Shown one piece after another: positions 1 to 64,000 of a DNA stretch of 64,000 bases (positions within the stretch are counted from its first letter, which is position 1; each line of letters opens with the position of its first letter). The notes under the pieces are model-generated. The model searched no databases and was not told the DNA's origin. It saw only the letters and a list, made by a program, of their open reading frames with translations. Source of the stretch: an uncultured Candidatus Saccharibacteria bacterium (GTDB lineage Bacteria > Patescibacteriota > Saccharimonadia > Saccharimonadales > CAYUUR01); contig CAYUUR010000003.1 in assembly GCA_964448075.1 (NCBI GenBank), positions 133,610-197,609 on the forward strand, in the 5' to 3' direction. The position numbers and the translations under genes were made by a program.

Positions 1-661
1 TTTGGGCTAGTTGTGGACGGGTCTGGCTGAGCTTCCAGGCGTTGGTGATGCCTTCGGCCTTGAGTCGTGGGGATAATCGTCTACCGACACCCCATACGTC
101 ACTGATGGGCGTGCGCTCTAGGTACGGCTGGCGCTCTGTTTGACCGAGCGTAGCGACATCAAGCACGCCGCCAAGCTCTAATTCTTTCTTGGCACGTTCA
201 CTGGCTAGCTTGGCTAAGGTTTTGCTGGGCGCGATGCCGATTGATACTGGCATGCCGGTCCACTGCAATAGTTTTGCCCGTACCATTTTGCCCCACGCGG
301 TGTAGTCGTCTATTTGCAGGGCTGATAAGTCCAGGAACGACTCGTCGACCGAATAGATTTCGATACGCGGTGTAATGCTGGTCAGAATACTGGTGATGCG
401 CCGTGACATGTCGCCGTAGAGTTCAAAATTACCGCTAAATGACAGGACGTGATTGTCTTTAAAAAACTGCCGGAATTTAAAGGCTGGCGCACCCATCGGG
501 ATGCCAAGAGCTTTAGCCTCATTACTCCGAGCTACCACACAGCCGTCGTTGCTACTGAGCGCTACGACCGGCTTGCCTTCGAGGTCTGGCCTGAAAACGC
601 GCATACAGCTGACAAAGAAATTATTACAATCCACTAGTGCAAACACAGTGTCTTTGCTCAT
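1..661 (-). CDS. umuC: Y-family translesion DNA polymerase, UmuC-like; N-terminal ~220 aa, C-terminus lies beyond the left window edge
   Basis: Own reverse-strand translation from the ATG (complement of 659-661): MSKDTVFALVDCNNFFVSCMRVFRPDLEGKPVVALSSNDGCVVARSNEAKALGIPMG...IYSVDESFLDL...SIGIAPSKTLAKLAS. DCNNFF, SxDExFLD and GIAPxKxLAK are canonical Y-family motifs. ATGA start/stop overlap with the umuD-like ORF. Not in the ORF track because there is no stop inside the window. Confidence 0.85.
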   Translation of the reverse strand, partial: MSKDTVFALVDCNNFFVSCMRVFRPDLEGKPVVALSSNDGCVVARSNEAKALGIPMGAPAFKFRQFFKDNHVLSFSGNFELYGDMSRRITSILTSITPRIEIYSVDESFLDLSALQIDDYTAWGKMVRAKLLQWTGMPVSIGIAPSKTLAKLASERAKKELELGGVLDVATLGQTERQPYLERTPISDVWGVGRRLSPRLKAEGITNAWKLSQTRPQLAQ

Positions 662-969
662 ACTCGGTACCTCCGAATGTGGCTGGTGACCACACCCCAC
701 GGTTGGACGTCAGTCGGTAGTTTGCGGAAGCGGCTCAACGTGTATTCTTCCTCGTCCCACCAGACGACGACGTCGTGCGGTTTGGGTTCTAGGGCTTTGT
801 CGATGACGACAATGTCATCGCCGACCCGCATCAAAAACGTGCTGGCCGGATGTTTGATAAGTAGTGTTGAGAGATCAAGTGAAATGATATTGCTATCTGT
901 AGCGGCGTTTGGGAAGCCACGGTGTTCTGTGACGCTTTCGGCAGCATCTTCATAAGGCGAATGACTCAT
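658..969 (-). CDS. umuD: UmuD-like (LexA/S24 fold) protein, short 103-aa form
   Basis: RGFPNAATD..LDLSTLLIKHPASTFLMRV..TLSRFRKL..WGVVTSHIR aligns by eye to E. coli UmuD (CGFPSPAADY..IDLNQLLIQHPSATYFVKA..FTVKKLQL..FGVVIHVVK). Translationally coupled to the umuC-like gene. Confidence 0.7.
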   Translation of the reverse strand: MSHSPYEDAAESVTEHRGFPNAATDSNIISLDLSTLLIKHPASTFLMRVGDDIVVIDKALEPKPHDVVVWWDEEEYTLSRFRKLPTDVQPWGVVTSHIRRYRV

Positions 970-1117
970 TACAAAAACTCCTTCATGAGGTTGATAAGAG
1001 ATGGTTGGTGTCGCTCGGATAGCTCCTCAGCACGACGGGTTTTGTGTAATGAAGCTTGTAGGTAGAAATTAGCGCTGAGCCAAAGTGCCTACATTGCTAG
1101 TGTCTAGTATAAGAAAT

Positions 1118-1498
1118 CTACTTGAGCTTGTCGAGTACGCCGACGAGTTCTTTGGGTGTGAGTTCGGCTTTGATGATGTAGCCGTCGGCTTGCCGTTCAA
1201 TGGCGTCGCGGACTTCTTCGCGTTGTTCGAGGTTGGTCGTGATAAGGACGCGGGCTTTTAACTCGGGTGTCTGGGCGGGGTCGCGCAGGATTTTGAGAAT
1301 GTCTGTGCCGGAGAGGCTTGGCACCATGATGTCCAGCAGGATGATGTCGTACTGGTTGGTCTGGGCTGCCTTGAGGCCTTCCCCACCGTCGACAACCACC
1401 GTCACGTCATAGCCGGCTTTGGTCAGGGCACGAACGTACAGTTCGCTGATGAAATGCTCGTCCTCAATACATAAAACTTTCTTTTTGGGTGTGTTCAT
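1118..1498 (-). CDS. response regulator, stand-alone receiver (CheY-like) domain
   Basis: KKVLCIEDEHF...DIILLDIMVPSLSGTDIL...ITTNL..K pattern of receiver domains. 126 aa with no output domain. Lies 2 nt downstream of the kinase gene. Confidence 0.85.
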   Translation of the reverse strand: MNTPKKKVLCIEDEHFISELYVRALTKAGYDVTVVVDGGEGLKAAQTNQYDIILLDIMVPSLSGTDILKILRDPAQTPELKARVLITTNLEQREEVRDAIERQADGYIIKAELTPKELVGVLDKLK

Positions 1499-1500
1499 GG

Positions 1501-3030
1501 TTATTTCCTATACATTGAATGGTTTTTGATCCAGCCGTGCGCCGTGCGTTCAATACCTTGATTATTGTTGGTTTTGAGTTCTTCTGCAAGGGTTTCGTAT
1601 GGCTGGAGTGTAAAACCAAAGGTGCTGCCCTCGCCTTCGCGTGACTTGACCCAGATATTGCCGCCGTGAGCGCTGACAACGGCTTTGCTGAGGTATAAGC
1701 CTAGCCCTGTGCCGCCGATTTGGGCACGGTTACGGTGGTTGCGCTGGAACTTCTCAAACAAGTGTGGGATGACGGTCTCTGGAATGCCGACGCCAAAGTC
1801 CTGAACAGTGGTTTCGACCATACCGTCTTGTGTCAGGTATGAGCGCACGATCACGCGGTTACTATCGGCACTATACTTAATGGCATTATCAACAAGGTTC
1901 ATGACAACTTCGTAGATACTCACCGCGTCCACGGCAACGTTTGGTAAATTAGGTGCTATCTCCCATTCAACTACCTTTTTGTGCACCTGAACGCGTAGTT
2001 TTATGTCCTGAATGGCTTGCTTTACTATCGGTGGCCATGCTTGCTCAGTCAGGCGTAGTGACAGCTGATTTCCCTCTACGCGTGCCACGTTGAGGATATT
2101 GTTTACAAAAGAGGATAGCTGCTGAGCAGAGGCATTCATTTTGTGCATGAAGCTTTCCATCTCTGGGTCGATCTTGCCCGTGAGTTCATCCTCAAATACC
2201 TCGATGTAGCCGCGCAGCATAGTCAATGGTGTGCGTAGTTCGTGTACAGCAAGCGCAACAAAACCCAGCCCTTCGTCATCTTGACCGTACGCATCTGTAC
2301 GGTCAAATATCGCTATGATTGTTTCGATTCCTGCAGAACTGTCCTTACTGTAGTACGCAGCCATATCAAACTGTCTGTGATGATCTGGGTCGTCGGGAGG
2401 GTTCAACCGTACTCGTCGCCAGCTATTGGTACCGGTAACCTTTGTTTGTCTGCAGGCGTCCAGCCACGTGCCAAAAGTACTGTCTCCAGAAAAATCTAGA
2501 CTCATAACACCGCCAAGTTGACTGCCTAGTATCTTTTCCTCTGGCTTACCAAGGTACTTCATGGTGTGGGCGTTAGCGTAGACAATCTCCGACTCTTTGT
2601 TCATAGCGATAACAGGTACAGGGATATTGTCGCAAATCAGTTTTGTAATATCTTCCTGTGCTGTCGTGCTTGTTGGGTTTGCCTTGCTGGCGGCTTCATA
2701 GACTTGACGTGCCAGGCTATTAACGAGTTCTTGGCCTACGGTGCTACTGTCGAGGTTGGGCGCGTCAGTGGAATTATGTTGCGGCGAGATATGTAGCACT
2801 GCCCGCCATACCAGTCCAAGCGGTTTGAGTGCATAGTTTGTAACGACGTTCGAAATCACCAGGATTATTACAACGCTAATTGCCAGCAGCATGAGGCTAA
2901 TTTCTGTATCATGGCCGGGATAGTAGCGACGCGCCAGCCAGCCACCCAAAATCACCAGCATGGTACATCCGAGCAACAATACGAAGATGAAGATTCGTAC
3001 TTGCTGCTTTAGTTTATTAAAATGATCCAT
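1501..3030 (-). CDS. sensor histidine kinase (N-terminal TM helices, PAS-like region, HisKA + HATPase_c)
   Basis: H-box HELRTPLT, N-box LVDNAIKY, G-boxes DFGVGI and GGTGLGLYL; hydrophobic N-terminal segments. Confidence 0.85.
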   Translation of the reverse strand: MDHFNKLKQQVRIFIFVLLLGCTMLVILGGWLARRYYPGHDTEISLMLLAISVVIILVISNVVTNYALKPLGLVWRAVLHISPQHNSTDAPNLDSSTVGQELVNSLARQVYEAASKANPTSTTAQEDITKLICDNIPVPVIAMNKESEIVYANAHTMKYLGKPEEKILGSQLGGVMSLDFSGDSTFGTWLDACRQTKVTGTNSWRRVRLNPPDDPDHHRQFDMAAYYSKDSSAGIETIIAIFDRTDAYGQDDEGLGFVALAVHELRTPLTMLRGYIEVFEDELTGKIDPEMESFMHKMNASAQQLSSFVNNILNVARVEGNQLSLRLTEQAWPPIVKQAIQDIKLRVQVHKKVVEWEIAPNLPNVAVDAVSIYEVVMNLVDNAIKYSADSNRVIVRSYLTQDGMVETTVQDFGVGIPETVIPHLFEKFQRNHRNRAQIGGTGLGLYLSKAVVSAHGGNIWVKSREGEGSTFGFTLQPYETLAEELKTNNNQGIERTAHGWIKNHSMYRK

Positions 3031-3048
3031 ACCCCACCGTTTCTGTCG

Positions 3049-4272
3049 CTATGGTTTAGCGACCACAGCCCCTGGATTATCTACGATTGTTATCCAGGTT
3101 TGTCCAGGGTTGAGCTGAATGGTTTTGCCTTTTGCGTCAGTAAATGTGAACTGTGATGTACGGCTGAGCTTCTTCCATGTTCCGGTAGTTTTGCCGCCGT
3201 CTTGGAAGACAAACATCTTGCCGCTGCCAGTTGTTTTGTAGGTGGTGTGGTGATCGTCGTTGGCGAGGCCTTTGTTCATGACGAGCGCTATGACAACTTT
3301 GGGGTTGATAGTCTTACCGGACTTTTCATCCTTATGCGCCTTGCCGCCCATGCTTCGCTTGTAGCTGTTGGTTTTGACATCGTAACCGTACTCGACGTTG
3401 TACAGTGTTGACGAAATATCCATGCTGATCTTGGTAACTGTTGGTGGCTTCTCTGCCTTTTCTTCCTTGCGTTCAAAGCCCTTAAATTCACCTTTGTCGT
3501 ACTTACGAGCTTTCCTCCCCGCGTCGAGTTGTTTCATGCTGGTGTACATGTTGTGCGGTGCGTAACGCTCCGGAATCCGCTGGTAGTAGTTAGAGTTATA
3601 GAATTGATCAAGGTCTTTTATGCCGAGTGCACGGATCTGTTTGATGGCTTCTGGGCTACCACCAACATGTGCATACATTGCTGCATACGGCAGAAGCCAA
3701 TCGAGATAGTATGGTCGTGAACTGCGCACTGGTCCAATCCGGGCTGGCTGCGCTTCCTGATACAGCGCCACAAAGCGCGTGATGCCGCCTTCGGCAACGG
3801 CTTCATAGACTACGCCCGCTTCAGTAAGGCCTGATTGAGGCCGAGCGTCCGGGCTATTCTCTATCATGACTGCTGTGACGCCACGTTGATTGAGCTCAGG
3901 CTGCACTTGTATCCCCGTCAGCTGTGATGCTTCAGTGGTAGGTTTAGCTTCTTGCGTTGCCACTGCCGGTGCTACATAGGTTGTTGGAGATTTTGCAAAT
4001 AGCTGCGTGTACACAAAAAAGCCGATAATTCCGCCGATGAAAAGTACTAAAAATACAGCAAGTACTATCTGTTTTTTCTTGGAAAGATGGCTCGGCCAGA
4101 GTTTGAAAGACCGTTTCTTCTTTGATTTGCCGGGGCTGTTAAGACCGTCAATGGCCATGTCCATTGGTATGCCACCGCTCTCTGGTAACGGTGCTGGTGT
4201 TGTATTTTGCGTTTCGGGGTCATTTTGTTTTGGCGGTTCAACGGAGGCTGAACCAGAAAAGTCTTCAATCAT
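3049..4272 (-). CDS. DUF3048-family (YerB-like) membrane-anchored protein
   Basis: One TM helix (IVLAVFLVLFIGGIIGFFVY), then VYEAVAEGGITRFVALYQ and RSSRPYYLDW blocks that I recognise as DUF3048-type. Confidence 0.65.
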   Translation of the reverse strand: MIEDFSGSASVEPPKQNDPETQNTTPAPLPESGGIPMDMAIDGLNSPGKSKKKRSFKLWPSHLSKKKQIVLAVFLVLFIGGIIGFFVYTQLFAKSPTTYVAPAVATQEAKPTTEASQLTGIQVQPELNQRGVTAVMIENSPDARPQSGLTEAGVVYEAVAEGGITRFVALYQEAQPARIGPVRSSRPYYLDWLLPYAAMYAHVGGSPEAIKQIRALGIKDLDQFYNSNYYQRIPERYAPHNMYTSMKQLDAGRKARKYDKGEFKGFERKEEKAEKPPTVTKISMDISSTLYNVEYGYDVKTNSYKRSMGGKAHKDEKSGKTINPKVVIALVMNKGLANDDHHTTYKTTGSGKMFVFQDGGKTTGTWKKLSRTSQFTFTDAKGKTIQLNPGQTWITIVDNPGAVVAKP

Positions 4273-4305
4273 AAGCGCTATTGTAGCAAGCTTTTCGTCT
4301 CTGTA

Positions 4306-5751
4306 CTAGCCCTGTTGAGCAGATGTCAGCGCGGCAAGCTGTTCGTCGATTCGTCGTAAACTCGTTTCTTTACCGAGGACAGCTAGACTTTCGGCTAGTC
4401 CAGGACTTGATGCTGCTTGCGTGGTCGCGATACGCACCAGACTAAACAGTACGGCAGGTTTCTGCCCACTCGATTCTAGTAATTTATTCAGTTCCGCTTG
4501 CAGTGCATCGACGCTGAATTCGGTCTCCGCCAAACGATCACGACAGCTCTGTAGTAGGTTGCGCAGTTCATACTTCTCTAGTTTCTTAAGTTGTTTATGA
4601 TCGTCAATTAGTTCTGGCTTTATGGGTAAATCAACAAAGAAAAAGCGCGTTAGCTCTGGTAGCTCCGCAAAGAACTTGAGTCGCTCCTGAACAAGGCTAA
4701 GCACGGCTTGTTTGTACGTATCGTCAGAATCCGCAGCTTCCTTAGGCCAGAAATCTGTCACCTTTTTGTACAATTCATCAAGTGACATTTCGCGAATAAA
4801 GTGCCCATTGGTCCAGAGTAGTCGGCGTTCGTCAAAATGCGCGCCACTTTTGCCCACACGATCAAGACTGAATTTTTCGATCAGTTCGTCGGTCGTAAAT
4901 ACTTCTTGCTCGCTCCCGTCGTTCCAACCGAGTGTTGCAATAAAGCTTCTCAATGCCTCGGGTAAATAGCCTTCTCGAATGTAATCCAGTACATCTTTAG
5001 CACCATCACGCTTGCTGAGCTTCTTATTGCCTTGCTCGTTCAAAATATGCGGCATTGTAGCAAACAAAGGTCGCTCTATTTGAAAAGCTTCATAGAGGTT
5101 CAGATAGTTCGGCATGCTTGCTAGGAATTCTTGTCCACGGATGATATGACTAATCTGCATTTCGGCATCGTCCACAATATGCGCAAAGTTATAGGTTGGA
5201 TAGCCATCAGATTTAATCAGTATAAAATCATCGACAACCTCTGGCCCGGTGCTGATGTCACCCATGACTTCGTCATGCCAGGTGTAGGCCTTCGGCTCAG
5301 ACTTGAAGCGTAATGGTGTGGTGCCATCCCAGGCTGGCGGGTTTTCTGGCCTGTGGTTGCGATACAGAAATGGCTTCTTATCCTTCTGCGCTTGTTCTCG
5401 GAACGCCTGGACTTCTGCCGCAGTGTACGGGTCCGCGTAGGCGCGGCCGGAGGCAACGAGCTGCTTGGCCCACTTTTTGTAACTTTCGAGTCGTTCACTT
5501 TGTCGGTATGGCCCGAACTCGCCTGGCTTGTCGGGACCTTCGTCATAGTGCAAGCCAAGAGCCTTGAGACTGTCCATAAGGTGCTTATCGGCGCCAGCGA
5601 CTTCTCTCTTTTGGTCGGTGTCTTCGAGCCGTAAGATAAATATGCCTTTATGTTGTCGAGCAAGCAGCCATGCAAAGAGCGCGGTTCTGATTCCACCAAC
5701 ATGGAGTAAGCCCGTGGGACTTGGGGCGAAGCGTGTTCTAACCTGTTTCAT
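4306..5751 (-). CDS. gltX: glutamate--tRNA ligase
   Basis: RFAPSPTGLLHVGG (HIGH), KLSKR (KMSKS), 481 aa, typical class I GluRS layout. Confidence 0.92.
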   Translation of the reverse strand: MKQVRTRFAPSPTGLLHVGGIRTALFAWLLARQHKGIFILRLEDTDQKREVAGADKHLMDSLKALGLHYDEGPDKPGEFGPYRQSERLESYKKWAKQLVASGRAYADPYTAAEVQAFREQAQKDKKPFLYRNHRPENPPAWDGTTPLRFKSEPKAYTWHDEVMGDISTGPEVVDDFILIKSDGYPTYNFAHIVDDAEMQISHIIRGQEFLASMPNYLNLYEAFQIERPLFATMPHILNEQGNKKLSKRDGAKDVLDYIREGYLPEALRSFIATLGWNDGSEQEVFTTDELIEKFSLDRVGKSGAHFDERRLLWTNGHFIREMSLDELYKKVTDFWPKEAADSDDTYKQAVLSLVQERLKFFAELPELTRFFFVDLPIKPELIDDHKQLKKLEKYELRNLLQSCRDRLAETEFSVDALQAELNKLLESSGQKPAVLFSLVRIATTQAASSPGLAESLAVLGKETSLRRIDEQLAALTSAQQG

Positions 5752-5796
5752 CAGAGGTATTTTAGCTGATTGTCAGCAAACTGTAAAAAGAAGTTA

Positions 5797-6936
5797 CTAC
5801 AGGCTACTGGCGACACGGAGCAACTGGTCGCTATTGAGGTTAGAGTTGCCATCAATCTGATACCATACGCCACCACTTACCCATGTGGCGCTCGAATTGT
5901 TGTACATGTAAATAGTGCGGCCTGCTTCCTGAAACGTTTGGTATGGCTGGTTGAGCGTGGCTACAAAGTTGTTTAAGAGCGATTCGCTGTTCCATTCCGA
6001 AGGACGTTGCGATATCTGAAAATTACGTCCGTCGGTATTCGATGCAAAGTTAATAGTAACGACTCCGGGAGCAGCCTGTACCGGCCCGCTCATTGCAAAA
6101 CCGGATGGTTGATATTCTGGCAAGCGTGCACTAAAACCAGCTTTGTTAGCGGCCATACGGACGGCAATGTTCGGGATATTCTGATAAGCAAAGAAGCCAA
6201 CGAGTAGTAGTACGGACAAGCTAGCAGCAGCAGTACTTACAAAGCGGCTACTTACACCAAGTTTGTGGGCGACTTTGTGTTTTGTTTTTGTCTTAGCTAG
6301 TTTGTGTTTGGTATGACTGGTTGATTTTTCCATGGCCGCAGCGATTGTAGATTGCGCTCCGCTGCTGTGTTTGGCAGCCACTGGTCGTGTGCTCGCTGTG
6401 AGCGGTGGTGCTTGTCTGTGTGCTGGTGCGACGTGTGCGGGCATTGGGGTGACGGGCAGATGCTTCGTGGTCTTAGTGACCGGCTTCGGACCGAATCCAA
6501 ACCGACTAATCAACGGACTCTGTGCGATCTTGTGCGCCTGTTGGGCACGTTTTTCTTGGATTTGAGCAGGAGTAGTTACTGCATGGTCTAGGGGGGTCGA
6601 TACTGCCGAGAATGCTTTGGTCTGTGTAGCGTTGGAGGGTTTCTTTACCGCGCTACGCATAAGGGTCTTTGCAGCTTGCGGCTTACGGGTGGCGTGACTT
6701 GGTTTTTGCGCGCTCGTGGCTGGTTTGACCTTTGGTGTGGGATGTACAGACACGGCCGAGCTACGGACGAATCCATCCATGTTTGTGCCCGCTGTGCGCT
6801 GAGCAGGCACTTTTTTGCCAGTTGCATTCTGATGAACGGTTACCTTTGACTGCGGCGCTGTCTCTGTCAACATCTTACCACTGACTGCGTCGTATTTTTT
6901 GCCGTTCAGTTCAATTACCGATTTGGTATGTGCCAC
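5797..6936 (-). CDS. hypothetical single-pass membrane protein (basic Ala/Pro/Thr-rich N-terminal half, TM, C-terminal globular domain)
   Basis: Long uninterrupted ORF; TM segment LSVLLLVGFFAY; no family recognised. Confidence 0.5.
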   Translation of the reverse strand: MAHTKSVIELNGKKYDAVSGKMLTETAPQSKVTVHQNATGKKVPAQRTAGTNMDGFVRSSAVSVHPTPKVKPATSAQKPSHATRKPQAAKTLMRSAVKKPSNATQTKAFSAVSTPLDHAVTTPAQIQEKRAQQAHKIAQSPLISRFGFGPKPVTKTTKHLPVTPMPAHVAPAHRQAPPLTASTRPVAAKHSSGAQSTIAAAMEKSTSHTKHKLAKTKTKHKVAHKLGVSSRFVSTAAASLSVLLLVGFFAYQNIPNIAVRMAANKAGFSARLPEYQPSGFAMSGPVQAAPGVVTINFASNTDGRNFQISQRPSEWNSESLLNNFVATLNQPYQTFQEAGRTIYMYNNSSATWVSGGVWYQIDGNSNLNSDQLLRVASSL

Positions 6937-7068
6937 TTTTTTGTTACCCTCTTTTTGAATATGCTTGCGCTTGTATCTGAATAGTATGTATCTTAGCGCT
7001 CCTTGTCGTTGTCTGCAAGCAGAAACCTTCGTGACGCCTGCGCTCAGACGTGCTATAAATTGTATTGC

Positions 7069-8532
7069 ATGGATTTTCTAGACCCATCTAAAAAAAGAAA
7101 AAACGGCATCAAGTTATTTGTTGGCTATTTACTGGTCGGTATTGCAATCGGCCTCGCTGCTCTTATCTTAATCTTTTTGTCTTATGGCTACTCACTTGAT
7201 CGTAAAACCGGCAGTGTTATCCAGAACGGCATCGTATTCGTTGCTTCTAAACCTGCCGATGCAGAGATATTCATAAATGGCGAGAAATACAAGGACAATA
7301 CAGACGCGCGTTTAGTTTTACCGAGTGCTCAGTACAAGCTGGAGATTCGGAAGAACGGCTACCGAACCTGGCAACGTGATTTTTATTTGAGTGGCGGTGA
7401 GATCCAGCGCTTTATCTATCCGTTCCTATTCCCGACTACACTAAGCACGAGTGATGTTGATACATTTACTGCAGCTCCGAGTATGGCATCGCAAAGCCCA
7501 GACCGTCGTTGGTTGATTGTTCAGTCTACAGCGCGCGATACAAGTTTTTCACTTTATGATCTGAACCAAGACGCACCAGTTGCGCAGTCACTCAGTTTAC
7601 CAAAAAACCTCGCAACTACAGGTACCACAGATGTCAAGGTCGTCGAATGGGCGAATGACAACAAGCATGTCTTACTTAAGCTGACCAGTAAAAAAGGTGT
7701 AGAGTTTATAATTCTCGATCGTGAGACGCCCACAAAATCACTTAATATCACATCAGCCACTAAGAAAGTAGCAGATGCGGTTACCTTACGCGACAAAAAG
7801 TTTGATACGTGGTATATGCATGTGTCTGGCAAACGGCAATTGTTTGTTGCCAGCGTCGGCACACCGACACCAAAGCTGCTCATTGAAGGGGTTATCGACT
7901 ACAAGACATACAGTACAGACGTCATTATGTACGCAACCGAAAACAAGGCAACTAAGGGCAAGGCACGTATCGTGATATGGGATGACGGGCGCGCAGATGT
8001 TCTGCGTGAGGTTGCTAAAAGTAAGAAGTATTTGCTTGACGTAACCCGCTTTGACAATCGATGGTATTTTGTGGCTGGCGCAGCTTCAGACGGTAAGATA
8101 TATGTATACCGAGACCCATTTGAAGTTATTCGAGCCAAGAATCCCGCCCAGCTTGTACCTGCAACAATCATGCGCCTAGATAACCCGACAAACGTGAGCT
8201 TTTCACAGAATACACGATTTGTTGCCGCGCAAGCAGGTGGTACATTTGCGGTTTATGACGCAGAAGCGGAGCTTGCCTATCGTTATGAGACTTCGCTTGC
8301 TTTCGTAGATGGCCAGAAAGCAGCATGGATGGATGGGCATCGTTTGAGTGCGGTTGTTGATGGTAAAGTAGTAGTCTTCGATTACGACGGCATAAATATG
8401 CAGACCTTGACCGATTCATCTACAGCGATGTTGCCTTACTTTACGAACAATTACGAAACCCTGTATACAGTTGCGCCTAAGGCAAAGTCAACAGAAGCAA
8501 ACCTCAGGCGTTCTAGTCTGCTTGTTGACTAG
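7069..8532 (+). CDS. PEGA domain-containing membrane-anchored protein
   Basis: Start moved to MDFLDPSKKRK (ATG 7069). TM helix, then PADAEIFINGEKY...YKLEIRKNGYRTWQRDF (PEGA-type beta-sandwich signature). Confidence 0.65.
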   Translation: MDFLDPSKKRKNGIKLFVGYLLVGIAIGLAALILIFLSYGYSLDRKTGSVIQNGIVFVASKPADAEIFINGEKYKDNTDARLVLPSAQYKLEIRKNGYRTWQRDFYLSGGEIQRFIYPFLFPTTLSTSDVDTFTAAPSMASQSPDRRWLIVQSTARDTSFSLYDLNQDAPVAQSLSLPKNLATTGTTDVKVVEWANDNKHVLLKLTSKKGVEFIILDRETPTKSLNITSATKKVADAVTLRDKKFDTWYMHVSGKRQLFVASVGTPTPKLLIEGVIDYKTYSTDVIMYATENKATKGKARIVIWDDGRADVLREVAKSKKYLLDVTRFDNRWYFVAGAASDGKIYVYRDPFEVIRAKNPAQLVPATIMRLDNPTNVSFSQNTRFVAAQAGGTFAVYDAEAELAYRYETSLAFVDGQKAAWMDGHRLSAVVDGKVVVFDYDGINMQTLTDSSTAMLPYFTNNYETLYTVAPKAKSTEANLRRSSLLVD

Positions 8533-8535
8533 CGT

Positions 8536-9732
8536 CTATTGCTCGTCTCCGCCACGTAGCCATGCCGTCATGCGGTTCCATAGGCTTGGTGCATTGCCTG
8601 GTACAACTTCAACCGCTTCATCGCTTGCTTTAGCCGTACTTGCCTTGTTGCTGGTTGGGCTCGGACTAATCTGCTCTGCTACCACGATAAGTCGGTTGAT
8701 TGATGTGCCTGGCGGGTCACACGTAATGAGTGTGACGGTTGCCGGTTTGCTCGTTTTACCGAGGACACTGACGTCACTCGGTTTAACAATCTTCTTCTCG
8801 TACACTTTGTATACGTATCTTTTACTGTCTTTCGTTAGGATGATGGTGTCGCCGGGTTGCAGGCGGTTCAAAAGTACGAAGGCAAATTTGTATTTACCTT
8901 GGTTGAGGATGTTGTTGCTGGAGTGCCCCACAATGACGGCATTCCCTTTCTCACCCGGGTTAGAGGTTGTGGCGTAGTGTACGACACCTCGCTCTAGTGA
9001 ATTTTGAATCGCAGATTCTTTGATACTCGGCTCGTCATAGACAACTGGAATCTCTACATTGATTTTAGGAATGATTACTTTTGGTTCGGGGCCAACTGCC
9101 GTACTGCTTGGGTCGATGATGATTGGTGTATTACTAACGGCTTTGCTTGGGGTGATAAAGGGCGCAATAAAACGTTCGTTGAAGAAGCCAAAGAGCATAA
9201 CAAGCAGTACTGTTGCACCAATGCCAAGCCCAAAAAATACTGACTGCATGTGTTGTTTTCGGGTCAGTTTTTTGTTGCTCACCGCATTGCGTGCGATGCG
9301 CCGCTTTAGGTCGCCAACGCTGGTTGGCGTTGCCGCGCGTTTTTTGTCTGGAGATGGTTTGTGTCGCGGTGTGTGTGCTGTTTCGACTGGCTGTTGTGCA
9401 GTCGTTACGGGCTGTTTTGAACGATCGTTTGTGTCGTAGAACTCTTGCCAGACTTGATGTTTTTCTTTATCAGGGAGGCTCTGATAATATTCATGCCAAG
9501 CAGTCTGGATTTCGGGTTGGGATTTGCCCGAAGCGATTAGCTCGTGCATGTAGCGTTGGTGTTTGCTGCGGTGGTCTGATGACTCTGCCAGTACGGCTTC
9601 TTTTTTGGCACTTGGTTCTTCGCCGTATAAGGCGCTGATCTTTTGCCGAATAACTTGGGCTGCCAAGTCACCATCGTGATTGGGCGCACGGTTGCTTGTT
9701 GGCTGTGTTGATGATGTGTCGTCTGGGTTCAT
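8536..9732 (-). CDS. sortase-family transpeptidase with long disordered N-terminal region
   Basis: TM helix, then VIVGHS...FAFVLLNRLQPGD...TLITCDP (TLxTC catalytic Cys motif)...RLIVVA. Confidence 0.8.
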   Translation of the reverse strand: MNPDDTSSTQPTSNRAPNHDGDLAAQVIRQKISALYGEEPSAKKEAVLAESSDHRSKHQRYMHELIASGKSQPEIQTAWHEYYQSLPDKEKHQVWQEFYDTNDRSKQPVTTAQQPVETAHTPRHKPSPDKKRAATPTSVGDLKRRIARNAVSNKKLTRKQHMQSVFFGLGIGATVLLVMLFGFFNERFIAPFITPSKAVSNTPIIIDPSSTAVGPEPKVIIPKINVEIPVVYDEPSIKESAIQNSLERGVVHYATTSNPGEKGNAVIVGHSSNNILNQGKYKFAFVLLNRLQPGDTIILTKDSKRYVYKVYEKKIVKPSDVSVLGKTSKPATVTLITCDPPGTSINRLIVVAEQISPSPTSNKASTAKASDEAVEVVPGNAPSLWNRMTAWLRGGDEQ

Positions 9733-9860
9733 AAAAATGCCGCGTCTCTTTGCGCGATACTCTAATTATAGTACAATAGCCCCTGATATTAACAGAGATG
9801 TTTTGCTTGTGCTTGATTATCTTCTGACGTGTATCTGTACTTTACGATAACTTATTGTCC

Positions 9861-9914
9861 GGGCGAGTGGCGGGTCTCAAGTGAAACATAGCCCAAGAAC
9901 AATTGTATACGCGC
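9861..9914 (+). repeat. partial upstream copy of the tRNA-Leu 5' end (two identical blocks split by a 31-nt insert)
   Basis: gggcgagtggcgg (9861-9873) equals tRNA 9973-9985. gtatacgcgc (9905-9914) equals tRNA 9991-10000. The blocks are 5 nt apart in the tRNA and 31 nt apart here; no T-arm follows. Confidence 0.6.
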
Positions 9915-9972
9915 TGCGCGAATCGTCCGCAAAGACGCTAAACTAACCTTTACAACTAGGCTTGATAACCGC

Positions 9973-10057
9973 GGGCGAGTGGCGGAACTGGTATACGCGC
10001 ACGACTCAAAATCGTGTTCCTTACGGATTGAGGGTTCGATTCCCTCCTCGCCCACCA
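9973..10057 (+). tRNA. tRNA-Leu(CAA), class II with long variable arm, CCA encoded
   Basis: Acceptor GGGCGAG/CTCGCCC; anticodon stem CACGA/TCGTG with loop CTCAAAA; T-arm GAGGG-TTCGATT-CCCTC; ACCA end. Confidence 0.9.
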
Positions 10058-10061
10058 ATCT

Positions 10062-10088
10062 AAAAACCGGCAAAGAGGCCGGTTTTTA
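10062..10088. terminator. bidirectional rho-independent terminator-like hairpin after tRNA-Leu
   Basis: aaaaaccggc-aaagag-gccggttttt: GC stem flanked by an A-run and a T-run. Confidence 0.6.
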
Positions 10089-10091
10089 GAT

Positions 10092-10220
10092 TGGTGAATG
10101 AAGCGAATCGAACCCATACGGCGCAGCCGCGGTCCGTTCATGAGGAGCTCGCGCAGGAGCTTGCTCTGAGTAAGCGACGAAATGCGAGGGTAAGGCCTGA
10201 GGTCCCTCCTCGCCCGCCAA
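10092..10220 (+). repeat. tRNA-linked mini-element (E-type, no cargo) ending in a copy of the tRNA-Leu 3' end
   Basis: Starts with tggtgaatgaagcgaatcgaaccc, a diverged inverted copy of the tRNA 3' half. Contains core gcgcaggagcttgctctgagtaa. Ends with tccctcctcgcccGccaa (10203-10220), 17/18 identical to tRNA 10041-10058. Confidence 0.6.
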
Positions 10221-10223
10221 CAG

Positions 10224-11213
10224 CTAACCAAGAATTTCCAGAAGTTGATCCGTTCTTCGGTTTAGCCGATCAGTAACTGCACTGTCACCAACGCTGCTTT
10301 CTCCAGCGAGCATTGCTTCGTATTCAAGTACACATTCCTCGATGACTTTCAAAGGGCTAACCCAGGCGCTTCCTGTGTCGTACTTCAACGCGAGGTCTCG
10401 TGTGGCAACGATAGTCGTTATCTCATCGGCGTATACGTCTTCTGTTCGGACTGCCTTGACCTGTATTTTGTATGCAGGATAGAACTGAAAGGCCTCATCA
10501 TCTTGCGTTAGACCTAAAATATCAAAAGATGTACGTGGCTCTCCGTATTTGCAGAATTTCACATCTTCACTAAACAAAGCTGGCCGTACAAACCAGCTTC
10601 CATCACCAATTCCTTGTACGCTGAACCTTTCGAGTACTAACGACACGGCTTGCTCTGCCGCGAGTCCCCAGAAATCACTTGTTTGCTCTGCATCTTCATT
10701 GTCTCTGTAATACTGCTGAGAATTAGCGATCAATTGCGACACATTAAGGTTACGATGGTGTGCGGCTCGTAATAGTTCGGGATCCATCCTTGTTTGAGTG
10801 GGGGTTAACTGTTCAAAGACATCCATGTGCGCAAGTAATACAGCAGCTCTGGCCGTTGAATCGCTGGAGAATATTTCACCTTCTGACATGAGTGCCTGTT
10901 GCATATTGTGGCGTGCTTGGCCAAGGAATGCGCTGCGAGATCCACTTTCAGTCTGCATAGCGATATCAAGATACATCGCTCCGCTGCGCGCCAGTGCCTC
11001 GCTCGTACCTTGTCCTTCGAGCTCATAGATTACTTGGAGTCTCTCTCCGTCGTCAGCTGCCGCAGTATATCGCTTGGCTAGTTCTTTAGGTGTGGTTGTG
11101 TGCGCTGGCGCCTTTTCTCCATTTGCACCATGATACGTCTGATAGTGACGCTTTCGGAGTCTGTCTCTCTGTTTTTGGGTTTTTTGGTACCCGTTAGAAT
11201 TGTGCCTTGACAT
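10224..11213 (-). CDS. hypothetical protein
   Basis: 329-aa uninterrupted ORF; stop lies 3 nt from the tRNA-Leu 3'-end repeat; no family recognised. Confidence 0.5.
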   Translation of the reverse strand: MSRHNSNGYQKTQKQRDRLRKRHYQTYHGANGEKAPAHTTTPKELAKRYTAAADDGERLQVIYELEGQGTSEALARSGAMYLDIAMQTESGSRSAFLGQARHNMQQALMSEGEIFSSDSTARAAVLLAHMDVFEQLTPTQTRMDPELLRAAHHRNLNVSQLIANSQQYYRDNEDAEQTSDFWGLAAEQAVSLVLERFSVQGIGDGSWFVRPALFSEDVKFCKYGEPRTSFDILGLTQDDEAFQFYPAYKIQVKAVRTEDVYADEITTIVATRDLALKYDTGSAWVSPLKVIEECVLEYEAMLAGESSVGDSAVTDRLNRRTDQLLEILG

Positions 11214-11234
11214 TCACCTATTATAAAACAACAA

Positions 11235-12020
11235 CTAGTTATTTGTCAAAGATGTGGTCAGCGCTTCAAATGGCTTCGCTGGGTGTTGGATCTGCCACAC
11301 GCTCGCATTTGCGGCAGTCTTGAGTCGCCAGATCTCGTCAGTATGCGGGGTGGTGCTTACCTGCCCGTTTACGGCTACAAAAAGCTGGTCAACGTGCTGC
11401 ACGATTATGTTCGATGGTCGCTCCTCAGTAAAATCATGAAGCCAGGAGACTAACTGCATAAGACCCATTTGATATTGGATTGGTTCAGGGTACTTGGCTT
11501 TCTGAGCAAGCTGCTGTAGTTGACTGAGTGACCCCACAATGGTCGTATCAGGCCTGTCAAACAGCGTATCAGGGTGCGAATAAAAGTAGTCGATGGCGTC
11601 GCGCGTTACGACTATCGGATGAGTAGTTTTTTGTAGGAAACTTTCTAATAAAACAGCTGTCTCACTGTTACGTCCCAGTTCGCCAGTAATCAAAATCCCG
11701 TCAGCCCATTGTGAGTGCTCAAGGAGCTCGGCTAGGGCGCGTTTGGCAAGGCTGCCACTCGGTGTGCTCGGCAAAAAGTAGGCGTTTTCCAAAAATGTGC
11801 CAACTGTTTTTTGTAGACTGTCTGGCAGGGCTACACGAATACTCCCAATTCCGGCTTTAGTTGTCTGCTGATATGCCTCGGCTGGCGCAGCAAACCCATG
11901 TGCGTTGCCGCCAACAATGAGTAATTTACCAGCAGCATGCTTGGTCTCTGGCTTACTCCAGATGAGGTCAGGAAACAACGGCTTGTCAGCCGTTTGCTTA
12001 TGCCAGTAGGTATTTTCCAT
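11235..12020 (-). CDS. YjeF C-terminal-type carbohydrate kinase fold protein (NAD(P)HX dehydratase-like)
   Basis: Start moved to MENTYWHK (ATG at 12020) to remove most of the overlap with the upstream gene. GKLLIVGGNAHGFAAPAEAY...AGIGSIRVALP...ILITGELGRNSET...PIVVTRDAIDY matches the YjeF-C pattern. Confidence 0.6.
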   Translation of the reverse strand: MENTYWHKQTADKPLFPDLIWSKPETKHAAGKLLIVGGNAHGFAAPAEAYQQTTKAGIGSIRVALPDSLQKTVGTFLENAYFLPSTPSGSLAKRALAELLEHSQWADGILITGELGRNSETAVLLESFLQKTTHPIVVTRDAIDYFYSHPDTLFDRPDTTIVGSLSQLQQLAQKAKYPEPIQYQMGLMQLVSWLHDFTEERPSNIIVQHVDQLFVAVNGQVSTTPHTDEIWRLKTAANASVWQIQHPAKPFEALTTSLTNN

Positions 12021-12708
12021 CTCGTGCCTCCAGTTCATATATGACGTTCTTGCGCTCCACGACAATCTTCCAACCCTGCTCTTTTGCCTTTGTGTAGAGT
12101 TTTTGGTCAGGGTTAAAAGCAATGGGGTTTTCAACCATCTCTAGCATCGGCGCATCACTCAGACTGTCTCCAACCGCATAGCTGCCATCGAGACTGAGGT
12201 TATTTTCAGTAATGATTTGCTCCAATCGGGCCTTTTTGTCGTTACTGGCGATAGCAACCTCGCCCGTAAATCTGCCGTCTTGTCGTCCATAGGTGGAGCC
12301 TTGCCATACGTCAAATCCATATTCTTTGGCAATTTGCTCAACCAGTTCTTGATGCGAACCGGAAATAGCAACAAGCATGTAGTCTTGTCGCTTTAGTTCG
12401 GTAATCAGGTCACGCGTGTAGGTGTACACCTGTGCTTTGTATTCCTGAATAATCTCACCGACGGCCGTATCGAACTGTTCAGTGCTTAGAAGTGGTAACG
12501 CCTGGCTGTATACGTCAATAAGCGACCGTTCGTAGTCGTGAAAGGCGTTTGGGTGTTCACGGCGCTTCCAGTGCATTCGTGCCTGGTCCAGCTGTCCTTT
12601 GGCATCCTCGCCAAGCAAGCCCTTCTTGGCCAACCGATCAACCACGGCGTGGTACAGCTGCCATCGGATCAATGTCCCATCAATATCAAACACCGCAAAC
12701 CTTTTCAT
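11998..12708 (-). CDS. HAD-superfamily hydrolase (HAD-IB / SerB-like subfamily)
   Basis: FAVFDIDGTLI (motif I DxDGT), AISGS (motif II), GDSLSDAPM (motif IV). Confidence 0.8.
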   Translation of the reverse strand: MKRFAVFDIDGTLIRWQLYHAVVDRLAKKGLLGEDAKGQLDQARMHWKRREHPNAFHDYERSLIDVYSQALPLLSTEQFDTAVGEIIQEYKAQVYTYTRDLITELKRQDYMLVAISGSHQELVEQIAKEYGFDVWQGSTYGRQDGRFTGEVAIASNDKKARLEQIITENNLSLDGSYAVGDSLSDAPMLEMVENPIAFNPDQKLYTKAKEQGWKIVVERKNVIYELEARDGKYLLA

Positions 12709-12733
12709 ATTTGTATTCTAACAGGTATCTGCT

Positions 12734-13534
12734 CTAGTCATTGAGTGTTATGCTCACTGGGCAGTGGTCGCTTCCCATGACGTCGGCGTGGATTTTGGCA
12801 TCGGTAATTTTATCAGCGATTGATTCGCTGGCAAGCCAGTAGTCAATGCGCCAGCCAACATTTCGAGCCCGTGCATTTGCCCAGTGTGTCCACCAGGTGT
12901 AAGCCTCGGTTTTGTCCGGATAAAATTTACGGAAGGTGTCTACAAAACCAGCTTTGAGGAAATTACTAAAGCCTTCTCGTTCTTCGTCGGTAAAGCCATG
13001 CTTACCCACATTCGGTTTGGGATTGGCAAGGTCGATCTCTTGGTGAGCAACATTGAGGTCGCCACAAAACAGTACGGGCTTCTTCTCTTCCAATCGTTTC
13101 ATGTAGGTTAGGAACGCTGGGTCCCAGTGCTTGTGACGCAGCTCCACGCGTGACAAATCACCTTTGCTATTCGGCGTATACACTGTTGCGACGATAAAGT
13201 CATCAAACTCGGCCGCCATCACACGACCCTCAAGGTTTGGGTCGCCGTAGCTATCGCCCGTAAGTTTGAACTGTTTGATAATGTCCTCTGGAAAACCGTT
13301 GGTCACGCTAAGAGGCTTAACTTTAGAATAAATCGCCGTGCCGCTGTAGCCTTTTTTGACGGCGGAATACCAGTATTCGGTGTAGTCCGGCAAATCAACT
13401 TCTGCTTGGCCTGGCTGTGCTTTGGTTTCTTGCAGACAGAGAATGTCTGGGTCGTGGTCTTTAATGAACTGCTGAAAAGCGCCTTTGTTGAGCACGGCGC
13501 GGATGCCATTCACATTCCAGCTGTACAACTTCAT
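12734..13534 (-). CDS. xth: exodeoxyribonuclease III
   Basis: Start moved to MKLYSWNVNGIRA (ATG at 13534). LCLQETK, GDLNVAH, SDHCPV motifs of the ExoIII/EEP family. Confidence 0.88.
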   Translation of the reverse strand: MKLYSWNVNGIRAVLNKGAFQQFIKDHDPDILCLQETKAQPGQAEVDLPDYTEYWYSAVKKGYSGTAIYSKVKPLSVTNGFPEDIIKQFKLTGDSYGDPNLEGRVMAAEFDDFIVATVYTPNSKGDLSRVELRHKHWDPAFLTYMKRLEEKKPVLFCGDLNVAHQEIDLANPKPNVGKHGFTDEEREGFSNFLKAGFVDTFRKFYPDKTEAYTWWTHWANARARNVGWRIDYWLASESIADKITDAKIHADVMGSDHCPVSITLND

Positions 13535-13610
13535 ACAGAGCAGTATACCAGAATGCCGACATGCAGTGATTTGACTGGGTGGGCGGTTCTGATACACTTG
13601 TCTCTTAGAA

Positions 13611-14330
13611 ATGAAACTTCCTAACAAAAGAGTCCTGCTGAAACTGTCTGGTGAACAACTCGCTGGTAAACACGGTTTTGGCATTGACCCTGAAGTTGCT
13701 CGCTACTTTGCGAATGAGCTCAAATCACTGCGTGAAGCTGACATACAGGTCATTGTAATTGTTGGCGGCGGTAATATGGTGCGTGGTAAAACACTTGCTG
13801 GCGAAAGCCAAATCAAACGTGTCACAGCCGACCAAATGGGAATGCTATCTGGGCTCATGAACGCCATGGCGCTAACTGACATTTTTGAGGCAGAAGGCCT
13901 ACCTACGCGTTGTCTTAGCAATGTTTATGTTGAGCAGTTGGCAGAAAGCTTTTCGTTCCGCCTGGCGGAGAAACATTTACAGAAGGGTCGCGTACTGCTC
14001 GTTGCTGGTGGCACTGGTCGTCCATATTCAACGCATGATACTGCTGCAGTACTCACAGGCCTTGAGTTGGACTGCGATCTTGTTATGAAGGCTACTAAAT
14101 ATGACGGTGTATACGATGACGACCCGGCAATTAATCCCCAAGCGACCAAACGGTCAGAGCTTACTTTTCAATCGGCAATAGAGAATCAGAAAATCAACGT
14201 CATGGACAAAGCCGCCATGGGGCTGGCAATGGAACATAGGATGACTGTAGTAGTGTTTGACGCTATGAAACCCGGCAATACCCTACTGTCTGCCCAAGGC
14301 ACGACTACTGGCACGACGATTCAGTTCTAA
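13611..14330 (+). CDS. pyrH: UMP kinase
   Basis: KRVLLKLSGEQLAG..., VIVIVGGGNMVRG, ...VAGGTGRPYSTHDTAAVL; 239 aa. Confidence 0.9.
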   Translation: MKLPNKRVLLKLSGEQLAGKHGFGIDPEVARYFANELKSLREADIQVIVIVGGGNMVRGKTLAGESQIKRVTADQMGMLSGLMNAMALTDIFEAEGLPTRCLSNVYVEQLAESFSFRLAEKHLQKGRVLLVAGGTGRPYSTHDTAAVLTGLELDCDLVMKATKYDGVYDDDPAINPQATKRSELTFQSAIENQKINVMDKAAMGLAMEHRMTVVVFDAMKPGNTLLSAQGTTTGTTIQF

Positions 14331-14570
14331 CTACTTAAATCGATTCAAAAGTTCTGCGGCGTCTTTGCTGCTGAGCTTGCCGTGAGAAGTCTCTTCAGCA
14401 GGCGCATGACGAAGGTTGCGCAGAATCTGCTGGTAGGTTTTGTGTATGGTTTCAGTCGTTTGATGCAAAGGACGAATCGATGCTTTTGGGGCTTTAGGTG
14501 CAGCTTTGGCAGGATACGTGATGAATCCCTGGATAGAGTCACTTCGGTTAACTATAGATTGCTTACTCAT
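14331..14570 (-). CDS. hypothetical small protein
   Basis: 79-aa ORF whose start overlaps the stop of the upstream ORF by 1 nt (14570); likely the last gene of a 3-gene operon. Confidence 0.4.
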   Translation of the reverse strand: MSKQSIVNRSDSIQGFITYPAKAAPKAPKASIRPLHQTTETIHKTYQQILRNLRHAPAEETSHGKLSSKDAAELLNRFK

Positions 14571-15346
14571 TACACAACCTCAACACATGGACGAAAACGT
14601 TCTGTCTGCATGTAGCCTTTAGGGTCATCTTGTGCAAAGCGGTAGGCGCCACTTATAAAAGAAACAGACACTGGTTCGCTGATATCGTGATTGAGTAACC
14701 ATGTCCAGCTGTGATGGTCGCGTGGTGTAGTGTGACGTAATGCGTACACAGCGTATTCATGAATGCCAAAACCGCGGGCGTCGTGCCCGGCGATAATATA
14801 ACTTTGATTGGCAAGGATTTCCTCGGCGCTGCCAAAATCTAAGCCGTCAATACCGTCGTAGATTACCAGCAATCGCCATTTTTTGGATGTAGTTGGTTCG
14901 ATGATTGTTTCGTTCTGATCGCTGTAGCGGACATGAGGTTGCTGCAAGCGTAGGGCGTTCATTTGTTCTTGGTTGAGTGTTTGCGTTGGTGGTATGAGTT
15001 GCATTGTAAACAAGTCAGCAGACACTTGTAGTTCACCTGCGAGGTCACTAATAACTTCTTGTGCTTTGGCAATTCTGCGTTGCAATGTTTTATAAGTCGG
15101 AATGGTGATACTACGTGCTTGCCATTCGCTCACAAGCTCGTTATACCAGTTGGCGGTTTCTGTGTCAGGAGTCTTGGTGATTGTCTTGGCGCGATCTTTG
15201 CGGATAGCTGCAGCATAGCGGTCTTTGTACTGCGAAGAGCTAGCAAATAGCTGGCTTCGCTTTTGGTATAAGCTAGTGAGATTGCTTTGTAGGTCAGTGA
15301 TCTCTTGATCAATCTGGTTGAGTTTTTCGAGATTGGTAACTAACAT
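14570..15346 (-). CDS. hypothetical protein (N-terminal coiled-coil region)
   Basis: 258-aa ORF tightly packed between neighbouring ORFs; no family recognised. Confidence 0.5.
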   Translation of the reverse strand: MLVTNLEKLNQIDQEITDLQSNLTSLYQKRSQLFASSSQYKDRYAAAIRKDRAKTITKTPDTETANWYNELVSEWQARSITIPTYKTLQRRIAKAQEVISDLAGELQVSADLFTMQLIPPTQTLNQEQMNALRLQQPHVRYSDQNETIIEPTTSKKWRLLVIYDGIDGLDFGSAEEILANQSYIIAGHDARGFGIHEYAVYALRHTTPRDHHSWTWLLNHDISEPVSVSFISGAYRFAQDDPKGYMQTERFRPCVEVV

Positions 15347-15355
15347 CGCGGTATC

Positions 15356-15712
15356 CTATCCGACAAGCTGGTTTGTTGGCGTATTGCTTGGTGCGGCTGC
15401 TGGGTTACGTAGTTGTGCACCAAAGTGTTCTTCGATAGCACTTAGGTGCTTGCCTGCCTGGTCGCTGACTGCTACAAGGCGCTGTGCGTCTTCAGCAATC
15501 TTTGACGTCTGTGTGACTGCAATATTAATGCGCTGTATAAGATCTGCACGGAAGGCGTTGATGGTTGGTGAGCTGATTGCTTCACTTTGTTCAGAGAGGA
15601 TCTCTGAGAGAATTTGTAGTGTTGGTGCGAGTTCACGGAGCACTGCATCCATTTCGCGGACTCTGTTGTTTGCTCGAGCGTGAGCCTGCTTATCAATTTT
15701 ATAGACAATCAT
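15356..15712 (-). CDS. hypothetical helical/coiled-coil protein
   Basis: 118-aa ORF, first in the 15712-14331 minus-strand cluster. Confidence 0.45.
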   Translation of the reverse strand: MIVYKIDKQAHARANNRVREMDAVLRELAPTLQILSEILSEQSEAISSPTINAFRADLIQRINIAVTQTSKIAEDAQRLVAVSDQAGKHLSAIEEHFGAQLRNPAAAPSNTPTNQLVG

Positions 15713-15793
15713 ACGAACTCCTTGTTTTGTAATGCTATCGTAGCATCAAATACCAATAGAGTAAAGTACGTTGCCTAATACACCTAGCTACTG

Positions 15794-17224
15794 TTAGAGT
15801 GGTTCGCCGGGTTTACGACATTCAGGGAGGAGCTTTGGGCTAAGGCCAAGTTTATCACGCGTTTCACAGCCAATGCCTTGTTGGCTGGCATAGACTTGGT
15901 TGTATGTGTTGTCAGCGTAAATGTAATAGTAGCTTGCTCCAGAATCGCAACCACTTTCAGATAGGACGAGCTGATCTGTTCCGTCGCGAGCCACAAGTGA
16001 TACGCGTCTGAAGTTATTGTCTATACAATCAAACGTCACGCGTTGTTCCATGAAATCAGTAATCTTGCTTGGCGTACCTTCGGGGGCAAACACAAATGCA
16101 GCAGCCTGAGTGTCGGGATTGACGGCCGTACCATTTTGACTTGGGAAGTTAACGAGAGAAAAGAGAAAATTCTGGCTCGTGACTGGTAGTTTAAGTTGCG
16201 TGACGACAGCGTCTGGCCCAGCCAGTTCATATCGTTGTGGCGGATCCTGTCCTGCAACGCTAAAGTTATTCACCCAAAAGCCCCGAGTCGTGAACACGGG
16301 CGCAGGATAGTCCATGGCATGATTGTTAATGCGATAGACTTCGTTGAGTTGCTGGTTGTTAAGTTTGCCTACTTTGAATGTATATGATGGATTAGCTGTA
16401 TCGCTTCCGAGTATGTTCGTATAGAAGGCTTGCATACCGGGATCGTATGAAATGGCAACGTCGGTCGTTACTTCAAGTGCGCCATCGGGGTTCATGGAAA
16501 AATCACTGATATTAATCTCTTGTGCTGGTCGATTCACGCCTGTGGAAACGAGTACTAGCTGGCCTGAATTCATCGCTTCCTCATCGCCTTTCGCATACTG
16601 CATATAGACGTTGTCGCCATCGCTACCGACAATTTGCGCGTATTGATCAGGAGTATTGATAGTGCCTATCGTTTTACCATCTAAACTCACTATTGAGATC
16701 GATCGGCTTGACGCCTCTTCTTCATACGTATCGGTAATTTTTACCAGTGCATCGTTCCCATGCCATAAGTACTGGGTGCTCAGATAGTCGTTGTCTTTTG
16801 GCAGCGTGTTGACTACTGCAAAATTACTGTCCAAGACGACTTGTGATTGCTCAGAGAACCTCTCGGAATACGTATAACCTGAGGCCAGATACTTGGTCTG
16901 ATCTGGGCTTGGGACTAAGTTGGTTACTTCGCCCAAAGATTCGGGTATGGAGTATTGCTTGCGCTCACCGGTTTCGAGGTTTTCGCACTGAAGCAAAGGC
17001 CCATTCAATGACACGCAGACCACCTTGTTATTGTTAGTAATATACTGCTTCCCGCGTGCTGTTTCACTGTCTTGCGCCGTTGGCTTAGTTGCGTACAAGT
17101 AGATTCCTACCCCTAAAGTAACGAGAGCGAGCAAAATCATACTGATCACAACCCATTTATTGCGTGGAGTTGCTGGTAGCTTTATCTTCACTGGTTCGTG
17201 CTGATGCGATGTGTCAATACTCAT
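15794..17224 (-). CDS. hypothetical membrane-anchored extracytoplasmic protein
   Basis: 476-aa ORF; N-terminal TM (WVVISMILLALVTLGVGIYLY) followed by a large soluble region with Cys pairs. Confidence 0.5.
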   Translation of the reverse strand: MSIDTSHQHEPVKIKLPATPRNKWVVISMILLALVTLGVGIYLYATKPTAQDSETARGKQYITNNNKVVCVSLNGPLLQCENLETGERKQYSIPESLGEVTNLVPSPDQTKYLASGYTYSERFSEQSQVVLDSNFAVVNTLPKDNDYLSTQYLWHGNDALVKITDTYEEEASSRSISIVSLDGKTIGTINTPDQYAQIVGSDGDNVYMQYAKGDEEAMNSGQLVLVSTGVNRPAQEINISDFSMNPDGALEVTTDVAISYDPGMQAFYTNILGSDTANPSYTFKVGKLNNQQLNEVYRINNHAMDYPAPVFTTRGFWVNNFSVAGQDPPQRYELAGPDAVVTQLKLPVTSQNFLFSLVNFPSQNGTAVNPDTQAAAFVFAPEGTPSKITDFMEQRVTFDCIDNNFRRVSLVARDGTDQLVLSESGCDSGASYYYIYADNTYNQVYASQQGIGCETRDKLGLSPKLLPECRKPGEPL

Positions 17225-17306
17225 GTTTATAGTGTAGTTCTCAAGGCGCGATAAACAAACCTCAATTGTTGTTTTTTGCCCGAACTACTCTATGTAGAAA
17301 ACCGCG

Positions 17307-17573
17307 TTATATTGTAGTATCGTTTTTCTTTCCGAGATCGAACACTTTGGTAATCATCCACGCAAGTAAGCCAAATACTATTATTGCCACGATACTTTCG
17401 ATATCAATTCTTGATACACCGTAAGTAGTATCAATGCGGAACAAACCTCTGAAAGGTGCTACAAACGGACCTGTTATCGAATAGATCAAATCAGCAAAGG
17501 TATTAGAGCGATTTGCCCCGAGTAGTGAGAATATAAAACGAATGCCCAGCAATCCTGCCAAGATACCATACAT
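17307..17573 (-). CDS. YggT-family membrane protein
   Basis: 88 aa with two TM segments; FADLIYSITGPFVAPFR pattern typical of YggT. Confidence 0.6.
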   Translation of the reverse strand: MYGILAGLLGIRFIFSLLGANRSNTFADLIYSITGPFVAPFRGLFRIDTTYGVSRIDIESIVAIIVFGLLAWMITKVFDLGKKNDTTI

Positions 17574-17660
17574 GAGGTAGATTATTTTCTCACCCTTTAT
17601 GACGCTTTCGTCTGTACTGTGATGACTAACGGACTGTTTTTCTATCTCCGCGACTATCCC

Positions 17661-17689
17661 TTGACATCAAGGAACAGATGAGCTAAACT
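17661..17689 (+). promoter_or_regulatory. sigma70-like promoter for the transposase gene
   Basis: TTGACA (17661-17666), 17-nt spacer, TAAACT (17684-17689); ATG at 17696, so the transcript would be almost leaderless. Confidence 0.35.
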
Positions 17690-17695
17690 GTAAGT

Positions 17696-18589
17696 ATGAA
17701 AGTTGAACGGTACACAATAGATACGTTTCATCTGGAGTTTCCTGATGATGACACTTGTCTTGACTACATGTTCAACCTGGCCTACGGCAATCTCCCAGCC
17801 TGCCCTCAATGCGGTGTTGTTGAGCCCCGTTACTACCGCGTTAGAAACCGCAAATGCTACGCCTGTAATGACTGTGGCTACCAAATCAGCCCTCTGGCTA
17901 ATACTATCTTCCATAAGTCTGAAACCCCACTGACTAAATGGTTCTACGCCATCTACCTGTTCAGTGTTGGTAAAAACGGCGTATCAGCTAAAGAAATAGA
18001 ACGACACTTAGGCGTTACGTATAAGACCGCCTGGCGCATGGCTAAACAAATCCGCCTGATGATGCAGCAAGGTGGCTCTCCACTATCAGGTGTTGTTGAG
18101 GCTGATGAAACCTACGTAGGCGGTAAAACTCGCCGTGATAAAATGTACGATAACAAAACAGCCGTTGTAGGCATTGTTGAAAAGCAAAAAGGCACTGGTC
18201 AGGTTAAAGCTTTTGCAACTAAACAGGCTGACGCTACCGTAACGCTACCGTTCCTGCGAGCCAACATTACACCTGGCTCAACGCTACACACTGACGACAG
18301 TCGTATCTACTCGCGCGTTAAACGTGACTTCTCTCATGAATTCGTTAATCACAGCAAGCTGGAGTACGTAAAGTCCGGTGTTCACACCAACACCATTGAA
18401 GGCTTTTGGGGTCAGCTTAAGCGATCACTCGACGGTACGTACCACTGTGTTAGTCCGAAGTATCTTCAGCTGTACGTGAACGAGTTCGTTTACCGGTATA
18501 ACCACCGGCACGTCGCGGCTTTCCCGGCTTTGATTCAAGTGGCTGCGCAGCCCGTTCTAGTATCTTCTCGAAATCTTCCTTCGCGTTAG
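17696..18589 (+). CDS. IS1595-family (ISXO2-like) DDE transposase
   Basis: N-terminal zinc ribbon (CPQCG...CNDCG), HTH (ISAKEIERHLGVTYKTAWRM), DDE blocks EADETYVGG / LHTDDSRIY / NTIEGFWGQLKR. Confidence 0.85.
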   Translation: MKVERYTIDTFHLEFPDDDTCLDYMFNLAYGNLPACPQCGVVEPRYYRVRNRKCYACNDCGYQISPLANTIFHKSETPLTKWFYAIYLFSVGKNGVSAKEIERHLGVTYKTAWRMAKQIRLMMQQGGSPLSGVVEADETYVGGKTRRDKMYDNKTAVVGIVEKQKGTGQVKAFATKQADATVTLPFLRANITPGSTLHTDDSRIYSRVKRDFSHEFVNHSKLEYVKSGVHTNTIEGFWGQLKRSLDGTYHCVSPKYLQLYVNEFVYRYNHRHVAAFPALIQVAAQPVLVSSRNLPSR

Positions 18590-18686
18590 GATTGCGCTCA
18601 GATTCTGGCAGGCTTTCCTCCCACTGCTTGATACTCTTGCGGACTTCATCGTTGCTTTTAGGCATGTTCCTAGTATACCGCACCAA
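18450..18686 (-). CDS. small hypothetical ORF overlapping the transposase 3' end
   Basis: 78-aa ORF (MPKSNDEVRKSIKQWEESL...); the last ~45 codons overlap the transposase gene antisense, so it may be a truncated or chimeric gene. Confidence 0.25.
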   Translation of the reverse strand: MVRYTRNMPKSNDEVRKSIKQWEESLPESERNPNAKEDFEKILERAAQPLESKPGKPRRAGGYTGKRTRSRTAEDTSD

Positions 18687-18840
18687 TCAAAATCACCTGG
18701 TATAGTATGCCAATCGGTTGGAATACTATCTGACAAAGCTTCATCTGTTAACTACTCTTATTTGAATTCCTTTACTATACAACTACAGCACCAGAGTTAC
18801 ATAACATTAACCTTACCCACCGACACCCAAGCTATCTGGT

Positions 18841-19095
18841 TTTACTTTTCTCTATATTTTTCCTCTTTCTTTTCTCCCTCTCTTTCTATATAAATATAGA
18901 GGAGAAGACATAAAGTGAATGATGAATGATTGTTAGTAGGTATATAAGTATGGCTGTAGGTAGTTGTTTGGGTGTAAGTATAGTGAATTATATCATCAGG
19001 TGTGTTAGTGATAATTTAGCTGGTTATGTGAGTAATTGTGGTAATGAGTTGAGCCTTGGTTTGGTAAGTATTGGAGTAAGTTAGTAGGTAGATGT
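18841..19095 (+). repeat. strand-asymmetric ori/iteron-like tract (polypyrimidine arm, AT palindrome, C-depleted GT-rich iterons)
   Basis: 18841-18890 is almost purine-free. The palindrome tctatataaatataga is centred near 18893. 18901-19095 has only 7 C by my count and at least 7 copies of GT(A/G)(A/G)GT(A/T). It lies directly upstream of the replication-relaxation gene. Confidence 0.5.
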
Positions 19096-20004
19096 ATGCG
19101 TGATCTAGCAATCAATGAAGCTGAAGTTAATAAATCTAGCAAAGTGGATGCAGTGAAGTACCGCAGACCACTAAACCCTCAGCAGCTGAAAACCCTGCAC
19201 CTACTGTATTGGTACCGTTTCTGCACAGCCAAGCAACTAGCTCGTTCGCTGGACAAATCCAGCCATAAGGCCATACAAAACAAGCTGCAGATACTTGAAG
19301 CGCAAGGCTTTATTGGCAAACGCTATGACACGTCCTACAAGCTTGTCGGAAGACCAGCTGAGTACTTTATTACTCCCAAAGGCGTCCGTGTACTTGAAAA
19401 GGCCAAACCAAATACTACCAACCAGTGGGCAACCAAAAGCCTGTACAAGAACAAGACGGTGTCTGGTGACTTCCTGAGGCATTGCGTCACCGTAACTGAA
19501 GTATCTCAAAGACTGAGAGCTATATATGGAGACAGCAACAAGCTCCGTAGATTCTCCAAAAGCTATATGGCAGAGTTTAGCCACTATCCCCAATGGACAC
19601 CGGACTTACACCTTGAGATACCAGGCAAAGGTGAAACGCCCGCCAAACACTACTTTGTAGACATTTGGGATGGTACCAAGCCGTTCTTTGTCAGTGTCAG
19701 GAAGGCACGGAACTATGTGAACTTCAAAGACAGTGGCGGCAAGGATGGCACTGAATGGCAGGAGGATGAACAGTTTCCGGCAATACTGGCCATATGCCAG
19801 AACGAGCAAACCCAGAAGAAGCTAAACCGGCAGATGAGGCGTATTTTAGACGAGCAGTGGGATGAGGAGCTGGTGTTTGCTACAACGACAAGGCAGCAGC
19901 TTATGGAAGCTACCAAACCAGCACAGAAGGTGTGGCTACAGATTCACTCGGACGAGGAGCCAACCAAACGCTCTTTGAACCAGCTATTTGCACCAAAAAG
20001 CTAA
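19096..20004 (+). CDS. replication-relaxation family protein (plasmid-type winged-helix)
   Basis: LNPQQLKTLHLLYWYRFCTAKQLARSL...KLQILEAQGFIGKRYD matches the N-terminal wHTH pattern of Replic_Relax proteins. Confidence 0.6.
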   Translation: MRDLAINEAEVNKSSKVDAVKYRRPLNPQQLKTLHLLYWYRFCTAKQLARSLDKSSHKAIQNKLQILEAQGFIGKRYDTSYKLVGRPAEYFITPKGVRVLEKAKPNTTNQWATKSLYKNKTVSGDFLRHCVTVTEVSQRLRAIYGDSNKLRRFSKSYMAEFSHYPQWTPDLHLEIPGKGETPAKHYFVDIWDGTKPFFVSVRKARNYVNFKDSGGKDGTEWQEDEQFPAILAICQNEQTQKKLNRQMRRILDEQWDEELVFATTTRQQLMEATKPAQKVWLQIHSDEEPTKRSLNQLFAPKS

Positions 20005-20294
20005 TGGTGTAGAATATACGTAAGCAGTATTCATATACTGAGTGTAGTGGAAGCAAAAACTATGAAAACTACGTATACATTAGAGGGGAATAATCAAACC
20101 GGCACTATCAGTGGTTTAGATTGCGCATCAGCGCAATCTCGTCTCTCTCTCTCGGTTAGCGCAAGCGCTAACCGCACCGATAGCCCTAAAACCGTCAGCA
20201 GCCGTCTCTATTTTGGACGGCTAATTTTATTTCCTGGAGTAACAGCAGTGCAAGCCTAATATAATCAAAAACCAGCAAGAATAACGAACCAAGA

Positions 20295-21635
20295 ATGGAA
20301 CCCAACGTGGAAACCCTGACCCAAACCATTAACATCGTCATCGGCGGAGACGGCACCGGCAGCCTGGCAGATACTGGCGTCTCCCTCCTGCCGCTCATAG
20401 CCATTGCCGTAATGCTCATAGCTTCCGGTATTCTTTCGTGGCGCTTTGCCCACCGCTCCCACAAACTCAGCTTCCGTAGTCTCGGCGTCTTTGCCTTCTT
20501 TGCCCTCGCAGGCCTTGGTTTGACCCTCAACCTCTCAGCCGTCACCGCTGCTCCCACTCTCACCCTCGGTACTAACCAAGACACGCTCACTGTCACCGTT
20601 CCCGAAGGCGGAGGTGAAGCCAGCACGACTACCACCCTCACATCAGGTACCACCAACCCTGAGGGCTATACCCTCACGGCAGCACTAGCTGAAGCCGAGC
20701 CAGGCATAGCTATTAAGCTCAAGGGTGGAGACATCACTACCAGCACAGCCCTCGAACCAGGCGCTCCTGCCTTAACGCTCAAAACCACTGAAAGTGCCAG
20801 CTCAAACGACACCACTGAAGTAACGCTGGACTTCACCATTGATGGTACGGTAACCTCAGGCACCAAAGAACTCAAGCTGGCCTATACGGTTACCGACAAC
20901 GAGCCAACCGGTCCGGCTACCCTCCAAAGCTTCACCACTGAGGCCTGCGATGCACTACCTGCCTACACCGGCAGCAATGAAGACGCCGTTATCACCCTGA
21001 CCGACAGTAGAGACGATCAAGCATACCAGGTCGCCAAACTAGCCGATAACAACTGCTGGATGCTCGACAACCTCAAGCTGGGCTCTACTACGGGCACCAT
21101 AGAACTGACACCAGAGGATTCTAATGTCGGCAGTAACTTCACGTTGCCGCAGCTCTACAGCGGTTATTCCGGTGACTATCTGAGCTATGACGACCCACAC
21201 GCCTATGGCCCGCTCCCCGGAGACACCGGAGAAGGCGAAACCAACTACGGCTACTTATACAACTGGCCTGCCGCCACTGCCGGTGAAACAAGAGACAGCC
21301 ATGACGAAACCGCAGGCGATGCACCATACTCCATTTGTCCGGCCAATTGGCGGCTGCCAACCGGTGGTAGTGGCGGTGAGTTCGCAGCGCTCTATACCGC
21401 ACTCGGTAGCAGCCCTGCCCAGTGGAATTACCCAGGACCGTTTCAAGGCACGTTCGCGGGCTACTGGTGGGAAGGCTTCAACGATCAGGGTGACTACGGC
21501 TACGTGTGGTCGAGTTCGGCCTACCCGGGCAATCCTGACTACGCGTTCAACGCGTACTTCGGCGCAGGTGAAGTGGGCCCAGCCGTCTACGGCGATCGGA
21601 GCGCTGGGCTGTCTGTCCGCTGTCTCTTAAATTAG
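20295..21635 (+). CDS. DGR target (variable) protein: N-terminal TM segments, Thr-rich region, Fib_succ_major (FISUMP)-like region, C-type-lectin-fold VR at the C-terminus
   Basis: DSRDDQAYQVAKLADNNCWMLDNLKLG (TIGR02145-like). The C-terminal 57 codons are the VR partner of the TR at 23067-23236. Confidence 0.85.
   Translation: MEPNVETLTQTINIVIGGDGTGSLADTGVSLLPLIAIAVMLIASGILSWRFAHRSHKLSFRSLGVFAFFALAGLGLTLNLSAVTAAPTLTLGTNQDTLTVTVPEGGGEASTTTTLTSGTTNPEGYTLTAALAEAEPGIAIKLKGGDITTSTALEPGAPALTLKTTESASSNDTTEVTLDFTIDGTVTSGTKELKLAYTVTDNEPTGPATLQSFTTEACDALPAYTGSNEDAVITLTDSRDDQAYQVAKLADNNCWMLDNLKLGSTTGTIELTPEDSNVGSNFTLPQLYSGYSGDYLSYDDPHAYGPLPGDTGEGETNYGYLYNWPAATAGETRDSHDETAGDAPYSICPANWRLPTGGSGGEFAALYTALGSSPAQWNYPGPFQGTFAGYWWEGFNDQGDYGYVWSSSAYPGNPDYAFNAYFGAGEVGPAVYGDRSAGLSVRCLLN
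21453..21622 (+). repeat. DGR variable repeat (VR) including the 3' IMH-like invariant end
   Basis: Gap-free 170-bp alignment to 23067-23236. 19 mismatches by my count, all at TR adenines. The last 21 nt, cgctgggctgtctgtccgctg, are identical. Confidence 0.9.
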
Positions 21636-21648
21636 CGTCAGCTAATTC

Positions 21649-21720
21649 CGGTACCCCACAAAGCGAGACTGGCGCGAAGGCGTGACCACGCCTGAGCCCG
21701 TCGAGTCGACTGGGGTACCG
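21649..21720 (+). promoter_or_regulatory. GC-rich inverted repeat immediately downstream of VR (DGR-associated stem structure)
   Basis: cggtacccca (21649-21658) is the perfect reverse complement of tggggtaccg (21711-21720). An inner hairpin ggcg-tgacca-cgcc is present. Confidence 0.55.
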
Positions 21721-21743
21721 TCGCAGGATTTTATGATACGGAC

Positions 21744-22835
21744 ATGGCCATGAATACTTCAGACGAACGCGCCACGTGGCTCGCCAAAGAACTCAGGAAG
21801 GCGTACGTAGCTGCGCGGCGCGGCAAGACCAACAAGCCCGAGGTTGAAAAGTTCGATGCTATCGCCAAGCTTGAGTTGCCAGCGCTGGCCAAAGAAATTC
21901 ACTCGCGCAGCTATACACCCCGTCCTTCAACAGCGTTTATCGTGAACAAACCCGTCAAGCGGGAGATATTCGCCGCCGACTTCCGCGACCGGGTGGTGCA
22001 TCATTTTCTGTTCAATCAGGTCAACAAGTGGTGGGACGCCCGGTTTATCGAAGATAACTATAGTTGCCGCGTTGGCAAAGGTACGCTCTATGGTATCCGC
22101 CGTTTAGACCATCATATCCGCTCGGTGAGCCGTAACTATACCCGGCCAGCCTACGTACTCAAGCTGGATCTGCAAGGGTACTTTATGAGCTTGGAGCGCA
22201 AAAAGCTGTACGCGCGGGCAATGTGGGGGCTGGACAGGCAGTTTCCCGAAAGAGGCTATGCCTATCAGCTGTGTAAGTTTCTCTGGAAGGTGATAATTTT
22301 CAACGACCCGCTCAATAAGGTGGAATTCAATTGCCCGCGGAGCGCCTGGAAAGGCTTGCCGCCGAGCAAAAGTCTGTTCCACCAGCCCAAAGGGCGCGGC
22401 ATCGCCATCGGCAATCTGACGTCGCAGCTGCTGAGCAACATCTATCTCGACCAGCTGGATCAGTTTGTAACGCTGGAACTAGGATTTAAACATTATGGGC
22501 GCTACGTTGATGATTTTTATATTGTTTCTGAGAGCAAAGCCGAGTTGGTTCAGGCTAGTAGTACTATAGAGGCGTACGTCACAGGTCGACTCGGTCTTGT
22601 TTTGCACCCTCATAAACGACACCTGCAAGAGTGTCATAAGGGGGTTGCGTTCTTAGGCGCGGTGATCTATCCGCACCGCATCCACCCCGGCAAACGACTG
22701 AAGCGCAACCTGCTGGCAGCACTCTCTCAGGAGGATTGCTCAAAAGAAACCGAAGCGTCATATAAGGGATTAGTGAAGCATTACAAGCATCATAAACTAC
22801 TAAAAGGTGTAGCTATTGAACGGGGGGTACAATAG
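21744..22835 (+). CDS. DGR-type reverse transcriptase
   Basis: IGNLTSQLLSNIYL ([I/L]GxxxSQ, DGR RT signature) and GRYVDDFYIV (YxDD catalytic box). Located between VR and TR. Confidence 0.9.
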   Translation: MAMNTSDERATWLAKELRKAYVAARRGKTNKPEVEKFDAIAKLELPALAKEIHSRSYTPRPSTAFIVNKPVKREIFAADFRDRVVHHFLFNQVNKWWDARFIEDNYSCRVGKGTLYGIRRLDHHIRSVSRNYTRPAYVLKLDLQGYFMSLERKKLYARAMWGLDRQFPERGYAYQLCKFLWKVIIFNDPLNKVEFNCPRSAWKGLPPSKSLFHQPKGRGIAIGNLTSQLLSNIYLDQLDQFVTLELGFKHYGRYVDDFYIVSESKAELVQASSTIEAYVTGRLGLVLHPHKRHLQECHKGVAFLGAVIYPHRIHPGKRLKRNLLAALSQEDCSKETEASYKGLVKHYKHHKLLKGVAIERGVQ

Positions 22836-23066
22836 AGGCTATGCTTTGCCAGGCTCAGGGGCGGGCGGTGCTTGGCGGCTTTTTGCTTACTGCCCGAGGA
22901 TCGGCCTGGCGTATAAGCATATCTAAGAGACAATACTCACTAGCTTTGACTTGTTTCCTAGCTAGTTCTATAGGGGCAGCGCCGCCAAGACCTCCCTGCG
23001 TTTGGTACGCTGGACGCAGTACAACGAGTAGTATTGATACACGTGCGCTGGTCGGGGGCCTTCAGT

Positions 23067-23236
23067 TTCGCGGGCAACTGGTGGGAAGGCTTCAACGATC
23101 AGGGTGACAACGGCAACGTGTGGTCGAGTTCGGCCAACCCGGACAATCCTGACAACGCGTTCAACGCGAACTTCAACGCAGATGAAGTGAACCCAGCCAA
23201 CAACAACAATCGGAACGCTGGGCTGTCTGTCCGCTG
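23067..23236 (+). repeat. DGR template repeat (TR), Asn-codon (AAC) rich
   Basis: Reads ...GDNGNVWSSSANPDNPDNAFNANFNADEVNPANNNNRNAGLSVR in the VR frame. Differs from VR only where TR has A. Confidence 0.9.
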
Positions 23237-23672
23237 ACTCTTAGAGCATATTTTGTAACAGTTTTGCACTCACTACACCTCTATTGGCTCATCTTCCTCT
23301 GAGCCGGTATTTTAGCACTTTTTGCTTCATTCGTCTTTGTTTTAACTGTTCCTTGACGTTAGGGGATACTCTCGTCTATCTCTGTATTGCCCTGTTGAAT
23401 TTTTTCTGTACGTACTTCTTGTTCTTGGTCCGCCATCAGTTCTCCTTTAGTGCCCGTTGTTAGTTGTCCATCTAGTATGTAGGCTCTCGATCGTTTAATC
23501 TGTACAAAATGTCACATACTGTTTTTGGGTTGCGTGCTATTAAAAATGGCCTACGAAAGCGTAAGGCCATTCAAGTGTGATTCATATGCAGTTAACACTG
23601 CCAACTAAGTGAAGGCGTCATTCATTTGTTGAGATCAAACGCAAGTCATCCTATGTAAACAAGCTTGTTTCG

Positions 23673-23770
23673 TGGCGGAGAGAGAGGGTAACGCGCAGCT
23701 GCTTCCGTTCTCGGAGCAAGCTCCTGTGAGCGGACTTGCTGACCGAACCCGGCTCGAATCCCTCTTCTTT
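23673..23770 (-). repeat. tRNA-linked mini-element (E-type, no cargo) ending in a copy of the tRNA-Ser 3' end
   Basis: tggcggagagagaggg (23673-23688) is identical to tRNA-Ser 23816-23831. The core (tRNA-sense) is GGTTCGGTCAGCAAGTCCGCTCACAGGAGCTTGCTCCGAGAACGGAAGCAGCTGCGCGTTACCC. The 5' GAAGAGGGATTCGAG can pair with the 3' CCCTCTC. Confidence 0.6.
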
Positions 23771-23780
23771 AGAGACAAGA

Positions 23781-23811
23781 AAAACGGCCACACTGATGTG
23801 TGACCATTTTT
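23781..23811. terminator. bidirectional terminator-like hairpin after tRNA-Ser
   Basis: aaaac-ggccacac-tgat-gtgtgacc-attttt. Confidence 0.6.
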
Positions 23812-23815
23812 CTCC

Positions 23816-23907
23816 TGGCGGAGAGAGAGGGATTCGAACCCTCGAGACGTTTTGCAACGCCTACACGCTTTCCAAGCGTGCTCCTTCAGCCACTCGGACA
23901 CCTCTCC
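23816..23907 (-). tRNA. tRNA-Ser(GGA), class II, CCA encoded
   Basis: Reverse complement GGAGAGGTGTCCGAGTGGCTGAAGGAGCACGCTTGGAAAGCGTG...GAGGGTTCGAATCCCTCTCTCTCCGCCA; anticodon loop TTGGAAA. Confidence 0.9.
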
Positions 23908-24029
23908 TAATAACTTCATTATACGAAAATCCACCAAAATCGGTAACAATCCGCCAAAAACCAGCCCTTATGCTTGTATACAGTGGTACAACAGGGATAG
24001 AATAGAACTAACCTTTTACTAACACTTTA

Positions 24030-24923
24030 ATGGAGAAATCTGTGGCACTTATTCAGCTTAACGATGTCAGCAAAATCTACGGTCTTGGCGATGCAACTAC
24101 CGTGGCGCTTGAGGAAGTTACTCTGAGCATTGATAAGGGTGAGTTTGTGGCAGTGATGGGCCCAAGTGGTTGCGGCAAATCAACGTTAATGAACATGATC
24201 GGCTTGCTCGACCAGCCTACGCATGGCGCCTATATCCTTGGCGGTCGTTCTGTTGCAAAGCTGCGCACCAATCAACGGGCAAAAGTACGTCGTGACAAAA
24301 TTGGATTTATCTTTCAGTCCTTTAACCTATTACCTCGCCTTATCGTGCTCGAGAATGTCGCTTTGCCACTCGCCTATCGTGGCATGACGCAAACGCGCCG
24401 TCTCAAACGTGCCAGTCAGCTACTAGCACGTGTTGGATTGCAGGATCGCGAGTACTATATGCCTAAACAGTTGAGTGGTGGTCAAGCGCAGCAAGTTGCT
24501 ATTGCCCGTGCGCTGATTAATAATCCAGAAATTATTATCGCAGATGAACCGACCGGTAATCTTGACAGCGCATCAAGTCGGGTGGTTATGGAGCTGCTCA
24601 GTGAAATTCACCAAGACGGCAACACAGTACTGATGGTAACCCATAACCCTGAACTCACTCGGTATGCAACTCGAGTCGTGTATATGCATGATGGGGCGAT
24701 TGTGCATGATGAGAAGAAGCCAATCGGTAAAATTCCGGCACGGGCCAAAAAGATAATATTTACCCAGCACACCAAGACAGAAGAAGATGATTTGGCCGGT
24801 GTATCGGCACTGATGCATACAATTCCTGGCAAGGACCAGATACAGAAGGTGGTTAAGAAACGTCGCACCCGTAAGGCAAAATCAACACGCAAGAAACCCG
24901 CACGGAGCAAGACCCATGTTTAA
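24030..24923 (+). CDS. ABC transporter ATP-binding protein (MacB/LolD/FtsE-like) with basic C-terminal tail
   Basis: Walker A GPSGCGKST, signature LSGGQAQQVAIARAL, Walker B IIIADEPTGNLD. Overlaps the permease gene by 8 nt. Confidence 0.88.
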   Translation: MEKSVALIQLNDVSKIYGLGDATTVALEEVTLSIDKGEFVAVMGPSGCGKSTLMNMIGLLDQPTHGAYILGGRSVAKLRTNQRAKVRRDKIGFIFQSFNLLPRLIVLENVALPLAYRGMTQTRRLKRASQLLARVGLQDREYYMPKQLSGGQAQQVAIARALINNPEIIIADEPTGNLDSASSRVVMELLSEIHQDGNTVLMVTHNPELTRYATRVVYMHDGAIVHDEKKPIGKIPARAKKIIFTQHTKTEEDDLAGVSALMHTIPGKDQIQKVVKKRRTRKAKSTRKKPARSKTHV

Positions 24924-26133
24924 AGGCAATATCAAGATGGCGTGGGCCGCGATTAAAAGCGCCCGTTGGCGAAGCTTCTTAACGATGCTTGGCATTATCA
25001 TTGGGGTCGTCTCGGTGGTAACAATCGTTAGTCTCGGTGAAGGAGTTAAGCGTCAAGTTGCTGGACAGATCAATGACACCGGCAGTGATATCATCACTGT
25101 CTTGCCAGGTAAGCAATCTACTACCTCTCAGGGCTATGGGCTTCAGGACTTTACGGCGCGCGCACCGCAAACATTGAGCGACAAAGATTACGCCGTGATA
25201 GACCAGACTGATGGGGTAGCTTCAACTGTGCCGTTTAGCGTTGTAAGCGGCGTGGCCAGTGTCGAGAATCGTAGCATGCCTGAGAGTGTTATCTTTGGGA
25301 CGAACCAAGATCTCGCAGCCACACTCAACCAGAACATCGAGTTCGGCACATTCTTTACTGAGGCTGAACTCACCCGGCAAGTTGCCGTGATTGGCAAATC
25401 AGTCGCCGAAAAGCTCTTTCAAGAAAATGTGCCTATCGGCCGCACCCTCACTATTCGGGGCGAAGATTTTATTGTCCGCGGCGTACTTGAAGCTTCTAAG
25501 GCAAGCCCGCTGAGCAGTGTCCCTAGTTTTAATGACGCCGTTCTCATTCCCTATCCTGTGGCAACACAACTTGGTGGTGGGTCGTCACCAATCTACCGTA
25601 TTGTCGTGAAGCCTACTAATCCTTCAGAGACGACCGCCGTCCGTAAAAGTATCGCTGATAGGCTCTATTTTTCGCATGCCAAGCAAGATGACGTAACAGT
25701 TCTTACACAGCAGGACATCCTCCGTTCAAATGACGACATCCTGACGCTCCTAACACAGTTGATTACCGCTGTGGCGGCAATATCGCTGCTTGTTGGCGGG
25801 ATCGGTATTATGAATATCATGTTGGTTGCGGTAAGCGAACGAACCAACGAAATCGGCATCCGCAAAGCAGTTGGCGCTACGAATACTCAGATTCTCGGTC
25901 AGTTCTTGGTCGAGGCTGTAGTACTTAGTTTTGCGGGTGGTATCTTTGGAGTCTTTGCAGCTATCGCCGTTAATTTCTTGATACGTATCTTTACGCCTCT
26001 GCAGCCAGCTGTTTCGGCATGGGTAGTGCTGATATCGGTTGGAGTCTCTGTAGGCGTCGGTATTGTGTTTGGCATTGCCCCGGCTATCAAAGCCGCTCGC
26101 AAGCACCCAATTGATGCATTGCGTCAGGTGTAG
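24916..26133 (+). CDS. ABC transporter permease, MacB/FtsX family
   Basis: N-terminal TM, large extracytoplasmic domain, C-terminal FtsX block (GGIGIMNIMLVAVSERTNEIGIRKAVGA). Confidence 0.85.
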   Translation: MFKGNIKMAWAAIKSARWRSFLTMLGIIIGVVSVVTIVSLGEGVKRQVAGQINDTGSDIITVLPGKQSTTSQGYGLQDFTARAPQTLSDKDYAVIDQTDGVASTVPFSVVSGVASVENRSMPESVIFGTNQDLAATLNQNIEFGTFFTEAELTRQVAVIGKSVAEKLFQENVPIGRTLTIRGEDFIVRGVLEASKASPLSSVPSFNDAVLIPYPVATQLGGGSSPIYRIVVKPTNPSETTAVRKSIADRLYFSHAKQDDVTVLTQQDILRSNDDILTLLTQLITAVAAISLLVGGIGIMNIMLVAVSERTNEIGIRKAVGATNTQILGQFLVEAVVLSFAGGIFGVFAAIAVNFLIRIFTPLQPAVSAWVVLISVGVSVGVGIVFGIAPAIKAARKHPIDALRQV

Positions 26134-26325
26134 TAAAACTCTCGGAAACACAGTACCCTGCTCCGGGTGCAGAAGCAGGGTATCATATTGGCAAGTTTGC
26201 TCTAGAGCAACTGTGCCACAACTATACGTAATACTAGCATAGCCCCAAAAACATTTCTAGATATTTAGAACTGATAGGCAGCCGATTTTTGCTATTTATA
26301 GCATTTCAGTATATATTGCAGCCAC

Positions 26326-26652
26326 ATGGACTCACTTAAGAACTCTTGGAGACGTCTTCCAGCTAAAGTGCGCCAGGCTATTGTGTTGGTGATAGGCATG
26401 GCATTTGTTATTGCTGCACCATTTACGGGTGTGTTGCCTGGACCGGGCGGCATACCGGTGTTCTTGGTCGGCGTGGCAATTTTGGCTACAGAGTTTCATT
26501 GGGCGGCACGCCTGCGTGACTACTGCCTCAGGCTATTGCACGAATTTGGCATCTACTACCGCAAAAATCGCTTTCATGGCAATCTCCTGATTGCTACGCT
26601 GATTATTGCTGGCGTTGCAATAAGCTACGTCGTATATACACGCATTCTTTAA
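26326..26652 (+). CDS. PGPGW-motif small membrane protein
   Basis: GVLPGPGGIPVFLVGVAILATEF; 108 aa with multiple TM segments. Confidence 0.55.
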   Translation: MDSLKNSWRRLPAKVRQAIVLVIGMAFVIAAPFTGVLPGPGGIPVFLVGVAILATEFHWAARLRDYCLRLLHEFGIYYRKNRFHGNLLIATLIIAGVAISYVVYTRIL

Positions 26653-26658
26653 CCAAAA

Positions 26659-26680
26659 AGCGCCCCTGGTAAGGGGCGCT
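26659..26680. terminator. terminator hairpin between convergent genes
   Basis: agcgcccct-ggta-aggggcgct preceded by an A-run. Confidence 0.6.
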
Positions 26681-26704
26681 CTCGGTATCAGCAGTCAGTC
26701 GATA

Positions 26705-27331
26705 TTATCGACGAGTGCGTCGTGAGCGGATGTTGTGTGCAACACCAGCGAGTGAACCGGTCAACAGTACAGGCGCGATAACGCTTGCAGGACCAGTGCT
26801 AGGAAGAGCAGAAGGAGTTACTGTCTGAGGTGTCTCAGGAGTAACAGGCTTTACTGGGTCTGGACATTTCTCGCCACCGTGCTTCCAGTCGATCAAACGA
26901 CCTGGCTCAGTTGCGTAGTCTGGAGTACCAGCAGCAGTTGTTGGGCTTGTACCGCGTAGTAAGTCAGCCTGGAAGAAACGTACAACGTTCTTGTCAGTCT
27001 CACAAACTGGTAGGTTTACAGTAACTTCGTGGATACCCACAGCGTACTTGCCAGTTTTGAAGTCGTAAAGCTTCTGTTCGTTGAGAGGCAAACCTTTAAG
27101 GTTTGGTGCTTCCCAAGAAGCGAAGGTTACGTCTTGCATACAACCAGCGTCACCTTTTACGGCAAACTTAACTTTTGCAGTTGTACCTGTTACGGTAATG
27201 TTCTTCTGCGTGTGGTCGCCGCCAACGGCGCCAACGTTACATTCAGCAGCTTTCGTCTGAGTTGCAGGAATGATAGCTACGATTGAAGCAGCGGTCATAA
27301 CACCTGCGATCACAAAATTGCGAATCTTCAT
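26705..27331 (-). CDS. LPXTG-anchored surface protein (sortase substrate)
   Basis: Start moved to MKIRNFVIAGVM (signal peptide). C-terminal LPSTG, hydrophobic stretch, then RSRRTRR. Confidence 0.75.
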   Translation of the reverse strand: MKIRNFVIAGVMTAASIVAIIPATQTKAAECNVGAVGGDHTQKNITVTGTTAKVKFAVKGDAGCMQDVTFASWEAPNLKGLPLNEQKLYDFKTGKYAVGIHEVTVNLPVCETDKNVVRFFQADLLRGTSPTTAAGTPDYATEPGRLIDWKHGGEKCPDPVKPVTPETPQTVTPSALPSTGPASVIAPVLLTGSLAGVAHNIRSRRTRR

Positions 27332-27435
27332 ATTATTTTTCCCTTTCCTTCCACCCCTAATTGGGGATTGACTACATATTAGCATAATCATGCGTATATG
27401 TCAACAACCTTTAGCAGTATTAATTACCAGTAGCT

Positions 27436-28962
27436 CTAGTGCCACACTATCCATTTAAGCACATTCCCAGCGGTCTCGTTGAGCTGGATGACTGTCTGAT
27501 TCTGCCAGTACCATAGCGAATCGGAACGAATCAGCCAACCACTAATACCTGACCCGTAGATAAACAGAGCCATGAATACCGACAGTACGATCCCCTTGTA
27601 TTGTAGGCGCGAAGGTACACTCCAGGACACGGCTTGAATCATCAACACAATAGCTAGTGGCAGAAGCGGTATAAGGTAGCGTGCCTGGATTGCTTGCGCA
27701 GCACCGAGGTCGAGGTACTGCCGGTAATTAAAGAGCAGTACAACAACACCATAGAACAGTATGACCACTATACTGAACCGATACGCCGGTTGTCTCAATA
27801 GTGGCTTAATCTGTAACAGGACTGCCAGGAAGCCCAGAAAAACACCGATGGAGGCGATTGTCACTGGCAGCGGCAATAGTGGTCGGGCTACAATAGGACC
27901 AAATGGTTCCTTATCTGATACGACCGCTGTCGGTGTGTGGCTAAAGATGGCAAAGTAGCCGCGCTGTACTTTACTCACCCAATGCTGTGTATAGCTAAAG
28001 AAGTTGCCATATAACGGAGTAGCCGGTTTGTTGAGTTTATTCTGTTGATTGCGGTACCACGGTGCATATTGCTCGCAAACAGTTACAGGCTGTACAACGG
28101 AACATTCAGCGTTGTAGCCTCCATAACGCACCTGATTAACGCCATATCGCTCCACGAACATACCGACACTAAAGAGCAACATCAGCACAAGTCCACACCG
28201 CACCAGTAAGGCCCGTCGATGAAAATCTTGCCACAAAAGCCCTGCCAAGCGCTGTTTGTTACGGTAAATGAGTATAGCGGCGACGTACAGGAGACAGATT
28301 AGGTAGATTGGCAAAAACGTTTCCTTGACTAAGCTTGTGAGTGCACCTGTTGTCAGGAGTAATACCAGCAGACTAATAGAGGGGCGCTGTTTGGTAACCT
28401 GACGATATGTTAGCCACAGAACTACCGGGGTAAGCGCAAATAACAGATTGTCGTAGTTGATGTGAGCAGCCAAAAACGGTGTAATTGGCAGACAGACGAT
28501 AATAAAGAGAGCCAAGTGCGCAATTTTCTTTGGGACGCGCATTGAGAGTAGTAACTTGCGGAACAGCACCAAACCAAATGCAAACAGGCCTATATTGAGT
28601 ACACGTAAACTGATAATCACACCTGTATCTGTTGGAAATATGCTATCGAGAACCCGGTACGGGAAGCTCATCAGGTAGTGAAACAGATATGACGGTGTAC
28701 GGGTAATATCGCCAAACAGGCTGGCTTCCGGGGGTTGTTGCGTAATAAACGGTGACCATTGCTCTGCGTAGACCTTGATAATGCCAAAGTGGTAATATTC
28801 GTCAAACGGTAGCGGATATGCTGCGGTCAGGGCCAGCCACAGCGCCTGAACGATCAGCAGAATGATTGTGCCAGCAAAAAACCAGCTATGTTCTAGTAGT
28901 CGTGTCAGTGTATGCAGAAGTGTGCCATCAGTTGCAGTAGGTCGTCGGTGATTCCTGGCCAT
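27436..28962 (-). CDS. polytopic membrane protein, GT-C-like glycosyltransferase candidate (ArnT/PMT/DUF2142-like)
   Basis: More than 10 predicted TM segments; an acidic FDEYYHF motif in the first loop resembles GT-C DE motifs. Confidence 0.4.
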   Translation of the reverse strand: MARNHRRPTATDGTLLHTLTRLLEHSWFFAGTIILLIVQALWLALTAAYPLPFDEYYHFGIIKVYAEQWSPFITQQPPEASLFGDITRTPSYLFHYLMSFPYRVLDSIFPTDTGVIISLRVLNIGLFAFGLVLFRKLLLSMRVPKKIAHLALFIIVCLPITPFLAAHINYDNLLFALTPVVLWLTYRQVTKQRPSISLLVLLLTTGALTSLVKETFLPIYLICLLYVAAILIYRNKQRLAGLLWQDFHRRALLVRCGLVLMLLFSVGMFVERYGVNQVRYGGYNAECSVVQPVTVCEQYAPWYRNQQNKLNKPATPLYGNFFSYTQHWVSKVQRGYFAIFSHTPTAVVSDKEPFGPIVARPLLPLPVTIASIGVFLGFLAVLLQIKPLLRQPAYRFSIVVILFYGVVVLLFNYRQYLDLGAAQAIQARYLIPLLPLAIVLMIQAVSWSVPSRLQYKGIVLSVFMALFIYGSGISGWLIRSDSLWYWQNQTVIQLNETAGNVLKWIVWH

Positions 28963-29023
28963 CTATCTAGTATAGCTGAATTACCCTATAGCGACGTGAG
29001 ATATTTCACAGAAACGACAGTAT

Positions 29024-30085
29024 CTAGATGGTGAAGAGCGTTTCTTGTGTAGTGTCTTCGAGGTCTGCTTTTGGTTGTTCACCGGCTTTAGAAGCGGTTG
29101 GTTTTTTGACATGAGGAGTGACGGCTATTGGGAAAACTCGACCTTGATACTTTACGCGGGTTTTACTAGTGGTAAAGTGGATATCCACGTCACCTCTGAT
29201 ACATTTACGACAATCTGGGCAGGCGCCTTGGAGTTGTGTGGGGTCGTCATTGTTGTGGAGTGGTACCATCAATTCCTTTTCGCCGACATTTTCCGGACAG
29301 ACTACACCTTCTCCCTTGCTCAGTTCCATCGTTTCAATAGTGTCCTCACCGCACCACGCTATACGTACAAGATCACCAAACTGAGCTTTCACCTCTCGTG
29401 CTCGATCTTGATTGAAGTGGTCAACGCTCATATACAGCGCCAAATTTGGGACTTCGGCCAAGATTGGGATCACGTTAACCGGGTTCTCGCCCCAGCCAAT
29501 TGACCGGGTAAACACCCAGTGCGATACCTTGGCGTGTTTCTTCATAACTTCTGCTGAAGCCACTGCGTAATCCTCAGAGAAATAATCACCGTTCCAGTGC
29601 GGTCGATAGATGTAGTGCCACGGTTTGGCACCCCGACGCTCCAGCGTCTCCTCCCACTTGTTTATGGCGGGGTCAATAACATCAATCATTTTGCCAACCG
29701 TACCAGCGTCGACCAGTCGGTTCATATTACGTTCCATCTTGGCAGCAACAGACACCCACTCCTCGGCAGACTTACCGTAACAACCCTCACAAAATGGGGT
29801 TGCACCTGGGCAGCTATCACCTGCTGGCAGACCGTAACTATTGCCTATCCGGGCAACGTCGTAGCGTTTTTTACGGTAGAAGCGCAAAGTACCCTCAGTC
29901 GTAAGCTTGCGAATAAACGACAGTTCGAGCGATGAGCTTTCAGGTGACGGCGCGGCTTCGTCAACAGCCAAGGCCATGTCAAAATTATTGATAGCGGTAA
30001 TTTGCTCATCAGTCGGTAAAATTAGTGTTTGTGTCCCTCGTTCCATCTGTTGCTGCAGTATAGCAATGTCGATTGCCAGGAGCAA
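29024..30085 (-). CDS. Cys-rich hypothetical protein, possibly phage GP88-like
   Basis: GDSCPGATPFCEGCYGK and ACPDCRKC clusters; the family assignment is from memory only. Confidence 0.4.
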   Translation of the reverse strand: MLLAIDIAILQQQMERGTQTLILPTDEQITAINNFDMALAVDEAAPSPESSSLELSFIRKLTTEGTLRFYRKKRYDVARIGNSYGLPAGDSCPGATPFCEGCYGKSAEEWVSVAAKMERNMNRLVDAGTVGKMIDVIDPAINKWEETLERRGAKPWHYIYRPHWNGDYFSEDYAVASAEVMKKHAKVSHWVFTRSIGWGENPVNVIPILAEVPNLALYMSVDHFNQDRAREVKAQFGDLVRIAWCGEDTIETMELSKGEGVVCPENVGEKELMVPLHNNDDPTQLQGACPDCRKCIRGDVDIHFTTSKTRVKYQGRVFPIAVTPHVKKPTASKAGEQPKADLEDTTQETLFTI

Positions 30086-30103
30086 TCATGAGCGGTATAG
30101 CAT

Positions 30104-30778
30104 CTATGAACTGTATGCAATCTCTTTGAGTCGAGCCATCGATGGAACAGTCATAATGCGTGTTCCTTCGACAATGCCCTGTTTGCGAAGACTCGATATA
30201 GCCGTAGAGACACTTTCGCGCGTAACACTCAATATGTCGGCAATATCTTGTTGTGTTAGGGGTACGATAAGCTCCAGGCGAGTGGTGTTATAGGCAGCAT
30301 AGGCCTCAATGTAGTAGAGCATGATGTGCGCCACGCGGTGGAGTGTGGATGGCAGGCTTTTGTTCTCTAGCATCTGAATATTGGAACGAAAACGATGGCC
30401 GGCGACAGAGAGTAGGTCTCGGTATAGGAGCGGCTCTTTGGCTACAGCAGCTTTCAATTGATCGCCGTCAAATTCATAGGTGGTCACGTCGTCCAAGGCC
30501 TCGTAGCAGTAGGTGTCCGGCCCGTCATAGATGCTGAGCGACAGAATAAGCTGAAAGACGAAGGTTAACGAGAATATGTCCTTCGGTCCATAAATACTAT
30601 GAACGTTAATCGTCCCAGCATTAGTTATCTGGAATCGCTTCACAAAGCCCTTTTCGACCAAAAACAACGCAGTGGTGTCTTCTGTAGTGGTGATAGTGTC
30701 GCCACGTTCAAAAGTGGCCTTCTTGCCTGTTCGCAGGAGCTTATGAAGATGTGTCAGTTCGTTAATTGGCTGGTGCAT
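30104..30778 (-). CDS. Crp/Fnr-family transcriptional regulator
   Basis: N-terminal cNMP-binding-like barrel and C-terminal HTH (TQQDIADILSVTRESVSTAISSLRKQGIV). Confidence 0.8.
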   Translation of the reverse strand: MHQPINELTHLHKLLRTGKKATFERGDTITTTEDTTALFLVEKGFVKRFQITNAGTINVHSIYGPKDIFSLTFVFQLILSLSIYDGPDTYCYEALDDVTTYEFDGDQLKAAVAKEPLLYRDLLSVAGHRFRSNIQMLENKSLPSTLHRVAHIMLYYIEAYAAYNTTRLELIVPLTQQDIADILSVTRESVSTAISSLRKQGIVEGTRIMTVPSMARLKEIAYSS

Positions 30779-30851
30779 TTGTGTATTTAAGCATAGTTAG
30801 ACATACGACCCTAGAACGAGATGCTAGATTTTTGACCTTTGTGCGTGTATA

Positions 30852-31715
30852 TTGCGGACAATGATTGAGCGCCTGAGAGTACCCCCTGTTAATCAAGATC
30901 CACGACTTGCCCTCGCTGAGCAATACGATTTGCCAATGAATGTCATGATCCGTTTCAAGCTGTATGACTATGCAGCCGATGGTCGTGACTTTGAATCGGA
31001 AGTAGTCGATGCTTTGCACATTGAACCGACAGATACTGTTCTCGATGTTGGCTGCTCGCACGGTATGACACTGGTAAAGATGCGAGAGCGCTCCCCGGAA
31101 GCTAATTTGACAGGAGTTGATTTATTCACTTCGGCTTTCACTCCTGCCCTGGCTGCCACCCGTCAGACAGAGCGTAAGTCAATAGATTTTTTGGTTGGCA
31201 CGGCCGAGGCGCTGCCTGTGGCGGAGAATAGTATAGACAAGCTCACATCTCTCTTTATGCTGTACCACGTGGCCGACACAGACGCCGCGTTACAAGAAAT
31301 GCAGCGAGTAGTAAAACCAGGCGGCGTGGTGGTCGTGGCGACGAGTGGGGCGCAAAACAAACGCAAGCATCGTCAGATGGAGGCAGATATTGCCGCCTTC
31401 ACTGGGGCGCAGCGTCCAGAACGTTTTTCTCAGACGTTTGATGTTGATGTGGCGCAGAGGCTACTGCCGGAATATTTCTCCAATGTTCAGCATATCCCCC
31501 ACCAAACAGAAATGGTTATCACTGAAGAGCGTGTCGGCGATTACTACTACTCGTTAGTGAGTATGCTTGAGGATTTTCAACCTGCCGTACGCGGGCTGCA
31601 GCGAGTAGCAGCGATGCAGCACTGCGTAACGCAGCCAGTTCACGCCGCCCTAGAGCGCGATGGCGCGTTCTATGATACGATAGATCGTCATTTCTTTGTT
31701 TGTCGTAATGATTAG
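30852..31715 (+). CDS. class I SAM-dependent methyltransferase
   Basis: VLDVGCSHG (motif I), VKPGGVVVVA (post-II). Confidence 0.75.
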   Translation: MRTMIERLRVPPVNQDPRLALAEQYDLPMNVMIRFKLYDYAADGRDFESEVVDALHIEPTDTVLDVGCSHGMTLVKMRERSPEANLTGVDLFTSAFTPALAATRQTERKSIDFLVGTAEALPVAENSIDKLTSLFMLYHVADTDAALQEMQRVVKPGGVVVVATSGAQNKRKHRQMEADIAAFTGAQRPERFSQTFDVDVAQRLLPEYFSNVQHIPHQTEMVITEERVGDYYYSLVSMLEDFQPAVRGLQRVAAMQHCVTQPVHAALERDGAFYDTIDRHFFVCRND

Positions 31716-31717
31716 GG

Positions 31718-32584
31718 TTAGCTGACTTGGTCTGCGCGGTGTTCTAATACGCGGCTCACAAACGCTGCAATGTCGCCGCGACGTATGGTCAGGCTATGAT
31801 AATTGCTCGGGTTGCCGCCAACGACAAGGCCTTCAGTAAGCTTAGGGTGGTCGGCGATACCCTCGATATGCATTGCAGTGTATTGGGTTTGTAGATTCAG
31901 ATAGTATCTCAGTTCTCCAAGTGCAATCATGTCGTTAGGGTCGCCATGATGTTGAGGCAGCAGATCTATGAGTTCAACCTCCTTACCTATGTCTTCTTGG
32001 AGGCCAGTCAGTATGTCCCATTCGTGGTCGCTGAGTGGTTCGATACCTGTAATATGGTCTATCGGAAGTCCATCCGGGATAATGGCATAGCGTTCGTCCT
32101 CTATGGCGGTCGTTAGTTCGCCGTATGCGGCAACTGCTTCAGTAACGCCGATGAGGACACCTTTAAATTGTCGTCCCTCATAATACAATAGCTCTACCGT
32201 TCTTGGTTTCATGCCGTGCTTTATGGCCTCTGGTATGATTATCTCTTCGTAGTCGACGTCAGTCGGATCGCTAAACTTCAGGGTTTGCTTGTCGGTTGGG
32301 TCATATGGTAGCCGTGACAGTAGAAACCGGTATTTTGCCTCGTGTTCTGCAAAAACCCGAGCATGCTGTTCTTGTTCGCCCGGGTTTGCTGCTTCTGGAG
32401 CATAGTAAAAACTGTCGCCAAGTGTCCCTTCTGCTGGCAGTTTACCGTGACGTGCGAGGTATATAATTGCTTGGATAGATGTGCCATGCCACGCATACGG
32501 TGTTTCCGAAATACCATTTTCAAATAGTTCAATAGTACGTGCCGCGTGCGGCATGTCTGCTAACTCACCGAAAGCAACATTCAT
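31718..32584 (-). CDS. hypothetical protein
   Basis: 288-aa uninterrupted ORF; no family recognised. Confidence 0.5.
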   Translation of the reverse strand: MNVAFGELADMPHAARTIELFENGISETPYAWHGTSIQAIIYLARHGKLPAEGTLGDSFYYAPEAANPGEQEQHARVFAEHEAKYRFLLSRLPYDPTDKQTLKFSDPTDVDYEEIIIPEAIKHGMKPRTVELLYYEGRQFKGVLIGVTEAVAAYGELTTAIEDERYAIIPDGLPIDHITGIEPLSDHEWDILTGLQEDIGKEVELIDLLPQHHGDPNDMIALGELRYYLNLQTQYTAMHIEGIADHPKLTEGLVVGGNPSNYHSLTIRRGDIAAFVSRVLEHRADQVS

Positions 32585-32676
32585 AAACAGATAGTATAAT
32601 AAAACCGTAACTACGTCAATGAAAGGCGTGGTTTTCTGTGCCTAGAGCGCGTATACTACAATATAAGAAGACGGTT

Positions 32677-34395
32677 ATGCTCAATACGTTACAGAAACAT
32701 ATACCAATGATTAGTACGTTCCGTAGCTACAAACGGAGCTTGTTTCGGTATGACATCGTTGCAGGCGTAACCGTGGCGGCAATAGCCATACCGCAGGGAA
32801 TGGCATACGCTGAGTTAGCAGGCGCGCCTTTGGCGATGGGGTTGTATGCAACCTTTGCTGCAATGCTGTTGTTTGCACTCTTCTCAACGACGAAGCGTGT
32901 AATTGTCGGTCCAGATGCAGCTATGTCTGCACTCACCGGCGCGACGCTTATTCCGCTTGCGAACGGTAACCCCGAGCACTATGCTGCTTTAATTGCTCTG
33001 CTTGCTATTTTAGTGGGTATTGCTAGTTTGATTGCTGTCGTTGCCAAATTGACCTTCGTGAGTGAGTTTTTGTCGCGCCCAATTCTGCTCGGCTATATGG
33101 CAGGGCTGGCTCTGGCGGTGATTGCTTCGCAGGGCCCCAAACTCTTTGGGATTACTGATGTGCCGCGCAGCAACTTCTTCGGTACCTTGTTACACATCAT
33201 GACGAACCTAGCCAATAGTCATGGTGCTACCTTGCTTTTCAGTATAGTTCTCGGTACTGGTTCGTGGTTGTTGATTCGGCATGTCAAGAAGGTGCCGGCA
33301 ACACTACTTATTCTATTTGTGAGCATTGTGGTGTCTTGGCTATTCGATTTTGCCGGTATGGGCATTGCCACTGTTGGCAGCGTTCCCGCCGGCTTACCAA
33401 TCCCCGCTCTGCCAGAGGTTACCTTCTTTGATGTGCAAAACCTTGTGGTACCGGCCTTTGCAATTATGATGGTGAGTTACGCAAACACAATTACAACCGC
33501 ACGTTCTTTTGCTGCTAAGGAGCACAACCATATCAACTCGAGCCAGGAGCTGACTGCGCTGGGGGTAGCGAGTATTGGAACAGGGTTGGCTGGTGGAATC
33601 CCGATTGCTGCTAGCGGTGCTCGTACAGCTGTAAACGAGCAAAGTAAGGCCGCAACGCAGATGGCGCAGCTTATTGCTGCTATTGTCGTTGGGTTAACCC
33701 TGCTATTCTTTACCCCGGTACTTAGTTATCTGCCACTCGCAGCACTGGCTATCATAATTATCGTGGCAATACTGCGCTTGTTTGATATTGCGGAATTAAA
33801 GTCAATTTGGCATGCTTGGCGATCAGAAGCAGCCTTGGCGATTGTAACGGTGATTGGTGTGACAATCCTCGGTATCTTTCAAGGCTTATTGCTGGCGATT
33901 TTTTTGGCGATCGTGAATCTGATACGCAAAAGTGCCTTCCCTGGTGACGCGGTACTTGGCGTGGCGGCAGACGGCTCGATTCGCGATATGTCTCGTCCGC
34001 CTAAGACAGAGGCGATACCTGGTATTGTTATGTACCGGTTTGATGCCCCACTGTATTTTGGGAACGCTGAATTCTTCCGCAAACGGGTGCTGAAACTGAT
34101 TGATGATTCTGATGATGTGCGTTGGTTCCTGTGGGATGCCGAGACAATTACTTCCTTAGACTCAACTGCCGGTGCCATGTTACTAGACCTTATTCATGAA
34201 CTACGGGCGCGCAAGATTACCCTCTGCATTTCGCGCATGAAAGGTCCAATCCGATCTACGATTAATCGGACTAATCGGCTTTCAACGGCCTTCCGTTCGA
34301 TCCCTCATTATCCGAGCATGGGCAAAGCATTGGCGGCCTTTGAAGAACATCAAACTGTCAAGGCTGAGACAGAGAAAAAAGAAACGAAATCCTAG
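32677..34395 (+). CDS. SulP-family anion transporter with C-terminal STAS domain
   Basis: Start moved to MLNTLQKHIP. AGVTVAAIAIPQGMAYAELAG, many TM segments, STAS-like tail (VMYRFDAPLYFGNAEFF). Confidence 0.85.
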   Translation: MLNTLQKHIPMISTFRSYKRSLFRYDIVAGVTVAAIAIPQGMAYAELAGAPLAMGLYATFAAMLLFALFSTTKRVIVGPDAAMSALTGATLIPLANGNPEHYAALIALLAILVGIASLIAVVAKLTFVSEFLSRPILLGYMAGLALAVIASQGPKLFGITDVPRSNFFGTLLHIMTNLANSHGATLLFSIVLGTGSWLLIRHVKKVPATLLILFVSIVVSWLFDFAGMGIATVGSVPAGLPIPALPEVTFFDVQNLVVPAFAIMMVSYANTITTARSFAAKEHNHINSSQELTALGVASIGTGLAGGIPIAASGARTAVNEQSKAATQMAQLIAAIVVGLTLLFFTPVLSYLPLAALAIIIIVAILRLFDIAELKSIWHAWRSEAALAIVTVIGVTILGIFQGLLLAIFLAIVNLIRKSAFPGDAVLGVAADGSIRDMSRPPKTEAIPGIVMYRFDAPLYFGNAEFFRKRVLKLIDDSDDVRWFLWDAETITSLDSTAGAMLLDLIHELRARKITLCISRMKGPIRSTINRTNRLSTAFRSIPHYPSMGKALAAFEEHQTVKAETEKKETKS

Positions 34396-34865
34396 CCCCG
34401 ACTATATTCAATGGTAGTTGCAAGGAATAGATTGCCCGCGCGTGAACCAGGTGCGGACGGCACAGGCTCTGTCTCGAGCACACCAGGCTTACGTACTCGA
34501 TCAATCTCGTAACCTATGAAATCCTCGATAATACCGAGCTCTGCTGAGCGCTCTGGATCTGTTTCTTCCAAGCGATCAAGTATGCTATGAAACCGTCGAA
34601 AGCAAGAAGCTGCCAAAAAAGCGTTGTCGTCACGCATATTAGGCATACTATGACGGACTCCTTTTATCCAAAGAGCAAAGGCAACTCTGTATTGTTGTTC
34701 TTGGTCAAGATCCTCGTAGATTACGTCAAGCTCACTGTCTTCTCTAAGCTGTTCTGCTGTTAAGTTTGATGCGTAGGTTTTCTCGATTGCCTCAAATGCT
34801 GCGTGGGTCGTCCCCCCGTTATTAGGAGTGTTTCTTTCGAGTTCGATAGATGTGTTCATGCACAT
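34392..34865 (-). CDS. hypothetical protein
   Basis: 157-aa ORF; 4-nt overlap with the convergent SulP stop region. Confidence 0.45.
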   Translation of the reverse strand: MCMNTSIELERNTPNNGGTTHAAFEAIEKTYASNLTAEQLREDSELDVIYEDLDQEQQYRVAFALWIKGVRHSMPNMRDDNAFLAASCFRRFHSILDRLEETDPERSAELGIIEDFIGYEIDRVRKPGVLETEPVPSAPGSRAGNLFLATTIEYSRG

Positions 34866-34916
34866 ATAGTAACATATATCGCGCAGAATAGCTAATATGC
34901 AGCTTAGATTTACTGA

Positions 34917-35753
34917 CTAGTTGCCTGAACCCGAGTTGTCGTCCTCGGCTTCTTGTTCGTCTTCTGTCTCTTCGTCTTTGTCGTCGTCCTGGTCATCGTC
35001 AACATCATCGTTGTCATCGTCTTTGTCTTCAGTGCCATTTACACCGTCGTTGTCATCGTCTTTATCCTGGCTGTCTTTACGGCCATCATTGTCGTCATCG
35101 TTGTCTTTTATGTTTGGCTGGCCATCGTCATCCTGATCGTCATCGTTGCGCTTCTCTGTACGTTTTTTAACCTCTTTGCCGTCTTTGGTTTTTACTTCCA
35201 TGATAGATCCGTTGTTAGCATCGACTTCAACCAGTGCTTCATCGACGAATTTTACGCGGTAAACAAGTGTGCCGTCCTCTGTCTCAACTTCAATTTTCTC
35301 AATTGCAACACCAGGGTGTTCTTTTTTAGCAATTTCGACTGCGCTTGACAGTGATACCTTAGCGGTCAGATTGTTCGGCAGACTGTCATCGTCTTTACTA
35401 TCATCATCTGAAATAGCAATTTGCTCACCGCTTGTTGCGTTGTATGTAATCTGCTTACCGTTTGAAAGGTGAACAACGTACACGAGTACACCATCCTCAG
35501 TCTTTAGCTCAATACCTTTAATAGTAAGTGTTGCATCGTCTTTTTTAGCCAGCTCTTCAATTTTATCAAGCGTTAATATGCCCCCTAGGTCTGTCGGGAT
35601 TGTAGTGGCTAGAGGCGTGGTAGATTCCGTAGTCACAGAGCTTTTGGTATCTTGCTTGCCAACGACGTAATACCCTACGCCGCCGAGTGCGGCAAGTACA
35701 AGTACTACAATTACTCCTTCTACTGCGCTAAATCCTTTTGTATTTAGTTTCAT
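34917..35753 (-). CDS. PepSY-domain secreted protein with poly-acidic repeat tail
   Basis: N-terminal TM/signal, two PepSY-like units (…EDGVLVYVVHL…, …EDGTLVYRVKF…). The C-terminal ~90 aa are dominated by D/E with repeated DKDDDND units. Confidence 0.7.
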   Translation of the reverse strand: MKLNTKGFSAVEGVIVVLVLAALGGVGYYVVGKQDTKSSVTTESTTPLATTIPTDLGGILTLDKIEELAKKDDATLTIKGIELKTEDGVLVYVVHLSNGKQITYNATSGEQIAISDDDSKDDDSLPNNLTAKVSLSSAVEIAKKEHPGVAIEKIEVETEDGTLVYRVKFVDEALVEVDANNGSIMEVKTKDGKEVKKRTEKRNDDDQDDDGQPNIKDNDDDNDGRKDSQDKDDDNDGVNGTEDKDDDNDDVDDDQDDDKDEETEDEQEAEDDNSGSGN

Positions 35754-35863
35754 AAAGTTCCTTTTTGATTTACGTGATTAATGTTACTTATTATGCTTAA
35801 TGCCTCAGTATGGTCAATAGGCAAATGTTTGCATATGTAAACGTTTTACAATAGTATGCAGTT

Positions 35864-36238
35864 ATGTGGCGCAAAACTCCTCAAACACTTCTCATCATTG
35901 ACTTGCTAAAAAAACTTGGACACGCAACCAACCAAGATCTTGCTATAGAAGCTCACAAAAAGATGCCAGGTATATCAGCGACAACAGTGCATCGAATAAC
36001 GAATCGCCTCGTAGAGGCAGGTATGGCCAGTTACGCACCTATAAATGATGGGATAAAAGTCCTTGATGCAAATGTTAGCTTACACGATCACTTTGTTTGC
36101 CGTGCCTGTAAGCGCATCATTGATATTGCATTGACACCTGAGTTGATCGACGGGATTCAAGAACAGATTCCAGGTAAACTGGTTCGTAACAGTATTGTCA
36201 TTACTGGTCTGTGCGAACAATGCATCGCGAGCCCATAA
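35864..36238 (+). CDS. Fur-family metalloregulator
   Basis: wHTH N-terminus, HDHFVCRACKRIIDI and GLCEQC (CxxC pairs). Confidence 0.75.
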   Translation: MWRKTPQTLLIIDLLKKLGHATNQDLAIEAHKKMPGISATTVHRITNRLVEAGMASYAPINDGIKVLDANVSLHDHFVCRACKRIIDIALTPELIDGIQEQIPGKLVRNSIVITGLCEQCIASP

Positions 36239-36240
36239 GC

Positions 36241-36747
36241 TCATTCGGTTGAAGTAGTTTTTGGTAATTCTTGTGGATTAAAGTCAGGGTTCATCCAGAC
36301 TGGTTCCCACTGGTTGCCGTCTGGGTCGAGGACTTCATAGCCGAACATCATATCTTCCGGTACATTGTATTCGCCCTTGAAGTAGTCACCACCGTTTGCC
36401 TTGGCGGTGTCGGCGAATGCTTGAACTTCTTCTTTTGAATCAAAGGATAGCGCCAACAATACGCCACTGGTTTTTTGTGGATCAGCGACCTCTTTGTCGC
36501 GCAAGAAGGTTGCATAAAACTCGCGGGTTAGAAGCATGACGACTATACTGTCAGACCACTCCATGCCGCTGCCCTTTTCGTTCGAAAACATTGCATTTTT
36601 CTTGAATCCGAGCGCCTCGTAAAAGGTTGTTGCTTTTGCTAAGTCCTTGAGACCGGTAGGTTTACGTAAATTTGCTTGGCCATAGTTCCCTCTCTTGTTA
36701 TGAGTATAGTATTTCACAAATTCGCCTGACTGTGTCGGTTTTTGCAT
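36241..36747 (-). CDS. VOC (glyoxalase/bleomycin-resistance fold) family protein
   Basis: Track ORF 36241-37029 shortened to the Met at 36747, because its 5' part overlaps the convergent YdeI-like gene. ATTFYEALGFKKN...FGYEVLDPDGNQWE pattern. Confidence 0.6.
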   Translation of the reverse strand: MQKPTQSGEFVKYYTHNKRGNYGQANLRKPTGLKDLAKATTFYEALGFKKNAMFSNEKGSGMEWSDSIVVMLLTREFYATFLRDKEVADPQKTSGVLLALSFDSKEEVQAFADTAKANGGDYFKGEYNVPEDMMFGYEVLDPDGNQWEPVWMNPDFNPQELPKTTSTE

Positions 36748-36769
36748 GCCTGTGTAATAGAATACTACT

Positions 36770-37084
36770 ATGACGAAACTCGCTGAAGGCACAGTACATA
36801 AACTGCCCAATGATTTGAAGCAAGCATTACAGACTGATCCAAAGGCGCTTAGTGCGTGGCAAGAAAAGATTACACCAATTGCGCGGAATGAGTGGATTTG
36901 CTGGACCATAACCGTCAAACAGCAAAAAACACGTGATGAACATGTCAAGAGAGCAGTGAAAGAGCTTGCTGAAGGCAAACGCCGCCCATGTTGCTGGATT
37001 GGCTGTATACACCGCACGGACAAAGCCATTAGTCCTTCAGTTCAAGGTATCCTCAATAGACGAACAAAGTCGAAGCTTACGTGA
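36770..37084 (+). CDS. YdeI/OmpD-associated (DUF1801-like) family protein
   Basis: LPNDLKQAL...PKALSAWQEKITPIARNEWICWI...KTRDEHVKRAVKELAEGKRRPCC pattern. Confidence 0.6.
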   Translation: MTKLAEGTVHKLPNDLKQALQTDPKALSAWQEKITPIARNEWICWTITVKQQKTRDEHVKRAVKELAEGKRRPCCWIGCIHRTDKAISPSVQGILNRRTKSKLT

Positions 37085-37161
37085 ATTAGATTATTCCGCG
37101 TTTACGGCTGCTACCGTTTGCAGCGCAAGCCCGCCGATTTCCTGTAATGTCACTGGTTTGA

Positions 37162-37590
37162 TTATGATAGGGTTGGTTTCTCTGGGTCGAGAGGACGAGT
37201 CCACTTTTCTGGGATAGATGACGCGCCGTAGGCTGCCCCTGCCAACGCGCCAGCAATAGCACCATAGGTGTCTGAATCGCTGGCCCACGTTCCATAAATA
37301 CTCGTAGCATTGATAGCACGCGTAACGGCTGACTCGTAATTGTCGGACAAAAGTATTGCGTCTAGCGCGATGGCAAATGATTCAAGATTGCCACCAGTGT
37401 GCGGGCGTTCCTTAATGAGAGTGTCATAGGCTGCGTCGATAATGTTTGGATACCGTTCAAATACTCCAGCCCCTAATGTTGCGCATACTGTGGCTATACC
37501 GTTACGTTCATACCATCGCTCGGGTGTCGCTTCGTTTGCCTCACGCATTGCCATAGCTGGAACAACACCACAAGACATATCTTTTGACAT
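37162..37590 (-). pseudogene. ADP-ribosylglycohydrolase-family C-terminal fragment (N-terminal half missing)
   Basis: SDSDTYGAIAGALAGAAYGASSIPEKW is the conserved C-terminal ARH block. Only 142 aa versus the roughly 260-350 aa I expect for the family. The 5' side abuts the AT-rich region. Confidence 0.5.
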
Positions 37591-37728
37591 AAGAATACTT
37601 TAACACAACTACGTGCATATGTCAACGATGTGTATTGTGCTATTGCCTTAGTGGTACGAAAGGAAAACATTACAAGCAGAAGATAAGTTTGACACTCAGT
37701 TTTAGTGAATTTAGTTCGAACAAAGTTT

Positions 37729-38703
37729 CTAGCTATCGGTTTTTGATTTATAGTAGTCAGCTATTTCATGCAACCCTTGCTTCAGTCCAAATTCGGGTTT
37801 CCAATTGAGTGTCTTCCGCAGCTTTTTGTCTGTTGTATTGAGATATAGTATTTCGCCTGCCCGTATATCACGAGTATTCCAGTTTATTTTACCTTTCCAT
37901 CCCATAACCTCAGCGATTGTACTAACAAGATTTTCGACGCTAAGACCATTATCTGGTCCAGTATTAAATACTTGTCCTGCAACTAAATCAACAGGTGCCT
38001 CAATAATTTTTTGATAAATACTAGTCAGATCCTGGATGTATATATAGCTTCTCACAGGCTTTGAATTACCTAGATTGATGACATTTGATTCCAACATCTG
38101 CTTAATGACGGTTTCAGTAATAAAATAGGTATCATTTTTGCGTCCAAATACATTTGAGTTACGTATAATCACTGCAGGAAAGTTGTAGATCTGGTGCATG
38201 CAAAGTAAGTATTTTTCAGCAGCAAATTTTGCAACTGCATATGGCGAGGTCGGGTTTGGACTAACTCCTTCGTCGAATGCCACCTCCCCTGCTCGTCCGT
38301 AAACCTCCATAGTTGAAGCAAAGATGAACTTCTTAAGATTTGGTACTTCTCGTCTGCAAGCCTCGGCTACGTTTATGGTTCCGACGTAGTTAACCTCACT
38401 AACCTCTTGCGGATGCTCGAACGAATACGAGACTGGGGTTATGGCCGCCAGATGTATTACAATATCAGGCTGGAATGCACGTAACGTCCAAGAAATTGTT
38501 GACATGTCACGTAGATCTACAAAAAAAAGCTCTATTCTTCCTAGTACTGGTTTTATGTTTTGAGCTACGCGCGGCGAATATCTAAGATAGCCGCCAACGC
38601 TGTAACCAGTATCGGCTAGTTGTTGCGCAATTTCTGATCCAATAAATCCTGACACCCCAGTTATTAGTACTTTTGTTGTGTGGCCATGTCCAAAATTTTT
38701 CAT
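37729..38703 (-). CDS. NAD-dependent epimerase/dehydratase (extended SDR)
   Basis: VLITGVSGFIGSEI (Rossmann GxxGxxG), YAVAKFAAE (YxxxK). Confidence 0.85.
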   Translation of the reverse strand: MKNFGHGHTTKVLITGVSGFIGSEIAQQLADTGYSVGGYLRYSPRVAQNIKPVLGRIELFFVDLRDMSTISWTLRAFQPDIVIHLAAITPVSYSFEHPQEVSEVNYVGTINVAEACRREVPNLKKFIFASTMEVYGRAGEVAFDEGVSPNPTSPYAVAKFAAEKYLLCMHQIYNFPAVIIRNSNVFGRKNDTYFITETVIKQMLESNVINLGNSKPVRSYIYIQDLTSIYQKIIEAPVDLVAGQVFNTGPDNGLSVENLVSTIAEVMGWKGKINWNTRDIRAGEILYLNTTDKKLRKTLNWKPEFGLKQGLHEIADYYKSKTDS

Positions 38704-38891
38704 CGTAACCCCTTTGTTAGCACTGATTCTACATAATGTTATGCATCCTGACCAGTATTCAGAACGATAACTTTGTATTATTCAATTGATTGTTAGAGGA
38801 AGTACTTAGCAATTTACTACTGCTAATTATATAGCTGAGTTATGCCTTCAGAATGATAAAAAGTCACAGTCTCAATGCTACAGACTCTTCC

Positions 38892-39069
38892 TGCCTTTTG
38901 GGGTCGGGTAATGCACAGCTGCACTCGTTCTCGGAGTAAACTCCTGCGAGCGATCTTGATGACCGAACCGACAACCTGCGCTAGCTAAAGCTATCGCGTT
39001 GTCTTGTTCGGACCCAGCCTAGAAAGAATAAAAAAAGACCCTCAGTTGAGGATCTTGTTTCATTGGCTC
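38892..39069 (-). repeat. E-type mini-element plus terminator plus minimal tRNA-Asn-like remnant
   Basis: tRNA-sense block GGTTCGGTCATCAAGATCGCTCGCAGGAGTTTACTCCGAGAACGAGTGCAGCTGTGCATTACCC has 12 differences in 64 nt versus the tRNA-Ser-linked copy. It ends CCGACCCCAAAAGGCA (compare tRNA-Asn CCGACCCCGGGAGCCA). Terminator at 39036-39056; tggctc at 39064-39069. Confidence 0.55.
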
Positions 39070-39125
39070 ACAACGATAGAGCAAGTCATAACTGCAATCA
39101 AACAAGATTTTGGTACAATTTGATC

Positions 39126-39665
39126 ATGAAGATTACATATTTCGTGCATTCAATCACTGAAGATAACGAAAAGAGTCTTGCAACTGGATGGATGCAGGGC
39201 AAATTGTCTGAAGAAGGAATAAAGCGTGCCCTGGCATTAAGACCAGACTTATCGAGTCGAGACTTTGATGCAGTATTTTGTTCAGATCTAGAGCGTGCGT
39301 TACAAAGCGCGGAGTTGTTTTTTGATAAAAAGTTCCCAGTATTTATCGATTGGAGACTGCGAGAATGCAATTACGGTGAGTATGATGGTAGGCCAGCAGC
39401 AGAATTCAAAAAGGATCGCGAGCAAGAATATATTCAAAAGAGCTACCCATCAGGAGAAAGCTACACGGATGTTGAAGCCCGCATAAAGAGCTTCTTTTCT
39501 GACTTAAGCCGATTCGATTACGACCATATTGCGATTGTCGCCCACCAGGCACCACAACTTGCCTTAGATGTTCTACTCAAAGATCAGTCCTGGGAAGAAG
39601 CTATTGCAAATGATTGGCGCAAGTCAAAATCTTGGCAACCTGGCTGGGAATATTCCGTAGACTAG
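39126..39665 (+). CDS. histidine phosphatase superfamily (PGM-like) protein, atypical N-terminal motif
   Basis: Start moved to MKITYFVHS. SDLERALQSAE, ECNYGEYDG and VAHQAP blocks. The usual RHG is VHS here. Confidence 0.6.
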   Translation: MKITYFVHSITEDNEKSLATGWMQGKLSEEGIKRALALRPDLSSRDFDAVFCSDLERALQSAELFFDKKFPVFIDWRLRECNYGEYDGRPAAEFKKDREQEYIQKSYPSGESYTDVEARIKSFFSDLSRFDYDHIAIVAHQAPQLALDVLLKDQSWEEAIANDWRKSKSWQPGWEYSVD

Positions 39666-39866
39666 ATTATTGGTTTCAACTCTACTCTGGGTATACAAAA
39701 AGTCAGAACCATATCTACAGTTCTGACTTTATCTACTTTGGCTTGGCTCCGCATACAGGTCACGAACTCTTTAACAGATGAAAATGCTACAAATGAGACA
39801 CTGTAGAAGCTGTAGCAAGAGCGTCTCATCCATAGGCGGAACTAATGTTTTGCAGCTATAAGTACA

Positions 39867-41570
39867 CTAGAAAACTGCATCCTCCTTAAGGATATAGTTC
39901 AGCCAGGCATCGGCAATTACATTCTGACTTGATTGGGAATTTACTAAAATTTTGTTCGTTTTTGTCTTCTCTTTCTTTTCCCTAAAAAGTCTGCCTATGC
40001 TAGCAACAAGCTCTCCTTGTACCAAGTAGATATATCTATCGACTGCTGCGGAATATAGGAAGTTGATGGCGTTACCGTCGTTCATCAGATGAAAATAGTG
40101 GCCACGCTTTGAGTAGCGTGTAATATCGTCGGTAATTTTATCTTTAGCGTATTCGCTATCGACAAATCGTAAGTCAAACTCATCGTCGGATGATGTGACT
40201 GATGCCAGGAATGCACCCCTTTTTAGATCTCTTAACTTCAAGATATCTATCGCCTGAGAGCCTGTTGCGCAGAAGACTATGTCGCTGCTTTTAAGGAGAT
40301 GGTCGATAGGAACGACTTTCGCTCCATCGCATGAGGCCTGTACGGCACGCATTGGATCAATCTCGCACACATACGACTGAATGCCGCGCTGCTGTAAATA
40401 TTGGAAGATGCCTCTGCCTATTTTTCCGTAGCCGATAATGCCGCAGCTTTTGTACGTGATAAGTGTGTTCAGGTTACGCAGCACAGTTTCTGCGGCATGG
40501 GCAACTCCATTACCAACAAGCTGATCCTCAAAGCTTTTAAGAGGGCTACGAGCAACAGATATAACGCGGAGATTTTCTGGCATATTCCTTTCATATTTCT
40601 GATGACCATTTTCCGTATCCTCTACAACGCCCAGTAGCTTTTTACCGAGACGCTTCTTGATTAGGTCGATGTTCTCGCTGAAGTAGCCACCGATATCTAC
40701 CATGCAGATATCGTCGTATTTCGCTAGTAAATCCGTCAGCTCTTTCGGGTCACTTGTTATACTTTCTCGGGTAAACTGATCAAGTATAGGTACGGCCATT
40801 TCTTTTAGGGTAGCTAGCGTCTTCTGATTGATTGAATTTGGCTTTGGAATTATACCAATAAGGTTGAAGTTTTCTTGCAAGCTAAGGATATAGCTTTCAG
40901 AACTTGGAATGATATGGGATACTGCAACCACTGATATGTCTTTGCTATGACTCTCCGTGATTGACTTGAAGAAGTCACGAGGGCTTGGCTCAAGCAGCCC
41001 CTCAATTCTGTCAACGACTGTTGTAAAGTGAGGGTCGTCAACAAAAATATCCCAATCAATCCACTGGAAGCCGTTTGATTCGTTAAGGTCGATATTTACA
41101 TCAGACTTTTCGGTAACATATAGATAACGAAAGTCGTGGTGGTAGTGTCCTGGCTCTTTTTTGCGAGGATTCTCGGGAATATAATGGCTGTCGATATGGA
41201 ATGGTACGTCAGGATAGCGACGTAGAACAGGCTGAAGTAAGAGATCCTCACTTTTTAAGCCTGTCTCTTCTTCTACTTCGCGCAGCGTAGCTTCAAGCGG
41301 AGAGTTATCGCTGTCGTCGATATGACCTCCTGGTTGAAGTAGCTTGCCAAGCGATTTATGTTGCAAAAGAAGCACCTGACGAGTGTGCTTATTAATAACA
41401 AAAGCGCTGGCAGTCACATGACCTACAAAGTTCTTGCGTGAAGTGATATCTTGGTCGCTCTGATCGAGTTGTTCCGCTAGTAGCTTAAGACTAGCGGCAT
41501 CGTTCGCATGAGTGGTGATGTACTTTTCGTATAGTTCTTTAATCTGCATTAATTTTCTCATGTCACCCAT
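39867..41570 (-). CDS. fusion protein: N-terminal NUDIX hydrolase plus C-terminal adenosylhomocysteinase-like (SAHH fold) domain
   Basis: NUDIX box GGHIDDSDNSPLEATLREVEEETGL. SAHH-like VEDTENGHQKY (compare EETTTGV), GIIGYGKIGRG...CEIDPMRAVQASCDGAKV...DIVFCATGS (compare GYGDVGKG...EIDPICALQAAMEG...TTTGN). Confidence 0.65.
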   Translation of the reverse strand: MGDMRKLMQIKELYEKYITTHANDAASLKLLAEQLDQSDQDITSRKNFVGHVTASAFVINKHTRQVLLLQHKSLGKLLQPGGHIDDSDNSPLEATLREVEEETGLKSEDLLLQPVLRRYPDVPFHIDSHYIPENPRKKEPGHYHHDFRYLYVTEKSDVNIDLNESNGFQWIDWDIFVDDPHFTTVVDRIEGLLEPSPRDFFKSITESHSKDISVVAVSHIIPSSESYILSLQENFNLIGIIPKPNSINQKTLATLKEMAVPILDQFTRESITSDPKELTDLLAKYDDICMVDIGGYFSENIDLIKKRLGKKLLGVVEDTENGHQKYERNMPENLRVISVARSPLKSFEDQLVGNGVAHAAETVLRNLNTLITYKSCGIIGYGKIGRGIFQYLQQRGIQSYVCEIDPMRAVQASCDGAKVVPIDHLLKSSDIVFCATGSQAIDILKLRDLKRGAFLASVTSSDDEFDLRFVDSEYAKDKITDDITRYSKRGHYFHLMNDGNAINFLYSAAVDRYIYLVQGELVASIGRLFREKKEKTKTNKILVNSQSSQNVIADAWLNYILKEDAVF

Positions 41571-41640
41571 TATAAACTAGACTACCTCTATAAACTATGC
41601 TATTATAGCATTAAATCATACATTTATCAACGGGAAGACC

Positions 41641-42237
41641 ATGAAACTACCAGAAATTATTGGAATTAGCGGAACAAATGGTGCAGGTAAAGATACGCTT
41701 GCCGCTCTTCGTCGTGAACGGGAGGGAGCCGAGCACGTCAGCCTTAGTGATGTATCGCGCAAAGAATTAACCGCCCTAGGTATCCCTCTTGAGCGAGAAA
41801 ACCTTATGGCCCTTAGCAAGCAGTGGCGAGAAGAAAGTGGTGACTACGGTGTACTAGCAACGCGCACAATACAAAGATACCTCGGAGATAAGGCGGTGAG
41901 TACGACGATTAACGGTTTGTCGATTGTAAGCGTACGCCACCCAGATGAGGCAACGCGTATTAAGGAGGCTGACGGGAAAATCTTCTGGGTCGATGCTCGA
42001 CCCGAGTTGCGGTACGAACGTGTTCGTACCGGGGGTAGAAATAGAATTGATGATCAGAAAACCTTTGAAGAATTTATTGACGAAGAACAACGAGAGATAA
42101 ATCCACTCAATCCTAATCCGGCGAGTGTTAACTTGGGTGCTGTATCTCGTATGGCAGACGTGAGGATAGAAAATAATTTCACCGATGAGTCAGGCTACAT
42201 TGACTTCTTGCTCGATAAATACTTTCCCGATTGGTAG
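41641..42237 (+). CDS. P-loop NMP/dNMP-kinase-like protein
   Basis: IIGISGTNGAGKDT Walker A of the GxGKD(T) type. Paralogous in pattern to 58530-59099. Confidence 0.55.
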   Translation: MKLPEIIGISGTNGAGKDTLAALRREREGAEHVSLSDVSRKELTALGIPLERENLMALSKQWREESGDYGVLATRTIQRYLGDKAVSTTINGLSIVSVRHPDEATRIKEADGKIFWVDARPELRYERVRTGGRNRIDDQKTFEEFIDEEQREINPLNPNPASVNLGAVSRMADVRIENNFTDESGYIDFLLDKYFPDW

Positions 42238-42238
42238 T

Positions 42239-43453
42239 CTACGCGGCTCGACACACGGTTATAAAACGTTCAGCAACCGCTTTAATATCGTCATCACTTG
42301 AGTGAATATTGATACCAAATGCCGACCCAATACCGCCGTCAACAACACCTACGCTGATGTTGATAGTGCGGTTTAAAATGCCATCCGTTTTAGGCAGATC
42401 GCCAGCGTTGACAAACCTCCCGTGAGCAGACCAGTCATCCGTAGGCGTCTTGTGTCCGCTGATTTGCTCCATGTTGCCATAGACATGCCAGCCAGATTCC
42501 GACAAAGGGATGCTGCCAAGTTGCTTACTGACTCGATCCGCCATTTCTTTGGTATCAAAAACTATAGTCAGCATCGTCGCGCACTCACCGTCAATATCGT
42601 TAATTTTTCTGAAAGTAACACCAGGAATGTCTGCTTCCTTGATGAGATTTTTAAGTTGACGCTTCTTGTCGTGCAAAACCTGAAGCATTCCGTCTAGTTT
42701 CCTCACCTGAGCCAATGCAACTGCGCCAGATAACTCGTTCATCTGAAAATTGAGACCTACGATACTCCTGTTGCCAACTTCCTTGCCGCTTCTATTAGGC
42801 TTGTGGCCTTGGTCGCTAATGGCAAATACCCTCTCGTATAGAGCGTTGTCGTTAGTGACGATTATACCTCCACTGCCAGCAGCGATATTCTTGTGCTGAT
42901 TCAGAGAGAACGCACCTATATCACCAAAAGTGCCGAGCTTCTTTCCCTTAAACGATCCTCCGGCGGCTTGGCAGCCGTCCTCGATCACAAAGAGATTGTA
43001 TTTCTTGGCAATACGCATAATAGCATCCATATCGCAGGGATTACCGAGCATGTGGACGGGCATAATCGCCTTTGTTTTCTCTGTAATTTTCTCCTCCAAA
43101 TCAATTGGATCCATCGTAAGTGATTCATCAATTTCAACCAATACAGGTGTAGCACGAGAATAAATGATTGATCCAATCGATGCCACAAACGTATATCCAG
43201 GGACTAAGACTTCGTCGCCCTCCTGTAGGCCAAGAGCAAGTAGCGATATAAATAGTGAGCTCGTACCAGAGCTATTTGCTATAGCATGTTGTGCGCCAAC
43301 ATAACCGGCAAACTCTTGCTCTAAAGAGTAGACTTTATGTTTAAACCTTAGATCATCGAGGCTACCGTAACGAGACAAGTGTCCGCTTTCGAGGACGTCC
43401 ATTACTTCTTTCCGCTCTTCGTCGCCAAAGCTATATGCACCTGGGCCCGCCAT
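42239..43453 (-). CDS. DegT/DnrJ/EryC1/StrS-family PLP-dependent aminotransferase
   Basis: EFAGYVGAQHAIANSSGTSSL, VIEDGCQAAGG, FSLNQHKNI (PLP lysine context). Confidence 0.85.
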   Translation of the reverse strand: MAGPGAYSFGDEERKEVMDVLESGHLSRYGSLDDLRFKHKVYSLEQEFAGYVGAQHAIANSSGTSSLFISLLALGLQEGDEVLVPGYTFVASIGSIIYSRATPVLVEIDESLTMDPIDLEEKITEKTKAIMPVHMLGNPCDMDAIMRIAKKYNLFVIEDGCQAAGGSFKGKKLGTFGDIGAFSLNQHKNIAAGSGGIIVTNDNALYERVFAISDQGHKPNRSGKEVGNRSIVGLNFQMNELSGAVALAQVRKLDGMLQVLHDKKRQLKNLIKEADIPGVTFRKINDIDGECATMLTIVFDTKEMADRVSKQLGSIPLSESGWHVYGNMEQISGHKTPTDDWSAHGRFVNAGDLPKTDGILNRTINISVGVVDGGIGSAFGINIHSSDDDIKAVAERFITVCRAA

Positions 43454-43568
43454 AGTTCTCCTTCTCTGTCAGAGGGTTGTATATAGTACAATGATATGCT
43501 ATAATAGCAAAAATATCAAGGTTCCATAGCAAAAAGTATCAGCGTTAACAGCACGGAGGTCGGGTAAG

Positions 43569-44573
43569 ATGAGTAAAGTTCGTCTTGGGTTAATTGGATA
43601 TGGTCGTCTTGGATCAATCCACGCGAAGAATATTAACGACTCAGAACATGCTGAACTTTTTGCCGTGTGCGATACGAATCCTGAAGCGTTAGATAGGGTT
43701 AACGAGCAGTACGATACACTTACTTTCGACAACTTGGATGATTTCTTGAATCAGCCAATTGACGGCGTTGTTATTGCATCAAATACACATCTCCATATTG
43801 AACATATAAAATCAGTAGCTAATGCAGGTAAACACATATTTACCGAGAAGCCAATTGGCTTAACGATGCAAGAGACCGACGGTGCACTGCAATCTGTCGT
43901 GGACGCTGGCGTTAAGTTTCAAATTGGCTTCCAGCGCCGCTGGGATCCTCGCTATCTGGCGGCGAAAGAATCTATTGCCAACGGAAGCATTGGCAAGCCT
44001 GTCCTTTTTAAGGCTTACGGTCGTGATCCGAATGCATCGAACGCAGCAAACTGGGGCTTGGATAAGAACGGTGGTCTTTTCCTAAATGCAGCCATTCATG
44101 ATTACGATGCGGCTAGATTTTTACTAGACCAAGAGGCCTTGAAAATCTCTGCAACAGGTGCCACCCTAGTTCACACCGGCCTGAGAGAATATAACGATAT
44201 TGACACTTGCTCTACCACATTATTAATGACTAATGACACTATGGCGATCACCGAATGGAGCCGCTATGCTTCGTATGGATACGATGTGGCCGCTGAGGTT
44301 ATCGGAACAGACGGTATCATACAGATTGGCCGCGGGAAAGATGAGGGTGTAACTCTCAGACTGCGAAACGAGCAGGCTCCTGGAGTGATTGATATTTTTC
44401 GTGACTCATACGCGGCAGAGATAGATGCCTTTGCGCTTGCTATCAAGAACGGCACGCAACCGACGCCAGGCGTTGAAGACGCTCGAATCGCACTCCATCT
44501 TGCTCTGTTGGCTCGACAATCTTTCGAGGAGCGCAAGTTATTGAATGTTACCAATTTAGCACAACTTACTTAA
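43569..44573 (+). CDS. Gfo/Idh/MocA-family NAD(P) oxidoreductase
   Basis: VRLGLIGYGRLGSIHAKN Rossmann start, FTEKP motif, 334 aa. Confidence 0.85.
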   Translation: MSKVRLGLIGYGRLGSIHAKNINDSEHAELFAVCDTNPEALDRVNEQYDTLTFDNLDDFLNQPIDGVVIASNTHLHIEHIKSVANAGKHIFTEKPIGLTMQETDGALQSVVDAGVKFQIGFQRRWDPRYLAAKESIANGSIGKPVLFKAYGRDPNASNAANWGLDKNGGLFLNAAIHDYDAARFLLDQEALKISATGATLVHTGLREYNDIDTCSTTLLMTNDTMAITEWSRYASYGYDVAAEVIGTDGIIQIGRGKDEGVTLRLRNEQAPGVIDIFRDSYAAEIDAFALAIKNGTQPTPGVEDARIALHLALLARQSFEERKLLNVTNLAQLT

Positions 44574-45193
44574 TGACTATGAGCACCGAACTATATCTGA
44601 TTCGCCACGGAGAGGCAGCAAATAATGTTCGCCATAATTATATTGCTGGTCGTAGCAATCATTTTCCATTAACAGAAAGGGGCGTCGCCCAATCACGCAG
44701 TCTAGGCACAGCCTTATTGAAGGCCGAGGTACTCCCTGATGTGGTGTATGCATCGCCGGCAATACGAGCCGTTCAGACTGCTCATCATGCACTCAATGCA
44801 ATGATGATTGATATTCCAGTCAATAAAGATGACCGCCTGCAAGAACAGGATGTTGGCACATGGGTTGGACGTGTAGCCACTGAAGTGTTTACTGATGAGC
44901 AGGTTGCCGAGATTGACAGGCTAGGAAAAGATTTTAGATCTCCTAGCGGCGAGTCGTTTAACGACGTAGGCGATCGAATGTATGAATGGGCTAACTCGAT
45001 ATCGGATAGTGGGCGTGTGCTTGCTTTCACGCATGGTGGCTCTATTCGTTGCCTTGCGTCAAAAGTTGAATCCTGGTCACACCCACAAACATATCAAACG
45101 CGTCCTGGCAATACATCGATAAGTCTGTTTACTCGTAGTGAGGATGACTGGGTGCTAGAGTACATAGGCAAGAATATAGAGGAGATTAACTAA
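44573..45193 (+). CDS. histidine phosphatase family protein
   Basis: LYLIRHGEAANN (RHG), SPAIRAVQTA, FTHGGSIR. Start overlaps the previous stop. Confidence 0.8.
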   Translation: MTMSTELYLIRHGEAANNVRHNYIAGRSNHFPLTERGVAQSRSLGTALLKAEVLPDVVYASPAIRAVQTAHHALNAMMIDIPVNKDDRLQEQDVGTWVGRVATEVFTDEQVAEIDRLGKDFRSPSGESFNDVGDRMYEWANSISDSGRVLAFTHGGSIRCLASKVESWSHPQTYQTRPGNTSISLFTRSEDDWVLEYIGKNIEEIN

Positions 45194-45916
45194 ATGACAA
45201 GCAAGGAACTCCCTATTGAGATCACGTCTCGCCTAACGGCTAATGCGCTTATCAAAGCAAACCTTAAATCGGTTATTTATTTTGGTTCTGTTAGAAATAA
45301 TCAAGACGTGCATAGTCGCTCGGACTGTGACTTACAGATTGTGCTTGATAAACCCTCATATGCACTTGCAGTCGCAATAAACACAATTCTGGAGGACTAT
45401 CCAAGTGTTGATCTAAGCGTCATGTATATGCAAGACATATATAATCAGAATGGAGACGTTATATTCCACGACGGTACGAAGAGCCTTTTCTTTATGCATG
45501 TACTCGCCTCTGGAGAAATTCTATACGGAGAAAACGTCTACAAAGATATCGTAAGCCAACTGAAATTAGAGGACATACGTCCATCATTACTAGTTACCAT
45601 ACGAGAATACCTATCGAGGCTCCGTGTAATGGCCATCCAACAGACAAATGACACGCTTGGATTCAAGAAATATAGCCTCAAATTATTCAAAGACGTTCTT
45701 GTATACCTTGGCGAAGAAAGGGCTGAGAATATCTCGCGTATCACTAATAGCTCAGCTCAGGACGACATAAAACGAATCCACTCCTTTAGCGAAGGATCGC
45801 TAGCTGCGCTGGCAGACGTTACTAGATATGACAAAAACTACACGCGCGAAGAAATGGCTCATCTTCTCACGGATTATGAAAACATCGTAGAAAGGCTTTG
45901 TAATGAATGGAATTGA
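45194..45916 (+). CDS. Pol-beta-superfamily nucleotidyltransferase domain protein
   Basis: YFGSVRNNQDVHSRSDCDLQIVLD (GS...DxD NTase core). Starts 1 nt after the previous stop. Confidence 0.65.
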   Translation: MTSKELPIEITSRLTANALIKANLKSVIYFGSVRNNQDVHSRSDCDLQIVLDKPSYALAVAINTILEDYPSVDLSVMYMQDIYNQNGDVIFHDGTKSLFFMHVLASGEILYGENVYKDIVSQLKLEDIRPSLLVTIREYLSRLRVMAIQQTNDTLGFKKYSLKLFKDVLVYLGEERAENISRITNSSAQDDIKRIHSFSEGSLAALADVTRYDKNYTREEMAHLLTDYENIVERLCNEWN

Positions 45917-47258
45917 AAAACCAACGACCACTTTCGGCACTGAACGCACCCCGGAAGCACCAGGAGATTTCGGCGAGATACGGCGAGATGTTGCCGAGCG
46001 TCTTTTCAAAGACCCGTCTTATACAACATTCGATGCAATGTCAGAGATGTCTACCGCAGCCGAGGAGTATATTAACAAGCTTTCAAGTCAGTATCCTGGC
46101 TTAAAACTATGGGTCGGCGGCTCACTTGGGCGTCGTGAGATGTTGCCGAATTCTGATATTGACCTCTTCGTTATATACGATGACGATACCTACATCGAAA
46201 GTGATATTAGGGTTGATGGTGTCGATAAGTTTGAGGTTGGCCACATCAGCAAAGATCGACTGCGCGATTTATTGAACTACTCTCTCGTCGACGCCAACCG
46301 CTTCATTGATGGACGGATGGTCGGGCATGTTCCAGCCGATGACATCGAGGAGATGATTCTTGAGGCAAACACCCCTGATCATCAACTTGCGAACAATATT
46401 AGCGAATACTTCTTCTATCGTTATTTTGACTTTCCGAATAAAAAGACGGACATGGGGCCAAATCTAAAGTACAGCACTGGGTCTAGCAGGGATACCATTT
46501 TCTTTAATATGATTTCGCGCATGAGCACTGGAAGTTTCCCCGCCATAAGAGGTGAAAGCCCGGAGCTGCCAGAAGTCATGATAGACGCCGAGAAGCGGTA
46601 TGGCCTTCGCGCTCCGTTTGAAGCAGCTAATTTACTATTTACAGTCAAGAATGCAGCGATATCCGTCTACGATATGACTGGCGATGTACGTAATCGGTAC
46701 GTATCCCCAACGAGCCTGGAGGCCATATATGAATTCTGCAAAGACAAGTTTCAGGCATGGGGTATCAATGATAGTAGGCAGTTTATCGAAGCATATTCAG
46801 CCGCACGGCAAGAGCTTGAATATACCGTCGATACCATGCTGACCAAGGTACTCTCCGATCATCCTGCTGCGCAATCTTTCGGTCAAGTCTTGCGGGCTAC
46901 ACCCGAAGAGCTGCCAGAACTCTGTCTCGAGCTAATTCGTGGCGAATCAGAACACCCTCATTCCGTAGCTTCTTTTAGCACGTGGTATGCGTCTACGGGC
47001 CGAGTAGACGGAGAGAGTATGGAGAAGATTGCCAACGAATTGATGGAGCAGCCGCTTGATCGTTCATGGGGAGCATTGATGGCAGTTGCTTGCTGTCCTT
47101 ACACGCCCGATTCTACACTGTCATCGTTGGCTGATTGGCTGTATAAGAACGAAGAAGGAGCGTATCTTACAAAGCTTATTACGCGCAACACTAATGCATC
47201 TCCTGAAACTAGAAGCAAGGCCATACAGTACTATAAAGATAAGGAGATAATCATCTAG
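45903..47258 (+). CDS. nucleotidyltransferase domain protein (GlnD/DUF294-like NTase core) with large helical C-terminal region
   Basis: WVGGSLGRREMLPNSDIDLFVIYDD. 14-nt overlap with the previous gene. Confidence 0.65.
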   Translation: MNGIEKPTTTFGTERTPEAPGDFGEIRRDVAERLFKDPSYTTFDAMSEMSTAAEEYINKLSSQYPGLKLWVGGSLGRREMLPNSDIDLFVIYDDDTYIESDIRVDGVDKFEVGHISKDRLRDLLNYSLVDANRFIDGRMVGHVPADDIEEMILEANTPDHQLANNISEYFFYRYFDFPNKKTDMGPNLKYSTGSSRDTIFFNMISRMSTGSFPAIRGESPELPEVMIDAEKRYGLRAPFEAANLLFTVKNAAISVYDMTGDVRNRYVSPTSLEAIYEFCKDKFQAWGINDSRQFIEAYSAARQELEYTVDTMLTKVLSDHPAAQSFGQVLRATPEELPELCLELIRGESEHPHSVASFSTWYASTGRVDGESMEKIANELMEQPLDRSWGALMAVACCPYTPDSTLSSLADWLYKNEEGAYLTKLITRNTNASPETRSKAIQYYKDKEIII

Positions 47259-47259
47259 T

Positions 47260-47982
47260 ATGATCAAACTGATGACGCTTAATTTGTGGGGTTACGAGCA
47301 ATGGGATACTCGTAAAAAAGCGGTTCTCTCTTTGATAAAAAGACAATCGCCGGATGTCATTGCTCTACAGGAGGTCCAATTTGATGTGGTGAGGTCGCCT
47401 ATCTCGCAAGCTACTTACTTGGCAAGAGAGGGTTGCTTTCCTTATGTAATATACACGCCTTCGTTTCGGAAAGATCGACACCCAAGACGACGAGCTTTAA
47501 CCGAAGGCTATTCGCATGGACTAGCTTTGCTATCCAAACATCCTATCGTTTCAAGTGAACTATACCTCCTTTCTCAAGGTATTAATTTCGACGAGCCATG
47601 CTCCACGCTATTTGCGACCATCAATGTTAACGGTCAGAGGATTGATATCTGCAATGTGCACTTTGGTAACACCGATCAAGAGTCGAGTGAACACCTGAAC
47701 GAGCTAGTGAAGCTTTGTGTAAAAAGAAAAATTCAGCCGGTAATTCTGGGTGACTTTAATATATTCAAGCTAGTTGATCATTCAAATAATACACTGCTGG
47801 GTAGCTATGCTTTGTCTTCAGACGAACTAGAATATATATCAATTCCGAAGAACAATGGTACGCTGGATTACATAGCCATCCCTAAAAAGTATTCTTTTCT
47901 GTCGGTTTTTTGCCCCGAAGACGAAGTGTCAGATCATCGCACTGTCATCGCGGAATTAGGAATCAGGGGTCGTTATGAGTAA
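47260..47982 (+). CDS. endonuclease/exonuclease/phosphatase (EEP) family protein
   Basis: LMTLNLWG, DVIALQEV, GDFN, SDHRTV motifs. Confidence 0.8.
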   Translation: MIKLMTLNLWGYEQWDTRKKAVLSLIKRQSPDVIALQEVQFDVVRSPISQATYLAREGCFPYVIYTPSFRKDRHPRRRALTEGYSHGLALLSKHPIVSSELYLLSQGINFDEPCSTLFATINVNGQRIDICNVHFGNTDQESSEHLNELVKLCVKRKIQPVILGDFNIFKLVDHSNNTLLGSYALSSDELEYISIPKNNGTLDYIAIPKKYSFLSVFCPEDEVSDHRTVIAELGIRGRYE

Positions 47983-48454
47983 TTTGAATCAAGAGCTACT
48001 TATTGTAGCAGAGGAGAATATTGGCAGGCCATTCAGACACCACTTTAAGCCCAATCTGTGTAATGGAGGGTGGGAGACCATCGATACATGTATGGAGGCG
48101 GGAATGGATCAGAATGGTTTTGATTGTATGGGACTAGTGATATACAGTCTGTGCAAAGTACTTGACATAGATTCCACAAACTGGCCAAGAGAACTAAGGC
48201 ACAGCCTTCAACTGCGAGCTCTCGCGCATGATAGATCCCACCTGAGATATGGAGATATTTTGCTGATAGAGTCACTGTCTCCGGAGAATCGGCCCTATAT
48301 GACACATATGGGTTTTTACGAGGATGCATCTACAATTATCCACGCAAGCGGAATATCTGGTGTTGTAGAGAGAACACCAATAAGCAGCCTTATGATTACT
48401 GAACTGACGGTCCTCAATACGGATGAACTAATCGGCAGACTTAGAAGTTGCTAA
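47975..48454 (+). CDS. NlpC/P60 (C40) family peptidase-like protein, no signal peptide seen
   Basis: GFDCMGLVIY (catalytic Cys context), GDILLIE, HMGFY...IIHAS. Confidence 0.7.
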   Translation: MSNLNQELLIVAEENIGRPFRHHFKPNLCNGGWETIDTCMEAGMDQNGFDCMGLVIYSLCKVLDIDSTNWPRELRHSLQLRALAHDRSHLRYGDILLIESLSPENRPYMTHMGFYEDASTIIHASGISGVVERTPISSLMITELTVLNTDELIGRLRSC

Positions 48455-48949
48455 TTAGCTTTTGATCGATATCTTTTTTAACACCCTTCGCTTATAGGGA
48501 TCCTCGTCTGGGAACATATCTACTACGCTCAGAGTCGTAAACGCAACCTTATCACCTTTATTAAGGCGTGCGTGCTTTTGTACAGTTGCATGCGGAAGAA
48601 ATCCATCACGTGCAAACTGTGGATCATTCAGCACAAGTTTGCCTTCTCCTAATGCCGTCACCACATCGAGGTGCAGGCTGACTAGGCTCTCTGATCGATT
48701 AAGGAGAACCACCTGAACTTGTCCGTTTTCACCAAAAAACCTATCATCTCCAGCTACCGACTCGGCAGGCATATGGCTACTTAATAGCTCAGTAAGTTTT
48801 GTGATCATCTCGTCAACAGACCAATCAATCGCAAACGTATCAACAATAGTCGAATGAAGCGGCCAGTTATCTGATGAATACTCGTATCCTTCATCAATTG
48901 GATCGAAAAACTGAACTATAGTATATTTTTGAGTAAATTTCTGGGTCAT
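48455..48949 (-). CDS. 2H phosphoesterase (LigT / 2'-5' RNA ligase superfamily) protein
   Basis: Two HxT/S motifs: PLHSTIV and LPHATVQ; 164 aa. Confidence 0.6.
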   Translation of the reverse strand: MTQKFTQKYTIVQFFDPIDEGYEYSSDNWPLHSTIVDTFAIDWSVDEMITKLTELLSSHMPAESVAGDDRFFGENGQVQVVLLNRSESLVSLHLDVVTALGEGKLVLNDPQFARDGFLPHATVQKHARLNKGDKVAFTTLSVVDMFPDEDPYKRRVLKKISIKS

Positions 48950-48997
48950 TGCAATAAAACGTCTCCTGTTGATACTGCCACTAGTATAGCGTACTTT

Positions 48998-49567
48998 CTA
49001 TTTATAGATACATTCCTGACAAATTTCAGTCCAAGTGATAATATCCTGCTTTTTGGTGTGTTTTGAAGTGGTCTTGCCACCACACTTTTCACACTCACGT
49101 TTCGCACCCTCCCATTCAGTACCATCTTCCCAGAGAGCCATGCGCTTATTACAGGCTTCGCATTCAAACATTATAAGGATGTCATCTTCTTTACGGTTAT
49201 CACGGTGCAGATAGTCTTTGCTAACAACTCGCATATCTTTGCCGCAAGCTCGGCAGAACGTTCCGCCTGAGACATGAGCCGAAGCAAGACGTTCATCTTT
49301 TTTCTGGTCTTCTGCCATCCACTTGGCAATATTAGCTTCCCGATTTGTGGCTCGTTCGGCAGCGACAGATTCAACGAACAAGAAATAATACTGGCTGTAG
49401 TGAAGATACCAGCCTGGTAGTTTATCTGTCAGCTCTTTCTTGCTGAGCTTCTTCTCCATTGTGGTGAAGGTATCGTCAACAATGCGTTCACCTGATCGAC
49501 ATTTGGCGATGGTGGCATCATCGTAGCGATCTTCATAATATTTATGTTCCTGAAGGTAGGTATACAC
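48998..49567 (-). CDS. hypothetical zinc-ribbon protein
   Basis: Four CxxC pairs (CRACGKD, CEACNKR, CEKCGGK, CQECIYK). Confidence 0.5.
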   Translation of the reverse strand: MYTYLQEHKYYEDRYDDATIAKCRSGERIVDDTFTTMEKKLSKKELTDKLPGWYLHYSQYYFLFVESVAAERATNREANIAKWMAEDQKKDERLASAHVSGGTFCRACGKDMRVVSKDYLHRDNRKEDDILIMFECEACNKRMALWEDGTEWEGAKRECEKCGGKTTSKHTKKQDIITWTEICQECIYK

Positions 49568-49703
49568 TTTTTAGATTTAACCTTTAGCTTGAAGTTCTTT
49601 TGGAAGTAAACCCTCAATCTGCTTATCTGACCAGACATTTTTATTGTCGGGAGTGATCTTGAGCTTTTTCATTGCACTATCGTAGTCTGCGCCAGTAGTC
49701 TGA

Positions 49704-49934
49704 AGAGCTGAGTCAGATCAAAAGCTATTCAACGCAGCGGGTCAGGAATACTCAGCTGATGACACCGCTACTATGTATAACTCCACCGACACAGCAAGCA
49801 CCTGGTACAACGACATCAACCCAGGCAACAGCGTGAGCGGCGTGATCGTCTTCGACCTACCAAAAGACCAGACACCAGTGAGTGCGGAACTGCATGACAG
49901 CGCCTTCTCAAACGGTGTAAAAGTAAACCTATAA
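49704..49934 (+). pseudogene. C-terminal fragment of a DUF4352-type secreted protein gene
   Basis: Own translation: RAESDQKLFNAAGQEYSADDTATMYNSTDTASTWYNDINPGNSVSGVIVFDLPKDQTPVSAELHDSAFSNGVKVNL*. In-frame stops lie immediately upstream (tga 49701-49703 and more); no start codon or signal peptide. Confidence 0.55.
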
Positions 49935-49982
49935 TTAGGCTAGACTTACAGATCAAGCAGCGGTACTGTTTGATGTACAGCC

Positions 49983-51260
49983 ATGCTGGACGAAAATACT
50001 CAACCACTTAAGTACTGCCTGTACGCTCGAAAGTCTTCCGAGTCTGACGAGCGTCAGGCAATGTCGATTGACTCACAACTTAACGAAATGAGAGCACTAG
50101 CCGAAAATGAAGGCCTGCAGATAGTCTGCGAGCTTCAGGAGAGTCACTCTGCTAAAGATTCTGGCAAAAGACCCGTATACAACAAATTACTTAAGGGCTT
50201 AGCAAGCGAAGAATATAATGCCGTCCTCACATGGGCACCCGATCGACTAAGTAGGAATGCTGGCGACCTTGGATCGGTTGTTGACCTCATGGATCAAGGC
50301 AAGCTACTGCATATCCGTACTTACTCGCAGACGTTCACAAATAACCCGAACGAGAAGTTCTTACTAATGATTCTATGTTCGCAAGCCAAACTTGAGAACG
50401 ATAACAAAAGTATTAACGTCAAACGAGGCATTAGAAACAAATGCGAGATGGGTTGGCGACCAGGCGTTGCACCGCTTGGGTACATGAATCGAGCATTCGC
50501 AGGTGTTAACGACATAATCCTCGATCCTGATAGATCGGAACTAATTATCGAAGCTTTTCAAAAAGCTGGGTACGAGCGTTGGAGCGGTCGTAGGATAAAA
50601 GCATGGCTTGATGAGCAAGGCTTTACTAATCGTTCAGGAAAACCGATTAGTGTGAGTCAAATATTAGTAATACTCAGTACGCCATTCTACTATGGCAAAT
50701 TCCAATACCCTGAAGCACCAGATGCACCATGGTACACAGGTGCCCATAAGCCACTTATATCTAAAGAGTTGTTCGATCTCGTGCAAGAAACGAGAGGTGT
50801 CAACAAGGGTGTGTGGGGATCAAAAACATTTGCCTTCCGAGGACTACTGAAATGTGGACGGTGTACTGCAGATATCACAGCACAAGACAAATTCAAGACA
50901 CTAAAAAATGGTGATGTAAAAAGATTCGTCTACTACAACTGCACAAGACGTAAAGACCCAAACTGTGCCGAGAAATATGTGAATGAAGAAAGGCTTTGTG
51001 AATTGATGCAGGGTTTTATTGAGAAACATCACGAGGAGATAAAAATAACGGAGAAACTTAGGGCAAGAGTCGACAAACACTTCTATACAACTAAAACGAT
51101 ACTTACTCACTACAAAATCGATCAAAAACTAAATAATCCATTCATTGAGTATGCTCGATACGTACTTGCTGACGGCACGGATAGTGAGAGAACATTCTTA
51201 GCATCAAATATGGGTCCTATGCTTCAAATAAAGGATGGCGAACTTGAGTTCTATGTATAG
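49983..51260 (+). CDS. large serine recombinase (resolvase N-terminal domain, recombinase domain, zinc ribbon)
   Basis: YCLYARKSSESDERQAMSIDSQ (catalytic Ser context), APDRLSRN, GYMNR..., CGRCTADITAQ...YYNCTRRKDPNC. Confidence 0.85.
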   Translation: MLDENTQPLKYCLYARKSSESDERQAMSIDSQLNEMRALAENEGLQIVCELQESHSAKDSGKRPVYNKLLKGLASEEYNAVLTWAPDRLSRNAGDLGSVVDLMDQGKLLHIRTYSQTFTNNPNEKFLLMILCSQAKLENDNKSINVKRGIRNKCEMGWRPGVAPLGYMNRAFAGVNDIILDPDRSELIIEAFQKAGYERWSGRRIKAWLDEQGFTNRSGKPISVSQILVILSTPFYYGKFQYPEAPDAPWYTGAHKPLISKELFDLVQETRGVNKGVWGSKTFAFRGLLKCGRCTADITAQDKFKTLKNGDVKRFVYYNCTRRKDPNCAEKYVNEERLCELMQGFIEKHHEEIKITEKLRARVDKHFYTTKTILTHYKIDQKLNNPFIEYARYVLADGTDSERTFLASNMGPMLQIKDGELEFYV

Positions 51261-51294
51261 ACCGTCCGCTTACATCTGTTAGTTTTAAAAATTA

Positions 51295-51915
51295 TTAAAA
51301 CAAGTGGTTCAGCCTAACTTTTACACTGTCTTCGTTATGACCACCGCTGCATGATGCTGGGTCTTTTGTAATATTGTACTTTTCTGCAGTCGTAGCAACA
51401 GTATCAAACTGTTTACTTAGCTCGTCTTTTGATGACGAACCGTAACTTACTAGCAACCTGTCTTTATCCCCAATTACTTTGTTAGTTATATTGCTGACTT
51501 CTTCACCGTTTAATATATAGGTCACTTTTTTTGTGTCGTTATTAACTAATAGCACATCAGAAGTATCTAAATATTCGGCACTAACATTCCAATTTATGTT
51601 CTGGAAAAAATTACCCCAAGTTACTGCACTATCTTCCACATGAACCACATCTTTAATATTTTCATGTAAATGTGCGCGTTCACCAGGTTTCTTTTCGGTG
51701 CTTATACTACATTCAGAAATTTCTTCGTAAAGTAAAGGATTACTAAACTGTTCTTGCTTGCCATTAACATATACTGCGAAGTTGGCATGATAGTGTACTT
51801 CTTTTGGTGGTTCATAAGTCACAAATCTTATGCCTAAAATTACCAACATACCAATCAAAACGCCCGTAATGCCTACTACGGCTTTGTTCGGTCTTCTAAG
51901 CTCTGGGGTTTTCAT
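51295..51915 (-). CDS. hypothetical membrane-anchored protein with His-rich motifs (metal-module associated)
   Basis: N-terminal TM; HYHANFAVYVNG and HLHENIKDVVHVE motifs; sits in the copper cluster. Confidence 0.5.
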   Translation of the reverse strand: MKTPELRRPNKAVVGITGVLIGMLVILGIRFVTYEPPKEVHYHANFAVYVNGKQEQFSNPLLYEEISECSISTEKKPGERAHLHENIKDVVHVEDSAVTWGNFFQNINWNVSAEYLDTSDVLLVNNDTKKVTYILNGEEVSNITNKVIGDKDRLLVSYGSSSKDELSKQFDTVATTAEKYNITKDPASCSGGHNEDSVKVRLNHLF

Positions 51916-51978
51916 ATATTCTCCAAGTGTTTATTACTATTTAGTATCTACGATTTATACACTTATAGTATCTGTGTT

Positions 51979-52653
51979 CTAGTTTGCGTAGCCCCAGTCT
52001 TTTTGCCATCGTTTCATCTGTGCAATTTCACTACTCTGAGCAGCTACAATAGCTTTTGTTAATGTTTTTACTTCGTCATGCTTTGCGTTTGTCTGACCAG
52101 GATATGCCATATTTATTGCCGATTGGTGGTGTTCTATCATGGAAGATAGAAAAGCCTTATCAAACGCATCGCCGGTAAGTCCTTTTAGCTCTTCAGTCAT
52201 TTGTCCCATATCTGCCATCATTCCCATAGCTGAATGATCCATCATCATTTCTCCGCTACTTGATGGGTAACTCCAAGCTGTTTGCCAACTTTCCATATCA
52301 GTAATTTCTTTGCTTTGAGCTGAAATTATATTCTCAGCCATATCTTTTAGTTCTTGGTGCTTGGCATTGGTTTGAGCTAGCTTCGCCATGTCTACAGCAC
52401 CCTTATGATGCTCGATCATATTAGCAATAAACATACGGTCATAGTCGTCACCAGTAAGTTCGCTATACATTTTGTAATCAGCCGAGTTCTTGTCTACTAA
52501 ACTGCTTGAACTTACTTGCTGTGACGAGTTTTCACCCATCATATTGTTGTTGCCCATCATCCCATCATCATTGTTACTAATTGCGTAGATACTGACTCCT
52601 GCAATCGCCACGATTGCTACTATTGCCACGATTAGTATGTTCTTGTTCTTCAT
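51979..52653 (-). CDS. DUF305 domain protein (tandem DUF305 repeats)
   Basis: MFIANMIEHHKGAVDMA and FLSSMIEHHQSAINMA; signal/TM N-terminus. Confidence 0.8.
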   Translation of the reverse strand: MKNKNILIVAIVAIVAIAGVSIYAISNNDDGMMGNNNMMGENSSQQVSSSSLVDKNSADYKMYSELTGDDYDRMFIANMIEHHKGAVDMAKLAQTNAKHQELKDMAENIISAQSKEITDMESWQTAWSYPSSSGEMMMDHSAMGMMADMGQMTEELKGLTGDAFDKAFLSSMIEHHQSAINMAYPGQTNAKHDEVKTLTKAIVAAQSSEIAQMKRWQKDWGYAN

Positions 52654-52705
52654 CCTAGGTTCTCCAAATTACGTTTAAGATATTGCTTGAATTAACAAAC
52701 AAATC

Positions 52706-53065
52706 TTAGACTCTAAAGACGCCGTACAGAATATATATCGGTATCTTTGGTGGTGGTTTAATAGAATCAGCATAGGTCCTTTGATTTACATGAATCTCGC
52801 TGAATTTCCAAACTTCATCCTGTACGTAAAACGGTATTGTTGGCTCATCGCTCTCTTCATCAAGTTCTAAATTAAGAAACTCATCTTTATTAATAACAGC
52901 CGTACGACATAGTGTTGCACAGGAAGCTGAACTGCTAGTCTCGTGGTTCATGCTACCCATGTCATGAGAGGTCATTGGCATCGCTGAAGCATGTAGACCC
53001 GAGCTAAACGTGTTGAATAGTAGGATCGTAAAGACTGTAATGATGCTGGTAAATAGCTTCTTCAT
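52706..53065 (-). CDS. hypothetical secreted small protein (Met/His-rich N-terminal segment)
   Basis: Signal peptide-like start, then AMPMTSHDMGSMNHE; 119 aa. Confidence 0.45.
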   Translation of the reverse strand: MKKLFTSIITVFTILLFNTFSSGLHASAMPMTSHDMGSMNHETSSSASCATLCRTAVINKDEFLNLELDEESDEPTIPFYVQDEVWKFSEIHVNQRTYADSIKPPPKIPIYILYGVFRV

Positions 53066-53074
53066 ACCTATATT

Positions 53075-55087
53075 TTACCCTAAGTCTAACTTCCGTAAGA
53101 ATTGAGCATTAACTGCTACTACGATAGTAGAAAGCGACATGAGCACTGCACCTATAGCTGGAGAAAGTACAAAACCGAATCCAGCAGTAACACCTGCAGC
53201 TAGAGGTATCGCAATGGCGTTGTAACCTGTCGCCCAAGCTAAATTTTGAATCATTTTTCGGTATGTAGCTTTTGAAAGAATGACAATTTTTGCTACACCT
53301 CGTGGATCACTGCTAGCCAGTACAATTCCAGCAGATTCAATGGCGACGTCTGTACCAGCCCCAATAGCTATGCCTACGTCTGCTTGTGTGAGTGCGGGGG
53401 CGTCGTTTACCCCATCGCCGACCATAGCAACTTTGCTACCATCGGCTTGAAGCTTTTTAACAACATCTGCTTTATGCTCAGGTAAAACTTCAGCAAAGAA
53501 CTCTGTAATTCCAAGTTCTTTCGATACCCAAGCCGCAACACCCTTGGCGTCACCAGTCAGCATAGCTACTCGCTTGCCAGCTTTTTGCAATGTTTGGACA
53601 GCTTTTTTCGATTCGGGTCGAATTACGTCGGCAAGCATAATTGCTCCTATAACTTTTTTTGACTTGATGACATAAACTACTGTCTTGCCATCATTGCTCG
53701 CGCTCGTGGTTGCACTTTCTAACTCTTGGGTTAACTTTAGCGATAACTCTTCGATCAGCCTTGGCCCACCCACATATATTGTATCCGTGCCAACTAGAGC
53801 TTTTGCGCCACGACCAGACATTGCCGAAAAATGCTTAGCAACAACAAGTTGTAGCTTCTTGCTTTTGGTAAAAGTAACAATGGCCTTTGCAATAGGGTGT
53901 TCTGATTCAAGCTCTACTGAAGCAGCTAAAGCGAGTACATCCTTAACTTTTGCATCTTCGGCAATTATATCGACGATGCCTTGTTCACCCTTGGTCAGTG
54001 TTCCTGTCTTATCGAATAATACGACGTCAATGTTTCTTGCAGATTCGAGCGCCATACGTTCGCGAACGAGTAGTCCATTTTTAGCAGCGAGCGTAGTAGA
54101 GATTGCAGTTACAAGCGGTACCGCAAGCCCAAGTGCATGAGGACATGCAATAACTAGTACCGTTACGACACGCTCAAGAATGAATGAAGCTGACTGGTCG
54201 CTAAAGAATGTCCAGCCGATTGCGGTGAGTATTGCTGCGCCTAGTGCAATAAATGTTAAATAGAATGCTGCACGATCAGCCACAATCTGAGTTTTTGATT
54301 TACTATTCTGTGCATCAGCAACCAATTTCATGATTCCTGCGAGGGCAGTATCATCGCCGACCTTCGTTACCTTAATAGTCAGTGCACCACTTCCATTTAT
54401 TGCACCACCAATAACGAGCGACTTAACAGTCTTACTTACTGGTTTTGATTCACCCGTAAGCATTGATTCGTTAACTTTAGATTCGCCCTTCATAACAATG
54501 CCGTCTGTCGGGATGGTCGAGCCCGGGCGAACTAATACAAGATCACCAACCTTCAAACTTGCGACTGCAACAATCTTCGTGCCACGTTTAGACACTAGCT
54601 CAGCTTCATCAGGAAGTAGTTTAGCAAGTTCCTTGAGTGCTCCTTGCGCATTCTGAACGGAAGCCATTTCTAACCAGTGACCTAAGAGCATGATTGTCAC
54701 TAAGGTTGCAAGCTCCCACCAAAAGTCCATACCCTCTAAGCCAAACGACACTGCTATGCTATAGCCAAACGCAACGGTAATAGCTAACGAAATAAGGGTC
54801 ATCATGCCAGGTTGTCTAGCGGCTAGCTCCGCTTTTGCGCTTTTTAGGAATACAAGTCCACCGTAGAAAAAGATAATTGTGCCCAAAATAGCTGGGATCC
54901 ATGTGCTGCCTGGAAACGACGGTGCTGTGAAATTAAGAAGTTCTTGAATAGTTTCAGAGAAAATAAGGACAGGGATCGTTAAAACAAAGCTTAGCCAAAA
55001 TTTCTTCTTGAACATGTCTGGATTGTGACCAGCGTGTTTATCGTGATCATGCGTTTCATGATGACCCTCGTGCATGGAGTGATCCAT
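53075..55087 (-). CDS. copB: P1B-type heavy-metal (copper) ATPase, CopB-like
   Basis: His-rich N-terminus (MDHSMHEGHHETHDHDKHAGH), TGES, CPH in TM6 (ACPHALGLAVP), DKTGTLT, GDGVNDAPAL. Confidence 0.88.
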   Translation of the reverse strand: MDHSMHEGHHETHDHDKHAGHNPDMFKKKFWLSFVLTIPVLIFSETIQELLNFTAPSFPGSTWIPAILGTIIFFYGGLVFLKSAKAELAARQPGMMTLISLAITVAFGYSIAVSFGLEGMDFWWELATLVTIMLLGHWLEMASVQNAQGALKELAKLLPDEAELVSKRGTKIVAVASLKVGDLVLVRPGSTIPTDGIVMKGESKVNESMLTGESKPVSKTVKSLVIGGAINGSGALTIKVTKVGDDTALAGIMKLVADAQNSKSKTQIVADRAAFYLTFIALGAAILTAIGWTFFSDQSASFILERVVTVLVIACPHALGLAVPLVTAISTTLAAKNGLLVRERMALESARNIDVVLFDKTGTLTKGEQGIVDIIAEDAKVKDVLALAASVELESEHPIAKAIVTFTKSKKLQLVVAKHFSAMSGRGAKALVGTDTIYVGGPRLIEELSLKLTQELESATTSASNDGKTVVYVIKSKKVIGAIMLADVIRPESKKAVQTLQKAGKRVAMLTGDAKGVAAWVSKELGITEFFAEVLPEHKADVVKKLQADGSKVAMVGDGVNDAPALTQADVGIAIGAGTDVAIESAGIVLASSDPRGVAKIVILSKATYRKMIQNLAWATGYNAIAIPLAAGVTAGFGFVLSPAIGAVLMSLSTIVVAVNAQFLRKLDLG

Positions 55088-55371
55088 TACTTGCTCCTGA
55101 CGTTGTTGAGCTCGTATAAGTTCAGTAGTTCTTCTAAAGCTTTGGTCTGTTCCTTTTCTTCACCAGAGCTAAGCATGTCAGTAATATGCGTAGTAATATG
55201 GTTTTCTACGATCAGTTTATTCAGGGAGGCTAAAGACTTTTGAATAGCTAAACTCTGGGTAAGAATATCCATGCAGTATTGCTCATTGTCTATCATCTTT
55301 TGTAGGCCTTTGATTTGACCTTCAATAATCTTGGTGCGGTGGCTGGCTCGTTTTTTGATATCTACTCTCAT
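55087..55371 (-). CDS. csoR: CsoR-family metal-sensing repressor
   Basis: 94 aa; RTKIIEGQIKGLQKMIDNEQYCMDILTQ...H pattern (DUF156 family). 1-nt overlap with the ATPase start. Confidence 0.85.
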   Translation of the reverse strand: MRVDIKKRASHRTKIIEGQIKGLQKMIDNEQYCMDILTQSLAIQKSLASLNKLIVENHITTHITDMLSSGEEKEQTKALEELLNLYELNNVRSK

Positions 55372-55382
55372 GTTCGAAGTAT

Positions 55383-55399
55383 ATACCCCATGGGGGTAT
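55383..55399. promoter_or_regulatory. CsoR-type operator palindrome
   Basis: ATACCCCATGGGGGTAT lies 12 nt upstream of the csoR start. It resembles known CsoR boxes (TACCC-N-GGGGGTA type). Confidence 0.6.
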
Positions 55400-55419
55400 T
55401 ATGTAAAGGGACAGGTCTA

Positions 55420-55580
55420 GGAAACGGGTCAGGTATTCACCTGCTTGCTCCCTCAGGACGGGAAGGGCTGGGTTAGAACCAAGTTACAGGGGTGAAATGA
55501 AAGAACCGTCATTTCTGACGGTTCCAACATTGTAGCTTGTAATTGATACATTTCTTTCTTGGATGACCAAAGAGAGAAGT
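55420..55580 (-). repeat. F-type element: diverged copy of the region downstream of tRNA-Asn, with terminator hairpin
   Basis: cctgcttgctcc (55440-55451) is identical to 63312-63323. ggttagaaccaagttacaggggtga versus ggttcgaaccaaatcatcagaggtga. Hairpin gaaccgtca-tttc-tgacggttc at about 55503-55525. Confidence 0.5.
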
Positions 55581-55584
55581 TATT

Positions 55585-55660
55585 GCAGGTCTAGGAACTA
55601 GGTCTGCGTTTTTCTCTGCTTGGTCTGGCTCGGGAGACCGGACTCGAACCAACAATAGCT
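55585..55660 (-). repeat. diverged copy of the tRNA-Asn 3' half plus downstream spacer
   Basis: ctgcttggtctggctcgggagaccggactcgaaccaacaa versus tRNA locus gtgcttggtctggctcccggggtcggattcgaaccgacaa. No matching 5' acceptor strand. Confidence 0.6.
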
Positions 55661-55761
55661 ACCGCCGATTTTTATGCTCATTTTACCTTAGCTTACAACC
55701 GGCTATCAAAATATTTACTTCCTAAATAGACTCGGCAGAGGCGTTACGACTTTGTAGGATG

Positions 55762-56220
55762 TTAAATTTCTACAAAGTCATCTTCAGTTAATTGGCCAAT
55801 AAATCGTTTTGCCCAGATCACTGCTGTTTCGATTGTGTCAATTTTTGGACCAAATTCTTTTAGATCATCGAGCGCAACCCATTGATATTCGCTGTATTCA
55901 TCGTTGAGCTCTATGTCACCCTCAACGTATTTGCAAATATGATGCGGTAGTATCATCGATGAGCCGTCTTTTTTCTGGAAGTATGCGTTAAAAACTGGCA
56001 TAGCAGCAATTCTAATTTTTGCGCTTGCTCCAATCTCTTCAGTTTTCTCTCTCCGGATGCCATTAATAATGCCGCCATCGCTCGTTTCAATTTTACCTCC
56101 TATGAAGGAAAAGGTTCCATTGTAGTCCTGCTCTCCTTTACGCTTGGCAAGCAAGATCTTATCTAGAGTTTCATTGAAAACAACTAATTTTGGACAATAC
56201 TGGAAATACAATTTGTTCAT
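55762..56220 (-). CDS. NUDIX hydrolase
   Basis: GGKIETSDGGIINGIRREKTEEIG (NUDIX box variant); 152 aa. Confidence 0.75.
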   Translation of the reverse strand: MNKLYFQYCPKLVVFNETLDKILLAKRKGEQDYNGTFSFIGGKIETSDGGIINGIRREKTEEIGASAKIRIAAMPVFNAYFQKKDGSSMILPHHICKYVEGDIELNDEYSEYQWVALDDLKEFGPKIDTIETAVIWAKRFIGQLTEDDFVEI

Positions 56221-56780
56221 TCGGCGGATCCAATGATTCTATCGAACCGTGCTTTAACTGCCAGTTGGTCTACTTTTGAGATGGTTGCCTTAAATTCATT
56301 GCCACTTGGAGCTGTCCAAGATATTGTTTCGCCTGCCTTCGCGCCGTACAAATTTTTTGCCATTGGAGAGCTAGGAGTAACAATAGTCACATTATCTTCA
56401 GATGACATTCCTGGAATATGATGAGTGGCTAGGTCAAAAATTTCAGTATATCCATCATCTTCAACTGTATGAACCCTTGAGCCATATGTCGCAGTCTGCT
56501 CATTTGGATCAGGGTAGGGTATCTCGCCCCTATCCTCGATTTGGCGAGATAGTTTAATCATTGTTTGTAAGTGTTTTTCTTTCATGTGCGCTTCAACGGC
56601 TGCTATCTGCGATGCTGGGTCGTCAAACGCCCAATCACCACCACTTGAAGCCACGGCTTCCCCGTATTCCTTATTGGCATCACTTAATGCCTCAGTCGCA
56701 CGATGCACGGCGTTTAATACGAAGTGCACTTCATGCGGTAAAAAGCCTACTTCATTTTCGTTACTTAAAATCTCTCCCAT
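56217..56780 (-). CDS. GreA/GreB C-terminal-domain protein (Rnk-like)
   Basis: YGSRVHTVEDDG...VTIVTPSSPMAKNLYGAKAGETISWTAPSGNEFKATISKV matches the GreA C-terminal domain pattern. Confidence 0.5.
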   Translation of the reverse strand: MGEILSNENEVGFLPHEVHFVLNAVHRATEALSDANKEYGEAVASSGGDWAFDDPASQIAAVEAHMKEKHLQTMIKLSRQIEDRGEIPYPDPNEQTATYGSRVHTVEDDGYTEIFDLATHHIPGMSSEDNVTIVTPSSPMAKNLYGAKAGETISWTAPSGNEFKATISKVDQLAVKARFDRIIGSAE

Positions 56781-56797
56781 TAGTGTATATTATAACC

Positions 56798-58591
56798 TTA
56801 TCTCTTGCTTAGTGCAACAGGTTGAATACAATGACTCCCATCGACGTATATAGTAATACCTGAGGCGCCAGCATTGTAGGCCTCGCGGTATATTTCAGCT
56901 ACATCCTTGGTGCTGGAATCTGAAGGCATATTTATGGTTTTGGAAATGGCTTCATCGGTATATCTTTGTAAGGATGAGACCATGGCTAAATGATCTGAAG
57001 GATCTATGCCCTGAGCACAAGCGAGATATTCTTTAAATTCATCAAGGTCAGCATATTGTGTTAATTCATCTAGCCCCACTGCTTTTCCGGTAATTCTCAT
57101 GATATGTCTAGCCATTTCATGTCTGACGTTAGTATCTATTCTTTCAAGCGAGAAATGCGGCTCAACACCCGTTGACGCTCCATACACCAATGCGCTTCTG
57201 CCGGTTGGAGGCAGGGCAACGGTAGTTGTATTCCTTAGTAGTCTAGTTTCTTTAATTACGCGCCCCAGCCTTCTCCAGTCCAGGCAATCAACACTGTCGG
57301 TACTTTCATGATTACCATACATTGAACTAAGATAGTCATTGCTATCATAATATCGATTGCCAATTGGTTGCATCATTGATAGTGCTGGACCACGCTGTTT
57401 AGCAAGTTCTATCGATGCTAACTTAGAAGTATAGTTTATAAATGAAAGTATATTGGTAATCAGTTTTCTGGCTTCTTCAGACTCATAGCTAAGTCCAGCT
57501 ATACTAATCGCATCAGCGACTCCACTAAGCCCTATGCCGATCTTTCGTTTCTGTTGCATGACATGAGCACTCAGTGGGGTTAAGTAGCGGTCAATGCTTA
57601 TCGACAATGCATTATCAAGTGCACGCGTAAGAACCTCTGTGGTTTCTTTCAGGTCGTCATAGTTTATTTCTGGACCTTCCCCTCGATTCTTGATGAATTT
57701 ACATGCATTTATATATCCAAATTGGCATGATTCTCCTTCAACGAGCCCAACTTCTGCACAGGGTGCAGTAGTTTTATAGCTACCAATGCCTGGTATAGGA
57801 TTTCGTGCATTCATTCTATCAAGAAAAATCAGACCGGGATCCGCGCACCTTGTTGCTGCTTCACAGATTCCTTCAAATATTTCAGCCGCGCCTGCTCGCG
57901 AACCATCCAAGAGCTCAATTTCACCGTTCATATCTAGATGAGCAAAGAATCTATCGTCAAGATCAACCGATATATTAAACTTCCATACCTTAGACCCGTC
58001 GGCACTGTCAGTTTTGCATCTGATAAAATCCATTATTTTTGGGTGATAAACACTTAGAACCGCCATATTACCCACAGGACGATTTTCTTCTTCTCTTTTT
58101 GAGCCTTCCAAAGCAAAATCATTAAGCATTTTCAGCATTGAGACTGGGTCTTTCAAAGAGTTGAGGTCAAATCCCGTGCCCATGCCTTGCTGGTGCAGGG
58201 TATCAATCTCATTTCTCAACATATCAGGATCGCATTGTGTAAGGTCGGAGGTAGGCATAGTACACGCACCAAGTGGCCTGTCAAAATACCTGCCAGCATT
58301 AGTCATGATTGTTGTACTCATAATAATTCGGCCGTCGTCCATTCTCTCACCCAATTTTTGAGCGAATTGTTGAGTTTCGGGGCCAGTTGAAAAACTTGAC
58401 TCCTCATGGGCTAGCGTAGATACAACTCGCTCAACCATATCTGATCCAGACTCAAGCTCATTAATAATTTTGCCTTTCCTCAGGAGGTTAAGAGCTTCAC
58501 TGTTTGGCGTAAAGCTAGACTCGTACACTTTAAGCTCCCCGGATTTCACTATCAAAAACTCGCCGCATTTGCTGATCCCAATATTCAGCAT
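56798..58591 (-). CDS. nrdJ: class II (adenosylcobalamin-dependent) ribonucleotide reductase, short form
   Basis: TNAGR, MAVLSVYHPKIMDFI, TTAPCAEVGL...ESCQFGYIN, TVALPPTGR. The start is uncertain: ATG 58591 overlaps the upstream gene by 62 nt; the alternative GTG at 58549 overlaps by 20 nt. Confidence 0.8.
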   Translation of the reverse strand: MLNIGISKCGEFLIVKSGELKVYESSFTPNSEALNLLRKGKIINELESGSDMVERVVSTLAHEESSFSTGPETQQFAQKLGERMDDGRIIMSTTIMTNAGRYFDRPLGACTMPTSDLTQCDPDMLRNEIDTLHQQGMGTGFDLNSLKDPVSMLKMLNDFALEGSKREEENRPVGNMAVLSVYHPKIMDFIRCKTDSADGSKVWKFNISVDLDDRFFAHLDMNGEIELLDGSRAGAAEIFEGICEAATRCADPGLIFLDRMNARNPIPGIGSYKTTAPCAEVGLVEGESCQFGYINACKFIKNRGEGPEINYDDLKETTEVLTRALDNALSISIDRYLTPLSAHVMQQKRKIGIGLSGVADAISIAGLSYESEEARKLITNILSFINYTSKLASIELAKQRGPALSMMQPIGNRYYDSNDYLSSMYGNHESTDSVDCLDWRRLGRVIKETRLLRNTTTVALPPTGRSALVYGASTGVEPHFSLERIDTNVRHEMARHIMRITGKAVGLDELTQYADLDEFKEYLACAQGIDPSDHLAMVSSLQRYTDEAISKTINMPSDSSTKDVAEIYREAYNAGASGITIYVDGSHCIQPVALSKR

Positions 58592-59099
58592 TTACTATCG
58601 GTACGCTACCGTCAACTCGAATGTCGGCCATCGTGATTACATTCGCTAGCCGTTGATCAGTGCTACTCGCACGCATGTCTTCATCATCTAATCTGTGGAA
58701 ATTTTTGGCATCTTGTTCGTCTGAAGATCGCGAACGACCCGTTGCTCTACTGATCCTGATATTATCTGACGTATCAACATGCACAATTACACTCTTCCGT
58801 AAACCACGAAGGGTAATTACTTCTTCAACAACATATAAGCCACTTACTATCACTAGTTCATCATCAGGTATATGATCAATGCTTTGTCTAAGTAAGTAGT
58901 CGTTCCCGTTCTCTTGTCTTAATTTTGCAGCAGTTTTGCGAGTGAGGTCTCTTGTAGGCTCACCAAGGTTATTCTCTTGAATATAACGCCTAGCGATATC
59001 AGATGTTGTCACCAACGAGCCACCTTTTCTGTCTTGGATAAACTTACCAAAACTATCCTTACCGCTAGCTAATCCACCAACTAAGCCTATCGCTTCCAT
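58530..59099 (-). CDS. P-loop NMP/dNMP-kinase-like protein
   Basis: Start moved to MEAIGLVGGLASGKDS (GxxGKD P-loop). Same architecture as 41641-42237. Confidence 0.55.
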   Translation of the reverse strand: MEAIGLVGGLASGKDSFGKFIQDRKGGSLVTTSDIARRYIQENNLGEPTRDLTRKTAAKLRQENGNDYLLRQSIDHIPDDELVIVSGLYVVEEVITLRGLRKSVIVHVDTSDNIRISRATGRSRSSDEQDAKNFHRLDDEDMRASSTDQRLANVITMADIRVDGSVPIVNAEYWDQQMRRVFDSEIRGA

Positions 59100-59165
59100 A
59101 TACGTATAATAATGTATACACATATATGTGTCAATATAAGTACGGTGTGCTATAATTACATCCGT

Positions 59166-59738
59166 ATGAAGGTGTATTTTTCTACCTCTGCAAGTTCAAT
59201 TGACAAGAATATTGATGACTGCAGAATTATTATCTCAGCAATTAAAAAACTTGGTCATGAACTTGTCCGAGATTGGGTTGAGCGTGCCTATACACAAAAA
59301 ATCAAAGGCCACCATTATTCTGAAAATGAGTCAAAGAAAATCTATCAAGACAACCTGAGGGCACTGAAGGAATCAGACGTAATCATTCTTGAGGCTACCA
59401 GTCATACATTTAACACGGGTTATCTTGCCAGTCTAGCAATAAGCCTACAAAAACCATTGTTAATATTGACGAAAGATTCCACGCAGATGACATCCTTTCT
59501 CATGGGTGAAACTACAACCCTGAAATACGTTGAATCTTATTCTGACGCTTCTGATCTCAAATCAATAATTTCTTCATTTCTTGCTGAGAACTCTAACAAT
59601 ACAAAAGATGTTAGGTTCAATATGTATATCGGACGAAATATCAGCAACTTCTTAAAACGAGAAGCAAAAACTAAAGGCAAATCAAAAGCGCAAATTGTTA
59701 GAGAAATACTAGAAACGCATATAGCAAATAAGTCATAA
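59166..59738 (+). CDS. nucleoside 2-deoxyribosyltransferase-like protein with C-terminal ribbon-helix-helix-like tail
   Basis: Start moved to MKVYFSTS. Flavodoxin-like NDT pattern (KVYF..., SDVIILEAT), tail KSKAQIVREILETHI. Assignment tentative. Confidence 0.4.
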   Translation: MKVYFSTSASSIDKNIDDCRIIISAIKKLGHELVRDWVERAYTQKIKGHHYSENESKKIYQDNLRALKESDVIILEATSHTFNTGYLASLAISLQKPLLILTKDSTQMTSFLMGETTTLKYVESYSDASDLKSIISSFLAENSNNTKDVRFNMYIGRNISNFLKREAKTKGKSKAQIVREILETHIANKS

Positions 59739-59775
59739 CAGCTCTGTGAGTCAAATCTCTTCACTTGCAAAATTA

Positions 59776-59860
59776 GCGACCGACCATGGAACCCGGTCTA
59801 CCTCTGTTAATGCTTGGCTCTCCCTAGTGGACGTACTTCGTTACTTTGAAGTCGAAAGCA
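59776..59860 (-). repeat. diverged copy of the tRNA-Asn 3' end plus downstream spacer
   Basis: ccggtctacctctgtt (59793-59808) is identical to 63501-63516, followed by tgcttggctc...; the remainder is degenerate. Confidence 0.6.
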
Positions 59861-59866
59861 CGCAGT

Positions 59867-60250
59867 CTATTCAACTCCAGTTATCTGACCCTTTTCGTTT
59901 GTTTGGTAGACTCCCTTAGACAGGTCTACGAGTGTTAGAGTGTTGCCGAATGGGTCTTGGATTACAGACATTTTGCCTACGGGAATGTCTTCCGGTGGTA
60001 CGAGTATCTTTCCTCCGGCTTCCTGGATTACCTTAACTGCATCCTGAACAGAATCGACGAGGATGTCTGTTTCCGGGTCTAATGTAGTACTCATAACGAG
60101 CTCGCAGTCGCCTAGTTTTACGGCTGCCTGATCGTCTTTTCGCCAACGCAGTTCATGCCCAAGCTTTTCACAATAAAACGCGAGTCCTTCGTCGATGCTT
60201 GGAACTCTCACCAAAACGGCATCTACTTTATTGAATAATGGCATGCTCAT
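59867..60250 (-). CDS. VOC/glyoxalase-family protein
   Basis: 127 aa; LVRVPSIDEGLAFYCEKLGHEL...VIQDPFGNTLTLVD. Confidence 0.7.
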   Translation of the reverse strand: MSMPLFNKVDAVLVRVPSIDEGLAFYCEKLGHELRWRKDDQAAVKLGDCELVMSTTLDPETDILVDSVQDAVKVIQEAGGKILVPPEDIPVGKMSVIQDPFGNTLTLVDLSKGVYQTNEKGQITGVE

Positions 60251-60306
60251 ATTGTATCAGCAGTTTGAGTTCGAAGTGCGTCCGTTAGCCCCACTCAAAC
60301 AACAAA

Positions 60307-60368
60307 CAGAGGCCGATGACCTCTGTTAATTAAGTTCGAAACTTGGCTCCGGGGAAAGGATTCGACTC
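60307..60368 (-). repeat. terminator hairpin plus degenerate tRNA-Asn-like 3' remnant
   Basis: cagagg-ccgatga-cctctg (60307-60325), then ...cttggctccggggaaaggattcgactc (tggctc at 60344). An inverted 10-mer gagccagacc lies at 60501-60510. Confidence 0.5.
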
Positions 60369-60588
60369 GTTCTGCTCACTCGGCAGCATTTTGCCAAAGC
60401 AAAATGCTCGTTCGGCCAAGCAGTGTTTCCTTAAACTGCCATTCAAGGGAGTTCTCGCCTCTCGGTTCGAATCGTTCATCTCAACAAACCAAAAGAAAAC
60501 GAGCCAGACCTTCGCTTAAATACTTTACATATGCTTTCGGTGGTTAGTGAATCGCTAATTGTAACGTGAGACACATATCTAGTATAGA

Positions 60589-61182
60589 TCAGCGAAGCGC
60601 GCGTCGTTTCAACCATCTTACAGACGCGTATATTACACACAGGCCAGCTAGTACCAATGCGCCAATTATTACAGTGTCTCTTGGGTTTACTTCTCTAGAC
60701 CCGCTAACGCTCGCTAGAATATTACTCAGTAGTACTAATAGGAGAACGCTGATTATGGAGCCTAAAATAATAAGCATTACTGCTGCTGTTGTGCTATTCG
60801 CATTGTTATAAATCGACATATCTACCGGTACGCCAAGATCGTGCAATTGTTTTGCCCAACTGATGAACCCTGATGATTTGAGATCATACTCACGGATGGC
60901 TGGATTGCTCCCGGTAGTAGCGCCGAGAAATGCTCCTGTATTGTCGCCCTTGACTGATTTAATGACATTACGATCAAATGATACTTTGTATTTTTTGCTG
61001 GCAGCTATGATTTTTAATGCCTGGCCTCGCTGCTTGACTTTGTTGATCTCTTTGATAGCTAAGTTAAAAACGGGTCCTTCACTGGTTAATAATTCGATAC
61101 TCTCTCCGCTTAGCCTGAGCGTTCCAAGTGTATATTTGGCGCCAAGTCCCTGCGTGAAAGCGACGGTTTGGGGTTCTGGCAT
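60589..61182 (-). CDS. hypothetical membrane protein (N-terminal soluble PH/GRAM-like part, two C-terminal TM helices)
   Basis: 197-aa ORF; hydrophobic C-terminal half. Confidence 0.5.
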   Translation of the reverse strand: MPEPQTVAFTQGLGAKYTLGTLRLSGESIELLTSEGPVFNLAIKEINKVKQRGQALKIIAASKKYKVSFDRNVIKSVKGDNTGAFLGATTGSNPAIREYDLKSSGFISWAKQLHDLGVPVDMSIYNNANSTTAAVMLIILGSIISVLLLVLLSNILASVSGSREVNPRDTVIIGALVLAGLCVIYASVRWLKRRALR

Positions 61183-61242
61183 GTGTATTTTCCTTTGCTA
61201 CTAGTTTATAACCATACTAACACTTCAGGGTAGGGCAGTCTA

Positions 61243-61440
61243 CTTGCCCCCTGTGCATGTGTAACGGCACGCTGTCGAATCGTAGTTCTGTGCGCAGCCT
61301 GATTGACCGAACCTTCGACTTTCGCCAGCGAGCTGGCGAATCGAAGAACCGACCCATCGCCGAAGCCATATAAAAACAGCCCTCAAATGAGGACTGTTTT
61401 TATATGGCTCCGGGAACTGGACTCGAACTTTTGACACATA
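61243..61440 (-). repeat. E-type element (apical core deleted), terminator, and degenerate tRNA-Asn-like 3' remnant
   Basis: tRNA-sense order: ...GTTCGAGTCCAGTTCCCGGAGCCA (tggctc at 61405), terminator aaaaacagccctca-aat-gaggactgttttt (61372-61400), then GGGTCGGTTCTTCGATTCGCCAGC..GCTGGCGAAAGTCGAAGGTTCGGTCAATCAGGCTGCGCAC. Confidence 0.5.
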
Positions 61441-61495
61441 CCAGCTCACCTAACAGTGGTCAGATGTTAGTAGTTTAGCTTGGTTCGATTGTGAG

Positions 61496-62422
61496 TCAAG
61501 CTAATTGTCGGTCATTCAAAGTAGTTATGAATCTTGACTTGAATGCCTCCTCCGGTATAGACGTAACGCGTTCGGCGTTTGGCTTTTTGCTGTCTGGCAC
61601 AGGCCTTTTGTCAATAATCGTCATGCCTCGTGTATAGTCCCCCTTCGTCTCAAGTTCGATATTTATCTCTTGTGTTGAACATTTTTTAGGCTCAAGAAGA
61701 TAGTAGGCTGCCAGCACGTCGTACATCAATGCCCCTTCTGACGCCATGTCCTTCTTGAGGCTCTCTATGTATGGACGATTCATCGCAATCAGAGCCTTTC
61801 GCAGAGAAGAATCGTTTATCTGCTCGAAATCCGTGAGCTTGAGCTGAATGTGATTGCACGCATCAAGCGGCACGAATACCTTTTTAACAGGCAAGTCTAG
61901 CACAATTGATGCTGCCTCAGGATCGACAAACATATTGAATTCAGCGACACGATTCTTATTCCCTGCCACCTCAAAGGCACCACCCATTATCACAATCTGA
62001 TGTACTCTCTTCATTGTCACGGGATCACGCATGATTGCCCTGGCAATATTTGTTAACGGTCCAAGGGTGAGTAGTGTCACTGGCTCTGAAGATTGCTTTA
62101 CGGTGTCTACAATTTTTTCAGCGGCATTATTAGTCAACGCGTCTTCAGTATTTTTTAAATCCACTCCATCTAGGCCGCTTTCTCCGTGCACAACTGCCTG
62201 TATAAGTTTACGCTCCAAGGGTTTTGCTGCTCCGGAATATAGTGGTATGTCTTTTCTCCCGAGAAGCCTCAGTATATAAGCGGCATTCCGGGTTGTATTT
62301 TCAATAGTTGAGTTTCCCGCCACAGTAGTAATGGCGGCAACATCTATGCGCGGGCTCTTAAGCAACAACATTAACGCCATTGCATCGTCTTGTCCGGGGT
62401 CGGTATCAATGATTACTTTCAT
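61496..62422 (-). CDS. nucleoside hydrolase (IUNH family)
   Basis: KVIIDTDPGQDDAMAL (DxDxxxDD), 308 aa. Confidence 0.88.
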   Translation of the reverse strand: MKVIIDTDPGQDDAMALMLLLKSPRIDVAAITTVAGNSTIENTTRNAAYILRLLGRKDIPLYSGAAKPLERKLIQAVVHGESGLDGVDLKNTEDALTNNAAEKIVDTVKQSSEPVTLLTLGPLTNIARAIMRDPVTMKRVHQIVIMGGAFEVAGNKNRVAEFNMFVDPEAASIVLDLPVKKVFVPLDACNHIQLKLTDFEQINDSSLRKALIAMNRPYIESLKKDMASEGALMYDVLAAYYLLEPKKCSTQEINIELETKGDYTRGMTIIDKRPVPDSKKPNAERVTSIPEEAFKSRFITTLNDRQLA

Positions 62423-63084
62423 ACTAGGTTCCTCTCTTTGATTATTTCTAAAATTCCTTTGAGCGATGTTGCTGAAAAGTCAGCATCGAGTCGCTCCGGT
62501 CCAATTAGTGCCGTCTGCATGCCGATCGATTTCGCCGGAATAATGTCCGAATGGTTTTGATCACCAATTGACAAACAAGCTTCCGGCCTAGTCTCCATTT
62601 TTGCAGCGACATGTCGGAAGATTGCTGGGTTTGGTTTACGCAAATCAGGTTCGCCGGTATAGACTTGGCTGCCGAACACATCGCTTACCTCCAGATATTC
62701 GAGGACAAGGTCAACCCATACTTTGGGAGCTGCGCTAAGGAGCGCTGCTCTACCTGCGAATGGTGTAAGCATGTTTACTAAGTTGGGGTTTGCGCCTATG
62801 TAATTCTCTGGTGGTTGACTCCAGGTTGCATCAAAGAGGTCATAGCGATCGATGCCATAATCCTTTTCGAGCCCAAGACTCAGTTCACCTGAGTATCTTT
62901 CCATAATCTGATTAAAAATTTCTGAAGCTTCGTCTTGGTTGATGCCAAGCTGCTCACCAATAAATGTTCTCGTATTAGACATCAGGTCGGCACAAAAACG
63001 TGATGCACCAAAACTGGTCCCTGGAATTCCGTCCAGATCATATAATGTACCGTCAAGGTCAAAAATAAACTTTGTTTCCGTCAT
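62419..63084 (-). CDS. HAD-superfamily phosphatase (pyrimidine 5'-nucleotidase-like)
   Basis: FIFDLDGTLY motif I, SAAPK, GDQNHSDI motif IV. 4-nt overlap with the nucleoside hydrolase gene. Confidence 0.75.
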   Translation of the reverse strand: MTETKFIFDLDGTLYDLDGIPGTSFGASRFCADLMSNTRTFIGEQLGINQDEASEIFNQIMERYSGELSLGLEKDYGIDRYDLFDATWSQPPENYIGANPNLVNMLTPFAGRAALLSAAPKVWVDLVLEYLEVSDVFGSQVYTGEPDLRKPNPAIFRHVAAKMETRPEACLSIGDQNHSDIIPAKSIGMQTALIGPERLDADFSATSLKGILEIIKERNLV

Positions 63085-63100
63085 GATTTTCTCCTCAATT

Positions 63101-63128
63101 AAAAAAGCCTCCTGAAAAAGGAGGCCTG
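63101..63128 (-). terminator. terminator hairpin immediately upstream of the HAD gene RBS
   Basis: Minus strand: AGGCCTCC-TTTTTC-AGGAGGC-TTTTTT followed by GAGGAGAAAATC ATG. Confidence 0.55.
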
Positions 63129-63280
63129 AAAGATTAAATTTCTAAATAACTAGCTAACAAGCCTCCGAATGTAGGTGGCGATGCCAAGTCGTGTTAGAAA
63201 TTAGCTTAAACATAATTTTTACTATAGCATTTAATTGATAATATGCAAGAATAGATAACAAACTCCGTGATGATTATGAT

Positions 63281-63526
63281 GGGAAGGTCACCGAACCCGG
63301 TCGCAATCTTCCCTGCTTGCTCCTCATATAGAGAACCGGTAAGGTTCGAACCAAATCATCAGAGGTGATTTGGTTCATCTCTCCCCTCTTTTCTGGTTCG
63401 AATGCTTACATCACAATACTGTATTTTAGGGAAACCGGTCTCGAACTAGTTAACAGATAAGAAGTAGTTTGACAGAAATAGAAAAACCGGTCACAGGAAA
63501 CCGGTCTACCTCTGTTGTGCTTGGTC
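63281..63526 (-). repeat. F-type element and spacer/terminator downstream of tRNA-Asn (tRNA-fragment-rich)
   Basis: Contains several GGTTCGAA-type T-loop fragments in both orientations, an 11-bp hairpin gaaccaaatca-tcagag-gtgatttggttc, the block shared with 55420-55580, and the ACCGGT..ACCGGT-TTTT terminator at about 63485-63510. Confidence 0.5.
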
Positions 63527-63601
63527 TGGCTCCCGGGGTCGGATTCGAACCGACAACCTCGAAGTTAACAGCTTCTTGCTCCACCATTGAGCTACCCGGG
63601 A
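63527..63601 (-). tRNA. tRNA-Asn(GTT), CCA encoded
   Basis: Reverse complement TCCCGGGTAGCTCAATGGTGGAGCAAGAAGCTGTTAACTTCGAGGTTGTCGGTTCGAATCCGACCCCGGGAGCCA; anticodon loop CTGTTAA. Confidence 0.9.
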
Positions 63602-63827
63602 TTAATTATGAGACACCCATTCTGGGTTTCTCTTCGCGCGGGGCAAAAAATGTGATTTTTGCTCCGGCTGCTCTTTCCAGTCTAGCTTAGACTGGAAGTT
63701 GCTCACGAACGAAGGCATTATACCGAAGATAATTACTTGAAACAAGCGAATACGACAGGATGTTGGTGTGCACCCAAATTATTACTGTGCGCCAACTATT
63801 GCTATACTGCCACTGAAACGAGCAACA

Positions 63828-64000
63828 ATGATACATAAAAAGAAGATTGACCCACCAAAGCTTGAACAGTATATCGACAATAGCGCGGTATTAATTGAGG
63901 CGCTCGATTCGGTTGAGGAGTCGGTCTATATGTTTGATGCGTCTACCAATAAGGCACTCTATGCCAATCGCAGTATTCTACATATCCTGGGCTACTCCCC
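63828..64000 (+). CDS. N-terminus of a protein running off the right edge (possibly a PAS-domain sensor)
   Basis: ATG at 63828: MIHKKKIDPPKLEQYIDNSAVLIEALDSVEESVYMFDASTNKALYANRSILHILGYS; the ...YANRS...LGY pattern is PAS-like. Confidence 0.4.
   Translation, partial: MIHKKKIDPPKLEQYIDNSAVLIEALDSVEESVYMFDASTNKALYANRSILHILGYS

Follow-up and report, generated by a model that had tools for sequence, protein, structure and literature searches.

The repeated element described here, which we call E, has a core of roughly 60 bases that sits within a second copy of the neighbouring tRNA gene's 3' end, at the borders of small gene-cassette arrays, and its core hairpin is shown to be under selection for fold. 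Read in tRNA sense, the order is a tRNA ending in CCA, a terminator hairpin, a 5' hairpin (P1, of the general form ..GAAYC..apical hairpin..GGTTCG), the core, and a block, Y, that copies the tRNA from the T-loop/T-stem boundary through the CCA, i.e., its last ~16 nt. Many copies also carry, ahead of the core, a copy of the variable-loop/T-stem 5' strand, which we call X. The whole element is ~130 nt long, of which the core hairpin, with its invariant internal loop, takes up ~50 nt. These features suggest that E may be one arm, folded and strand-specific, of attachment sites at tRNA ends, analogous to the attC and attI sites of integrons, a reading to which we give somewhat less than an even chance.

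Copies of E behind tRNA genes

A profile search and a covariance model together located three full copies of the E-type core and one gutted copy in the window, by which we mean the whole 64,000-nt stretch of DNA that was analysed. Their features are as follows.

9973-10057, plus strand: tRNA-Leu(caa)
10055-10094, plus strand: bidirectional terminator hairpin after tRNA-Leu, its stem beginning with the CCA
10131-10193, plus strand: E-type core, tRNA-Leu copy (covariance model R1, 67.1 bits), a subtype with an extra 3' hairpin
10204-10219, plus strand: Y of the Leu copy (CCCTCCTCGCCCgCCA), 15/16 with the tRNA-Leu 3' end
23816-23907, minus strand: tRNA-Ser(gga), anchor of the Ser copy
23777-23811, minus strand: terminator hairpin after tRNA-Ser (feature 23752-23811)
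23752-23765, minus strand: T-arm-like 5' strand of the Ser copy, GAGGGATTCGAGCC
23687-23749, minus strand: E-type core, tRNA-Ser copy (R1, 80.5 bits), an exact match to the sequence quoted in an earlier note on this DNA
23673-23688, minus strand: Y of the Ser copy (CCCTCTCTCTCCGCCA), 16/16 with the last 16 nt of tRNA-Ser
39035-39071, minus strand: terminator-like feature 5' of the 38.9-kb copy (hairpin 39035-39056)
38963-39015, minus strand: 5' hairpin P1 of the 38.9-kb copy (CCGAAC...GGTTCGG), from folding
38907-38969, minus strand: E-type core, 38.9-kb copy (R1, 78.8 bits, E 2e-17)
38890-38897, minus strand: Y remnant of the 38.9-kb copy, CCGACCCC, equal to the tRNA-Asn T-stem 3' strand plus the start of the acceptor strand
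63527-63601, minus strand: tRNA-Asn(gtt), its 3' end repeated at 61405-61428, 60344-60368 and 55617-55655, with the Y remnant at 38890-38897
61405-61428, minus strand: 24-nt tRNA-Asn 3' fragment, GTTCGAGTCCAGTTCCCGGAGCCA
61360-61413, minus strand: terminator hairpin 5' of the 61.3-kb copy (feature 61360-61428), overlapping the tRNA-Asn fragment
61255-61357, minus strand: degenerate E copy at 61.3 kb (R1, 13 bits, E 0.36)

Each copy in the window has a tRNA gene, or a 3' fragment of one, and a terminator hairpin on its 5' side; the earlier note had called the loci unrelated, but every copy is in a tRNA 3' flank. The two core sequences quoted in that note are found exactly, at 23686-23749 and 38906-38969 (both minus strand), and its estimate of about 80% identity held: the Ser and 38.9-kb cores form an 83% direct repeat, to which 100 shuffles gave no comparable match, with 11 differences in 64 nt where 12 had been claimed. 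The closing helices that it described are present as well (GAGGG/CCCTC in the Ser copy and GGGTC/GACCC in the 38.9-kb copy, where GGGTC at 39011-39015 is able to close with GACCC at 38891-38895). However, their change with the locus, which it took as a sign of selection on fold, is not compensatory evolution: the helix is copied from the T-stem of the upstream tRNA from which the unit derives.

As in the terminator of the Leu copy, the stem of the Ser copy's bidirectional terminator starts with the CCA of its tRNA. The three variants of the CGAAC..GTTCG hairpin that had been reported are there: the loop is short in the Ser copy, P1 of the 38.9-kb copy encloses a nested hairpin of 36 nt (38970-39005), and the P1 that the 61.3-kb copy retains has a nested CGCCAGC-TC-GCTGGCG hairpin. 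The last copy had been said to lack the apical part, and its inner core hairpin is in fact entirely deleted, leaving GGTTCGGTCA...TGCGCA at about 61286-61313 (minus strand). In the 38.9-kb copy, the core runs from GGTTCGGTCA through the hairpin P2-P5, with a UUUA apical loop, to GTGCATTACC, and the stability of P1 on the minus strand gives z = -4.2 as DNA and -2.9 as RNA. The 13 bases preceding this core, GGTTGTCGGTTCG, also equal the window tRNA-Asn; its Y has decayed beyond CCGACCCC, while CCGACCCCtGGGgGCCA is still kept in a related copy, L009. Further upstream in tRNA sense, GTGAGCCA at 39064-39071 precedes the terminator hairpin and is likely a remnant of a tRNA 3' end.

ARAGORN and Rfam model RF00005 called only three true tRNAs in the window and no cloverleaf at the E copies, in which tRNA sequence is confined to the flanks X and Y. 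The possibility raised in the earlier note, that the copies are fragments of a known RNA gene, therefore applies to the flanks, which are tRNA fragments, and not to the core, for which we found no match to a known RNA family or IS end; at both gathering and permissive thresholds, Rfam returned only terminator look-alikes below 20 bits and no family for the core.

A degenerate pattern of the core was searched in a genome collection, metagenomes and viral contigs, and the related loci were viewed as 8-kb stretches. It matched 14 loci in the genome collection (12 from MAGs of Saccharibacteria or Patescibacteria, while the other two share a single contig in a MAG labelled Limnocylindria), 31 loci in the metagenomes, and none in the viral contigs. 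The covariance model retrieved 60 matches, 48 of them distinct, including tandem second copies and copies behind further tRNAs. About 45 Saccharibacteria loci share the layout of tRNA, terminator, core and Y, and E is shown to be a phylum-restricted element. The literature on Saccharibacteria and Patescibacteria, tRNA-linked repeats, cassettes and non-coding RNA, in which not all journals were covered, held no description of it. The group I introns of Patescibacteria tRNA genes were considered and are unrelated to E, since they lie at anticodon position 35/36 (PMC13011429).

Among 39 distinct copies examined, 26 have an upstream tRNA on the same stretch, and in 25 of these the core lies 67-106 nt 3' of the tRNA, on the same strand (206 nt in the remaining one). 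Twelve tRNA types host E (Leu, Ser, Tyr, Lys, Glu, Trp, Asp, Ile, Pro, Met, Arg, and Asn). Y is identical to the last 16 nt of the tRNA in 9/26 copies and agrees at 13 positions or more in 17/26; the block of identity starts 0-3 nt from the T-loop/T-stem boundary in every one of the 15 copies where anchoring was possible, and Y tracks the lineage-specific T-stem of orthologous tRNA-Met genes. The 12-14 nt before the core match the variable loop and T-stem 5' strand of the tRNA exactly in 8/26 copies, and several more have one or two changes; in copies with X, the core replaces just T-loop bases 58-60. The P1 5' strand fits its own X better than a foreign X, but the difference is moderate (p = 0.005). 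The idea that the 5' flank and Y generally form a closing helix, mimicking an acceptor stem or minihelix, was discarded, as such a helix is seen in a subset only and cognate pairing did not differ clearly from non-cognate pairing (p = 0.10). Window 2966-10732 has a syntenic counterpart in locus L010 (85% identity), which places the window in a Saccharibacteria genome; between the orthologous Leu copies, a count by eye gave ~9 differences in 125 positions (~93% identity, vs. 85% in the flanks).

Conservation of the fold and its strand

In a MAFFT alignment of 17 cores, the four-helix hairpin P2-P5 was 86.8% paired, compared with 71.6% in shuffles, and contained 47 double-change cells, compared with 14. 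RNAalifold, run on an alignment not fitted to structure, predicted P3-P5 independently. With 48 distinct Saccharibacteria genome and metagenome sequences, 89.1% of the cells were paired, vs. 69.9% in shuffles and 25-40% with the partners slid, and 143 double-change cells were counted, vs. 39 in shuffles; 500 shuffles all fell short of the observed value on every measure, although this alignment leans towards the structure because it was fitted to the covariance model, whereas the 17-core alignment was not.

Compensatory changes occur in 13 of the 16 core pairs across the 48 sequences, which bears out the view of the earlier note that the core is conserved as a fold. Absence of supported covariation was the outcome that it had named as contrary to this view; the covariation is strong against shuffles, and RNAalifold is concordant. 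The change from GGAGC/GCTCC to GGAGT/ACTCC, which it found suggestive, is a real C-G to U-A swap in the pair that closes the CUUG/UUUA-type loop. This apical closing pair is C-G in 25 sequences, U-A in 21, U-G in one, and unpaired in none, and the internal loop of the core (C.CA opposite GAG) is invariant.

Several comparisons of the core and its surroundings with other motifs were made by eye and abandoned: an SRP-like GGAAGCAGC motif is present in the Ser copy only, a kink-turn would be without its G-A pairs, a sequestered Shine-Dalgarno sequence with start codon is not conserved, and group II intron domain V, tmRNA, and a Y-RNA-like tRNA mimic gave no match. Homogenization of cores within genomes was likewise dropped as a general explanation, being confined to L019 and L023.

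With RNA parameters, the tRNA-sense strand gives the better fold of P1 in 37/39 copies, the mean energy of P1 being -23.8 kcal/mol in sense and -18.2 kcal/mol in antisense. With DNA parameters, the sense strand is better for P1 in 33/37 copies and for the whole element in 30/37. Triloop hairpins of the C(GNA)G type (GCGAAGC, GCGTAGC, GCGCAGC, and similar) number 15 in sense against one in antisense, and such mini-hairpins exceed the background of the loci 8.5-fold, whereas GNRA tetraloops occur at the background rate. In DNA, GNA mini-hairpins have a much greater stability than in RNA, and they are found at single-strand DNA priming sites (PMC13037366, PMC3201870). A promoter-like site ahead of E was looked for and none was found; the 38.9-kb copy has a terminator on one side (39056-39035) and, on the other, the promoter-like site that belongs to the next gene (38754-38726). 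Taken together, the strand bias, the C(GNA)G loops and the lack of a promoter lean towards a single-stranded DNA fold, while a read-through RNA is still compatible with them. Two further observations count against reading E as an attachment site, namely that the core hairpin alone has no strand preference, and that single-sequence thermodynamic stability is significant for the 38.9-kb copy only.

Cassette arrays and strain variation

Copies of the acceptor 3' strand plus CCA recur behind several E-Y units, where they delimit single-gene cassettes; the evidence on arrays comes from a handful of short metagenome contigs. At locus L043, a tRNA-Tyr, a terminator, E and Y are followed by four ORFs, one of them encoding a GNAT acetyltransferase, and after each ORF lies a ~30-nt site, denoted y (CCTACTTCGTAGATAA plus CCCTGCACCA), with the next ORF starting as near as 9 nt past it. 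Locus L041 belongs to a strain 94% identical to that of L043. The tRNA-proximal part is common to the two, the divergence falls exactly at a y site, and past it L041 has a different cassette, its array ending in a second terminator-E-Y unit. This strain comparison shows that the unit of variation is cassettes bounded by tRNA-3'-end sites. Elsewhere, 6 kb of cargo lies between two near-identical terminator-E-Y units (L025), E-Y units alternate with single genes (L032 and L005), or two different E subtypes stand in tandem, each with an Asn-type Y (L022). E is usually at the head of the array and most y-site borders are without it; therefore, E is not needed at every site, which speaks against its being an attachment site.

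In the window, the 3' end of tRNA-Asn recurs as the three fragments listed above. At L021, the homologue of window 55410-55650 directly adjoins its own tRNA-Asn, and therefore about 8 kb was inserted in the window lineage. The GC content is ~0.49 up to 34 kb and ~0.44 over 34-64 kb, which would fit an island array whose end is the 38.9-kb unit or a point a little past it. As in attL/attR pairs, intact tRNA genes in the window are followed downstream by direct repeats of their 3' ends (Ser, Leu, and the Asn fragments), but most units hold only a terminator and E between the repeats rather than cargo and a recombinase.

About 55 ORFs of the window were scanned with Pfam, which identified a large serine recombinase (49983-51260) and an IS1595 transposase and no tyrosine recombinase among them. 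Across the 45 loci, a regular-expression search found no tyrosine-recombinase motif, and phmmer found no homologues of the window serine recombinase. Clustering of 401 ORFs from all loci gave no recurrent neighbour protein beside E, the commonest families being ABC transporter, DivIC, and similar. The genes that neighbour E are ordinary or of no known kind and none is a recombinase, a further point against the attachment-site reading.

Possible roles of the element

If E is part of an attachment site, it would be the conserved folded left arm of sites on tRNA 3' ends that receive small cassettes or islands in Saccharibacteria. The tRNA-sense strand would fold while single-stranded, and a putative recombinase acting in trans would recognize its hairpins and not their sequence, as with attC, attI, and the folded attP of CTX phage. 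Strand exchange would then take place in the adjacent Y block, which is common to the tRNA, so that Y would be kept identical to it, and cassettes would enter behind E, leaving the tRNA gene and its terminator unbroken. A simple attR model does not explain the X copies ahead of the core or the imperfect match between the P1 5' strand and X, and these count against the scheme. More specifically, it is conceivable, although we are inclined to doubt it, that E belongs to an undescribed, integron-like cassette system on tRNA 3' ends, with promoterless cassettes, short sites that combine a mini-hairpin with the acceptor 3' strand and CCA, and a putative recombinase encoded elsewhere; E would then be a T-arm mimic, its loop replaced by two hairpins, that serves as the folded single-strand primary docking site.

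Of the known systems, E appears to work most like the integron attC/attI sites, yet it fails membership in attC. Both are non-coding and conserved in fold over sequence, fold strand-specifically as single strands with conserved unpaired bases, vary in length via a central insert, and stand at the borders of promoterless single-gene cassettes in co-oriented arrays. However, E is without the R'' (RYYYAAC) and R' (GTTRRRY) boxes: it ends in GGTTCG.TCA and GTGCATTRCC, GTTCGGT fails GTTRRRY with a C at the first R position, and alignment A1 has no inverse box at the other end of E. Nor is there an integron integrase, or any other tyrosine recombinase, in the Pfam-scanned window or the 45 loci. The likeness to attC proposed in the earlier note thus stands for the fold, with its compensatory changes on one strand, and fails for the R boxes and the integrase. 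In addition, the shared block of E is the 3' end of a tRNA gene, and E occurs mostly once per array, at its head, with short y sites at most cassette borders.

The tycheposons of Prochlorococcus resemble the E loci in that direct repeats of a tRNA 3' segment flank successive insertions behind an intact tRNA, in tandem accretion that pushes older units outward and leaves degenerate remnants (10.1101/2020.12.28.424599). Each tycheposon encodes a recombinase of its own, tyrosine or large serine, and plain tRNA segments of ~40 nt serve as its sites (10.1101/2020.12.28.424599); by contrast, E units often hold no gene or one gene, are without a recombinase, and have a hairpin core in the T-loop position. 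With the Xer-dependent attP of CTX-type phages, E shares a one-strand hairpin that presents part of a recombination site, since P1 rebuilds in duplex the T-stem/T-loop half of the tRNA target, but E has no dif-like sequence and no phage, and only the left half of the target is rebuilt.

Alternative to a DNA site, E might be a structured non-coding RNA, produced by terminator read-through or from the tRNA trailer, that would end in a tRNA-like 3' tail (T-stem 3' strand, acceptor 3' strand, and CCA) and would influence tRNA metabolism or the expression of downstream genes. We regard this as unlikely, but worth serious consideration. The covariation and the conserved unpaired bases are typical of RNA motifs, P1 is stabilized on the sense strand by G-U pairs, the apical loop is of the CUUG/UUUA type, and another terminator often follows Y-CCA, as behind a real tRNA. 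The 5' flank pairs with Y in some copies, with changes that are compensatory relative to the tRNA (L022-E2 and L033), and the first ORF past E is co-oriented in 23/31 cases. However, a strong terminator separates the tRNA from E, which has no promoter-like site of its own, the acceptor 5' strand is not generally present, most loops are C(GNA)G triloops and not the GNRA tetraloops, and no Rfam family matches. An RNA would also leave the Y-site arrays and the strain break at the y site unexplained. If E is an RNA instead, it would represent a new kind of structured RNA, specific to the phylum and ending in a tRNA-specific tail.

Still less probable is a selfish origin, in which the core would be a miniature element that inserts into the T-loop of tRNA 3' fragments displaced by island integration; its hairpin would then reflect a single-strand transposition intermediate, and there would be no host or island function. 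Such an insertion would account for the long-X copies, which are exact tRNA on both sides of a core that replaces only one to three T-loop bases, and for the nearly identical cores of L019 (Ser) and L023 (Leu), in which the P1 hairpins and terminators are unrelated. The left junction always follows GTTC, a target of IS91-type elements. On the other hand, E has neither terminal inverted repeats nor a linked transposase, its core pattern is absent from the viral contigs searched, and it was never seen outside tRNA-end contexts. Cores within a genome usually differ as much as those between genomes (the Ser and Leu copies of the window; L012 and L014), and E is better conserved than its coding flanks. 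If E is read as a MITE or IS end, Y could be a 16-17-bp duplication, although the X copies and the Y-site arrays do not agree with this; a casposon-like target duplication was set aside with no terminal repeats and no Cas1.

A role as a single-strand initiation signal, of the rolling-circle plasmid origin or ssiA type, that primes the complementary strand of single-stranded cassette DNA seems to us improbable. E shares with the single-strand origins and ssi signals of rolling-circle plasmids and ssDNA phages a length of ~130 nt, orientation-specific folding as DNA, and GNA-type mini-hairpins, in which E is enriched. Some copies (L032, L030, and L028) have TAGCGT/TAGCGA loops, which recall the CS-6 motif of ssoA. 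Hairpins of the C(GNA)G type are present at the G4 and RSF1010 priming sites (PMC13037366). Of the features of an ssoA-type origin (RSB, CS-6 TAGCGT, and a rep gene), we found only the TAGCG(T/A) loops, in few copies, and no rep gene. No replication-initiator gene is linked to E, unlike the context of single-strand origins, most cassettes are without E, and E is usually fixed at a chromosomal tRNA gene end instead of moving with the cargo.

Finally, it is very improbable that E is the guide-type RNA of an RNA-guided recombinase or transposase, with P1 and the core as scaffold and Y as a 16-nt 3' guide (compare TnpB omega RNA, IS110 bridge RNA, and the tRNA-targeting homing guides of CRISPR-associated transposons): the layout, in which ~16 nt of identity to the target tRNA gene come after a conserved scaffold, is that of a 3' guide, and the P1 5' strand complements the opposite side of the T-loop, but there is no TnpB, IS110-type or Cas gene near any of the 45 loci and no promoter ahead of E, and Y sites also border cassettes that have no scaffold.

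Saccharibacteria have ~1-Mb genomes with few recognizable mobile elements, yet their strains vary in gene content. If the attachment-site reading is true, E would point to the route of single-gene exchange at tRNA-end sites, and its covariance model would be a searchable marker for variable regions in uncultured Patescibacteria. E would then be, besides the integron attC, a second natural recombination-linked site that is conserved as a fold.

Elements behind tRNA-Asn and tRNA-Thr genes

Other types of element accompany tRNA ends in addition to E, the folded element of about 130 nt found 3' of tRNA genes:

63290-63526 (-) and 55400-55616 (-): second element type, also at 4502-4743 of the related locus L021
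60344-60500 (-): further E-like variant
L001 ~2280-2360 (-) and L004 ~970-1052 (-), related loci: 66-nt mini-elements immediately 3' of tRNA-Thr genes

The second type is unlike E and comes after tRNA-Asn (63290-63526) and again after its 55.6-kb fragment (55400-55616), with a ..CGAACC..GGTTCGAACC.. hairpin followed by GAGG(G)AGCAAGCAGG; it shares 85% identity with the tRNA-Asn flank of L021. The E-like variant at 60344-60500 has, in order, CGAACGAG, a hairpin (CATTTTGC-TTTG-GCAAAATG) and CCGAGTGAGCAGAACG, followed by the tRNA-Asn fragment GAGTCGAATCCTTTCCCCGGAGCCA and a terminator. The tRNA-Thr mini-elements, apparently short relatives of E, each have a hairpin with a AGCTTGCT loop and CGAGG(G/A)AGC, and continue with a GCA-triloop hairpin leading into 11 nt of the acceptor 3' strand plus CCA, copied from the tRNA.

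Terminators, Lys-type sites and the serine recombinase

Post-tRNA terminator hairpins in the window (10055-10094, 61360-61413) and at most loci are bidirectional, comprising an A-tract, a stem and a T-tract, and their stems extend far enough for a TGG downstream to pair with the encoded CCA. At the tRNA-Lys loci L005, L032, L007 and L011, the same two arms surround ATGGCCCTCCA in the Lys-type Y (the copy of the tRNA end after E) and in the short cassette-bounding y sites: AGTTGCAACAAGAAGTACG on the left and AT.CG.TTATG.TTAAA on the right. Arms and centre together form a site of ~47 nt, the same size as a recombinase att site.

49983-51260 (+): large serine recombinase (Resolvase, Recombinase and zinc-ribbon domains)

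This gene, the sole site-specific recombinase seen in the window, sits in the low-GC region, between the 38.9-kb unit and tRNA-Asn; no att sites could be assigned to it.

Doubtful calls among the comparison loci

The ARAGORN tmRNA call at L010 7018-7324 overlaps tRNA-Leu and is most likely false, caused by the tRNA. Contig DATHJH010000025.1 (L012, L014) carries Saccharibacteria-type E elements, yet its MAG is assigned to Limnocylindria; it was probably mis-binned, since stretches of metagenome contig Ga0193742_1000156 have the identical sequence.

An inverted-repeat-bounded segment beside the Ser unit

About 300 nt past the Ser E-Y unit is a segment (17649-23374) bounded by inverted repeats:

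17649-17677 and 23346-23374: 29-nt inverted repeats, 83% complementary
17696-18589: IS1595-family transposase
19096-20004: Replic_Relax protein
20295-21635: retroelement target gene, lectin-like C-terminus
21453-21629: variable repeat, inside the target gene
21744-22835: reverse transcriptase
22841-23107: small ORF
23067-23243: template repeat

The repeats enclose, besides the transposase and the Replic_Relax protein, a complete diversity-generating retroelement (20295-23243), whose template and variable repeats differ at 20 positions, all of them template adenines. The whole segment may be a 5.7-kb IS carrying cargo.
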